Source of the DNA: Selaginella moellendorffii
Lineage: Eukaryota > Plantae > Lycopodiophyta
NCBI RefSeq assembly: GCF_000143415.4
Contig: NW_003314308.1
Span: 310,001 to 374,000, forward strand
Length of the DNA stretch: 64,000 bases
Direction of reading: 5' to 3'
Under the pieces are notes generated by a model, which was not told where the DNA came from, ran no database searches, and worked only from the letters and a program-made list of their open reading frames with translations. Below, piece after piece: positions 1 through 64,000 of the stretch. Numbering within the stretch: position 1 is the first letter of the stretch; every line of letters begins with the position of its first letter. The position numbers and the translations under genes were made by a program.

Positions 1-49
1 AGCTTTTTGTCATTTCTTTTCTTTTGCTCTTTCTTTTTTGTTCATCTTC

Positions 50-942
50 ATGGCAAATTAGCAATCTCCTCCTTTGACTTTGGAGCAACAGTTGGTACAA
101 TTGCTTGATGCTATGCGCTTGCAATTGAACAACCAAACTCAGTTGATGGCGGCGTTCACAACATGTGGTACAACTCCTCTTGCTCTTGGTGCCAATCCTT
201 GCATTTGGCCAGAGTTCTTTCGTGGGAATCCTGAGGATGATGTGTACCATTGGTTCAATCACTTCACAGTGATTGCCATATATCATTCTTGGCATGATGC
301 TCGATGTTTGCATGACTTTCCCACATGTCTCCAAGGGATGGTGTTGCAGTGGTACAATGGTTTGAGCGTAGCCACTTATGGGGATTGGAGTGTTCTCCCA
401 TACATCTTCAAACGTGTCTTCGGACATGCTGATGACTGTGATGATGCCTTCCAACAATTACATTGTCTTCGCCAAGGGCTATCTGAGTCAGTGATGCAAT
501 TTGGCGTTTGTTTTCGAAGTCTTTTGCTTCGTGCAGAGCTAAATATGTCAGAGCGGATCAAGCTAGGAATGTTGAGGCTAGCACTTCATCAAGATCTTGT
601 TGGACTTGTGTGCATGCACTTGCTCCCACCACCCTTGATGATGCTCTTCGCTTGGCACAACGTTATGAGATGTCACCTCTTCCACTTTTCACTGCAAGTC
701 CTTCAGCTCTACTTCCTATGGGTGATGGTTCTGTTCTAATGGAGGTTGATGCTGCTGCTGTTCGAGTCCAAGGACAAGGGCGAGGAAGTGGTCATGGCTG
801 TGATGTTCACTGCTGGGTGTGTGATGAAGTTGGTCATACTTATCAATGTTGTTGGTGTTTTCCAAATTGACGACCTCCATTTCCTAGGTGGAGACCTTGG
901 CATCAGCAACGTCCCATTGGTGCTATTGCAGTGGAAGGTCTG
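50..942 (+). pseudogene. gag: Retrotransposon gag (capsid region plus CCHC zinc knuckle), with stops and a frameshift
   Basis: ATG at 50 is followed by an in-frame TAG. PEFFRGNPEDDVYHWFNHF...LQGMVLQWY is typical of retrotransposon gag; the knuckle CWVCDEVGHTYQCC is in the 508..870 frame. After removing B1 and one TSD copy, the frame continues ...VEGL|DIEMYPGNEESHE* to a TAA ending at 9384. Confidence 0.85.
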
Positions 943-2053
943 TGTAAGTGACTAAATTTTCCATTCTACTTTAGTCACTTAACCACACCTCTGACCATTT
1001 GGAGGAGTCTCACTCACAACCTTTGTAAGTCCTATTTTGGACTTAGGGACTTACTAGCCCCAAGAATGGCATCCATGCCACTCAACCATTGCACTTGGTC
1101 TAAGTGCTTCACATGTCCGATCCCATGACCAACACCCCAAGGTACCACCGACATATTAGCTCGTTATGTTAAGGCCATGCCCATTTGCTTTGGTCATACC
1201 GGTGGTCTAACACCACCTACATCACAGTCTCGTCTCTTAAAGACTGGGCCATCCGTCCATGAGTGATCATCCCAGATCCACTCCTTAGCATCCTTAAAAT
1301 GCCTGCAAATCTGGGGAATAGCCTTCCCCAATATCCCTTTTCCGGTCCTTACCAAGTCCCTTTCTGCCCATGGCCGTGTTCGCCAACATTGCCATTGGAT
1401 CGAGGCTCACAGGCCCGACCACTAAGTCTCACGGTCCTTTGGGACTTCTTCACCACACGACTGTATCCTTGGTCACTACACTAGAGGACTACTCTTCTTC
1501 CTTTCCATAGTCTGGGCCTTTGGGACAACATTTCGGAACACCGTGGCCCTACGCGGGCCTCATGGGTACTCTCCCTGCCTTCCGCCTTTGGGTGCTCTAG
1601 CCACAGGCTTAAAGCGAGGTTTTGTGAGCCACGCCAGGTATCCAAGTAGGTAATGCCACCCACATTTGGACTGGGAGCATCGACCATTCGATCTCCTGAG
1701 GGAACTAGAGCCGGCTCTTGAACACATCACTAAGCTACCCCGTTTGTCGATCCATATTCACTTTAGTCTTGGACTTCCCAGTGGTCAGCTCATCACCCAA
1801 CACTGGGTATGGCCTTCCTGGGCCAAATTGGCCTTTCTTGGCCAAATTGGCTCCACTAGGCTCCAACCCCCACACTCTCCCTACTATACTTTTGGAACCC
1901 CCCGTAGCGCCCCCCCCCCCCCTTGGGGGACGATTGCTTTGGGCTTTCACCCAACAACCTATATTAGTATTCAGACTTGGACTTGGACTCGGTCCCAGTT
2001 TCGGACTCGGACTTCCAGCTTCACTTTGGGGCTTAGGGATTTTGTGTCTCACA
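943..2053 (-). repeat. 3' LTR of B1 (1111 bp; repeat array largely deleted)
   Basis: TGTAAG...CTCACA ends on the + strand; homologous to 7761-9337 but missing ~470 bp near 2012. Confidence 0.88.
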
Positions 2054-4229
2054 ACTCCACCACCCATAGACGAAGTTCAATGTCCTCATCAAACAATAAA
2101 CTATTTTATAAAGTAATACCAACATGTATTACCCTTTCCATTCTTGGCACCTTACCAATATTCGTCAATGGTTTAATACCGAAGGCTCACCATGCCTTGC
2201 CCATCCTCTAAGGAGTATAGTCTCTCCAACTTAGAGATTGATTGGACCACTTGTGGTGGTTTACCGTGCCTTGCCCTCCACTCCTGAGCTCTATTACCAC
2301 TCGATAGAGCTTCTTCAGTGCCGGCAGCTCCACAACTTTGCCCATATTTTAAACCATCACCGCACTCTAGTGAGTTGGGACTCAAACCCAAGCACTAAAG
2401 GGTTGGGACTTGAACCTAAGCTTTGTATATGCATCTACAGAAGGCATCATCCAAAATGCCTGGTGTGACTCCCCACGCCGGTGCACCAACTTATAGTTAA
2501 AGCGCATTACAAATCACAACTTAGGAATCTAGTTCTTTTGCACTGCCAAGTCCTCTCACTTGACAAGCTGTGATCATGCATGGACTCCTTCATGCTTAGC
2601 CCCACGGGCCACCCCTTTGAAGTTGGCTCCTTCAACTAGGGTATTTGTTCCCCCGACTTGCCAATCTCACTTAACAAGTCATTCGACCACCGTAACATGG
2701 TTCATGCATAAGCATGAAAGTCCTTAACTATCGACTTTCGTTCAAAGCCCTCTCTTTGAACACTCGGGAACTACTTCCCTAACCTTGATAGCCTCGCCTC
2801 TTGGCAAGCTTCAAGACCACGCTTTTGCTGTGCCACTCTGATTTCGCACGCTCTATGAACCATTTGCACTTAGTTTTCTAGGTACTAAGTTACCTAGAAT
2901 TGTATTTGGGAACCTTTGAAGGAACTATATCCCTTAACTTGCTAAGGCCTTTCCTTTCGCAAGCTTTTAAATTGCTATATGGTCTAATATGGACAATTCC
3001 ATACTTTAGACTCTCCATGGCATCACGGTTGCTAGTAACAACATGCTTGAGCACCCACTTGATTCTCCATTCCTAACTGGTATAACCACCCTTGGTTATG
3101 CAATTCAATGCTTATGGTTTGATTCTATCCCTTTACTACTTGCCTTTGGCCTCACACCTTTCCTTCAATTATTCTCCTCCAGATTTAGGAGGATAGCTTT
3201 GCACTTTCTACTATGCTGTAGCAAGTATTTTTAGGGATGAACCTACCCGATAGCCTAGGGAGTGGTTCCTTAATCCGAGTATGCTCAACTTATAATCCCA
3301 CATATCTTATGGGCTTTTATATGCCTATCACTAGCCTTGCTAAAATTCCATTTTGGCTTTGTCCAATTCGGGTAGATAGTTTTCTTTTGTCTCCACAACC
3401 TTGGATGTCTGGATAACACCTTCTATCCATCATTCGCTAAGGACTTAATTCCTTGGGCCTTATCTATTGCCTTCGCGACCCTAAACACCACCTCCTGGTG
3501 TCCTAGAGTGTTTAGGTGTCCTAATGATGGCCTCCTTGACAATGAGCATTTTCTTTTATGACATTGACTCATTATATTGCAACATAAGCAATTTTTCCCT
3601 TGTAAGGGTATATTTAACTTCTTTATGCCATTAAGAAATCTTGGGTAACTACCTTCTACCCATTTAATCAATTATCTTGCACTTTTTGTTTAGTTGCCTC
3701 ATAGTTGTCAAATCTTACAACTCATTGTTTGGTGCTTCCACACCTCCATCATTATCTGGGTCACCACACTCCAACCACATGCCTTCTAACTTAAGCCATG
3801 CCATTCCCATTTCCATTAGGACTCCTTTAGGAAGGGGTTCTCATGAACCTACTAACTTGACCTCAAGGCATCGTGCTTTGGTACATTCGGTGTCTCCACA
3901 CCATTGGCTTTACAAGCCTACCCTTATGACACTACCCACTCATGTCCGGGTCTTTGCCAAAACCAAAATAGTTGTTTCTCATGCCAACTATCAGTTAGCA
4001 TGGCACCATCATATTCACACACAACTCTATGCCAAAGTTGTTTTCTTCTAGGAACACCTTTTCCATAACTTTAGTATGGCACATTTTGCCATCGATGAGA
4101 TACCTACTGTTCTCATACTTGGATCTTATAATCCTCCCCATCCTTAACAGGTTGTGGCTTGCCCGTTAACTTGATCCAGCCGTTGGCAACCATCGGATCG
4201 AGTCATGTTCTCTGCGAGAATTTTACTAT

Positions 4230-6801
4230 TGTCAACCACATTCTCCAGAATGTGGCTGACAGCTACCAGGTTCTGGAGATTGTGGCTGACAGCTACTAGG
4301 TTCTGGAGAATGTGGCTGCTGTCATCCAGGTTCTAGAGAACTTGGCTGCCAATAACCACATTCTCCAATTAAACGAGATGCAATTGCTTTTTTATTTTTT
4401 CATCAAAGCAAGCTTGAACACTTTGGCTATGACCATTGACTACAATCACATAATTACTCACAGTACAATGGTGAAATGTGGTGGTGCTCGTCGGTAGTGC
4501 TAAAGCTTTTGTAGCTCTTGGATCTTTTGCAAGAGCTAAAAGTAGCTCATTGTCGTCAAGATCTACCAAAAGTTAGAAATAAAGAATTCAAATCAAATAA
4601 ACTTTACCTTTGTCTCTAGAAATGACTGATTCCTGCTACTCGCCATGCTCTGGCATAGGCTCTAGCACAGTCTCGTGCACAGTCTCGTGTTGCTTGTCGT
4701 GTCCACTTGAAACAAAGAGAAAACTAAATTGAAAGAAAAAAGGAAAGAAAGAATTTTCTTACCTTGCTGCTCTTCAATCACATCCAAAACTTGGTGGTGA
4801 TTCAGTTCCTGTTTGTGGATCTCTTCTCTTGGAGAAGGTTGTTGCTGCCTAGGACCACCTAAAATTGAGAAAAGAGAAAAGTCCATTATAAAGATTATAA
4901 AGTTTTTGGTTTTCTTACCAAAATTTTGTTGTTGCTGCTCATGAATTTGAGTCTGTTGATTGTCATTTCCACCTGAATTGAAGAGTGTTAAACCTCCACA
5001 AAGCTTTGAATTACCAAAAGAAACAAGATGGCAATCTTGAAGATCCAATGGATCTTCATTTAAAGGTTTACCAGCCTCATAGCACCGTACAATATACTCC
5101 GATGCTTTTCTAAATTCGTCCTGGTAGTTTTTCAAACGACCAGTACGATCATACCAGTTATATAGAACATATGACATTGCCATTCTCCTTGCTTTCCTGG
5201 AGTGATCGTACCTGTTAAAAAAAGAGGCATTAATGATAAAATGGTTAGCAAAAACCTAATTGTTCCATGTTTTCCACCCTTTTGTGTCCCGTCAGCTTCA
5301 TACAATCTTCCATTGGAGTGTTGCAAATACTCATAGTTGTAATTACTGAGTGTTGAATATCTTTCACTGAAAGGCTCAAACCTAGAGAAAATGAATTATG
5401 AGAAAACAAGAAAGCAGTTAGTTAACTACCTGTTTTTGTGGCAACCAATTTTACTACTTCAGAGATCTTATGCTCTCCTATCCGTGCCCCTCGACGGTAC
5501 CAATTATTAGTCCTGTTGAAACAGTTGTTACAAGCCAGGAAAAACGGCTGCTTGTTCAAGTCCTCCCCATCACCAACTGCTGGATGCTTATCAAAAAAAA
5601 GCTTGAATGCCTTGTAGACTAAGGGAGCAGCTATTTCATAGAGATCCACAGCAGGCTGCCGATCCATGCTCTTACAATTCATTAGATCCACTTGGTAGTT
5701 TTTGGAAACCACGTTGGTTGAATCTGAGGCAAAAAAAATTCTGATTAGAACCGACAAGAACAAAGAAAACAAATAAGAAACTACTCAACTGGATATAGCA
5801 ACCAACAACATCCTCCAAAAGTGTAAAATCAGTGAATCGCACATGTACAAGAAAGAAATTCATGCAGAATAGTACAACTAACCAAAAACAGTCCATTAGG
5901 ACTGTTAGGTAGGAACTCTGGCAACGTGAGAACTACCTTAAGCTCAACCATCGACAAGTACACATGCTTTGACCTTGTACTTGTTGGCCTTGTAGTTTCT
6001 AGTGCTGCTTTTTGAATTATATGGCTAGTAGCATTCCTAGAATAAACAAACCAAACCAAACATATTAGAACACAAACCACAACAAAAAGAACAAAAAAAG
6101 CAAGATACCTTGCTGTAAGAAACCTTGGATCATTCAGGATGTCAACTTCTTCTTCTAAAACTCCTGTTCTTGCAACTCGGGCTTCTCTTGCCAGCTTCAA
6201 TACTCAGTTAAAGCAAAAAAACATATCCCTCAGAGTTGCTGGAGGGTAAGGCTTCCCATCGTCTCTCAAAACATGCTTGTAGAACAATGCAAGCTGGTGG
6301 GAGACCTCCTACAATCAGAGAAAGATTTAGTCATAAAAATCAAAAGAAAAAATAAGAAACAACCTTTGCAGGAAGTTCCTCAATCAGTCTCAAATCCTGT
6401 AAGGAAAACTCTGGGCCCTATGCCTTGCGCCATGCATAAAACTTTGATGTTGCCCACTCATTCTTCTTTCGGGTCCCTGCTGGTATAACCAATTCCAATG
6501 GGTTCTCGTCCTCCTCATTCGGAACAATTTGTCGAAAATGTTGGCAGCCAACCTGCATCAACAAACAATTTCAACCTGGAGCATCTAACCAAAAAGCACT
6601 TACCTCTCTCCGACCATGCCGACCACGCCCACTACGCCCACCGTGATTCCTCCAAGGACAAACCTATCAAACTCAAACGATTGCAAGTGAGTAAGCAAGA
6701 ATACATAATAACTAGAGAACTGAATTCAAGAAAGGAGCTGCGTTCTCAACAAGATCAGCAGCATTCTGGGACAATCCCAGATCAAATGAAGGAGGATCCA
6801 T
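4230..6801 (-). pseudogene. Multi-exon tyrosine recombinase of Crypton/DUF3504 (ZMYM/KCTD1/QRICH1-related) type
   Basis: Spliced translation gives MDPPSFDLGLSQ (6801), IPAGTRKKNEWATSKFYAWR (~6430-6487), LFYKHVLRDDGKPYPPATLRDMFFCFN*VLK (~6195-6287), NSPNGL, VSKNYQ (~5700), FKLFFDKHP...PFFLAC...NWY...IGEHKISEVVK, KDIQHSVITTM...MKLTGHKRVENMEQ|Y (Tyr 5210-5208). Disabled by CAG>TAG and CGA>TGA stops, a frameshift near 5890 and a probable GT>AT donor change. The 3' end is approximate. Confidence 0.75.
4238..4368. repeat. 30-bp tandem repeat (~3.5 units) near the left end of the Crypton-like insert
   Basis: Unit ~TGTGGCTGACAGCTACCAGGTTCTGGAGAA; reads as SPEPGSCQPH-like decapeptides on the minus strand. 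Confidence 0.8.
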
Positions 6802-7760
6802 CTACAGATAGACAAAATCGAGAGGATTGAGAAGGAAAAACTATGAAATCCAGAGAAAACCAGGAAATGAGGGCAAACCGGGATTATCAACTCTCAAGCT
6901 GCTCTCGATGCACACAAGCTCCTATTGCCTTGAGTGCCACAAGAAACCACTGCAAAATTCCTGAAACACACGGACAAGGAGCAGATCTGGATCAATCTAG
7001 CTACTATGCCTCAGATCTGACCTTGGCAAGCTGGTGCCGCCCTGCCGCTGCTGCTGACGCCTTGTTGCTACTGCTGCTGCTGACGCCTTGTTGCTACTGC
7101 TTCCGCCTTGCCACTACTGCTATTGCTTCCAAGAGAATCTGACAGCCTCACAGCGTCGGCACAAAAAACCCTAAAACCCTAGAAAACATGTTATATATGA
7201 CTTTTAGCCACGTGTTCTATGTTCATTTGACCACTCCCATCCTCGAATAACGTTATTCCATGTGTCCGTTAACGGTCTCGCCACAGCCCATTAAGGCCGT
7301 TCCTGGGCACGGGCTCGCACGTTCCCTCCAGAACGCACTCGCCGGGCTAACGCCTGGCTCGCCCGTTCTGGGCGGGAACATGCTCGCCCTACCTGGGAAC
7401 TCCTTCTTCAAGGGGTACAACACACCTCAGTCCAAATGCTTTTACGAATCCCTTAAGACCATTCCTTGACTCTACCCAAGTTATCCAGCATTTCAAGACT
7501 TCGATAATCCAATGACCCGTAAATTCCTATCTTGAGGTGCTAGCTCGTTGGAAATACAACTTCGTGTATTCATGTCCTACTCATAAGGACCACCACCTCG
7601 CTTACAAGTTCACACATGAACTGTAGTGGAGAGTCATGTCTTCCCGACTTGCTACTCCTCAAGGACAGACCCACTCCTAGGACCTTCCGATGCCAAAACC
7701 AGTGGTGATATACTTAAGCACCAATAAAAGTTAGACTAAGGAATAGCTCCGATACCAAAT

Positions 7761-9337
7761 TGTAAGCGATTAAATTTTTCATTCTACTTTAGTCACTTAA
7801 CCACACCTCCGACCACTTGGAAGAGTTTCACTCACAACCTCCATAAGTCCTATTTTGGACTTAGGGACTTATTAGCCCCAAGAATGGCATCCATGCCACT
7901 CAACCATTGCACTTGGTCCAAGTGCTCCACATGTCCGATCCCATGACCAACACCCCAAGGTACCACCAACATATCAGCCCGTTATGCTAAGGCCATCCCC
8001 ATTCGCCTTAGTCACACCGGTGGTCTAACACCACCTACATCATAGTCCCGTCTCTCAAAGACTGGGCCATCCATCCATGAGTGATCATCCTAGATCCACT
8101 CCTTAGCATCCTTAGGATGCCCGCAAACCTGGGGAATAGCCTTCCCCAATATCCTTTTTCCGGTCCTCACCAAGTCCCTTTCTGCCCATGGCCGTGTTCG
8201 CCAACACTGCCACTGGATCGAGGCCCACAGGCTCGACCACTAAGTCCCACAGTCCTTTGGGACTTCCTCACCACATGACTATATCCTTGGTCACTACACT
8301 AGAGGGCTACTCCTCTTCCTTTCCACAGTCTGGGACTTTGGGACAACATTTCGGAACACCGTGGCCCTATGCGGGCCTCATGGGTACTCTCCCTGCCTTT
8401 TGCCTTTGGGTGCTCTAGCCACAGGCTTAAAGTGAGGTTTTGTTAAGCCACGCCAGGTATCCAAGTAGGTAGTGCCACCCACATTTGGACTGGGAGCATC
8501 AACCATTCGATTTCCCGGGGGAACTAGAGCCGGCTCTTGAACACTTCACCAAGTTACCCCGTTTGTTGGTCCGTATTCACTTTAGTCTTGGACTTCCCAG
8601 TGGTCAGCTCATCACCCAACACTGGGTATGGCCTTCCTGGGCCAAACTGGCCTTTCCTGGCCAAATTGGCTTCATTGGGCTCCAACCCCCACACTCTCCC
8701 TACTATACTGTTAGAACCCCCCGCAGCCCCCCCGCCCCCCCCGGGGGACGATCACTTTGGGCTTTCACCCAACAGCCTATATTAGTATTCGGACTCAGAC
8801 TCGGACTTGAACTTGGACTCGGACTCGGTCTCGGTTCCGGTTTCAGACTCGGACTCGGTCTCAGTCTTGGTCTCAGTCTCGGTCTCGGTTCCATCTCGGA
8901 CTCCATCTCGGGTCCATCTCGAACTCCATCTCGGACTCCATCTCGGGTCCATCTCAGACTCCATTTCGAACTCTATCTCGGGTTCAGGTCCATCTCGGAC
9001 TCCATCTCGGGTCCATCTCGAGTCCATCTCGGACTCCATCTCGGGTCTATCTCAGACTCCATCTCGAGTCCATCTCGGGTCCATCTCAGACTCCATCTCG
9101 GACTCCATCTTGGACTCCATCTTGAGTCCATCTCGAATCCCTTTTCTAGAGACTCACTTATCACTCACTTTGTGCTTGTTCCTCGAGCACTTTGTTGGGA
9201 GTTCCACTCCCATTCTCGACCTTTCAAGTAGGAGCTTTTGGTCCAAATGTGTAACGCTCGTTTGGCTTTCACTTCAGCCACTACCACGTGGCACCCTTCC
9301 GGCTCCACTTTGGGGCCTAGGGATTTTGTGTCTCACA
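7761..9337 (-). repeat. 5' LTR of B1 (1577 bp) with internal 6/12-bp repeat array (~8790-9140)
   Basis: Abuts the PBS; array of GGACTC/GGTCTC and GGACTCCATCTC/GGGTCCATCTC units. Confidence 0.9.
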
Positions 9338-9449
9338 GTTTGGACATCGAGATGTATCCGGGAAATGAAGAGTCACACGAGTAACGAAGGGACCTTGCGT
9401 GAATAAATTAGAAATAGATATATTAATTAGGGTTTAGACCTGACCCCTC

Positions 9450-12400
9450 TATAAGTGACTAATTTTTCCATTCTACTTTAGTCACTTAACCATACCTCCG
9501 ACCACTTGGAGGAGTCTCATTCACAACCTCCATAAGTCCAATTCAGGACTTGGGGCTTGCTTGCCCCGAAAATGGCATCCATGCCACTCAACCTTTGCAT
9601 TTGGTCCAAGTGCTCCACGTGTCCGATCCCATAATTGACACCCCAAGGTACCACCAACATGTCAGCCCGTTACGCTAGGCCATGCCCATTCACCTTGGTC
9701 ACATCGGTGGTCCAACACCACATGCATTGCAATCCCGTCTTTCCAAGATGGGGCCATCCGTCCATGAGTGGTCATCTCATATCCACTCCTTAGCATCCTT
9801 AGAATGCCTGCAGACATGGGGAATAGCCTTCCCCAATATCTTCTTTCTGGTCTTCACCAAGTCCTTTTTTGTCCATGGCCGTGCTCACCAACACGGCCAT
9901 TAGATCAAGGCCCACAGGCCCAACCACTAAGTCCCATGGTCCTCTAGGACTTCCTCACTATGTGACTAGGTCTTTGGTCACCACACCAAAGGGCTACTCC
10001 TCTTCCTTTCCACAGTTTGGGACTTTGGGACAACATTTCGGAACACCGTGGCCCTACGCAGGCCTCATGGGTACTCTCCCCACCTTCCGCCTTTGGGTGC
10101 TCTAGCCATGGGCTTAGAGCGAGGTTCCATTGAGTCACGCCAGATATCCAAGTAGGTAGTGCCACCCACACTTGGACTGGGAGCATCAACCATTCGATCT
10201 CCCGGGGGAACTAAAGCCGGCTCTTGAACACTTCACCAAGCTACCCCGCTTGTCGGTCCGTATTCACTCTAGTTTTGAACTTCCTAGTGGTTATCCCATC
10301 ACCCAACACCTGGGTACAGCCTTCCTGGGACAAACTGGCCTTTCCTAGCCAAACTGGCTCCACTGGAGTCCTCCCCCTTACTATACTTTTGAAGCTCACC
10401 AAACCCCCCAGGGTCTGGGAGACAAATGCTTTGGGCTTTCACCCTCTCAGACTCAAACTCGGACTTGGACTCGGACTCAGACTCGGACTCAGACTTGAAC
10501 TCGGACTCAAACTCAGGCTTGGTCTCAGCCTTGGCCTCGATCTCGGTCTCAATCCCGATCTCGGTCTCAATCTCGGTCTCGGTCTCAGTCTCGGTCCCGG
10601 TCTCAGTCTCGACCTCGGACTCCATCTCGGGTCCTTCTCGGACTCCATCTCAGATTCCATTTCGGGTCCATCTCGGACTCCATCTCGGACTCTGTCTCGG
10701 TCCATCTCGGACTCCATCTCAGACTCCATCTTGGGTCCATCTCGGACTCCAACTTGGGTCCATCTCGAGTCCATCTTGGACTCCATCTCAGACTCCATCT
10801 CGGGTCCATCTCAGACTCCAACTCGGGTCCATCTCGGGTCCATCTCGGACTCCATCTTGATTCCATCTCGGACTCTAACTCAGGTCCATCTCAGGTCCAT
10901 CTCAGACTCCATCTCAGACTCCATCTCGGGTCCATCTTGGACTCCAACTCGGGCCCATCTCGGGTCCATCTCGGACTCCATCTCGGACTCATCCACGTGT
11001 CACATGGTGGTCCTTTTTGGGTCCCTTTTTGGAGCCTCGCTTATTGCTTGCTTCGTACTCATTCCTCGAGCCCTTCGTTGGGAATTCCACTCCCACTCTC
11101 GACCTTTTAAGTTGGAGCTTTTGGTCCAAACGTGTTACACTCGTTTGGCTTTTGCTTCGGCCGCTACCACGTGGCACCCTTCCGGCTCCACTTTGGGGCC
11201 TAGGGATTTTGTGTCTCACAACTCCACCACCTATAGACAAGGTTCGATGTCCTCATTGAACAGTAAACCCTTTTATAAAGTAACACCCACATGTATTATC
11301 GTTTCCATCCTTGGCACCCGGCCAATATTTGTCTATGGTTTGACACCGAAGGCTCACCATGCCTTGTCCATCCTTTAAGGAGCATAGTCTCTCCAACATA
11401 GAGACTTATTCGACCACCTGAGGTGGTTTGCTCCCTTTTATTGGTTCAGTTTTCGCTAAACCCGTTAGAGACACCTTCTCTAACTCAATCCCACTACTCA
11501 TTTTCGAGTAGTCTCAAATTCCATCGACATAACCTTTGCACTTTGAAACTTTTACTTTTGACTTCTTGAAGTCAATTTCTTAGGTGTCTTCGACACTTTG
11601 CATTACACATCTTGTGCAACTCCACTTCCCCATCCTAAGAAGTTCTTTACTTGAGGGCACCATCATCCTCTCTTCTATTTCATGCCTACTTGGGCACTAA
11701 GTTTTAGTTATCAAAATTTGTGTTAAGGCTGTCCATGGCCCTATCATTTGGTTACCTTACCGCTCCCTCCCTTGGAACTTCCACTTTCGCCAAATCGGAG
11801 CAATTGAGAATCCATCTTTGGAAACACCTTGCCTTTCCCACAATTTGTTAGCCCCTAACACATTAGTGTTCTTGGCCTAACTTTGCCTTTTGGATTCTTT
11901 CCCATGGTTCCCATGGCTTTTTTCTTAGCCATTAGTTTTTTGCTTCTATCCTTGATTGTTGCATCGGATCACTACTTCCATTCTCGAGGTATCCTTTCAA
12001 TTCCATAGCAAAGACTTTGTTTTGCCAAGTCCAGAGGGTGTTTACCCCTAGTATGTCTCTTTATCATTTTCTACTATGGCTTTATTCATAACCCAATTTA
12101 GTGACCCTCTCATAAGTCTTTTATAGAGATTACTTTCCTCGGATTCACTATGCCATCGCATAGGCATTGGTTATTTCCCTTAGGTGTTCTTCCCACTTGG
12201 TCATCTTGACCAAGCCACACCATCATAAACAGTTCAAATCAACACTTTGAACCAGGAACTTCATTCCTTAGCCAACCAAGGACCTTATCATTATTTAGCC
12301 ACAAGATCACCTAGTGATCTCACTTTGGCACCTTAACAGAGTTGTCAAGAGGTACTTTGTCTTTTAGATCTTCAAGTTGTTGACCATGACCCCGGGGGCA

Positions 12401-15400
12401 TCCCCACACTTGGCAGTGCACCCATGCCAGCCCTTACGGCCAAGGGTCCATAGCAACTGAGATTAGGTGTCCCTATCTCACTCACCACGTCCTTGGTGCC
12501 ACTTGCACCAAATGTTCAAGTTAGATATGTCGAGCTTTCACACTAAGCAATTTAACTGTGCATCACCACTCCAAGGCATCCCTCGCTTGGTGGTGTGCCC
12601 AAACCAGTCTCTTCACTGAGAGTCCATGACCACCGAAAAATGAGTGTCCTCATATTCCAAACCATCACCATGCCCTAGTGATTTGGGACTCGAACCCAAG
12701 CACTAGAAGGTCGGGACTCCAACCCAACCTTCGTATATGCATCTACGGATGGCATCGCCTAGGATGCCTGGCATGACTCCCCACGCCGGTGCACCAACTT
12801 ATACTTAAAGAGCGTTATAGATCACAACTTAGGAACCTAGTTCCTCCGCACTGCCAAGCCCTTTCACTTGACATGTCTGTGATCATGCATGGACTCCTCC
12901 ATGCTTGGCCCCATGGCCACCCTTTTTGAAGGCAGCACCTTCAAGTAGGGTATTTATTCCCCTGACTTGTTAATCTCATCTAGCAAGTCATCTGGCCACC
13001 GTAACATGGTTCATGCATAAGCGTGAAAGTCCTTAACCATCGATTTTCATCAAAGCCCTCTCTTTGAACACTCGGGAACTACTTCCCCAACCTTGATGCC
13101 CTCGCCTCATGGCAAGCTTCAAAACCACGCTTCTGCTGCGCCACTCCAATTTCGCGCGCTCTAAGAACCTTTTACACTTGCCTTTCTAGGTACTTATCTA
13201 CCTAGAATTGTCTTCAGGAACCTTCAAGGAACTTTGTTCCTTAGCTTGCTAAGGCTTATCTTTTTTTGCAAGCTCCCTAATCACCATATGGTTTAATTTG
13301 GATAATTCCACATTTTAAACTCTCCATGGCATCGCGTTCGTTAATAACAACCCGCTCGAGCACCCACTTGATTCTCCACTCCCAACTCGTATAACCACCC
13401 TTGGTTATGCCCTTTGATTTCTATGGTTCGGTTCCATCCCTTTACTACTTTGCTTTTTGGCCTCATATATTTCCTTCAGTTATTCTCCTCTAGACTAGGA
13501 GGATAGCTTGGCACTTTCTACTATTCCTTAGCAAGTATTCATAAGGATGAACGTACCTGATAGCTTAGGGAGTAGTTCCTCAATCCAGGTATGCTCACCT
13601 TGTAATCCCATACACCAGGATTACATTGCTACTCATGGGCCTTTATATGCCCATCATTAGCCTTGCCAAAATCCCTTTTTGGCTTTGTCAAATTCGGGTA
13701 GAGAGATTTTTCCCGTCTCTGCAATCTTAGACATTTGGATAGCACCTTCTATCTATCATTTGCTAGGGACTTTGTCCCTTGGGCCTTATTCATTGCCCTC
13801 ATGACACAAACACCATCTCTTGGTGTTCTAGAGTGCTTAGGTGTCCTAATGATGACCTTTTTGACAATGAGCATTCCTTTTACGACATTGATTTACTATA
13901 TCGTAACATAAGCAATTTATCCCCCATAAGGGTATATCCAACTTCTTTATCCCAATAAAAATCTTAGGTAGTTATCTTCTACCAAATTAACCAATTATTT
14001 TGCACCTTTTGCTTAGTTACCTCATAGTTGTCAAGTCCTACAACACATTGCTAGTGCTTCCACACTTCCATCATTATTTGGGTCACCACACTCTAATCAC
14101 CTGCCTTCTAGCTTAGGCTAAATGTGGCAAGGCGTGTTTCTTTGAGGTTAAGTTGGCGAGTTTATGAAAAACCCTTCCAAATGAATCTAATGGAAATGGG
14201 AATGGCATAGGTGTTTCCACACCATCGGCTCCACAAACCTACCTCTATGACACTTCTTACTTGTGTCTAGGTTTTTGCCAAGACGAATATAATGGTCTCT
14301 TATGCCAACTATCCATTAGCATTACACTATAAGATTTATGCACAACTTTGTGTCAAAGTTGTTTTCTTCGAGAAACTCTTTCCCACGATTTTAGCATGGC
14401 ATATTCTGCCATCAATGAGATACCCATTATTCTCATGCTTGGATCTTAATATCCTCCCCATTCCTCGTGGGGTACAACACACTTTAGTCCAAATACTTCC
14501 ATCAATCCCTTAGGATTATTCCTCGACTCTACTTGAGTCATCCCGCTTTTTGGACTTTGCTAATCAAACGACCGTGTGGTCCTACTTTTGAGGTGCTAGC
14601 TCACTGAAATACAACTTCATGTATTCATGTCCTACTCACAAGGACCGTCTTTGCAAGTGTTACTCTAACACTTGATTTTGTTATCTGGGGCCAACTTTTG
14701 CCCCTTATGACTACTTGTTTATGTGATGAGAATATCAACTCATCCTCTAAGTGCACCCCCAACTCCTTGGGTTGTTCCTGCATTTATTAAAGATAGCCCC
14801 GCTACCATTTCAAGGACTTGTGTCCTCTTCCGTATTTGACATCTCGTGGTCATTACTTCTAGTCTCACATTCATGAGCACCAACCTCAACTATATGAGGA
14901 TAATCTTGTCACTCCTTTATTGCTTTGGAGTCTTTATCTTTCCCGTGATCCTAACTGTAGTTGTTTACCACAACTACATTAGCTGGTTTTCTAAGTCAAA
15001 CGCTCATCTAGATCCCATCCTCAACTCTCTGAGGAAACCTTTATACTGTTCCCAAGATCCCATAGTCGTTCCATTATTGCCCCTTTTATGTCCACTACAT
15101 CACCCCAAGTTCACATATGAACTTGAGTGGAGAGCTATGTCCTCTCGACATGCTACTCCTCAAGGATAGGCCCACTCCTAAGACCTTCTGATGCCAACAT
15201 CAATAGTGATATACTTGAGCACCAATAAAAGTCGAACTAAGGAACAGCTCCGATACCAAGTTGTAAGCAACTAATTTTTCTATTCTACTTTAGTCACTTA
15301 ACCATACCTCCGACCACTTGGAGGAGTCTCATTCACAACCTCCATAAGTCCAATTTAGGACTTGGGGCTTGCTTGCCCCGAAAATGGCATCCATGCCACT

Positions 15401-16920
15401 CAACCTTTGCACTTGGTCCAAGTGCTCCACGTGTCCGATCCCATGATCGACACCCCAAGGTACCACCAACATGTCAGCCTGTTATGTTAGGCCATGCCCA
15501 TTCACATTGGTCACATCGGTGGTCCAACACCACATGCATTGCAATCCCGTCTTTCCAAGATGGGGCCATCCGTCCATGTGTGGTCATCTCATATTCACTC
15601 CTTAGCATCCTTAGAATGCCCGCAGACATGGGGAATAGCCTTCCCCAATATCTTCTTTCTGGTCCTCACCAAGTCCTTTTCTGTCCATGGCCGTGCTCAC
15701 CAACACGGCCATTGGATCAAGGCCCACAGGCTTGACCACTAAGTCCCATGGTCCTCTAGGACTTCCTCACCGTGTGACTGGGTCCTTGTTCACCACACCA
15801 GAGGGCTACTCCTCTTCCTTTCCACAGTCTGGGACTTTGGGACAACATTTCGGAACACCGTGGCCTTACGCGGGCCTCATAGGTACTCTCCCCGCCTTCC
15901 GCCTTTGGGTGCTCTAGCCACGGGCTTAGAGCGAGGTTTCATTGAGCCACGCCAGGTATCCAAGTAGGTAGTGCCACCCACACTTGGACTGGGAGCATCG
16001 GCCATTCAATCTCCCGGGGGAACTAAAGCCGGCTCTTGAACACTTCACCAAGTTACCCCGCTTGTTAGTCTGTATTCACTCTAGTTTTGAACTTCCTAGT
16101 GGTTATCCCATCACCCAACACCTGGGTACAGCCTTCTTGGGACAAACTGGCCTTTCCTGGCCAAACTGGCTCGAGTCCTCCCCCTTACTATACTTTTGGA
16201 GCTCACCAACCCCCCAAGGTCTGGGAGACGAACGCTTTGGGCTTTCACCCTCTCAGACTCAAACTCGGACTTGGACTCGGACTCAGACTCGGACTCAGAC
16301 TCAGACTCAGACTTGGACTCGAGCTCGGTCTCGGCCTCAGCCTCGGTCTCGGTCTCAATCCCGATCTCGGTCTCGGTCTCGGTCTCGGTCCCGGTCTCGG
16401 TCTTGACCTCGGACTCCATCTTGGGTCCTTCTCGAACTCCATCTCGGATTCCATCTCAGTCCATCTCGGACTCCATCTCGAACTCCATCTCGGTCCATCT
16501 CGGACTCCATCTCAAACTCCATCTCGGACTCCATCTTGGGTCCATCTCGGACTCCAACTCAAGTCCATCTCGGGTCCATCTCGGACTCCATCTCGGGTCC
16601 ATCTCGGGTCCATCTCGAACTCCATCTCGGACTCCATCTTGATTCCATCTTGAACTCCATCTCGAGTCCATCTTGGGTCCATCTCGGACTCATCCACATG
16701 TCACGTGGTGGTCTTTTTGGGTCCCTTTTTGGAGCCTCGCTTATTGCTCGCTTCATACTCGTTCCTCGAGCCCTTCATTGGGAGTTCCACTCCCACTCTC
16801 GACCTTTCAAGTCGGAGCTTTTGGTCCAAATGTGTTACACTCGTTTGGCTTTCGCTTCGGCCACTACCACGTGGCACCCTTCCGGCTCCACTTTGGGGCC
16901 TAGGGATTTTGTGTCTCACA
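9450..16920 (-). mobile_element. LTR element B2 (non-autonomous, ~4.0-kb internal region without intact ORFs)
   Basis: LTRs at 9450-11220 and 15262-16920; minus-strand PBS at ~15247-15258; purine tract next to 11221. Perfect TSD CCCTC (9445-9449 / 16921-16925). Confidence 0.92.
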
Positions 16921-16925
16921 CCCTC

Positions 16926-18330
16926 CCACATGTTTTTGATGAGCTTGTTGTTCTGGCATCTGTGGATTTTTTAGACAAGGATTCTGTGCTGTCGGCAGTT
17001 GTTGTACTCGACGTTCAGTGTCTGTAAGGTGCAGAGCAGGATCTACCTTCTCTTGATGAGGTTCACGAAGCTCAAAAACTTGAGCCATGGATACGAAGGC
17101 TTTGAGATGGGTTTGAGAATTCTACATCCCTTGCTGATGACTTGCCATTTTGGCATTTACATTCTCAGTATCGCTTTGAAGATGGCCTTATTTATTTTGT
17201 GGGGACAGATCCTAATGATCATTTACGGATGGTGGTGCCTTCTGTCTTTATTCTGAGGTTTTTCCATTCCTACCACAATTCTCCTATTCTAGGTGGGCAT
17301 ATAGGACATCATCGTGTATCATAGAAGCTACGTAGGTCTTTTTATTGGCCAGAGATACGACATGATATTATCAAGTATGTGGATAGTTGTGTTTGGTGCC
17401 AAGGTCGTAATACTCCCTCTCGTGCTGCAGAAGGACAGTTGGAGTCAATTGTAATTTCCCGTCCGTTTGAGTTGGTGGCATTTGATCTTATGAGACTTTT
17501 TCCACGGTTGATTGCTAGCAATGAGTATGTTATTATTGCTTCTAACTACTTGACTCGTTGGGTGGAAATTGGTGTTCTTGCTAGCGCCTCTACAACTGCT
17601 ATTGGATACTTCCTCCTCAATCGACTGGTGTTCCAGCATTCTTGTCCAGAGCGGATTCTTTCAGATAATAGTCCCGCATTTATGGTTGAGGCATTTCATG
17701 TTTTGACGTCTCAGTTGGGGATACACCACACTTTCACGAGTGCTTATCATCCACAATTAGACAGTCTAGTGGAATGGCTTGTTCGGACATTCAAACGAAT
17801 GATTGCAAAGTATGTGAACTTTCAACATTCAGATTGGGATGGTTATTTGCCGTCTCTTCGGTATGCATATGTCACATGGGTGCAGAGTTCTGTTGATGCT
17901 TCACCATATAAATTCCTATATAGTCATGATCTAATATTACCAACGGACATGGGTTTACCTTCGCAATTGCCACGAGCTGCTGATACTAAGTTATAGGATC
18001 AGTATTTGACAAGAATTCTTCCACTTGTCCGAGCAAAATTTGCCAAACACTTAGGCGACGTACAAGTGGGACAATAATGGCGTTACAACTCCCATCATTG
18101 TCCACTTGCAAAATACAAAGTGGATGAGTTGGTGTTAGTCCATTTTCCCCATCTTACAGTACGTGGGTTATCTAAGGGGCTCCTTGCGCAGTGGAAAGGA
18201 CCGTATCAGGTGTTGCGGCAAGTTGGACCACAAGTTTATGAAGTTCGGCATGACATCTAGCAAGTTGATCCTCCAGAGATTGTGCATGTGCAGCAGTTGA
18301 AACACTTCATACAAAGGGATCATAAACAAT
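16926..18330 (+). pseudogene. pol: Ty3/gypsy integrase region of host element A
   Basis: HHCC zinc finger HSYHNSPILGGHIG...YWPEIRHDIIKYVDSCVWCQ; core RPFELVAFD...ILSDNSPAF...AYHPQLDSLVE; GPY/F motif WKGPYQV (~18190-18212); several in-frame stops. Confidence 0.92.
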
Positions 18331-18439
18331 TAATACCACCTACAGATCTGCCAATGCCTCCTCTTAATGTTCCTTCAGATTCAGGCCCATTTATAAGAGA
18401 ACCCTGATGGTCTTCCATTATTCCGAAAGGAGGGGATGA

Positions 18440-18615
18440 TGTGAGGGCCAAATGTATGGCTACGATGTCATATACTAATATTAGTATAGTGGGATTTTGC
18501 TAACCATCAGATTGGTTTCAATCCGGACCACTTGTTTCTATATATAAGCTAGGGTTTTTGGGCTAATTAAGAGGCACATTTTCTGTATTCCCTTTCTATA
18601 TTCCAATCACTTACA
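18440..18615 (+). repeat. Probable short 3' LTR of host element A
   Basis: Directly after the PPT; TGTGAG...CTTACA ends; internal TATATAA at ~18541. The partner LTR is not in the window. Confidence 0.6.
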
Positions 18616-20789
18616 TATATACTTTTTTGGAGGGTCTAACTATTACTAATGATAATATTATTATTAACTTTAAATTTTGATAATTCAAGAAACAAAAATT
18701 ATAAGCTATAGTTTTATTAAATAAGATAATTGAATATTTATTTTCAAATTTTCTATAGTATATATAGTTCTTATTTTATAAATGCAAACAAGAATGAATT
18801 TGAAAATTTTATTACTATATTAATCTATATTAATAATTAATATATGACTTCACAAAGCAAAAATGAATAGAAAAAAAAATTTAAAAACACAGAAATAAAT
18901 TAAATTTTTACTATTTAACTAATTTAATTTAATTATAATGTGAAATTTGTTATTTAAATATTTTCTAATATGGGATAATAATAATTCCTTATCTATGTAA
19001 ATGTTTAGGCTGTTGCCTTCTGTATAAGATGTGTATTGTTTTTTATGTTAAAATTAAAATTAAAATTAAAATTAAAATCGCTCCATGAAATACAATTATA
19101 CTTTAAATTTTCAAAAAATGTGGGAGTTGCATTTTTTTCCAAATATATGTCTATATCTTCTGTATGATAGGCAATTTATTTTCTAGCTAAGTAACATACT
19201 CAAATAAATTCCTTCTAAGATATTCAGAGGCAACTAGAACTCATTAAAATTACCCAACTCAAAGGTAATAGCAATTCACTTTGTATTTATTGCTTCTTTA
19301 CCATGATAGTGGTTATGGCAACACTACTGAGATCATAGTGCAACAATAGCAAGATGAACTTAATTGCATTGCCCATGACATGAAAGACCTTGGAGATCCC
19401 CACATATGGATAGGCTTGACTAGAAGGACAAGAAAAATCCAATTGCTTTAATGCTTAAACCATTAGCACTGGACCACCAACCACAAGAAAGATAATTATT
19501 GATTTGGTTGATGTGAGAAACTCTTTATGACAGCTTAGCTTTAGGATGGATCCATGAATGCTTGGTATATTATAACCACCAATCAGTGTTTAACTCTTTA
19601 AATTAAATATGACTTGGCCATCTATCTTTGCATCTGAGCCTTAAGCTAAGAATCTTTGATTCAATCCTAACTAAACTAAATCTTAGCCGGACATTGCTAA
19701 ATTTATAGTATGCCATAATATCTTTTCATTTATAGAAATTATTTAACACCCCCTTTTTCTTAATTTAAAGAAGCAAGACAATAGTTTTGTAATTCAGCTG
19801 TTTAGCAAGTGGCTAACCATCTGCAAAAATATGGAAGTTGGAAGGTGCACAACCAGATATATTCACATAGCCAATTAAAAAGGAAAGGAAAGGGGTAGAG
19901 TAGAAGAGTCCTTTTATCAAATATGATCACTTATTGCAAAATTTTGATTAATTTCTTTTGTGATTTAATTAAATATAATATGTTCAATTAATAAACGTTT
20001 GAGATAATTTTATTTAAAAAACTAACCTTTTAATGCAAATTAAAACCATTAGAATATTTTAAATTATATTAAAATCCTATTTAATAATAATCAACTCTTT
20101 TGAAGGAAGAGATGAGTGACAGGCTTAAGCTGGTGGAAGAAGATTCTTACTGAAACTCAGAGCGAAGAACGCTTGGATCACATACACATTATGCCATTCT
20201 TACTCAAGGGCCATGGGGGCCGGATCGCTGTCACGATCCCCCGCAAAAGAATTCGCCACTCTTTGGAGTATAGCAGTGAGAGAACAGTTTGGAGTTTGTT
20301 CGCTACAAGGATTTGCTGCTGGAGCCTCCGGCCGAGATGACCATGAAGCTCTACCTCGAGTTCTTCCCAAATTTTAACACCGCCCAGCGATGGTACACCA
20401 TGCCACAGATCCAAAATTCAGCGCCGACCTTTGTGGAAACCGTGGCCCAAGCTGATCTGGTCCTCCCACGCCCTGGAAGGCATTGTGGTGAGAGCTCTTC
20501 AGTTATGTGGAATCAACATCGTTCCAGTGGGTTCTCTCCATCTAAACATCTCCACCGGGAACGATCCAGACGATCCAAACTAGGTAATTCCATGGCTGGA
20601 CAAACAGGAGTCTCGATCGGTTCTCTACATTATTAACCGGACTTGAGGGCGTACCGCGCGGTACCGCCGAATTTCTTCGGCACTAGCTCGAGCTGCTCCG
20701 GGCGTACCACCCATAGAAAAGCGATGTTCTTAGTAGATTCCAGAGCCAGCTGCTGGGACTGGAGCGATGGTTCCAAAACGCAGGTGGCA

Positions 20790-21060
20790 TGAATACCGCG
20801 GGCTGCTAACCGACTGGGCACACCCTTGGGCACCGTGCCGTGCGGCATTGTGGATGGAATTCGATCTTGGAGAGCGTCAGTGTTGGCAATCCTGTGATGT
20901 CGATGCCGCGAATCCGTGCTTGACGAGGATCTTGGACGAGGAGTGGGGGATTTCGGTAAGATTGGGTAAACACCGAGCAAGGCCAATTTGGAGGCTGCGC
21001 TCATGTTTAAAAGGTGGGATGAGCTTGGAAAGAAAGCCAGCGATCTTGGAGAACTCATGG
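20790..21060 (+). pseudogene. UDP-glycosyltransferase fragment (PSPG box)
   Basis: Frameshifted GLLTDWA...HCGWNSILESVSVGNPVMSMP...RILDEEWGISVRL matches the family-1 UGT PSPG consensus. Confidence 0.75.
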
Positions 21061-21127
21061 AAGAAGGAGGATCTTCTCGATCCGGCATCGATTAGTCAAA
21101 GGTACGCTAGTTCAAAGTGTAATCCAG

Positions 21128-21350
21128 TGACCTTCGTCAGCTTCCTGTGCTCTTGTGCAGCCATGGGGCTATAGAGATGTTCGCGTCGATGCAAGGGGAT
21201 CACGGCGTGGATCCAATCGCGGAGCACTACGGCTGCGTGGTGCGGTGTGGGCATCTGCTGAGGCGCTCGTGATTGCCATGGAGCCCAGTGTCGAGCAGTG
21301 AACGAGCTTGCTCAATGCGTGCACACTCCACTTGGATCCAGCGCAAGTCA
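21128..21350 (+). pseudogene. PLS-class PPR C-terminal fragment (copy 1)
   Basis: VTFVSFL...MFASMQGDHGVDPIAEHYGCVV...AEALVIAMEPSVEQ*TSLLNACTLH, with frameshifts. Confidence 0.7.
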
Positions 21351-22345
21351 CCTAAAGTGTGTCATAGGATAAGGGGGCGATGGCTGTAGCTTCATCAAAG
21401 CCGTGCCCGAATATCGCATGGAAGAGTTCGATCGTGTCGCCCGGCAGCCCGGGATCTGCTGGCGCAAGATCATAGTCAGCGTTCTTTTAATTAGAGCTCC
21501 AAGAGCTCCAAAGATCATCCACACAGGTAACCTTAGCAAGGCGGCAGCTTTGGATGGATCAGGTGAGCCTAAGGCATGGCTGAGTTCGTGGCGAGCATGA
21601 CGACGTTCAAGAACAGGGTGAACTCGAGCTTCAAGCCCAGGACGAGGCCACCTCGAGCTCGATCACTCGAGAGCCATTCAGTAAATGGATTGCTCCGAGA
21701 CGCTCGAGTGCGAACTTAAGGAGCTCGAGAGGCGATCTCGAGGACATGAGTAGCGAGGTCCTAGGTAGAGTGAGGTGCCTGGGAGTGCCGATTCTCGGTC
21801 ACCGAGGCGGCGTCTCGAGCTCGAGAGAACAAGTTGAGGAACTGGAGATCCATACGAGGGAGGAACTCTAACTCAGCGACGACCTTGTAGCAATTTGGCA
21901 CTCAAGAGGAGGAGAAAGCAATTTGGTGCTGCATCGACCTGACAACTATCACATATGGCATGAGAGATTCTTCGCCAGACAATGTTTGCGCTATAAACTG
22001 GTCCTCTCCAGACGTTTGAGAGCGTACATCTGCCTGTTTTGTGATTGCCTCACAAACACCTCACAAATCAATCGGCACGGAAAACCAAGCCCAGCGGCTT
22101 TGAAAATCCTAGGAACTGATGCTAGGAGTGCGGCTGGAGCGGACAACTCTTTGGTTACGTCAGTAGCTACAAAAGGCTGCCAAGAAAACCATCGTGAAAA
22201 AATTAAAATGGTGCAGCTGGAATAGCCTAGACAAACAAAAGCACTCTAGACTAGCATCACCAAATGGTGTTGTAGTTATCTGTCTGAACAAGTCCACCTA
22301 ACTAGACCTAGCCATCAACTGCAGCAGTGACCATTTCTCACTTTA

Positions 22346-22920
22346 CACGTGAGTCATACGTCGAAGCATCTTGCAAAAATCTTGCTTTCGACATCCGGAT
22401 CTGGAAAATGGGAAGCAGATATTTGCAAGATGCATCGATAGTTTGTATATGGAACCGGTGCTGCCTTCTATTCAGCTTTGGTTTGACATGGTGCCATGAT
22501 TTGTCCTTAAATGAAGGTGATTTTCCTGAAGGAGCTGTGAGCTAGAGTGATTTTCATATTGTGACAGCAATGCTCTAACGCACACCAAGAAGATCACTCT
22601 AGCTCACAATGACTCCTTCAAGAAAATCACCTTCATCGCACGGACAAATCATGGCATCATGTCAAGCTGGATCGAAGGTATCACTTGTTTAATATGCAAA
22701 CTATCATGCAGCTTGTGTTTGTAGCCGATAAAGACTGCTGCGTCGCTACTATTTTTCTACATGAACTCATGTATATGTCATAGGATGGTGATTTTTGTCT
22801 TCTGTCCAGCTGGTTGAATTATTGCTATTTGGTTCTTGTTTCGCTTTCAGTCCGGAAATCAGCAAGAGAAACGTGGGATCCGGCATATCTCAATTGTTCG
22901 AATCTTTGCGAGTATATAAC
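22346..22920 (+). promoter_or_regulatory. Putative BBI promoter elements
   Basis: Overlapping G-box/GCN4-like CACGTGAGTCA (22346-22356), T/G-box AACGTG (~22870), and TATATAA (22913-22919) ~45 bp before the ATG; all are kept in copy 2. Confidence 0.5.
22426..22715. repeat. ~290-bp imperfect inverted repeat (foldback), copy 1
   Basis: Arms ~125 bp, e.g. TTGACATGGTGCCATGATTTGTCC / GGACAAATCATGGCATCATGTCAA and TGTGAGCTAGAGTGAT / ATCACTCTAGCTCACA; loop ~40 nt. Confidence 0.85.
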
Positions 22921-22960
22921 CAAGTGCGCTTGCCTCTCCAAAAGCATCCTCTGTTTCGCT

Positions 22961-23335
22961 ATGGCTCAGTCTATCAAGTTTGCTCCTCTCATTGCGCTGC
23001 TCCTTTGCATTGCTGTCACTGCTGAAGTGCTTGATCTTCCAGGCGAGTTTTTCTTTGTCGATGGAGCAGCCAGCCGACCGTCTGGATGCAGGCCCAACTC
23101 GCAGTGCTGCCCAAACAGCAAATTCTGTCCCAAGGGCAAATACTGCACCGTTTGCACGAAGAGCTATCCGCCTTCGTGCTTTTGCACGAAGGCCCCTCCA
23201 AACTGCGGAGTAGGCAGTAGCTGCTGCAGTGACGGGGACTGCCCAAAGGGAAGAGAATGCAGCGTATGCACTAGATCGATCCCACCTATTTGTCGCTGTG
23301 GCGCTAAGCGTAAGCTCGTTCTTGTTTCCGAATGA
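22961..23335 (+). CDS. BBI: Secreted double-headed Bowman-Birk protease inhibitor, copy 1 (124 aa)
   Basis: Signal peptide MAQSIKFAPLIALLLCIAVTA; two 8-Cys repeats, each with a canonical CTxSxPPxC loop (CTKSYPPSC, CTRSIPPIC); intronless; upstream TATA. Confidence 0.92.
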   Translation: MAQSIKFAPLIALLLCIAVTAEVLDLPGEFFFVDGAASRPSGCRPNSQCCPNSKFCPKGKYCTVCTKSYPPSCFCTKAPPNCGVGSSCCSDGDCPKGRECSVCTRSIPPICRCGAKRKLVLVSE

Positions 23336-23760
23336 AGCACGCTATCAAGTGTGTGATGGTCAACCCTGTTGACTGTGTAATAAAAGATCTTCCATAATGA
23401 TAATGTGTGGCTATGTTTATAGATGTCAATGGAGCAGGTTATAGATTTTGAGCTTCGGATAGATTGCTTTCTGCTAGTTTTCTCTCTGTCGACCTTTGGA
23501 AGGGATGGAACAAAGGGTTGAGCTCTTAAAGTTAACACAGTCAATCATTGTCAATAAATGGCTTGAAAGTTGGACTACTATTCTAGGAAACACTCTTCAA
23601 AATGCTTCCAAGACTTCCCATTTCCAAGGCTTCCCATTGGTTGGATACCAGATCATTCCATGGGTTGATCCATGTTTCTTTTCAATTGCACTTTGTTTGC
23701 TCATATCTTATATCTTACTTGTATATGGATGCTCTCAACAAACAATCTGAATGGTTTAAA

Positions 23761-25201
23761 TCTATACATATAAAGCGATAGTGGGGAGGTTCGCCGGCCG
23801 TTGGATCCCAGGCCCAGGCCAAGGTCAGTAGCCATGGTTGCGAGAAATTTTTCTGGTGTTTGCTCTCGGCCAATAGGAGGTGGCCAAGCTGTGTGGGGTG
23901 GGAGAAGAAGGCACAGCGACATGTGTCACATGCAAGTGTCTTTCCTATCATCATCCAAACTTTTTTTGTTGAGATCTTTTAAATTTTCCTGCAGAAATCG
24001 CCCCGTCGCTCCTGATGTGGAGCGCTGTGGCTTTAGGGAAAGGGCAAGAGAGCGATGCACTCGAGTAAATGGCCAGTGAAGCTGTGGCTCCCGGATCTCC
24101 CAGACAGAGATCTTCCACTCAGAGATCTCCTGCTCAATCGCCACAGCAATCCCCGCAGAAATAGGCACCAGCAGCAGATCCAGAGCTACAGTCTCGCCAC
24201 CGTCACTCCCGGCATGAAGGATCTCCACCCCTGCTTTAGGGAAAGGGCATAGCTCTAGAGGAGAGCGAGTAAATGGCCAGTGAAGCTGTGGCTCCCAGTC
24301 CCCGCGCTTGGCCCTCCCGAGCCCCCAGTGGCAGCAGCTGCGCCTCCACCAGCAACAACAGAGGTGTTGAGAAGAATGCCATGGAGGACGTTTTCTCTGG
24401 ACGAGGGGGGTGGTGCGATGACACTTGGTGGTTTTCAGCCTCCAAAAGACATGGTTTTTACGTTGTCTGATAGGTATTCTTTCATTCTTTCTGACTTTGT
24501 TAGAGTTGAGATGCATTAGTTTTCCTATCATCCCAGTTTTTTTCTTCTGGTTGCGGCCAGGCATGGTTGGCGGGAAATTTTTCTAATGTTAGCCTAGGAG
24601 ACCACCACAGCTCCGGTGCTCATTGGCTCTGAGCGAGGCAAGACAGGCATCGAACATATGTCACCAGTGGTGTCCTGCCCCTGTGCCCGGTCTTTTTAGC
24701 TCGCCCTAGATGCCCTGCTGCAATCGAGTTAACGCTTGCTTGCCGGATCAGTGGCAATCGCAGCAATTGCACTTCTTCTTGCTGAGATCTATGTTCAGCA
24801 TCAGGCCAGCGGCTACTAATTTGGCCCCCAACCACAACAATCTAAATTTTTTTGTGTTTTTGGGTTTGTGGATGCCAAGCAGTAGAGCTGGAGCCAGAGC
24901 TAGCCTTCAACGCAACCAGAACCATTAGAAAGTTTGCAGTCCTTATTCTTCTGCAAGAGAGAACAAGCCCAAGGTGAGTTCTCGAACTTGCAAACCCCAC
25001 CCACCTCTCATGGCTCAAGTGTCATTGTATTCTAAAAAGCATAGGAGGCTTTTTGAGTGCTCACCACACCTTGGCCTATGTCTAGGTTTTGTTGCTTACT
25101 AAATTAGTGTTAATCAAACAGCAAACATAGGTAAACTCAGCAAACCTCTTGAAATGGCATGAAATTTGCCAGCCACCCAGCATTTGTTGGGTAATTGTTA
25201 G
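23761..25201 (+). mobile_element. Non-autonomous Helitron (1441 bp)
   Basis: 5' TCTATACATATAAAG; 3' hairpin ACCCAGCA-TT-TGTTGGGT followed by TTAG (CTAG variant). Inserted between A and T with no TSD; the empty site is at 36941/36942 in the paralogous copy. Confidence 0.88.
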
Positions 25202-25503
25202 TAAGTATATATAGCTGGACTGGCTAAAAAAGAATAGTCATTTAGACAACAATTAATGCAATCATACTTCAAACACCTAGATATCATTCTTAGCTCATGG
25301 TCCCACATTTTTCATGTTGACTTGGCAAGCATGCAAAGAGTTGAGATGGCACGCATGCAAATATATCTGTATAGAGTAGCTATCTAGCTCTCTAGTGAAA
25401 TCCCAATGAATTAATTATAACTTTGTATACAGCTCTCAAATATTCAAACCAACCATATAACCATAATTTTGAACCAAAATAAAAGACTTTAAGAGCTATT
25501 ATA

Positions 25504-28500
25504 TGTGAGACACAAAATCCCTAAGCCCCAAAGTGGAGCTGGAACGGTGCCATGTGGTGGTGGCCAAAGTCAAAACCAAACGAGCGTAACACATTTGGAC
25601 TAAAAGCTCCAACTTGAAAAGGTCGAAAGTGGGAGTGGAACTCCCAACGAAGTGCTCAAGGAATGAGCACAAAGCGAGCAATAAACAAGGCTCCAAAAAG
25701 GGACCCAAAAGGACCAACATATGATACGTGGAAGTGTCCAAGATAGACCCGAGATGGACCCGAGTTGGAGTCCAAAGTGGAGTCTGAAGTGGAGTCCGAG
25801 AAGGACCCAAGATGGATCCGAGATTGAGTCCGAGACGGACCCGAGATGGAGTCCGAGATGGACCCGAGATGGAGTCCGAGATGGACCCGAGATGGAGTCC
25901 GAGATGGAGTCTGAGATGGAGTTCGAGATGGACCCGAGATGGAGTCCGAGATGGAGTCCGAGATGGACTCGAGATCTAGTCCGAGATGGACCTGAGATGG
26001 AGTCCGAGATGGACCCAAGATGGAGTCCGAGATGGAGTCCGAGATGGACCCGAGATGGAGTCCGAAGTCGAGACCGAGACCGGGACCAAGACCAGGACTG
26101 AGACCGGGACCGAGACCGAGACCAAGATCGGGACCGAGCCCGAGCCCGAGTCCGAGTCCGAGTCCGAGTCCAAGTCCGAGTCCGAGTCCGAGTCTGAGTT
26201 CGAGTCTGAGAGGGTGAAAGCCCAAAGCGTTCGTCTCCCAAACCCTGGGGGGTTTGGTGAGCTCCAAAAGTATAGTTGGGGGTTGGAGCCCAGTGGAGCC
26301 AGTTGGGCCAGGAAAGGCCAGTTTGGCCCAGGAAAGGCCAGTTTGGCCCAGGAAGGCCAGACCCAGTGTTGGGTGATGAGCTGACCACTGGGAAGTCCAA
26401 GACTAGAGTGAACACGGACCGACAAGCGGGGTAACTTGGTGAAGTGTTCAAGAGCCGGCTCTAGTTCCCCCGAGAGATCAATTGGCCGATGCTCCCAATC
26501 CAAGTGTGGGTGGCACTACCTACTTGGATACCAGGCATGGCTCAACGGAACCTCGCTCTAAGCCCATGGCTAGAGCACCCAGAGGCGGAAGGCGGGGAGA
26601 GTACCCAGGTGGCTCGCGTAAGGCCATGGTGTTCCGAAATGTTGTCCCAAAGGCCCAAACTGTGGAAAGGAAGAGGAGTAGTCCTCTGGGGTACTGACCA
26701 AGGACACAGTCGTGTGGTGAGGAAGTCCCAGAGGACCGTGGGACTTAGTGGTTAGGCATGTGGGCCTCGATCCAGTGGCAGTTTTGGCAAACACGGCCAA
26801 GGGCAGAAAGGGACTTAGTGGGGACTGACAGAGGGATATTGGGGAAGGCTATTCCCCTTGTCGGTGGGCATCCTAAGGATGCTAAGGAGTGGATCTGAGA
26901 TGACCACTCATGGATGGTTTGCCTAGTCTTGGAGAGCCAAAACTGTGATGCAAGTGGTATTGGACTACCAGTGTGGCAAAGGTGATTGGGTATGGCCTTA
27001 GCGTAACAGGCTGCCATGTCGGTGGTACCTTTGAGTGTCAGTCATGGGATCGGACACGTGGAGCACTTGGACCAAGTGCAAATGTTGAGTGGCATGGATG
27101 CCATTCTTGGGGCTAGCAAGTCCCAAGTCCTGAATTGGACTTATGGAGGTTGTGAATGAGACTCCTCCAAGTGGTCGGTGGTGTGGCTAAGTGATTAAAG
27201 TAGAATGGAAAAATTAGTCGCTTACAACTTGGTATCGGAGCTGTTCCTTAGTCCGACTTTTATTGGTGCTCAAGTATATCACCACTGGTGTTTGCATCGG
27301 AAGGTCCGAAGAGTGGGCCTATCCTTGAGGAGTAGCAGGTCGAGAAGACATGGCTCTCCATTATAGTTCATGTGTGAACTCGTAGGTGAGGTGGTGGATA
27401 GAAAAGGGCCAATAATAGAACGACTTTGGGATCTTGGGAACAATATAAGGGTTTCCTCAGAGAGCTAAGGATGTGATCCAGATGAGTGTTTGACGCAGCA
27501 AATGAGCTAATGTAGTTGTGGTAAACAACTATAGTTGGGATCACGGGAAAGATGCAGACTCCAAAACAATAAAGGAGTCACAAGATTACCTTAATATGGT
27601 TGAGGCTGGTACTCATAAATTTGAGACCGGAATTGTTGACCGTGGGAGGTCAAATACGGAAGAGGACACAAGTCCTTGAAATGGTAGCCAGGGCTAGCTC
27701 TAATAAATGCTGGAACAACCCAAGGAGTTGGGGGTGTACTCAGAGGATGAGTTGGTATTCTCATCATATGGACAAGTGGTCCTAAGGGGCAAAAGGTTGC
27801 CCCAAGAGAACAAATCAAGTGTCGGAGTAACACTTGCAAAGATGGTCCTTGTGAGCAGGACTTGAATACAAGAAGTTGTATTCTAACGAGTTGGCACCTT
27901 GAAGACTAAGACCTCGTAGGTCGTTAGATTAGCAAAGTCTAAAATGCTGGATGACTTAAGTGGAGTCAGGGAATGGCCCTAAGGGATTGGTTGAAACATT
28001 TGGATTGAGGTGTATGGTGCCCCATGAGGTATGGGGAGGATCATAAGATCCAAGGATGAGAATAATAGGTATCTCATTGATGGCAGAATGTGCCATGCTA
28101 AAGTCGTGGGAAAGATGTTCCCAAAAGAAAGCAACTTTGGCCCAGAGTTGGGTGCAAACACTATGGTGCAATGCTAATGGATAATTAGCATAAGAGACAA
28201 CCATATTAGTCTTGGCAAAAAGACCTAGACACAAGTAAAAAGTGTCATAAAGGTAAGCTCGTGGAACCGATGGTGTGGAAACACCGAAGGTGCCAAGGCG
28301 TGCTGCCTTGAGGTTAAGTTGGCGGGTTCATGAGAACCCCGTCCAAAGGAATCCCAATGGAAATGGGAATGGCATAGCCTAAGCTAGAAGGCATGCGGTT
28401 AAAGTGTGGTGACTCAGATAATGATGGAGGTGTGGAAGCACCAGCAATAAGTTGTAGGACTTGACAACTATGAGGAAACTAAACAAAACGTGCAAAATAA

Positions 28501-31500
28501 TTCGTTAAACTGGTAGAAGGTAACTACCTAAGACTTTTATTGGGATACAGGAGTTAGATATACCCTTATAAGGGATAAATTGCTTATGTTGTGACATAGT
28601 AAGTCAATGTCGAAAAGAAAATGCTCATTGTGAGAGAGGCCATCATTGGGACACCCAAACACTCTAGAACACCAGAAAGGGGCATTTGGTGTCATGAGGG
28701 CAATGGATAATGCCCAAGGGACAAAGTCCCTAGCGAATGAAGGATAGGAGGTGCTATCCAAATGTCCAAGGTTGTGGAGATGGGAGGAGTTCGTCTACCC
28801 AAATTAGACAAAGCCAAAAACAGGATTTTGGCAAGGTTAGTGATGGGCATATAAAGGTCCATAAGTAGCAACAGTGATCCCAATGTGTGGGATTACAAGG
28901 TGAGCAAACCCGGATTGAAAAACCACTCCCTAGGCTATCGGGTAGGTTCATCCTTATGAATACTTGCCAAAGCATGGTAGAAAGTGCAAAGTTATCTTCC
29001 TAGTCTGGAGGAGAATAACCGAAGGAAATGTATGAGGCCAAAAGGCAAATAGTATAGAGATAGAACCGAACCATAGGAATTGACAAGCATGACCAAGGGT
29101 GGTTATGCAAGTTGGGAGTGGAGAATCAAATGGGTGCTCAAGCATGTTGTTACTAGCGACTGGGATGCCATGGAGAGTCTAAAGCATGGGATTGTCCATG
29201 TTAAACTATATGGTAATTGGAAAGCTTGCGAAAGGAGAGGTCTTAGCAAGCTAAGGAACAGAGTTCCTTGAACGTTCCCCTAGGTAGATAAGTACCTAGT
29301 CAGCCAAGTATAAATGGTTCATAGAATGCGCGAAATCAGAGTGGCACAACAGAAGCGTGGTCTTGAAGCTTGCCATGAGGCGAGGCTATCAAGGTTGGGG
29401 AAGTAGTTCCCAAGTGTTCAAAGAGAAGGCTTTGAACGAAAGTCAATGGTTAAGGACTTTCACGCTTATGCATGAACCATGTTACGGTGGCCGAATGACT
29501 TGCTAAGTGAGATTGGCAAGTTGGGGGGAATGAATACCCTAGTTGAAGGAGCCAACTTCAAAGGGGTGGCCCAGGGGGCCAAGCATGGAGGAGTCCATAC
29601 ATGATCACAGACATGTCAAGTGAGAGGACTTGGCAGTGCGGAGGAACTAGGTTCCTAAGCTGTGATTTGTAGCGCGCTTTAAATAAAAGTTGGTGCACCA
29701 GCGTGGGGAGTCACGCCAGGCATCCTGGGTGATGCCATCCGTAGATGCATATACGGAGGTTGGGTTCAAGTCCCGACCCTCTAGTGCTTGGGTTCGAGTC
29801 CCAACTCACTAGGGCATGGTGATGGTTTGGAATATGAGGACACTCATATTTCGGTGGTCATAGACTCTCAGTGGGGAGACTGGTTTGGGCACACTGCTAA
29901 GCGAGGGATGCCTCGGAGTCGTGATGCACGGTTAGATTGCTTAGTGTGAAAGCTCGACATATCTAACTTGAACATTTTGGTGCAAGTGGCACCAAGGACG
30001 TGGTGAGTGAGATGGGGACACCTAATCTCAGTTGCTATGAACCCTTGGCCGTAAGGGCTGGCTTGGGTGCACCGCTAAGTATGGGGGATGCCCTCGGGGT
30101 TATGGTCAACAATTTGAAGGTCTAGAAGACCAAATACCTCTTGGCAACTCTGTTAAGGTGCTAAGGTGAGATCACTAGGTTCTAGGTGATCTTATTGCCA
30201 AATAAAGACAAGGTCCTTGGTTGGCTAAAGAATGAAGTTCCTGGTTCAAAATGTTGAATTGAACTGTTTAAGATGGTGTGGCTTGGTCATGATGATCAAG
30301 TGGGAAGAGCACCTAAGGGAAATAAACTATGTCCATGCGATGGCATAGTGAGTCCGAGGAAAGTAGTCTCTATAAGAGACCCATGGGAGGGTCACGAAGT
30401 TGGGCCGTGGATAAAACCCATAGCAGAAGATGCTAAAGAGACGTACTAGGGGTGAACATCCTTCGGACTTAGCAAAGAAGAGTCTTTACTATAGAACCGA
30501 AGGGATACATCAAAAATGGAGGTAGCAATCCTATGTTGCTGGGTGCAACAATCAAGGATAGGAGCAAAGGACTAATGGCCAAGTTTGGGCCATGGAATTT
30601 AATGGAAGGGATCCAAATAGCAAAGTTAGCCAAGGAACACTAATGTGTTTGATGCTAACGGCTTGTGGAAAGGAAGTGGACTTCCAAGGATGGATTCTTA
30701 AGTGTTCCAATTTGGCGAAGTAAAAGCTCCAAGTGAGGGAGCGGCAAAGCAGCCAAAAGATAGGGCCGTGGACAGCCCTAGCACAAATTATGATAACCGA
30801 AACTTAGTGCCAAAGGTGGCACGAAATCGAAGAGAGGATGATGTTGCCCTCGAGTAGAGGACTTCCTAGGATGGGGAAGTGGAGTTGCACAATATGTGCA
30901 ATGCAAGGTGTCAAAGACACCCAGGAAATTAACTTCAAGAAGTCAGAATTAAAAGTTCTAAAGTGCAAGGGTTATATCGGTGGAAATTGAGACTACTCGA
31001 GAATGAGTAGTGGGATTGAGTTAAAGAAGGTGTCTTTAACATGTTTTGCAAAAACTCAACCAATAAAAGGAGAAGACCACCACAAGTGGTCGAATGAGCC
31101 TCTAAGTTGGAGAGGCTATGCTCCTTAGGGGATGGACAAGGAATGGTGAGCCTTTGGTGTCAAACCATAGACAAATATTGGCTGGGTACCAAGGATGGAA
31201 ATGGTAACACGTGCGGGTGTTACTTTATGAAAGGGTTTACTGTTCAATGAGGACATCGAACTTCGTCTATAGGTGGTGGAGTTGTGAGACACAAAATCCC
31301 TAGGCCCCAAAGTGGAGCTGGAACGGTGCCATGTGGTGGTGGCCGAAGTCAAAACCAAACGAGCGTAACACATTTGGACTAAAAGCTCCGACTTGAAAAG
31401 GTCGAGAGTGGGAGTGGAACTCCCAACGAAGTGCTCAAGGAATGAGCACAAAGCGAGCAATAAACAAGGCTCCAAAAAGGGACCCAAAAGGACCAACACA

Positions 31501-33005
31501 TGACACGTGGAAGTGTCCAAGATAGACCCAAGATGGACCCGAGTTGGAGTTCAAAGTGGAGTCCGAAGTGGAGTCCAAGAAGGACCCCGAGGTGGAGTCC
31601 GAGGTGGACCCAACATGGATCCGAGATTGAATCCGAGACGGACCCGAGATGGAGTCTGAGATGGACCCGAGATGGAGTCCGAGATGGAGTCTGAGATGGA
31701 GTCCGAAATGGACTCGAGATGGAGTCCGAGATGGAGTCCGAGATGGACTCGAGATCTAGTCTGAGATGGAGTCCGAGATGGACCCGAGATGGAGTCCGAG
31801 ATGGACCCAAGATGGAGTCCGAGATGGACCCGAGATGGAGTCCAAAGTCGAGACCGAGACCGGGACCAAGACCGGGACCGGGACCGGGACTGAGACCGAG
31901 ACCAAGATTGGGACCGAGCCTGAGCCCGAGCCCGAGTCCGAGTCCGAGTCCGAGTCCAAGTCCGAGTCCGAGTCTGAGTTCGAGTCTGAGAGGGTGAAAG
32001 CCCAAAACGTTCGTCTCCCAGACCCTGGGGGGTTTGGTGAGCTCCAAAAGTATAGTTGGGGGTTGGAGCCCAGTGGAGCCAGTTGGGCCAGGAAAGGCCA
32101 GTTGGGCCAAGAAAGGCCAGTTTGGCCCAGGAAGGCCAAACCCAGTGTTGGGTGATAAGCTGACCACTGGGAAGTCCAAGACTAGAGTGAACACGGACCA
32201 ACAAGCGGGGTAACTTGGTGAAGTGTTCAAGAGCCGGCTTTAGTTCCCCCGGGAGATCGACTGGCCGATGCTCCCAGTCCAAGTGTGGGTGGCACTACCT
32301 ACTTGGATACCAGGCGTGGCTCAACGGAACCTCGCTCTAAGCCCATGGCTAGAGCACCCAGAGGCAGAAGGCGGGGAGAGTACCCAGGTGGCTCGCATAA
32401 GGCCACGGTGTTCCGAAATGTTGTCCCAAAGGCCCAGACTGTGGAAAGGAAGAGGAATAGTCCTCTGGGGTACTGACCAAAGACACAGTCGTGTGGTGAG
32501 GAAGTCCTAGAGGACCGTGGGACTTAGTGGTCAGGCCTGTGGGCCTCGATCCAGTGGCAGTTTTGGCAAACACGGCCAAGGGCAGAAAGGGACTTAGTGG
32601 GGACTGACAGAGGGATATTGGGGAAGGCTATTCCCCTTGTCGGTGGGCATCCTAAGGATGCTAAGGAGTGGATCTGAGATGACCACTCATGGATGGTTTG
32701 CCTAGTCTTGGAGAGCCAAGACTGTGATGCAAGTGGTATTGGAGTACCAGTATGGCAAAGGTGATTGGGCATGGCCTTAGCGTAACAGGCTGCCATGTCG
32801 GTGGTACCTTTGAGTGTCGGTCATGGGATCGGACATGTGGAGCACTTGGACCAAGTGCAAATGTTGAGTGGCATGGATGCCATTCTCGGGGCTAGCAAGT
32901 CCCAAGTCCTGAATTGGACTTATGGAGGTTGTGAATGAGGCTCCTCCAAGTGGTCGGTGGTATGGGTAAGTGACTAAAGTAGAATGGAAAAATTAGTCGC
33001 GTACA
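25504..33005 (+). mobile_element. LTR element B3 (non-autonomous), the best-preserved copy
   Basis: LTRs at 25504-27226 and 31283-33005 (both 1723 bp); PBS TGGTATCGGAGC at 27230; PPT AGGTGGTGGAG at 31271-31281; perfect TSD TTATA (25499-25503 / 33006-33010). Confidence 0.94.
25740..26210 (+). repeat. LTR-internal minisatellite: GAGATGGAGTCC/GAGATGGACCC units followed by GAGACC and GAGTCC hexamers
   Basis: Directly visible; homologous arrays at ~8790-9140, 10447-10990, 16253-16690 and 31520-31990. Confidence 0.95.
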
Positions 33006-34303
33006 TTATAGTCAGTAAAGTACCATTATAACAAACAATACATCATGTCTCTAAATCTATTTATTAATGATCCTCTATCACTAACTCAAACTTAAGACTA
33101 TTACTATTGCACTTTCCCCTTAGTCAATATTTGAGACTTGTGTTAACTTAGACTCATAACCATTATCCTCATCCAACATTGCACATGGGCAGTTAGATTC
33201 ACTCCATTTGTTCCTCTTTATCCCCTCCTTGAAAGAAAAAGAAGTTCTGAAACATTAATTTTGTTTGGACTTGTTATGCTCATCCTCACTCTACTATTTA
33301 TGTTCAACCTCACTCCACTATTGCATCTGTTCAACTTTATTATGTTTGTTTGGACTCACTATGATCGTCTTCACTCCACAATCCATGTCGTTCATTTTTG
33401 CTTCATTACCATATTCACTCATCCTCACTCCATCGTTAGGGTTGACTGTCCTCTCTACCCCCTCTTCTGAAGAAAAAAAAATTTGAAGTGTCAGGGCAGA
33501 AATTGCAAAATAAAAAAAAGTGGATAAAAAAGCATTAGAAGAGGAATTTATAGCAATTGGCAATGCAAAAATGGGAAAATTAAAAGAAGGACATGTGCTT
33601 AAAGCTTGGAAAATAAAAGATTTCCTATCATAAAATATAATCACCATAATATAAGCAAAAAATTCACCCCACTCAACCTTTTCAACACAAAATTCAACAC
33701 TTAAGACAGGAAAATTAATAACAATATTCACACTCTTAAGGGAATACATAAACTCTTTAGTAGTAACAATAAAACAAAAACTCTTAACAACACTCATAAA
33801 TAGGGATATGCATTCAATTTGAAACTCTAACTAAAGTGATTCAACCCTTAGAATAAAAAAATACTAAACACCAGAACTAATCAAAGACTCTACCAATAAA
33901 AAAAAAGCAAGATTTTCAACTTTATGCATACACTCAATATTTAGATTAGTATGAGGATGACAAAAAACACTCAATGCAACAGTAGATTAAAAATGAGAAT
34001 TATCAAAGTCATAAATGATTGACATGCCAAGAGAAGAAAACACTGAAGAAATATTACAAACATGAGAATGTAAATTAAATGGCAGATTTAAAAATTGACA
34101 CTTACTCTATGAAATCTTCAATTCATTTCCAAAATTATCTCCATAATAATTAAATTCTTCATCACAATCCAAAATCCTTGTAAACATCATTTTCTCATAA
34201 ACTCAATCTTCAAACAACTCAACTACATCATCCATAACTTGCTAATTGATGTCACAATCATGCTCTACAATAAAAGATGGCAAAACACCAAGAACATGAC
34301 AAA

Positions 34304-37230
34304 TGACCTTCGTCAGCTTCCTGTGCTCTTGTGCAGCAATGGGACTATAGAGATGTTTGCGTCGATGCAAGGGGATCACAGCATGGATCCAATCCCAGAG
34401 CACTATGGCTGGGTGGTGTGGTGTGGGCATCTGCTGAGGCGCTCGTGATTGCCATGGAGCCCAGTGTCGAGCAGTGGACGAGCTTGCTCAATGCGTGCAC
34501 ACTCCACTTGGATCCAGCGCAAGTCACCTAAAGTGTGTCATAGGATAAGGGGGCGATGGCTGTAGCTTCATCAAAGCCGTGCCCGAATATCGCATGGAAG
34601 AGTTCGATCGTGTCGCCCGGCAGCCCGGGATCTGCTGGCGCAAGATCATAGTCAGCGTTCTTTTAATTAGAGCTCCAAGAGCTCCAAAGATCATCCACAC
34701 AGGTAACCTTAGCAAGGCGGCAGCTTTGGATGGATCAGGTGATCCTAAGGCATGGCTGAGTTCGTGGCGAGCATGACGACGTTCAAGAAGAGGGTGAACT
34801 CGAGCTTCAAGCCCAGGACGAGGCCACCTCGAGCTCGATCACTCGAGAGCCATTCAGTAAATGGATTGCTCCGAGACGCTCGAGTGCGAACTTAAGGAGC
34901 TCGAGAGGCGATCTCGAGGACATGAGTAGCGAGGTCCTAGGTAGAGTGAGGTGCCTGGGAGTGCCGATTCTCGGTCACCGAGGCGGCGTCTCGAGCTTGA
35001 GAGAACAAGTTGAGGAACTGGAGATCCATACGAGGGAGGAACTCTAACTCAGCGACGACCTTGTAGCAATTTGGCACTCAAGAGGAGGAGAAAGCAATTT
35101 GGTGCTGCATCGACCTGACAACTATCACATATGGCATGAGAGATTCTTCGCCAGACAATGTTTGCGCTATAAACTGGTCCTCTCCAGACGTTTGAGAGCG
35201 TACATCTGCCTGTTTTGTGATTGCCTCACAAACACCTCACAAATCAATCGGCACGGAAAACCAAGCCCAGCGGCTTTGAAAATCCTAGGAACTGATGCTA
35301 GGAGTGCGGCTGGAGCGGACAACTCTTTGGTTACGTCAGTAGCTACAAAAGGCTGCCAAGAAAACCATCGTGAAAAAATTAAAATGGTGCAGCTGGAATA
35401 GCCTAGACAAACAAAAGCACTCTAGACTAGCATCACCAAATGGTGTTGTAGTTATCTGTCTGAACAAGTCCACCTAACTAGACCTAGCCATCAACTGCAG
35501 CAGTGACCATTTCTCACTTTACACGTGAGTCATACGTCGAAGCATTTTGCAAAAATCTGCTTTCGAGATCCGGATCTGGAAAATGGGAAGCAGATATTTG
35601 CAAGATGCATCGATAGTTTGTATATGGAACCGGTGCTGCCTTCTATTCAGCTTTGGTTTGACATGGTGCCATGATTTGTCCTTAAATGATTTTCCTGAAG
35701 GAGCTGTGAGCTAGAGTAATTTTCATATTGTGACAACAATGCTCTAATGCACACCAAGAAGATCACTCTAGCTCACAATGACTCCAAGAAAATCACCTTC
35801 ATCGCACGGACAAATCATGACATCATGTCAAGCTGGATTGAAGGTATCACTTGTTTAATATGCAAACTATCATGCAGCTTGTGTTTGTAGCTGATAAAGA
35901 CTGCTGCGTCGCTACTATTTATCTACATGGACTAATGTATATGTCATAGGATGCTGATTTTGTCTTCGTACATGCTGCCCAGCTGGTTGATTTCTTGCTA
36001 TTTGATTCTTGTTTCGCTTTCGTTGGAGCAGTCCGGAAATCAGCAAGAGAAACGTGGGATCCGGCATATCTCAATTGTTCGAATCTTTGCGAGTATATAA
36101 CCAAGTGCGCTTGCCTCTCCAAAAGCATCCTCTGTTTCGCTATGGCTCAGTCTATCAAGTTTGCTCCTCTCATTGCGCTGCTCCTTTGCATTGCTGTCAC
36201 TGCTGAAGTGCTTGATCTTCCAGGCGATTTTTTCTTTGTCGATGGAGCAGCCAGCCGACCGTCTGAATGCAGGCCCAACTCGCAGTGCTGCCCAAACAGC
36301 AAATTCTGTCCCAAGGGCAAATACTGCACCGTTTGCACGAGGAGCAATCCGCCTTCGTGCTTTTGCACGAAGGCCCCTCCAAACTGCGGAGTAGGCAGTA
36401 GCTGCTGCAGTGACGGGGACTGCCCAAAGGGAAAAGAATGCAGCGTATGCACTAAATCGTTCCCACCTATTTGTCGCTGTGGCCCTAAGCCTAAGCTCGT
36501 TCTTGTTTCCGAGTGAAGCAGGCTATCAAGTGTGTGATGGTCAACCCTGTTGACTGTGTAATAAAAGATCTTCCATAATGATAATGTGTGGCTATGTTTA
36601 TAGTTGTCAATGGAGCAGGTTATAGATTTTGAGCTTCGGATAGATTGCTTTCTGCTAGTTTTCTATCTGTCTTCCTTCGGAAGGGATGGAACAAAGGGTT
36701 GAGCTCTTAAAGTTAACACAGTCAATCATTGTCAATAAATGGCTTGAAAGTTGGACTACTATTCTAGGAAACACTCTTCAAAATGCTTCCAAGACTTCCC
36801 ATTTCCAAGGCTTCCCATTGGTTGGAGACCAGATCATTCCATCGGTTGATCCATGTTTCTTTTCAATCGCACTTTGTTTGCTCATATCTTATATCTTACT
36901 TGTATATGGATGCTCTCAACAAACAATCTCAATGGTTTAAATAAGTAGATATAGCTGGACTAGCTAAAAAAGAATAGTCATTTAGACAACCATTAATGCA
37001 ATCATACTTCAAACACCTAGATATCATTCTTAGGTCATGGTCCCACACTTTTCATGCTGACTTGGCAGGCATGCAGAGAGTTGAGGTGGCACGCATGCAA
37101 ATATATCCAAATATATGTAAAAGGTAGCTATCTAGCTCTCTAGTACACGTCATGTCTGCTCTTTTACACTGACCTGGCATGCATGCAGAGATGTTGAGTT
37201 GGCACACATGCATTCACCTCCTAAATCCCA
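34304..37230 (+). repeat. Segmental duplication, copy 2 (PPR remnant 34304-34530, foldback 35601-35881, BBI gene)
   Basis: Matches 21128-23760 plus 25202-~25400; no Helitron. Confidence 0.92.
36142..36516 (+). CDS. BBI: Secreted double-headed Bowman-Birk protease inhibitor, copy 2 (124 aa)
   Basis: Same architecture as copy 1; loops CTRSNPPSC and CTKSFPPIC. Confidence 0.92.
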   Translation: MAQSIKFAPLIALLLCIAVTAEVLDLPGDFFFVDGAASRPSECRPNSQCCPNSKFCPKGKYCTVCTRSNPPSCFCTKAPPNCGVGSSCCSDGDCPKGKECSVCTKSFPPICRCGPKPKLVLVSE

Positions 37231-38002
37231 ATTACGCACCATGCATTCGTATATAAAGCTCTTTCTCTCTCTTGTTGTTCCCTTCTGAAGTTATTAGCCA
37301 GATTTTATAGGAAAATTTATTTCTTTAAAACTTTATAAACGTCCATTGTATATCTTAACTTTAATGGCTTTCAAAAAGTGTTTTACTCTTTATAGGAGGG
37401 TGACTTTTTATTGAACTTTTCCATAGAATGAAATAAAAAACTTTCATAATGAAAGGTAATGTTATAAGTTTTGAATCATAAAATCATAGAGATAAACAGT
37501 TAAATATAATGTAGTTAAAGTGTTTGCTATATATTGCTTGATTGTATTTTATATTTTGAAATTTAGTAGACTCTCAAAATGATAGGTAGATTTCAAACAA
37601 ACCTTTCAAAAGAAAAAAAAAAAGATTACCTTTCAAAGTTGAGGCATAGTACATTGCATTATTAGAAATTTTATATGTAAACTAAATTCATGTTCAATAA
37701 AATAAAAGATCAATGAGATGCTCATAAAACTTTAAAAGTTAAGTTTTGATTAAAATTTATTAACTTTGAAATTATTAAGAACTACCTCTAGATTGATAAA
37801 TAATTATAAAAGTAGTTGTGCATTAATTTCTTAAACCTACGGTGACATCCTCTGAAATGAAAATATAAGAGATGTATTTCTCAAAGCTGGATGTGTTATT
37901 TGATAATAGAATGTGGTTAATCCCTTAATTGAATAAATTAGTAAATATAACTACAGTAGAAGAATTTTCACTAGTTTCTCCAATGCTAGTAAGTATTATT
38001 CA

Positions 38003-39912
38003 CTATGGAATCTTTTCGTACAACTGGTCTGTGAAGCAGTCTCCAAAGGCGTAGCTGCCACTGAGTTCTCGCAATTTAGCGCTGCTCGCAGGCCTCTCTA
38101 AACTCAAAATGAGGGAGATCACAACCCATGAGCAAGAACACTAAATGGCCTACCTGATGGATACTTGATGTAATCAGCATTGTCATGCCTACTTGGAGAG
38201 AAATTCAGTAGATCATAGTTCCCAGCGATCTCCTGACGCTTTGCATTGCTGTGAAGCTTCTCTGCGGCAAAAACAGGACACTTCTTGTTAGCAAAAGAGC
38301 GAGAAAACGAGGTGAGAACTCGAGATACCTGATCGTCTGATGTCAGGAGTGAGAGGACGAACTAAACGCTGGGCTGTAGCTTCGTTCTTCTCGGTGGTGC
38401 TGCTGTTGTCATCGTTGCTCATCATCTTGTCAGTGCCGTCGTTGTTCTCCTTGTTGTTGGAGCCACGGTTGTAAAAGTCATGCGTCCCGCTCAGCTCCTT
38501 TACTTTAGCCTCGCGTAAGTGCTTATCTGCATACACGTCTGTAAGTAACTGATAAGAGGGAGCCGACAAAACGGAGAACTTAACCGAAAAAATCTTTTTT
38601 CCACCTGGGATCTTGTTTAAACCTTCAGGGGTCGCGTTCTCGTCGTGTTGAACAGGATTGCTTCCCCTCAGCTGCTTAATCCTAGCAACAACATCTGCAG
38701 CATCACCAGAGTGAGTACCAAGCGAGAAACCCATGCGCCCCAAAGAAGAATCCATCCAGCTGTGTATGTATGCACAAAGAGGCTGGAGTTAACACAATGG
38801 GATTCAAATAATGTCCCTGCAGGCCAAACGCGTGAGTGATTCCTCTCAAAAGGCGAAGGACACAAGTAAAAAGAAGATAAAAACCGAAAAAAAACCCCCG
38901 CAGCTAACCGAGTACAATGGTGCTTGGTCCACCTGGTGGCTTCCTGATACGGTTGCTGACACTCTGCTGCGATGGCGGAGGCTTCTCCTCGGAGAAAATG
39001 TCACTCCCGATCATTTCTCTTCGCTTAGCGTCGCTGAGAGACTTCTCCACATGAGTTCCATAGCCACCTTTCTTGAAGATGTCGTTTCCAGTCATCTCTG
39101 CTGCCTTTTGGTTGTGTGTCCGCTGGCCTTGGGAAGAGTACTGCATCCCCCAACACCCCAACACAGGTAAAGAATAAACTGGCAAGCTTCATGGTTCTCG
39201 TTAGTTCTTCGCATTTTTTTAAGAGCTTCGAGAGCGGCATACCTCGGATGTTGGTGGTCCAAAGATATTGCTTCCGCACATTTCTTTTGCCTTGGCATTA
39301 GACATTGGACGTCGAGGTTGCTCCTCAAATGTCTCCTGGGTTCCACTGAGCTCGCGTTGCTTAGCCACCTCTGCGTGGCTGCTAGCTTTCTTTTGGAAGC
39401 TGTTGTCACCTTCTCCAAAAGAAATTTGGCTCCCTCCACTCGGCTGAGAAAGAACGAGAAGTTACGTCAAACTTTGGCTTACCAGAATGATCTAAATGAT
39501 GCAGCTAATGCTTCACAAAAACTCCAAGGTCCTGTCAAATGGCAAGAGCGGCAACTCAGTCGTAAAAATGTAAGATATTCCAATGCTTTAGCTAGAACAA
39601 AAAAAAACTCACATGTTTCAGCGACTAATCGACGAAGTGATCCGAAATGCGCGAGAGAATGCTTTGTCTTGCGAGAGCTACAAACTGGAGTTTTCAAGCA
39701 AGAATGCGGCATCCCACCTGGAGAATCCGGATGGCCGAGCGCGAAACGGGCGGATCCGTGCAGCTCTGGTCATTAGCCGCCGCGAATCCCTTGCTATCGT
39801 TGGTCGCCGAAAAGCGCACGGGCGTGGCTCGGTCCGACGACGCGTCCGCGCCATCCGACCAGCTTAGGAGATCAGACTTGCCCTGGCTGCCGCGCTTCTC
39901 GATCGCAGACAT
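38003..39912 (-). CDS. DUF4057-family plant protein, multi-exon
   Basis: DLLSWSD N-terminus; repeats KAAEMTGNDIF, SDAKRREMIGSDIF, PPGGPSTIVLG, AKVKELSG and SSAKLRELSGS; short GT-AG introns. Confidence 0.75.
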
Positions 39913-40146
39913 CGCTCACCGGAGCTGGAAGATCACATCCCCAAAACCCTTGCCGGGCGCGAAGAAAGACCAGCAAAGAAATGAGAGAGGGCAAAACCTA
40001 ATGCCCAAAGCTTTCAAACCAACTGCATGCGCGCAAAGGGATATTCTCGGCCGGATCAGCATATTCTCTAGAATAATCATTCCGTACGAGAGTTTTATAC
40101 ACGAGGTTTTACTTCTCAAGCGTAGCACCTGTTTCCATTGCTCGAT

Positions 40147-40787
40147 TTAGTCTTCAGCCCGGGAACTTCTCCATCGTCCTCCACGGGGACCTTGGCAAAC
40201 AAAAGAAAAATAAGATCTTGCGTAAGTTTCCAGTGTTTTCTGTCCGAGATCCAGCAGGGAAAAAAATTCATAGACGAGAAAACGATCTTCTATAACGAAA
40301 TCTGGATGATGTAAAGCACTGGAAAACACAAGAATCTAGAAAGAAAAAGGAGAAGTTTAGAGAGAACCTTGTAATCCGGGCCTATAACTCTGTGATGCGA
40401 TGTTTCGGCGACAGAACCCGTGGAAAGATTGTGAAGCCGCGGGTATGGGATCTTGTAGTGCCAAGCGATCTCATACCGGGTCTCCCCTTCAAATATCTGC
40501 AAGAGACAAATATTTCATGGCCGAATGGATCAGAGCAAACTGGGGAACACAAACACCTTCTCGTTGATCAGCTTGGAATCAGACAAATGCTGGTTCTTCC
40601 GGAAGAGCTGCACGGCCTCGTCCTGGAGAGAAAGATAAGGAGAGAGAGAGAGAGAATTTGAGCGAGAAGAAAGAACACCACAATCTCCTACCTTGATGTA
40701 TTGCTTCTCGTTCTCCGGACCCGGCCATGTCCGAGATGATCGCAGTAACGATCGGTAGAGCGCCAGCGCCCTCGCCCTCGTTCCCAT
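40147..40787 (-). CDS. LYR-motif protein (LYRM1-like, probably mitochondrial), multi-exon
   Basis: MGTRARALALYRSLLR...EKQYIK|DEAVQLFRKNQ...E.RYEIAWHYKIPYPR; the 3' exon is approximate. Confidence 0.8.
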
Positions 40788-41080
40788 TTCCACACAGAAG
40801 AAATTAGGGCTTTACATTATCCAGATTCGCTGCTATTGTAAGAATATTCTCCGGTCAATCCGGAGTAAGTAATCCTCGGCTTGCTTGAGAGCTCCGAGTG
40901 AGACTTGGTGTGATCGCCATCGATATGATTATCTTGCCAGAACTATCGAGTGATCGACGACTTCACAACCAGCTCAAGTCTAGAGGTGAGAGCAAAAAGA
41001 ACTCCAGTGAAAGTACCTCTTCTGGATCAACGTAGAAACCCGGATGGGAATGCGAATTCCCACAAAGTCGAGCGAGCTTG

Positions 41081-42207
41081 TCACTTCCTCCACACGGCCA
41101 ACACATCGTCAGTCCGGAACCGCTGAGTGCACGTCGATTCCTCCAGTGGAGTAGTGATGCCAGCCTCAAACGCCAGGAGCCCAGTATACGCGATCATGGC
41201 TCCATTGTCTATGCAGTATCTGTCGTCCGTCGCGAAGAGCTTGCCTCCCCTCTCGTCGCACATCACCTGCATCATGGCTTGCAGCCTCTGGTTGCATCCA
41301 ACGCCGCCGACGATGAGGACGTCTCGCTTGTCACAGTGGGCCATTGCTCGTTCTGTGATCTCCACCAGCATCGCGAACACAGTCTCCTGCTTGGTCTTTC
41401 CGAGATGAGAAAACAGTACGAAGAAAAAAGAGATTTTTACCTGGAGTGAGAAGCACAAATCAGCTGGAGTGCACTCCTTGGCTGCCAGCTTCTCGGTCGC
41501 AACGCTCTCAATGTAGCTCAAAATGCCACTGAAAGAAACGTCCATTCCTTTCACCACGTAAGGCAGCTCAATGTACTCGCTCCCCTTCTTCGCGAGCTAT
41601 TACGTTGAAGAAACCATTCATGAGACGAACAAGGAAAAGAAAAAATTCCAAGAGCTACCTGTTCGATGTTATAACCCGGAGCTGGATCGTTGGAGATGTT
41701 GAGAACTCTGGCAAATCGATCCAGGCAATTCCCCACAGCGATATCAATCGTCTCTCCAAAAATCCTGTAGCGCCCTTCGCTGTAAGCTATCACCTGCGTG
41801 TTCCCACCACTGACATAGAGCACCACTGGATCGCTGGCGCCAGTTACGACTCTCCCCATCTCAATGTGAGCCACGCAGTGATTGACAGCCACGATGGGCT
41901 TCTTCCACAGCAGCGATAGAACCCTAATCACCACTGCCACTGTCTGGAGCGGCGCTCCCATCCCAGGCCCCTTAGTGTAGCACAGGCAATCGATGTCGCC
42001 CGGGGCGAGCCCGGCCTCGTCCAGCGCCGCCTTGATCAGGGGCAAGATCTGCTGCTGGTGATGGATTGCCGTCTCGCGCGGCAGGAATCCCTCACCTGGT
42101 GGAGTGATGTAGGTGCGCCGCGGATTGGCGAGGATTGTCCCATCGCTCTTGGCAATGCCGACGCCGATCTTGTTCGCGGAGCCCTCTATCCCCAGCGCTA
42201 TCTTCAT
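41081..42207 (-). CDS. KAE1: tRNA N6-adenosine threonylcarbamoyltransferase (KEOPS Kae1/OSGEP), 3 exons
   Basis: [73 protein letters not shown]. Confidence 0.96.
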
Positions 42208-42829
42208 CGCTCGGGGTTTAGGGCTTTAGGGGATCCAAAAGCCCTAATCTGAATGTTTAATGGAATATCCTCCATTATAGGGCGACCTGGCCATGGCGAT
42301 GCATGGCGATTCAGTGACGAGGTATGGCGCTGAGTGGATCGATTTGCTGTAGCTGGATCGATTACTGTAGCTAGAAAGCGCTAGCGCTTAAAATCTCCGC
42401 TGCATGCCTGTGGAGCGGCACCATTTTTCACTCCAGGGCCGTGCTCTGCCGCTTGCGTCGTTGTTTAGCTGGGGAGCGCTGCAATTTGCGCCCCTTTTCC
42501 CTAGCAATCCTTCGTACCTTGCATTGATTTTGCTGCCTTTCGAGTCGCGATCACTGGATTGTCTCACTTCCGTTATGGTGATTTTAACTTAGTCTTCCTT
42601 TCTTTGTTTTTGCGTCCTTGTGTCTCTTCCTGTCTTATCACTGAGGCTTTGTTTATTCTTCTCTTCGAGCGGTGAACGCGTGAAGTACTTTGAGCGATTT
42701 TTCTTTGCCTTCGTCTTCTTTCCTCTCTTTGTTTTCTATCCATACGATTGTTTCTAGCCTCCGGCCAACTCCTGCTTGAACAGCGGGAGATTTTTTAGAA
42801 CTACACACACGAGAGTTGAGCAACGCGGT

Positions 42830-44516
42830 ATGGCAGGATTTTCAAGACGGATTTTGGCAACAGACACTCCCGTCATGGTTCAGGTGCTTTACTGGAACTG
42901 GAAGAGGGGAAGAGAGCAAGAGAGGAAGATTTTGCACTTTGATTCTTTTCTTTTGTGTCCCGACTGTGCGTTGTAACTTTGTTAGCTGTGGAAGCTTGCA
43001 GGTTCAAGAGCTTCTTCAAGGAAGAAACGATGTTGTCTCGCTTGCCCAGGTCTCTTCCACATTTGTTTGATCTGATTACAAATCATTCTTCCAGGGAGTT
43101 GTCCATTGGCAGCCTCCACCGCAAGCTCTCGAGAAAGTCAAAGATCTGATACAGGACATTTCTACAAGCCGCTATGGCCCAGACGATGGCCTTCCAGAGC
43201 TTAGGCTTGCACTTTCCGAGAAGGTTTGTTTCTTTTCTTCTTGCTCTCTCTTTTTCTAACTCACACCTTTCGTTTCTTCGTCCACAGCTTAAGAAGGAAA
43301 ACAAGCTTTTCAAGTCTTCGGTGATGGTCACCGCTGGTGCAAACCAGGTGAACTAACGCAATCTTCCGTTCCATAGGCATTTATTGTTCTAGTGATTTTT
43401 TCTCCCAGGCCTATGCGAATTTAGCACTCAGTTTGTGTGATCCAGGAGATTCCGTGGTAATGTTTGCTCCATATTACTTCAATGCGTACACGACATTCCA
43501 GATGACTGGCATCTATGACATCGTCGTGGTTCCCAGTCATCCAGACACTTGTCATCCAGATCCAGGTACTTCAGCTTCTTTTTCTAATGATTCTCTACGA
43601 ACATTTACAACAGAAATGCTGGAGAAAGCTCTTCGTGAGCATACCCCAAAGCCGAGAATTGTTAACGTTGTGAATCCTGGAAATCCTTCTGGTACTTATT
43701 TACCAGAGGAAACACTCAAGGCAAGATCACCTCTCTTGCGATATTTTCCTGGCTCTAAATTTCGTTTTTCGACACAGCGAATATCGGAGCTGTGCAAGAA
43801 CGCTGGAGTTTGGCTCGTTGTAGACAACACGTACGAGTAAGTTTTTCCCCTATTCTTTGCTTTTTCTTTTCCTTAAACTTGCTACTTGAAGGTATTTCAT
43901 GTACGATGGTCGCAAACACGTTTGCATCGAAGGTGACCACATACTAAACGTCTTTTCGTTCTCCAAAGCCTACGGCATGATGGGATGGCGAATAGGATAT
44001 GTAAGAATCTCTACATCAAAACCATTTTTTCTCTCCTCCTTATCATTGCCTTGGTGGTGTTCACAGATCGCCTATCCATCAACAGTGCCCGGCTTTGGCG
44101 AGCAGCTGCTCAAAGTCCAAGACAACGTCCCCATTTGCGCGTCGATCATCGGGCAAAAACTTGCTCTGGCCGCTCTAGACGCTGGTCCTCAATGGGTCCT
44201 GGAACGAGTAGCGAGACTAGGCAAGAACAGGGCCATGGTTTTGGATGCTCTCTCGTCGCTGGGCCAAGGAGCTGTGAAAGGAGGCGAGGGGGCAATTTAC
44301 TTCTGGGCCAAGCTTCCGGAGAAATTCCCAGACGATGTAGCAGTCGTGAAATGGCTGGTTTCCAAGCACAAAGTTATGGTGGTTCCTGGTAGCGCTAGCG
44401 GAGGAAAGGGGTGCATTCGAATCTCCTATGGTGGATTGGACGAGGGGAGCTGCGAAATCGCGGCGGCGAGGCTTAAAGCCGGCCTGGAAGAGCTTGTTCT
44501 TCGCGGTTGCGTCTAG
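42830..44516 (+). CDS. ISS1: Aromatic/methionine aminotransferase ISS1/VAS1 (class I PLP), multi-exon
   Basis: TDTPVMVQ, SLAQGVVHWQPP, YGPDDGLPELR, VTAGANQ, NPGNPSG, DNTYE, SFSKAYGMMGWRIGY, GGEGAIYFWAKLP. Confidence 0.9.
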
Positions 44517-44594
44517 GCGGGAAAAAGGTTTTAAATTTGAATTTGAATTGATTTTTAAACTGGCGGGCTAGGGCTAGGGCAAGGGCTTTTGGCG

Positions 44595-47500
44595 ATGGAG
44601 AGTCCAGCAGCGCCTGTGGTGCCGGTGGAGCAGAAGGCCGAGCGCCTTCCACAGGATGCTGGAAAACTGGTTTTCTCGTTTGGATTCGAGGTGCGTCGCG
44701 AGAAATTCCGCTGTTCTTGGGATCGCAGCTGATTTTTCTTCTCTTTGTCTCGCAGGGAACACGGAGGAACAACATTTGCTACATCGAGCCTAGTATTCTA
44801 ATGCACACTTGTGGAAACACCATTCACTTCCTCGACGTTAGAACCATGACTGCGACTTATCTTCCCGTGAGTTTTTGTGGTCCGGTCTTTCTTCCACCTT
44901 GTCATGCTTGGTTTTATGTTTTCTAGAGTGTTGGAGGTCTTGGGATTGGAGCAGTAGCGATCCATCCAACGAAGAAGTACTTTGCAGTGTGCGAGAAGGG
45001 GATTAATCCGAATATTTATATCTATGACTATCCGAGCTTAGTATACACGAAGGTATGGAGTTCAGTGTCTTTCTGATTTGAAATATATAATTTAAGGCAG
45101 GTTTTAAAAGATGGTACCGAGAGGCTCTTCAGCGCTGCCGCGTTTAAACACGATGGAAATCAGCTTGCAACAGTTTGTTTATTCTTTTCAATCTGAAGTT
45201 TTCCAGACATTTAGAATCGATGTTGTTGCAGGTTGGAGGCTATCCCGACTACTGGTTGACTGTATGGGATTGGCACAACGAGACAATTATCTTGAGAGCG
45301 AAAGCCTTCTCGCAGGAGGTTTTTAATGTAAGCGTGGTGGAATTTTTTAACTGAGCGTTGCTTATTTTGTTATGTGTTTCTTAATGCAGGTGTCTTTCTC
45401 GAAGTACTTCTCTGGTCAGTTGCTTACCTCTGGCGTTGGACACATTCGATTCTGGAATATGGCTTCCACTTTTACCGGAATGAAGCTAGAGGCAAGATAT
45501 GAGGATAAAGCCTCTACATATTGTCTAATTCGTGCTCGAGTTTACGCAGGGTTTTATAGGAAAGTTTGGACAAGTACCACTAAGTGATATTGCCGGTTAT
45601 GTAGAACTTTCCAACGGAAAGGTGTGGCTTAGCATTTGTATCCTCGTGTGCTAGATAATTCTCTTACTCAGGTCCTCTCCGGAACAGAGGGAGGCGGTAT
45701 TATCGTATGGGAAGGCGAACTCGTCAAATGCCAATTAAAAAGAAAAGGAGGGCTAAGCTGCCATGATGGAATGGTGGAGATCACAATTCACGATACGGGG
45801 GTTAATGAGTTGATTACGTGCGGATCTGATGGATACATAAGGTTCTGGGACTTTGGAACGGTATGTAAAATTCTTGTAAAGCTGTTGTCTCATGCGACTG
45901 GTTTCTCTGAAGTGGTTGGACGCAGCTGATGATGGAGATGAGAAACTCATTTGCGAGGTGAATCCCCTTCGAGAGCTTTTCGTTGATCCGGAGTGTAAAA
46001 TAAAAGGGATCTTGTTCGAACAAGACCATTGGATGATTCAGGTCGGTATTTCCGTTTTTTACCCGTCGCGACGACAAAGCTGACATGAGTTCTACGGAAT
46101 GGACAGGATGAAGGTGGTGCATTATGGAGGGTGCATGTGCCATCGTTTGAGCTAGAGCAGATTCTGGAGTTCCATGCAGGGGCAATAGTTTCGATAGCGA
46201 GCTCGCCAAACAGTTATTACATTGCGACGGCAGGCACAGATGGCACCGTAAGCGAAAGGGGGTACACTTTGTTGTTACTCAAAGGCGCTCCTCACTTGCA
46301 GGTGAGGCTTTATAACTTCAAGCAGCAGAAACAAATATACAAGCGACGGTTTTCAGCACCGTGTACCACAATGATCTGGATGCCACGGACAGTCGATCCT
46401 GAATGCAAAACCATTGCTGTAGGATTTAAGGATGGAGTGGTGCGTATGCTGCAACAGTGCAGTACCAGATGGAGGCTTCTGCATGCAATGAAACCTCATA
46501 ACGTAAGCATGGATAATATCATATCATGAAATGGATTTTCCTGCAGATGGAAGTCACAGGACTCAAACTCAGTCCGGATGGCGAGCTTCTGGCAACTGTA
46601 TCAACAGATGCAACAATTTTTTTCTTCCATTGCCTCGAAAATTACAGGCCAATTGGGTACGTCTGCATATGTTTGGGAAAGTTATCAATTTACTATGTTG
46701 GCCTGTAGATTTTTTAAATTTGCAGCAGGAGTAGGGTGCTTGGATTGGTCTCCTAATGGGGACTACGTGCTATTGGCGTGTAAAAACTGCGAGATTCTTG
46801 AGGTTGCTCGACCACGTACGTCGACGTACTTTCTTTAAGTGATCGATCTGATCGTATCTTGTGATGCAGCATTACATCCAGATACCAAAGTTACGTATGA
46901 GCTAGCATTGCCGTCGAGAGCTATTTCGTTTCTTCTCCCAAAGATAAAAAAACCGAAACCGCCGCCACCTCCACAACAACCAAAACCGGCCAAGGTATTG
47001 ATTGCAATGCCATGTTATTCTTCTTATTCCTGCTTTCAGCGTTGACTAGACAAGTGAAGGCGAAGGAGGTGAAAATCCTGAGGGTGCTTCAGCGACCGAG
47101 GGCACTCCTCCAGCAGAAAGAGCCTCTGGCGAAGGTCAAGCTGTTGAGGGAAAGGAAGGAGAGGCAGGAGAGGGAGGTGAAGGTGAAGAAGAGGGTGAAG
47201 AAGGACCTGAAGGACCTGAAGTAGCCGAAGGCGAGGGGGATGAAGGTGGAGGACGGGAAACAGAGGAAGGAAAGAATAAAAAGAAAAAGACAAAGAAGGC
47301 TCCCCCGCCGCCAGCAGTTGAAGAAGTCCTACCCGATGAGTTTTCCTCTTCATTCCAAGCAGGAGCATTGTTGTACACAAAAAGTAGCATGAACACATTC
47401 TACGTATCGCTAGAGGTGAGCACACTTGTCAACTCGTCATATTCTTACATTTGGAATTTTTCATTTCCAGGGGAAGACGGGATTGCTGTACGAATCTCAT

Positions 47501-50500
47501 GCCGACTCTAAAGACGCTCTAGGATATGCGCCGTGGAGTCAAGGAACGCTAACTACGCTCGAGTACGTTACTCTTTTCTAGCTCAATTACGCTTCAACCA
47601 TTGTTTAACTGTAGGTACACGCATTCGATGGAGTATGTTGTGTCAGGAACAGCTGATGGAGTCGTTCGCATCAATACTACTCCTCACGCTGGACAATTGG
47701 GTTTAGTACAGCAGCAAAAGTACTGGGAGGTATCAATGCGTAACATACAAGTTTCTCGTTTGACATTCCTTTACAGGGTAATGTTCACGATTGCTACTCG
47801 GGTTCCATTGGCAACTGTGTCATGAGCTATGACAATTTGTATTTGGTACTTGTTGTTGTTGCATTCTATTGAGTATCTAACCTGACATTCTCAGGCCAGT
47901 GTCGCCCATGATGGCAGCTTTTTCCTTTATGAGATGTCTTTGGAAACAGGGGCCCCTAGGCATCCTGATACAAAAACTAAAGGTTTTATGTTAATGGTGA
48001 TACATTCCAGAGGCTGACTTTCACGTTTGTGCTGCATTTGGCAGATCTTGAAGATACTTTGCCAGACGCATCAGACGTCCCCCCTGGGGTCTATAGCATC
48101 GAGGATGACAAACAGAAAACGGAACAAGAAAACAAGCTCAGGACTGCATTGCAGAAGAAAAAGCTTGTCACTGACAGATTGGATAGGATCCGGCGAGAAC
48201 TGGAAGAGCTTATCAGAGTAAACAAAGAAAAGACGCCAACCGAAATGATTCCTTTCGAGACTTTTGAGATAGACTCGAGTTTGAGGGGGTAAGAACTTTC
48301 GAGTATTTTAGTATTTTAGTCATGGCTTATTTTTACAGTATACTCGAAAACGAGATCAAGGAGAAAGTAAGAAGTGCTCGCGAAGAATTGCAATGGGAGA
48401 GTGAAAGGAGCGAGATTGCACTATCCAAGCTTCGGGCGTTTCTGCTCGATCCTCTGGAGGTCTGCGTTGTCCTTGCGTTTATTCTAATAGTCAGAATTTC
48501 TAGTGCAGGTCGAGCATATTGTTTTGCATGCATTCCGAACAGATGGCCATGTCTCTAGCTTTCGCACGGAAAAGCTTTCCCCAGAAATGAAGGTTGGTAC
48601 CAGGAACAAGAAAAGTATGTTTCTGTAATTGTTGCTTCTGCTGATTAAGATGATAGAAGAAGCAAAAGCTATCACGGATGACAAAAGCAAAACCCAAGAA
48701 AAAGATGCTGAAGATGGCAAGGTGTGTATTCACTCGTCGGCATTTATTTGCTTTAATACTTTTGGTATGTCTTGTAGGAAGGTGGTGAAAGCGTTGTTTC
48801 CGAGCCAGAAGAAGGTGAAGACGACGATATCATCACAAAACAGGATTTGAGAAGGCTCAAACTTAAGAAAAAGGAGGATGAGTATGAAGATTACCTGAAG
48901 ACAAAGCCAGATGATGTGTGATTGATGCTATCAAAGTTACAAGGATCTCATGCAAGTTTCCTTGGTCTTTGTTTATAGGCTTATGCCAACCCGGAGGACC
49001 TTGAGGCCATAAGGCATGCAGAGAACACAAAAGGAGATTTCAAGCTAAAGACAGACCTGACATATGTGCCACCGGTAGAACAAAGAACAAATGCCGTGAA
49101 AAAGAGAAATGAAATGGTCTTTTTATACGAAGCCATACACGACCGAAAGATGAGCTTCAACAGTGAGTTTCTCTCTCTCAGAGAAAAAAAGAAGCAGATA
49201 AGATTCCAGATAACACAACGAAATTCAAGGATTTCAGAGATCAATAATCTGCTCAGGTATTTTCTTGTGCCGGAATGGAAACTTACAATGCTGTTGCTGT
49301 TGCTGCTACAGGATCAAAGAGGAACCTTTATACAGTCCTCTAACTTTCAAAGATGAAGCGCCGGAAGAGCGGAACAACATTACTAAGAAAGTATGTGTTG
49401 TATCCCTTTCATGAACGGGCTCAAACATTCTATCTGTACAGGATCTGGACGACTACATTGAGAGGAAGAGGAAAGCAGAGATGAAAGTGGAGGTATTCCT
49501 TTTGTCTACACACACTGCTATGTGGTTCAAGAAAACAAAGTTTTGTGTGTAGGAAAAAGATAAAGGTGGTGGCTTCGGAGGATTCGGTGGTGGCCCTGTC
49601 AAAAAGGTGGAAAAGAAGGCAGAGAAGGCTGAAAAGGGAGCTGAGAAAGCCGAAGAAAAGAAGGCAGCCGACCCTCAACGAAAAATGTCTAGGAAAATGT
49701 CAGAAAGAGTTTCAAGGAAAACGATAAGAGAGGGTGAAATAGCATCAACAACATCAGCGTTGCGTGCTCCTTCGATCCTGGAGGTAAAAAATGTTCTGTG
49801 TTTTGGTTTTTGAGCTGGTTTTTCTGTGCTGCAGCAAGCTGAACAGGAAGCATTTATTGTGAAACTGAAATATGAGAAGGCGCTGAATAAAGAGAGAATT
49901 GATTTGCTCATCTCTACATTTGATAGTGATTTGGAGGACTTGAGGAATCGGAGGTTTACGCTCGACATAAAAATCAAGGGTGCTGAACTGAAGATGCTCA
50001 TCCTTTATCAAGTAAGTTTTTTGTACACGCTTCTGTTCTCTTTCCAAGTGTTTGTCTCGAGTATTGATGTTTCAGGAGCTTAGACTTCTTCAAACTCTTC
50101 AACCCAAGGAGCAAGCTCTACAAAATCGCCATACTGCTAAGCTGCTTGAAGCGGAGGACCTATTAGTAAGATCTTTTGTCAATGATGCCAGGATCAGCAA
50201 TAAATTTTTAAATTTTTTGTGAACAGTCGAAAATAAGCGACCAAGAAAAAGCTGTGGAGTTGAAAAAGCAAGAGGTGGCTGGATTGCAAGACAAGAAGCA
50301 ACAGGTTCGCAGTAAAACTGTTGTTTTGCTAGTTTTGTTATGGTCTATGTGCAGCTCTTGGTGGAGTTCGAGCAAATGATGGGAGAAAACAATCCGTTCA
50401 GGGACACTCTTTACAAAATCTACACAAAGAAGATGAAACGACCGAAGCCAAAAGAACCTGGTGAAGAATCGGATTCGGAAGAGGAATCGGATTTGGAAGA

Positions 50501-51853
50501 AGAAGGCTCCGATGAAGATTTTGAAGAAGAAGAGGTTTGTAGCGCATGCAATGGAACAAAATATGGTGAGTTCTTTTTCAGACACCCGAAGTATGTCCCA
50601 GTGGATGCGAGGAGTCCCTGTATGCAAGCGTGCTTGCTCTACGTGAAAGACGTCTTGACGTCGACGAAGCCCTCGTGGAGAACGTGAAACTTCTAGACAG
50701 TAAGATCTTTCTTGTGTTTACGTTTCGCTTTGCTAACATCGGTGTGCCACAGGCATGCAAAGAGAGAAAGAGACGAAGTTGAAGAAGAAAAAAGGAATAG
50801 ACGTTGCTCTCGAGACAATCAAACGCGAGCTAGGGGAGTTTCAGAAACAGAAGCAGACTGCCTTGAATCAGATCGACGTCGCAGTCACACTTTACATGCA
50901 TCAAGTAAGTTAGTATTCTCCCCTTGTCGTTGATTTCCAGCTTACTGGCGTGCCACAGGTCGAGTACATCGAAAATGCCGCGATTCCCAAAGACCTGTCC
51001 GGTGGCCTCGTCTTTACAAACGCCTCGTTGAAGCAACTGAGAGCGACGATTGAGAGGCACGTAGCCGAGAAGGCGGCACTGAGGAGATTGCAAAAGGACC
51101 TGCGAAAGGAGTACGCGGCACTGGTCCGTGAACGAAAAGCTGAGGAAGAAAACACTACCGATACGGAGCAAAGAGTCATTGACGTGCAAATGCTCAGATT
51201 TGGACAGGTTTGCCAAGCTTTTCCAATTTTTTTTCTTTTCCTCGCTGGTGTTTGCTTATTGGTATTTCCAGGTGATTGACCTCTCCGTTGTGGAGCTTAT
51301 ACGTGTCAGGAGGGACACTTTAGAGCTTAAGGATAGAGTCAAGCAGCAAGAAGCAGAGTACAGTGCCGAGCTTGGCGAGTTGAGCCGCAATTTGGACGAT
51401 GCCACTGACGAGCTTGCACGTAAGTTCTAGTTTTGTCCATCTAGCTTGAATTTCTTTCCTTCTCTTTTCCTGGAACAAACAGGTGCTATGCGAGAAAACT
51501 CAGCCTCGCTGTACACAATAGCTGATCTTCAGGAGAAACGCAATGCCATTGAAGCGGCAAGTCACAGACATTTCCCTCTCGCTGCTAAGTTTTTCTCACG
51601 GTTGTCTCTCGCAGAGCATGAAAATCAAAGCGAGAGCCACATTCCGAGATCCGCTGATCGAAAAGCGTCGAGACGCAGCAGAGCAAGAGCGATTGCGCCA
51701 GGTACTCACAAATCTAAGATGAAAAAAAAGAAAAATACTCACGAAGAAAACTCTCGGCTTGTACAGATTGTTGTCCGGAACGCTCAAGTCATGGACAGCC
51801 TCGAAGGCCAATTAAACTACGCCCACGACAACTTCGAATCAATCTTCCCATAG
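44595..51853 (+). CDS. CFAP44: Cilia- and flagella-associated protein 44 (WD40 repeats plus coiled coil), many short introns
   Basis: SFGFE|GTRRNNI, GGYPDYWLTVWDW...RAKAFSQEV, LLTSGVGHIRFWNMASTFTGMKLE, YSIEDDKQKTE, GDFKLKTDLTYVPP, C-terminal MLRFGQVIDL. Confidence 0.88.
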
Positions 51854-51958
51854 CAAACGAGCTCGGCTTGATTGTTTGATTGTCTTTCGAAGGCTTATAC
51901 AACAACAAAACGGCTTATAAGTAGCACACGTATATCAACGACTCACCGGGAGAGAAGT

Positions 51959-53695
51959 TCACTCGTAAAGCTTCTCGGCAAGGCGCGGCGTCGCAACAGC
52001 TTGGACAGGATTCGCCATGAACGTCACGACACCCGGACGCTCCGTGAGGTCGATCTTCTCGGGCTTCACTCCCGGCGGTGGTGCCCAGGAGAATTGGTGG
52101 AGGAGCCGAGCAACCATGAGCTGGACCATGTTGAGACCGAGCTGAGCTCCCGGGCAGATCCTCCGGCCAGCGCCGAAAGGTAGGAGCCTGTAGTCGTGGC
52201 CTTTGATATCAACGTCCTCTTCCAGGAACCGCTCGGGGCGAAACACCGACGCTCGCTTCCACACCTTGGGGTCTCGCCCGATCGCGTAAACGTTGACGTG
52301 AACGATGGTCCCTTTGGGGATGTCGTAGCCTCCGATCTTGACGCGGGTGGTGGCCTTGTGTGGGAGCATGAGCGGCGTCGTTGGGTGGAGCCGGAGTGCC
52401 TCTTTGACGATGCTCTGGAGGTATGGCAGCTGCTGGACGTCCACCTCGGTGATGATCCGCTCCTTTCCGATCACTCGGTCCATCTCCTCGTGAGCTTTCT
52501 CCTGGACTTTCGGGTGCTTGATGATCTCGGCCATCGCCCACTCGGCTGATATGGCCGTGGTGTCCATCCCCGCGGTGATCATGTCCTGGAAATACACGAA
52601 GAACAGACCGTCAACTTTCGAGCTCCAAGTTCTAGCAAGAAAGATATCTCGCAGAAGGAAGTTCTTACCCAGAGGAGGCCGATCACGGTGGTCTCGCTGA
52701 GACCATACTGGTCCTTGAGATTGAGCAGCGCGTCCACGAAGTGTTCCTGGCTCGTCCCACTCTTCTTCTTCTCCAGCGCGTGCTCTTCCATGATCTCCTT
52801 GGTGAGGCTGTCTCTCCTGGCGCCGTGCTTGGCGAATTCCTCCTCCTGGAGCGGGAACATCCAGCGGATGAAGGAGATGTGCTCCGCCATGGTGAGCGAC
52901 GCCCCGAGCTTCATCCCCTGCGAGATGATCGCCTTAAACTCCACGCCCTGCGGCAGCATCTCTCCATTCTCGTCCACGAACCTCTTCCCGAAGACGATCC
53001 TCGTGATGTTGTTGAACGCCACCGCCGAGACGTAGTTCTTCACGGTCACCGCCGCGCCACCATTGTTCTTCACGTCCTGGAAGATGGACTTCACCATAGC
53101 GCCCACTTCCTCCTCGCGGATCCATCGCAGGGACTCGAGTCTCTTGGGCGTGAAGAGCTCCAGCGTACACAGCTTCCTCACCTTCACGAATCCATCACCA
53201 TTGTCAGCGAAGAAGGAAGAAGGAAGAAAGAAATTCTAGAGTTCTCACAACCCTTCTCACCTTGACATAGTGGTCGCCATAGTCGGCCCAGATGAGATCC
53301 TGGCCGTTCCTGGAGAACCTAGCAGCAGCGCGCGTGAGCGGCCGCGATGCGAGCTCCTTGTCCTTCTCCTTGAGCACCTCCTTGGCGAGCTCGGCATTGG
53401 AAATTACCACATTGAGATTCGTCCCCATCCACACTGACATGATCGGCCCGTGCTTCTCCGCCCAGTCCATGAAGCATCGAAATCTCACCGGCGACACGCG
53501 ATGGAGGCTCCCGATGATCGGCCATGGCTTTGGCCCCGGCGGTAGCCGCGGCCTCGAGAGGAGCTTGAATGTAAGGTAGACCAAGAACAAACCCACGGGA
53601 ATCGTCCAAGTCGAGTAGCGATGGCCGTGATCCGGCGGCACGAACTCCGTGTAGTGGTGATGGTGGTGGTGATACGCTTCCGCCGAGGGATCCAT
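51959..53695 (-). CDS. CYP98A: Cytochrome P450 CYP98A (p-coumaroyl ester/amide 3'-hydroxylase), 3 exons (53695-53261, 53181-52669, 52585-51959), 524 aa
   Basis: [61 protein letters not shown], heme motif [15 protein letters not shown]. Confidence 0.96.
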
Positions 53696-53859
53696 AGCCA
53701 GAGCTCTGCAGTGAATCTAAAGCAAAGAGCGCATAAACCCTAGAAGCTCGATCTAACGGTCTTAAAAGGCCCACGTGGATAGCGCTTGGCGTTAGGTGTG
53801 GAATGGAAGGTAAAGGTCTTTTTATAAATTTAAAGCCTTGACTTTGGCGGGAAAAGATA

Positions 53860-55400
53860 TTTTAGGGCAGCTTCAATGCGTTGGAGGAGATCAAGAACGC
53901 GGCACGCCGCTCGCGTCCCTTGATTCTCTTCGCCGTGGATCTCACAGGCAGCGAGCAGCGTCCTCCATGCGACGGCGTCTTCTTTTCTTGTAATCCGAGC
54001 GAGCTCCTCCGCTTCGTCGAGCCGCTTCACCCGGCCCAGGGTTTGGAGACGCTCTGGCAGCCGCTCCAGGTGGAAATTCATGGCCATGGAGTCGGGATCA
54101 CTGCCGCGCAGTAGCATCTCGCAAGATATTTCGATATCTCGCTCGCAGTCCCCGCTCTGCGCAATCGCGGTGATCAAGACGTTCCATGACACGGAGTCCA
54201 GCTCTTGCGCCGAATCGCTGTTCCTGGCGCTGTCGAGCAGGCCATTGTGCGCGTAAGTGCTCGCCATCGCATTCCAGGTGAGAATATTTCGCTCTGGAAT
54301 CTGTGTGAAGCTCACGATCGCTTCCTCTATCAGGCCGTTCTGCCCGCACGCGACGATCATCAAGTTCCACGACAAGAGATCCCTCCCAGGAATTCTGTGG
54401 ATCACGGCTCTGACCTCTTCGATCTACTGTCCCCGGTGAGCAAACGCCGAGAGCAGCCAGCTCCAAGACGCCAGATCTCTGTGTCTCATCGCATCAAACT
54501 GGAGCTTGCCGTCCTCGACCGATCCAGCTCGAGCAAAGGCTCTGATTCTCAGAAACCAGGCTCATCTGACAACGATCTCGTGGGCGGCATGGGCATCGCA
54601 TCTCGAGTAGGCGGCAATCATCGCGTTCCAGGATCTGGCGAAAGAAGATTTTCTGGGTGTTCTTCACATCGCCGCTCTCGGCATAGGCCTGGATCATCGC
54701 GGTGAGCACGACGAGATCGTGCTGCGGCATCCTCTCCACAACCTCTCGGGCCAGCAGGCGCGAGTAGGAACTCACCAGCGCGGTCCAGGACACGGCATCT
54801 CGCTGAGGAGCAGCGTCGAAGGTCTGTTTCGATCGATCATCCTGGCTGCTAACCGAGATCATCGTGTTCCAGGACACTCGATCCCACATTGGCATCGCCA
54901 CGAAGATCTCTCGCGCCTCGTTGCCATCGCAATCTCTAGCCGCGAGTAGCAACAGCGCGTTCCAAGAGAATCCATGTCTCTTGGGCATGGCCAAGAACAA
55001 GCTCCTCCCCTCGCAAAGATCCCCCCTCTGGGCATATGCCTGGAACATCAAGTTCCACGTTACTAGGCTCTTACAGCACCAGAGATTCCGGAATACGTCC
55101 AGCTTGGCAGTACGCCCCAAATGATCCTTGTCCACGTGTTGGAATCTCGCTGTGCATTTAGAGCACATTCCAAATTCCCTGCCTGGGGATATGCGTGGAG
55201 GACGGTGTTCCAGGCGCAAGGCATCTTCTCAAAAACTTCCATGGCATCCCCAAGATTCCCAAGAGATACAATCTTGGCGGGGCATATTCTCCAGGATTCT
55301 GGCATATGCCCATATGCCGCAACAGTGATATTCCGTGATATTCGATAGTGTAGGAGACGTTCCTAGCGCCGTACAGTCTCCCGAGCTTACCGTACATTTC
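53860..55400 (-). pseudogene. PLS-class PPR pseudogene, paralog of the PPR at 63079
   Basis: VSWN/VSWT repeats spread over several frames; several deletions relative to 63079-64000. Confidence 0.85.
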
Positions 55401-55646
55401 AACGAGCGCGTTGGAGAGGAATGTATTGTCTCTGAGCTCTGGAGTGGAGAAAATCTCCTCATGAATCGCCGATGGAGAGGAGAAATCTCTAGATATATAT
55501 TTTTTATTTTAAACATTTACCTTGTTTACGTGCACGCAGTAATATTCCAACAATATTCCGACAGCCAGATAAATCATACTTTTACTTGAATGTCCACTTA
55601 GGGTTCTAGAATATTTTCAAACAAGAAGTAGAGAGAGAGAGGGACG

Positions 55647-56987
55647 ATGGAGCGCAAGATTTCGATCGCCGACACAATTCTCAAGGACGATCCCTCGAAT
55701 GCAAAGGCGATCCTCTCAAAGGCAAACGCGCTCGCTGAGCTTGGAGAGTACCGGCTCGCCCTGGCCACTCTTGATGAGGCGCCATCGATGGACCAGATCC
55801 AAGAACTCCAGGCGGCCGCTCAAGAATGGGACAGGCAGAGCACAGTCGGACGCTTCGATCTATCGGCCTATATTCTCAGCGGATGCCAGGACGATGTCAA
55901 GTTTGGGAATTTCGTTGGTCCAGGGACGATCGTGAGCGTGCCGGGCAAGGGTCGCGGCTTCATTGCCACCGAGGACGTGGAGGCCGGCCAGATTCTCCTC
56001 TGCGAGAACCCCATCGTCTTCAGGTATGTAGTTTCGATCGATTTTGCACCCGATCCGGCCAAAGACTGATTCTTTCTTTCTCCCGCCGATCCGCGCGGCA
56101 GCTATGGATCGTTCGACATGAACCAGCTCAAGGCGTCGCTCCAGGAGGCGGCAAAATCTCCCAAATTGATGACGAAGCTCATGGCTATGGAGGGCACCAC
56201 GATCCCAGCGATGGCTATCTTCACGCCCAACTCAGGTGTGGTGGATCTTGGCAGCGCCAAGCCGATCGCACTCCAGCGGCTTATGAAGATCGTAGTCGAC
56301 AAGATCACCTGGGGACATCTCTACTGCGCGCGCAACGGGATGCTTCGTCCACAGGCATTCTATGGCCTCTGGCCGGTGCTCGCCTTCGTCAACCATTCGT
56401 GCTCCTACAATGCCTCGATCGCCTTGGTTGGCCAGGCAATGTTCCTCGTCGCCAGCACCAGGATCCGGCGTGGGGAGGAGATCGTCTTCTCGTACGTTGA
56501 TCCGTGCCAGCCATACTTCAATCGCCACAATGTGCTCGGCTTCCAGTGTAGCTGCCGCCGCTGCTTGCTAGAGCTCCAGCGCCCCGCCATCACCAAGCTC
56601 AAGGCTAAGTTCACACAAGCCTGCCAACACTACGAGTCTGGAGAACGCAGCACTCTTGCGGCCATGGCCAACGACGCCAAGAAGTTGGCGAGAAAGGAGG
56701 GAGATAAGCTCGCCAAGGCATGGATTCGCACCATCTTCTGGGTGTGCTACCGCGTCAACCTCGGCCAGGAAAAGGCTGCCATCTCCTTCGATGATGCCTG
56801 GGAGCTCCACCGGGAATGCACTCCCGGCCAACTCGGCCAGCTCTCTTTCATCGTCAAGCGTCAACGCCGCGCCTGTGAGCCGATCAACAAGTTTGATGTT
56901 CTGAGAGCCTTCTCTCTAGGATTCCCGATCGTAGCTGTCGAGGACGAGGCTGTGGCTGCAGCCATCCTTAACTTAGTTCCCGCATAA
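55647..56987 (+). CDS. TPR plus split-SET lysine methyltransferase (SMYD/ATXR1-like), one intron 56024-56101
   Basis: TPR-like N-terminus; GKGRGFIATEDVEAGQILL; GLWPVLAFVNHSCSYNA; GEEIVFSY; post-SET GFQCSCRRC. Confidence 0.88.
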
Positions 56988-57009
56988 CGGTATGATTTCA
57001 TCTGTTTTA

Positions 57010-57076
57010 CATTTGTTTCATACAGCTCTTGACAATTCTCCCATTTGTTTCATACAGCTCTTGACAACTCTCCCAT
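57010..57076. repeat. 32-bp tandem duplication in the intergenic region between convergent genes
   Basis: CATTTGTTTCATACAGCTCTTGACAA(T/C)TCTCC x2. Confidence 0.9.
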
Positions 57077-57158
57077 CTTTAGAACACTACCGCTAATGGT
57101 ATGGTATGAGTTTTTCTTTTTATTCTTGTTTCGTTCAGCTCTAACAGTTATCGCATTT

Positions 57159-61111
<3,953 letters not shown>

Positions 61112-62639
61112 GTTTGATTTAGGGTTTAAGGGTTTTGCCTTTTAAATGGCAAAACTTTAGGGCAGGCACTATGCTTAGAATATTCTGCTATCGCGAGAGA
61201 GAGAGAGAGAGAGAGATGATGCGGCTTCACGAGTTTGGAGCTTTTGGTCATGGCAGAGTGTCAATGAATCTCTTTCAAAGTCCCTTTATTGGGTGCCTCA
61301 TTCATATAGATGCTTGAGATAGGTGATCCAAATATCTTCGGTTCGTGTTGGCTGGCTATGTTAGTTAGCAGAAGATTGCTTGGGTACGCTCAGCCTAGGG
61401 TTATAACAGAGGTCTGCTCAACTAGCTGACTCAATCCCTGTGCAGCCGAGCAGAATGAGAGTGCCACGGTCTTAATGCAGCCAACCCTTCACATCTACAG
61501 GGACATGAGATTCTCCAATCCTTCTTGGATGTTCTCTGCCTAATGCTAGTCTTGTTGAAGCTCTTTGTCCGCTGCTGCTGAATGAAGCTCCAGCTTCAAC
61601 TACTTACTTCAGCCAATCTCAGAATGTTTACTCGCCTCCAGGCTTCATGGACAGCCTCACCAGCAGCAACACCCGAGGCCAAGCGGCAGAGAATGCAGTG
61701 TGGACTCCCACAAGTTCTCTTCAAGGTATAGAATTTTTTTTAGCGAGAGACTTTTACACCAGACTTGATAAACCGATCACGATGGATGGTTGCTCTATAC
61801 GCTCAACATTTTGAAATACTGGTGATGGCTGAGCAGTGACAGTGCTCAGCCATAGCTAAACCAATGCAATGACAAACTTCTTTCTTTTTATTTGGATTGC
61901 TAGTAATACTTTCGAGTTTTGAAAGTAAGTCACTTAGTTCAGTCTTCTTATCTGATGGAAAGTCCTCTACAGCTGTGTCAGAGCTGTTCTTATATCCAAT
62001 TTCACCTTAGATTTGAACTTTCATTTTACAGCATAATTGAAACCCACTCATACTTACAAGAACTTTCCATGGTTTGGACCATGGAACCCGAACCAAAGAT
62101 GCATAAAGCATCTTCATCCATGATAAGAACGAAAAAGTTACCCATGAATGGAATGCTCTCAAAGTAAAAAGCTTGGATGACCATTGATCCCAGCAAGTGG
62201 TGTCCATCGAATATTTCTTCATCTAGCTCAGGCATTGGCTCAATGGTTTTCAAAAGCCACTAGCTATCCAGTTCCGCGCTACCTGGGGGAATGGCGAACA
62301 CAATCTCGAACACCATTTGAATCACAGCACTCTTTGGTCATTGCTACCTTGAATGCACTGCTTGAGATTGGCCAAAGCTTGTTCAGCCATGTTTCTAAAG
62401 GACGGATCCATGTCCTTATGGTGTAGGAAGCGATCTCCAGTTCTTGCATAGCCTACCAATCTGACTGCAGCCTAGCCGAACAGTCACAAAACCCTAAATC
62501 GCAGCCAGCAAGAATTTACGTATTTCCTTCATGTTTTCGTCAAAAGATTCTGTTAGATTCCACAGAATCAATACATATAATGTACACAATGACCATATTA
62601 TCATTGGTACAAAAATCCCCTGGGTTTAACACGAGGATC

Positions 62640-63000
62640 GTGCGCTTGGCGAATTCCTCCTCCTGGAGCGGAAACATCTAGCAAATGAAGGTGCTCCACC
62701 ATGGTGAGGGACGCATCGAGCTTCATCCCCACCTTAAACTCCACACCCTGCGGCAGTATTTCTCCAAGCTCGTCCACGAATCTCTTCCTGAAGACGATCC
62801 TGGTGATGTTGTGAAATGCCACTGCCGAGACATAGTTCTTTGCGGTCACAGCCACGCCACCATTGTTCTTCACGTCCTGGAAGATCAAATTTAACATAGC
62901 AACCTCGCGGATCCATCGCAGGGACTCCGTGTCTCTTGGGCGTGAAGAGCTCCAGACTGCACAGCTTCCTCACCTTCACGAACCCATCGCCATTGTCAGA
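62640..63000 (-). pseudogene. CYP98A exon-2 fragment (degenerate duplicate)
   Basis: [14 protein letters not shown]...[32 protein letters not shown], plus part of intron 1; frameshifts; exon 1 and exon 3 are missing. Confidence 0.92.
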
Positions 63001-63078
63001 AGACCTCTTGCTCGTGGATAGCGAGTGGCATCTCTTTTGTATTTTTTTTTAATTTTAAAGGCCTGGCGGGAAGATATT

Positions 63079-64000
63079 TTAGGGCAGCTTCAATGCGTTG
63101 GAGAGGAGAATGTAAGGTGATCCATTCTCCGGCTCTAGATCAAGAACGCGGCACGCCGCTCGCGTCCCTCGATTCTCTTCCCCGTGGATCTCACAGGCAG
63201 CGAGCAGCGTCCTCCATGCGACCGCGTCTTCTTTTCTTGCAATCCGAGCGAGCTCCTCCGCTTCGTCGAGCCGCTTCACCCGGCCCAGGGCATCGATCAG
63301 GCAGTGGAGATGCTCTGGCAGCCGCTCCAGGTGGAAATCCGTGGCCATGGAGCTGAAGAGATTGATCGCGTCTTGGATTTTCCCGGCATGGCCACATCCG
63401 GTGAGCATCGCGAGGATCGTCACGGCGTCGGGATCACTGCCGCGCAGCAGCATCTCGCGAAATATTTCGATATTTCGCTCACAGTCCCCGCTCTGCGCGA
63501 TCGCGGTGATCAAGACGTTCCATGACACGGAGTCCAGCTCCTGCGCCGAATCGATGATGTTCCTGGCGCTGTCGAGCAGGCCATTGTGCGCGTAAGCGCT
63601 CGCCATCGCATTCCAGGTGAGAATATTTCGCTCTGGAATCTGTGTGAAGCTGACGATTGCTTCCTCTACCAGGCCGTTTTGCCCGCACGCGACGATCATC
63701 AAGTTCCACGACAATAGGTCTCTCCCAGGAATTCTCTGAATCACGGCTCTGGCCTCGTCGATCGACTGTCCCCGCTGAGCATACGCCGAGAGCAGCCAGC
63801 TCCAAGATGCCAGATCTCTGTGGCTCATCGCATCAAACTGGAGCTTGACGTCCTCGACCGATCCAGCTCGCGCGAAGGCTCTCAACATCAGATTCTCGGA
63901 AACTAGGCTCCTCTGAGGCATCGCTGCAAAGATCTCGTGGGCGGCATGGGCATCGCACCTCGAGTAGGCGGCAATCATCGCGTTCCAGGACACCGCATTC
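63079..64000 (-). CDS. PLS-class PPR protein ending in an E-domain-like segment (5' part beyond the window)
   Basis: Open 304-aa frame with SWN repeats, PDAVTILAMLTGCGHAG, HLHCLIDALGR, WRTLLAACEIHG, LEPENGSPYILLSN; no DYW motif. Confidence 0.9.
   Translation of the reverse strand, partial: NAVSWNAMIAAYSRCDAHAAHEIFAAMPQRSLVSENLMLRAFARAGSVEDVKLQFDAMSHRDLASWSWLLSAYAQRGQSIDEARAVIQRIPGRDLLSWNLMIVACGQNGLVEEAIVSFTQIPERNILTWNAMASAYAHNGLLDSARNIIDSAQELDSVSWNVLITAIAQSGDCERNIEIFREMLLRGSDPDAVTILAMLTGCGHAGKIQDAINLFSSMATDFHLERLPEHLHCLIDALGRVKRLDEAEELARIARKEDAVAWRTLLAACEIHGEENRGTRAACRVLDLEPENGSPYILLSNALKLP

What the first reader, a model, noticed from the sequence alone, without database searches (positions are those of the whole stretch)
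4142..7408. Crypton-like tyrosine-recombinase transposon in a land plant, with empty sites in sibling LTR elements
Seen: a 3.26-kb segment interrupts B1 exactly where B2 (CCCCA|TTCCTCGTGGGGTAC, ~14460) and B3 (~28030) are continuous, so it arrived as a discrete insertion. The ORF track splits its gene into fragments, but splicing short introns on the minus strand gives a collinear set of motifs: IPAGTRKKNEWATSKFYAW, F....RDDGKPYPPATL, SPNGL, SKN, F....HP...PFFL...WY...IG, KDI(R>Q)HS, TGH-x8-Y. Known: this order matches Crypton/DUF3504 tyrosine recombinases (R-K-HxxR-H-Y), and Cryptons have introns but no TIRs or true TSDs. I know them from fungi, animals, stramenopiles and algae, and do not recall a land-plant family. 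Inference: a once-mobile plant Crypton lineage. Host-style introns, TATA and telo-boxes point to long residence, and the lesions are mostly C>T/G>A changes, so intact copies may exist elsewhere.
Basis: partly seen in the sequence, partly recalled or inferred. Interest (0 to 1): 0.88.

Follow-up and report, generated by a model that had tools for sequence, protein, structure and literature searches.

The report
Dead Crypton transposon copy in Selaginella
A 3.3-kb jumping gene that moves with a tyrosine recombinase (a Crypton) has landed inside a retrotransposon of the spikemoss Selaginella moellendorffii. This copy is dead, but a better-preserved sister copy is transcribed and spliced, and the land-plant literature I could search lists no element of this kind.

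Summary
Window 4143-7405 (gene on the minus strand) is a discrete 3,263-bp insertion in one copy of an LTR retrotransposon. Three paralogous empty sites show a precise insertion with no target-site duplication: two in the window and one on S. moellendorffii scaffold GL377669.

The insert holds one gene of 12 coding exons.
- Sister copies keep a tyrosine-recombinase signature: VRGRKEL, SKN, KDIRHS and GH-x8-Y.
- Exons 7-8 match Pfam PF00589 at E 5e-6.
- DUF3504 is the only Pfam hit for exon 5 and among the nearest Atlas clusters for exons 5 and 6.

There is no reverse transcriptase. The same 3' end abuts five different flanks, and GL377575 carries a head-to-tail tetramer. I read it as a Crypton-type DNA transposon of a lycophyte.

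The window copy is dead, mostly through C>T/G>A changes. It has two frameshifts, a 21-nt loss of the first catalytic box, R>Q in the second, three stop codons and two broken splice sites.

New here: RNA contigs from three studies carry a spliced, polyadenylated transcript of about 2 kb from a less decayed copy, confirming ten coding-region introns.

The scan had already met this family on other DNA (tetramer, s1-385019). I found no paper listing Cryptons in land plants. Repbase and Dfam could not be checked.

The parts
4143..7405 (-). One unit of the element (3,263 bp), from AAGGAGTTCC... to ...GTTAAG in gene sense
   Evidence: Flank alignment with three empty sites. The same ends occur in L001 and L002.
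7406..7408 (-). AAG of the target next to the 5' end. It is identical to the last three bases of the element (4143-4145), so the crossover lies somewhere within this trinucleotide.
   Evidence: Junction sequences. The junction between tandem units reads GTTAAG|AAGGAG.
4143..4170 (-). 3'-terminal palindromic site. Sister copies have 9-bp arms TTAACGGGC / GCCCGTTAA around an 8-bp spacer. In the window copy it is degraded by G>A and C>T changes. It is a candidate recombinase-binding site (inferred).
   Evidence: pair I5.
7268..7295 (-). Second copy of the 28-nt site, inverted, lying 111-138 nt inside the 5' end
   Evidence: the repeat finder on L001 copy 3: 28 nt, 82% complementary (I5).
7277..7387 (-). 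Cluster of five GCGAG motifs in the 5' subterminal region. The element has six in all.
7153..7190 (-). TATA box (about 7182-7187) and two TTAGGGTTT-type (telo-box-like) motifs upstream of the transcript start
   Evidence: Sequence. RNA contigs reach at least about 7115-7140 and not beyond about 7200.
7022..7150 (-). 5' UTR exon. The start is approximate.
   Evidence: RNA contig pieces and loose ends at 6803 and 7115
6802..7021 (-). 5' UTR intron (GT..AG), removed in the RNA contigs
   Evidence: In X10, the sequence after 6803 continues with the sequence of about 7022-7050.
6604..6801 (-). Exon 1 (6721-6801, with ATG at 6801), predicted intron 1 (6664-6720) and exon 2 (6604-6663, Arg/Gly-rich). 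The three long RNA contigs are collinear with the genome here, so intron 1 is not confirmed.
6364..6552 (-). Exon 3, with the N-terminal motif IPAGTRKKNEWATSKFYAW. There is a window-specific stop TAG at 6418-6420.
   Evidence: Introns 6553-6603 and 6309-6363 are removed in RNA.
6109..6308 (-). Exon 4 (RDDGKPYPPATL). There is a window-specific stop TGA at 6204-6206.
5790..6036 (-). Exon 5, which carries the first catalytic Arg box. The window has an extra T near 5885 and lacks 21 nt at 5840/5841 that encode GRKELYD. The codon before the gap reads His, where three sister copies read Arg.
   Evidence: The RNA contigs carry the 21 nt and lack the extra T (table 4).
5430..5723 (-). Exon 6 (SKNYQ lysine box). 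The window has an extra G at 5709/5710 that shifts the frame.
   Evidence: The RNA joint 5709->5790 with 13 letters between shows one G fewer.
5261..5381 (-). Exon 7, reading KDIQHS where sister copies have KDIRHS (R>Q at 5353-5355), then TGHKRVENMEQ. The donor GT is mutated to AT at 5260.
5015..5211 (-). Exon 8. It begins with the catalytic Tyr (YDHS). It is longer than in the NCBI model.
   Evidence: RNA joints 5211->5261 and 4970->5013
4369..4972 (-). Exons 9-12: 4919-4972, 4763-4858, 4608-4706 and 4369-4562, with stop TAA at 4369-4371. This is a Gln/Glu-rich tail and C-terminal region. The acceptor CAG is mutated to CAA at 4707, and there is a window-specific stop TAG at 4636-4638.
   Evidence: The joints are in table 5; table 3 shows that an RNA contig (X13) and DNA contigs read CAG at 4638.
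4376..4376 (-). Poly(A) addition site of the transcript of the sister copy
   Evidence: A run of 25 T on the + strand precedes 4376 in the X10 contig (table 7).
4230..4367 (-). Four tandem 30-nt units, each built around a short palindrome (CCACATTCT..AGAATGTGG), between the poly(A) site and the 3' end
   Evidence: D1, I1-I5. The array is also present in L001 (I1-I3, I6, I8).
14456..14475 (+). Empty site in paralogous element B2. The insertion point corresponds to 14462/14463.
28017..28039 (-). Empty site in paralogous element B3. The insertion point corresponds to 28029/28030.

Best explanation
**What it is.** Window 4143-7405 is a solitary, mutationally dead copy of a 3.27-kb Crypton-type DNA transposon of Selaginella moellendorffii. 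The element is one intron-rich gene for a tyrosine recombinase of about 610 aa, framed by short non-coding ends. Those ends carry a 28-nt palindromic site at the 3' tip, an inverted second copy 111 nt inside the 5' end, GCGAG repeats and a 30-nt palindromic repeat array.

**Shown.**
- The insertion is precise and makes no target-site duplication.
- One AAG is shared by the element end and the target.
- Five different 3' flanks abut the same 3' end.
- A head-to-tail tetramer exists, with the junction GTTAAG|AAGGAG.
- Sister copies keep the recombinase signature.
- Copies decay by C>T/G>A changes.
- A less decayed copy is transcribed, spliced and polyadenylated.

**Inferred, by analogy with Cryptons and prokaryotic tyrosine-recombinase elements.**
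- The recombinase excises the element as a double-stranded circle.
- The circle is rejoined at GTTAAG|AAGGAG.
- The circle recombines with a target that shares a few bases with the junction.
- Recombination into a resident copy gives tandem arrays.
For: **Discrete insertion.**
- Three empty sites and no duplication.
- A DNA run holds contigs that bridge 4142->7406.

**One gene, no reverse transcriptase.** Translation and Pfam scans find nothing else in the unit.

**Recombinase signature.**
- PF00589 matches exons 7-8 at E 5e-6 and 26.8 bits. P0001, which covers several copies, scores 42.6 bits against a cut-off of 27.1.
- Exon 5 hits only DUF3504 (E 0.073).
- Nearest Atlas clusters: exon 5, DUF3504 at 0.97 with 185-192 shared features, behind an unnamed cluster at 0.98; exon 6, 0.95; exons 7-8, 0.94 to eukaryotic Tyr-recombinase fragments.
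- The R, K, R, H and Y boxes are present in sister copies.

**Multiple copies with the same ends.**
- The L001 tetramer and the truncated L002 copy are 93-98% identical to each other and to the window copy.
- Two further 3' flanks start exactly at 4143 and 4146.

**Decay and expression.**
- The substitution spectrum is dominated by C>T/G>A.
- RNA contigs of 1.8-2.05 kb from three studies show ten coding-region introns and the 5' UTR intron removed at GT..AG sites, with a poly(A) tail. Their depth on the highly repeated LTR flanks is zero.

**Literature.** Cryptons have short terminal direct repeats as recombination substrates, no TSDs and no long terminal repeats (PMC3212892).
Against: - Every one of the six genomic copies examined is broken, so no intact recombinase gene has been seen.
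- The first His of the HxxR box is Lys (KDIRH).
- Homology beyond PF00589 rests on a sub-threshold DUF3504 hit and on embedding neighbours.
- An exhaustive phmmer search with exon 6 found no relative outside Selaginella.
- Both AlphaFold models were too poor to test the fold.
- The shared AAG rests on one complete solitary insertion. The left flank of the L001 array has ACG at that position.
- The three long RNA contigs retain predicted intron 1, which carries stop codons. Those transcripts as assembled would not encode the full protein from the ATG at 6801.
- A circular intermediate has not been observed.
Confidence: 0.85

Rival explanations
1. The expressed locus is a domesticated host gene derived from a Crypton. 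The window copy and the other copies are old relics of a family that no longer moves. The transcript serves a host function rather than transposition.
For: - The promoter looks like a plant host promoter (TATA, telo-box-like motifs), and the gene has 12 coding exons and a 5' UTR intron.
- Transcripts appear in three studies.
- All sampled genomic copies are dead.
- Earlier notes of this scan report a separate domesticated DUF3504 fusion gene in the same genome (not tested here).
Against: - The transcript is about 96% identical to a copy that is clearly an insertion, and it shares that copy's untranslated ends.
- An RNA contig runs from the element's 3' end (4143) into a fifth, different flank, as expected for one more transposon copy.
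- Sister copies keep the catalytic boxes, whereas domesticated DUF3504 genes usually lose them (PMC3212892, PMC13465315).
- This reading does not dispute that the window feature is a transposon copy.
Confidence: 0.08
2. The 3.27-kb unit is cargo of another mobile system, such as a Helitron-like or other non-autonomous carrier, or a host gene duplicated by segmental or tandem duplication. The recombinase gene would play no part in its spread.
For: - There is no TSD.
- A palindrome sits at the 3' terminus.
- Tandem arrays also occur with rolling-circle elements.
Against: - Neither strand has a 5' TC or a 3' CTRR.
- Insertion is not between A and T: the flanks are G|G in the window and G|A in L001.
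- No Rep/helicase was found anywhere in the unit or its flanks.
- The unit boundaries coincide with the gene plus a few hundred bases.
- The same boundaries in unrelated contexts exclude segmental duplication.
Confidence: 0.04
3. It is a remnant of a DIRS/Ngaro/PAT-type tyrosine-recombinase retrotransposon that has lost its reverse transcriptase.
For: These retroelements also encode tyrosine recombinases and lack TSDs. DIRS are known from green algae (PMC9033089).
Against: - All full-length copies are 3.27 kb with the same content and no RT/RNase H/methyltransferase remnant.
- Eleven spliceosomal introns in the coding region are kept in the genomic copies, which retrotransposition would remove.
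- There are no split direct repeats or an internal complementary region.
- The nearest families are DUF3504-type rather than DIRS-type. PMC3212892 reports that DIRS and Ngaro recombinases do not match DUF3504.
Confidence: 0.02

Closest known systems
CryptonA elements of animals, and the DUF3504-encoding 'Glomhopper' CryptonA elements of Glomeromycota (PMC3212892, PMC13465315)
   Same: - A single gene for a tyrosine recombinase of the DUF3504 type.
- No reverse transcriptase and no TSD.
- No terminal repeats at both tips.
- Introns in the gene.
- Many truncated or decayed copies.
- DUF3504 clusters, including Mollusca and Mucoromycota ones, are among the nearest Atlas neighbours of exons 5 and 6.
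   Different: - The host is a land plant (lycophyte).
- The gene has twelve coding exons with short plant-type introns.
- The HxxR box reads KxxR.
- The DUF3504 Pfam score is far below threshold (13.6 against 29.7 bits).
- There is a 28-nt palindromic site at the 3' tip with an inverted copy 111 nt inside the 5' end.
- A head-to-tail tetramer exists.
- No phylogeny was made, so clade membership is open.
CryptonF and CryptonS elements of fungi, oomycetes and diatoms (PMC3212892)
   Same: - Short direct repeats at the termini, taken to be the recombination substrate.
- Presumed circular intermediate.
- Intron-containing recombinase gene.
   Different: - Those elements have 4-6-bp terminal repeats (for example TATGG). 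Here only AAG is certain.
- CryptonF carries a GCR1_C domain and some carry a C48 peptidase. Neither is found here.
DIRS1-like, Ngaro and PAT retrotransposons
   Same: Tyrosine recombinase as the integration enzyme, and no TSD.
   Different: They carry RT/RNase H and characteristic terminal or internal repeats, and they move through RNA. This element has none of these, and its genomic copies keep their introns.
Domesticated DUF3504 genes (KCTD1, KIAA1958, ZMYM2-4, QRICH1, WOC)
   Same: They derive from the same kind of recombinase. QRICH1/DUF3504 clusters appear among the Atlas neighbours of exon 5.
   Different: Those are single-copy host genes that have lost catalytic residues. This is a multicopy insertion family whose better copies keep R, K, R, H and Y.

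Membership tests
Crypton (DNA transposon encoding only a tyrosine recombinase) | Encodes a tyrosine recombinase with the catalytic residues R..K..HxxR..H/W..Y | tested here: met
   - PF00589 at E 5e-6 on exons 7-8, and 42.6 bits against a cut-off of 27.1 on P0001.
- VRGRKEL, SKN, KDIRH, GH and Y are all present in sister copies.
- The first His of HxxR is Lys.
- The window copy itself has lost the first Arg box and has Q for the second Arg.
Crypton (DNA transposon encoding only a tyrosine recombinase) | No reverse transcriptase or other transposase in the element | tested here: met
   The 3.27-kb unit is filled by one gene running from about 7150 to 4376. Pfam scans of all pieces give nothing else. 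Introns are retained in the genomic copies.
Crypton (DNA transposon encoding only a tyrosine recombinase) | No target-site duplication; short direct repeat or microhomology at the two ends | tested here: met
   The rejoined flanks have the same length as three empty sites. AAG stands at both junctions. The tandem junction reads GTTAAG|AAGGAG. Only one complete solitary insertion was available.
Crypton (DNA transposon encoding only a tyrosine recombinase) | No terminal inverted repeats and no long direct terminal repeats | tested here: inconclusive
   The two tips are unrelated. However, a 28-nt palindromic site at the 3' tip has an inverted copy 111-138 nt inside the 5' end, 82% complementary.
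Crypton (DNA transposon encoding only a tyrosine recombinase) | Repeated in the genome with the same ends in different contexts | tested here: met
   Five different 3' flanks abut the same 3' end: the window, the L001 array, L002 and two flanks from RNA contigs. Two different 5' flanks (window and L001) abut the same 5' end.
Crypton (DNA transposon encoding only a tyrosine recombinase) | Moves through an excised circular double-stranded intermediate | not testable with these tools
   The head-to-tail tetramer is what integration of circles into a resident copy would give, but it is not proof.
CryptonA / DUF3504 clade | Match to Pfam PF12012 (DUF3504) and grouping with CryptonA in a recombinase tree | tested here: inconclusive
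   PF12012 is the only hit of exon 5, but at E 0.073 and 13.6 bits against a cut-off of 29.7. Atlas neighbours at 0.95-0.97 are DUF3504 clusters. No tree was built, because no Crypton sequences could be obtained.
Helitron | Rep/helicase gene or, for non-autonomous copies, 5' TC and 3' CTRR ends with insertion between A and T | tested here: not met
   The ends are AAGGAG...GTTAAG. The flanks are G|G and G|A. There is no Rep/helicase.
DIRS/Ngaro/PAT retrotransposons | Reverse transcriptase/RNase H beside the recombinase; split or inverted terminal repeats with an internal complementary region | tested here: not met
   No RT/RH is present in any of the five full-length units. Spliceosomal introns are present in the genomic copies.

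The most novel reading that the evidence does not exclude
Selaginella moellendorffii still carries an autonomous, active Crypton. The transcribed copy would encode an intact recombinase that excises circles and makes new insertions and tandem arrays. That would be the first active tyrosine-recombinase DNA transposon known in a land plant. It could also be the source lineage of the domesticated DUF3504 fusion gene that earlier notes of this scan report in vascular plants. A further possibility, suggested only by Mucoromycota neighbours in the Atlas, is an old exchange with arbuscular-mycorrhizal fungi, whose genomes are rich in DUF3504 Cryptons.
Probability: 0.25. Interest if true: 0.8.

Novelty: new member of a known kind. 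Interest (0 to 1): 0.6.

Why it matters
Published surveys place Cryptons in fungi, animals, oomycetes and diatoms. A recent review of land-plant transposable elements lists no tyrosine-recombinase element at all. A multicopy Crypton in a lycophyte adds a whole transposon class to the land-plant repertoire, with these features:
- a clean empty-site proof of insertion;
- a tandem tetramer;
- plant-type introns;
- a transcribed sister copy.

It also gives a plausible source for Crypton-derived host genes in plants.

The sharply defined junction (GTTAAG|AAGGAG) and the palindromic sites beside it offer a concrete substrate for testing how eukaryotic Crypton recombinases choose and cut their sites, which has never been shown biochemically.

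The copy in this window is itself a dead relic.

Tried and rejected
- **Pfam on window ORF fragments.** Nothing useful came back: the pieces are too short and broken.
- **Word-indexed protein searches.** Exon 6, P0002 and P0001:1000-1401 returned no relative except the two S. moellendorffii models. No full-length protein is on record.
- **Exhaustive phmmer with exon 6.** It found only P0001 and P0002. The third hit, P0003, is a 5,620-aa acidic repeat protein and is spurious.
- **phmmer against PDB sequences.** No recombinase hit.
- **AlphaFold2.** P0001:1047-1265 and the stop-free read-through L002:9917-10819 gave mean pLDDT 37.8 and 40.2. I ran no fold search, because the matches would be meaningless.
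- **Spliced protein not submitted.** I did not hand a spliced protein to any tool, because that would have meant typing a long sequence. All searches used natural pieces by reference.
- **Helitron reading.** Rejected on the ends and target sites.
- **Capture by the host LTR element.** Rejected because introns are kept and the same unit lies in unrelated contexts.
- **Crossover inside the spacer of the terminal palindrome.** Rejected because LTR sequence resumes directly after GTTAAG.
- **Copy number from read depth.** Not attempted beyond a hint, because the runs are contigs.

Full report
**1. The observation**

I aligned the two sides of the interrupted repeat (B1) with its paralogues B2 and B3.
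- B1 runs up to ...CCTCCCCATC and resumes at CTTCAAGGGGTAC.
- B2 and B3 are continuous at that point.
- A third uninterrupted copy of the same repeat lies on a Selaginella moellendorffii scaffold, locus L002 at about 5722.
- Joining the B1 flanks gives a 17-nt stretch of exactly the length seen in the three empty sites. The insertion therefore neither duplicated nor deleted target bases.
- In gene sense the junctions read ...CCCCTTGAAG|AAGGAGTTCC... and ...CTGTTAAG|GATGGGG....
- Because AAG stands on both sides, the unit can be written 4143-7405 or 4146-7408 (3,263 bp).
- A DNA run holds contigs that bridge 4142->7406, which are further empty copies of the host repeat.

The host repeat is part of an LTR-retrotransposon landscape.
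- A gag ORF lies at 74-736 and an integrase fragment at 17379-17993.
- A pair of direct repeats at 943-2013 and 7761-8831, 91.5% identical, flanks the region.

**2. What the insert encodes**

The window ORF fragments alone gave no Pfam hit. An exhaustive phmmer search with the exon-6 piece found two proteins, both from S. moellendorffii assembly GCA_000143415.2.
- P0001 (1,401 aa) is a gene model that runs across several tandem copies.
- P0002 (312 aa) comes from a truncated copy.
- A third hit is a spurious acidic repeat protein.
- P0001 matches Pfam PF00589 (phage integrase / tyrosine recombinase) at 42.6 bits against a cut-off of 27.1.
- One copy's exons 7-8 alone give E 5e-6 and 26.8 bits over profile positions 103-170 of 172.
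- Exon 5 taken from L002 hits only DUF3504 (PF12012), at E 0.073.

The protein-language-model Atlas, queried with three non-overlapping parts, returns the same kind of neighbour each time.
- Exon 5: an unnamed cluster at 0.98, then DUF3504 clusters at 0.97 with 185-192 shared features.
- Exon 6: DUF3504 at 0.95.
- Exons 7-8: eukaryotic Tyr-recombinase fragments at 0.94.
- Lower ranks include DUF3435 and NDC10_II, which are other eukaryotic recombinase-derived families.

I aligned the window copy with five copies from L001 and L002. Together they show the full signature:
- LVRGRKELYDLRFTDF, the first Arg with Glu;
- SKNYQ, the Lys;
- KDIRHS, the second Arg, with Lys in place of the usual first His;
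- GHKRVENMEQ-Y, the His and then the Tyr at the start of exon 8.

Upstream lies an N-terminal region: IPAGTRKKNEWATSKFYAW and RDDGKPYPPATL. Nothing else is encoded. There is no reverse transcriptase, RNase H, Rep/helicase or DDE transposase.

**3. Gene structure and transcription**

I laid one DNA run and three probable RNA runs on 3900-7700. The RNA runs come from three studies and carry two organism labels.
- Each RNA run holds a contig of 1.8-2.05 kb that follows the minus-strand gene.
- Segments are removed at GT..AG borders: 6553-6603, 6309-6363, 6037-6108, 5724-5789, 5382-5429, 5212-5260, about 4973-5014, 4859-4918, about 4707-4762, and about 4563-4607.
- A 5' UTR intron at 6802-7021 is also removed.
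- In X10 the contig ends in 25 T on the + strand at 4376, which is a poly(A) tail.
- The DNA run shows none of these joints.
- The RNA runs have zero depth on the very highly repeated LTR flanks. These are therefore transcripts, not DNA.

The transcript does not come from the window copy.
- It carries the 21 nt that the window lacks at 5840/5841.
- It lacks the extra T near 5885.
- It has one G fewer at 5709/5710.
- In X13 it reads CAG where the window has the stop TAG at 4636-4638.
- In X9 it differs from the window at 28 A>G and 37 T>C positions, against 3 C>T and 6 G>A (+ strand).
- The window copy is thus a C>T/G>A-decayed relative of the expressed one.

One caveat concerns intron 1 (6664-6720). 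All three long contigs are collinear with the genome from 6604 to 6801, so this predicted intron is retained in them. It carries stop codons in every copy. I could not see the whole transcript sequence, so an intact frame is not shown.

**4. Lesions of the window copy**

- Stop codons at 6418-6420, 6204-6206 and 4636-4638.
- Frameshifts near 5885 and 5709/5710.
- A 21-nt deletion that removes GRKELYD.
- Arg>His just before that deletion.
- Arg>Gln in KDIRHS at 5353-5355.
- Donor GT>AT at 5260.
- Acceptor CAG>CAA at 4707.

The five other genomic copies are also broken, each in its own way, but every exon is intact in at least one copy. Substitutions private to each copy are dominated by C>T and G>A: 71 of 111 in the window and 31 of 39 in L001 copy 1. 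This is the pattern expected from deamination of methylated cytosines in silenced repeats (inference).

**5. Evidence for mobility, and the ends**

On scaffold GL377575 (L001) four units stand head to tail, each 3,266-3,270 bp.
- The first unit is split by a 5.5-kb LTR-type insertion.
- The units are 96-98% identical to each other and about 93% to the window copy.
- All three internal junctions read ...GCCCGTTAAG|AAGGAGTTCC....

The 3' end abuts five different sequences:
- GATGGGG in the window;
- ATACCAT at the L001 array;
- GTTAGGG at L002;
- ACATCGATCC in an RNA contig that starts exactly at 4143;
- a flank in a second RNA contig that starts at 4146.

The left flank of the array has ACG where the window has AAG, so the shared trinucleotide is not proven to be a rule.

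The ends carry recognisable structure.
- In the sister copies the last 28 nt form a palindromic site, with arms TTAACGGGC and GCCCGTTAA around an 8-bp spacer.
- A second copy of this site, inverted and 82% complementary, lies 111-138 nt inside the 5' end, at window 7268-7295.
- Five GCGAG motifs lie between the 5' tip and that second copy.
- Between the poly(A) site and the 3' tip lie four 30-nt units with internal palindromes.

In a circle, or at a tandem junction, the two 28-nt sites would face each other across about 110 bp that contain the crossover point. I take this to be the recombination region (inferred).

The crossover is not inside the spacer of the terminal palindrome, because host sequence resumes directly after GTTAAG.

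In the DNA run the two subterminal regions have several times the summed depth, and many more distinct contigs, than the coding interior. At 4189, for example, there are 21 contigs, against 1-4 inside the gene. This hints at non-autonomous derivatives but is not a copy count.

**6. Mechanism**

The best reading is Crypton-type transposition.
- The recombinase excises the unit as a circle joined at GTTAAG|AAGGAG.
- The circle recombines with a target that shares a few bases with the junction, giving an insertion without duplication.
- Recombination with a resident copy gives head-to-tail arrays.

The following are shown: the precise insertion, the lack of duplication, the shared AAG, the array, the catalytic boxes and the transcript. 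The circle and the catalysis are inferred from what is known of Cryptons (PMC3212892) and of prokaryotic tyrosine-recombinase elements.

**7. Comparison with what is known**

Kojima and Jurka (PMC3212892) describe Cryptons as follows:
- they lack TIRs, long direct repeats and TSDs;
- they have 4-6-bp terminal direct repeats as recombination substrates;
- they occur in fungi, animals, oomycetes and a diatom;
- CryptonA recombinases match DUF3504, while DIRS and Ngaro recombinases do not.

The 2026 Glomhopper paper (PMC13465315) adds DUF3504 Cryptons in Glomeromycota, many of them intron-containing and truncated. A 2022 review of land-plant transposable elements (PMC9033089) lists no Crypton and states that DIRS are known only from green algae.

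Full-text searches for Crypton together with Selaginella, Viridiplantae, Archaeplastida or land plants found no report of a plant Crypton. Searches pairing DUF3504 with plants, and tyrosine recombinase and transposon with Selaginella, also found none. Repbase and Dfam could not be consulted.

The element meets the structural definition of a Crypton. Its placement in the CryptonA/DUF3504 clade is likely but not demonstrated.

**8. Relation to earlier notes of this scan**

The same genome was already noted to hold the tetramer. A follow-up agent read it as a dead Crypton-type array in S. moellendorffii (s1-385019), and I reached the same array independently through the protein search. A 2,337-letter note (s1-380490) probably corresponds to the truncated L002 copy.

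Other notes describe a domesticated DUF3504 domain fused to a PAXX/XLF-like head (s1-337363, s1-419967). I did not test these. They bear only on the wider picture.

This window adds three things:
- a solitary insertion with empty-site proof;
- the definition of the crossover and of the terminal sites;
- the RNA evidence.

**9. Verdict**

The observation and the interpretation hold. The feature is a dead copy of a real Crypton-type transposon family of a lycophyte that appears to be unpublished, and a sister copy is transcribed. It is a new member of a known kind. It is moderately to highly interesting for transposon biology, and less so for this particular copy.

Noticed in passing
L001:4287-9846: A 5.5-kb insertion with TG...CA ends and a 5-bp duplication (AGATT) splits the first unit of the tandem array at the start of exon 6. 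It looks like an LTR retrotransposon or a solo LTR that arrived after the array formed.
   Followed up: partly
window 6604-6801: All three long RNA contigs are collinear with the genome here, so predicted intron 1 (6664-6720, with stop codons in every copy) is retained. As assembled, the transcript would end the ATG-6801 frame after 29 codons. This is unexplained: it could be intron retention, an assembly path choice, or a different start.
   Followed up: partly
window 4143-4300 and 7202-7328: In the DNA run the two subterminal regions have roughly 4-13 times the summed depth, and far more distinct contigs, than the coding interior. A DNA contig joins 4369 to 6741, and an X13 (probable RNA run) contig leaves 4205 for sequence like the 5' terminus. 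These may be internally deleted, non-autonomous derivatives.
   Followed up: no
L002:9917-10819: Introns 4 and 5 are in frame and free of stops in this copy. Exons 4-6 therefore read through as one 301-aa ORF with two hydrophobic inserts. RNA contigs show that both are nevertheless spliced out.
   Followed up: yes
L001:10001-20957 (protein P0001): The public gene model SELMODRAFT (1,401 aa) is a chimera stitched across four tandem transposon copies. P0002 (SELMODRAFT_428622) skips the exon part that carries the first catalytic Arg.
   Followed up: yes
window 21128-23772 and 34304-36953: This is a pair of 2.65-kb direct repeats, 97% identical and about 13 kb apart. They look like the LTRs of a younger retrotransposon that encloses B3 and other repeats.
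   Followed up: no
window 9452-11220 and 15264-16920: These are 1.7-kb direct repeats, 88% identical, flanking the B2 segment. The B family appears to be the internal part plus LTRs of a non-autonomous LTR element with no recognisable Pfam domain in its long ORFs.
   Followed up: partly
window 4142/7406 target, compared with the element junction: The rejoined target CCCCTT-GAAGGAT-GGGG resembles the element's own junction CCCGTTAA-GAAGGAG-TTCCCGGG, with C-rich and G-rich inverted arms around a near-identical 7-mer. The observed crossover is 3 nt out of that register, and the L001 target shows no such similarity.
   Followed up: partly
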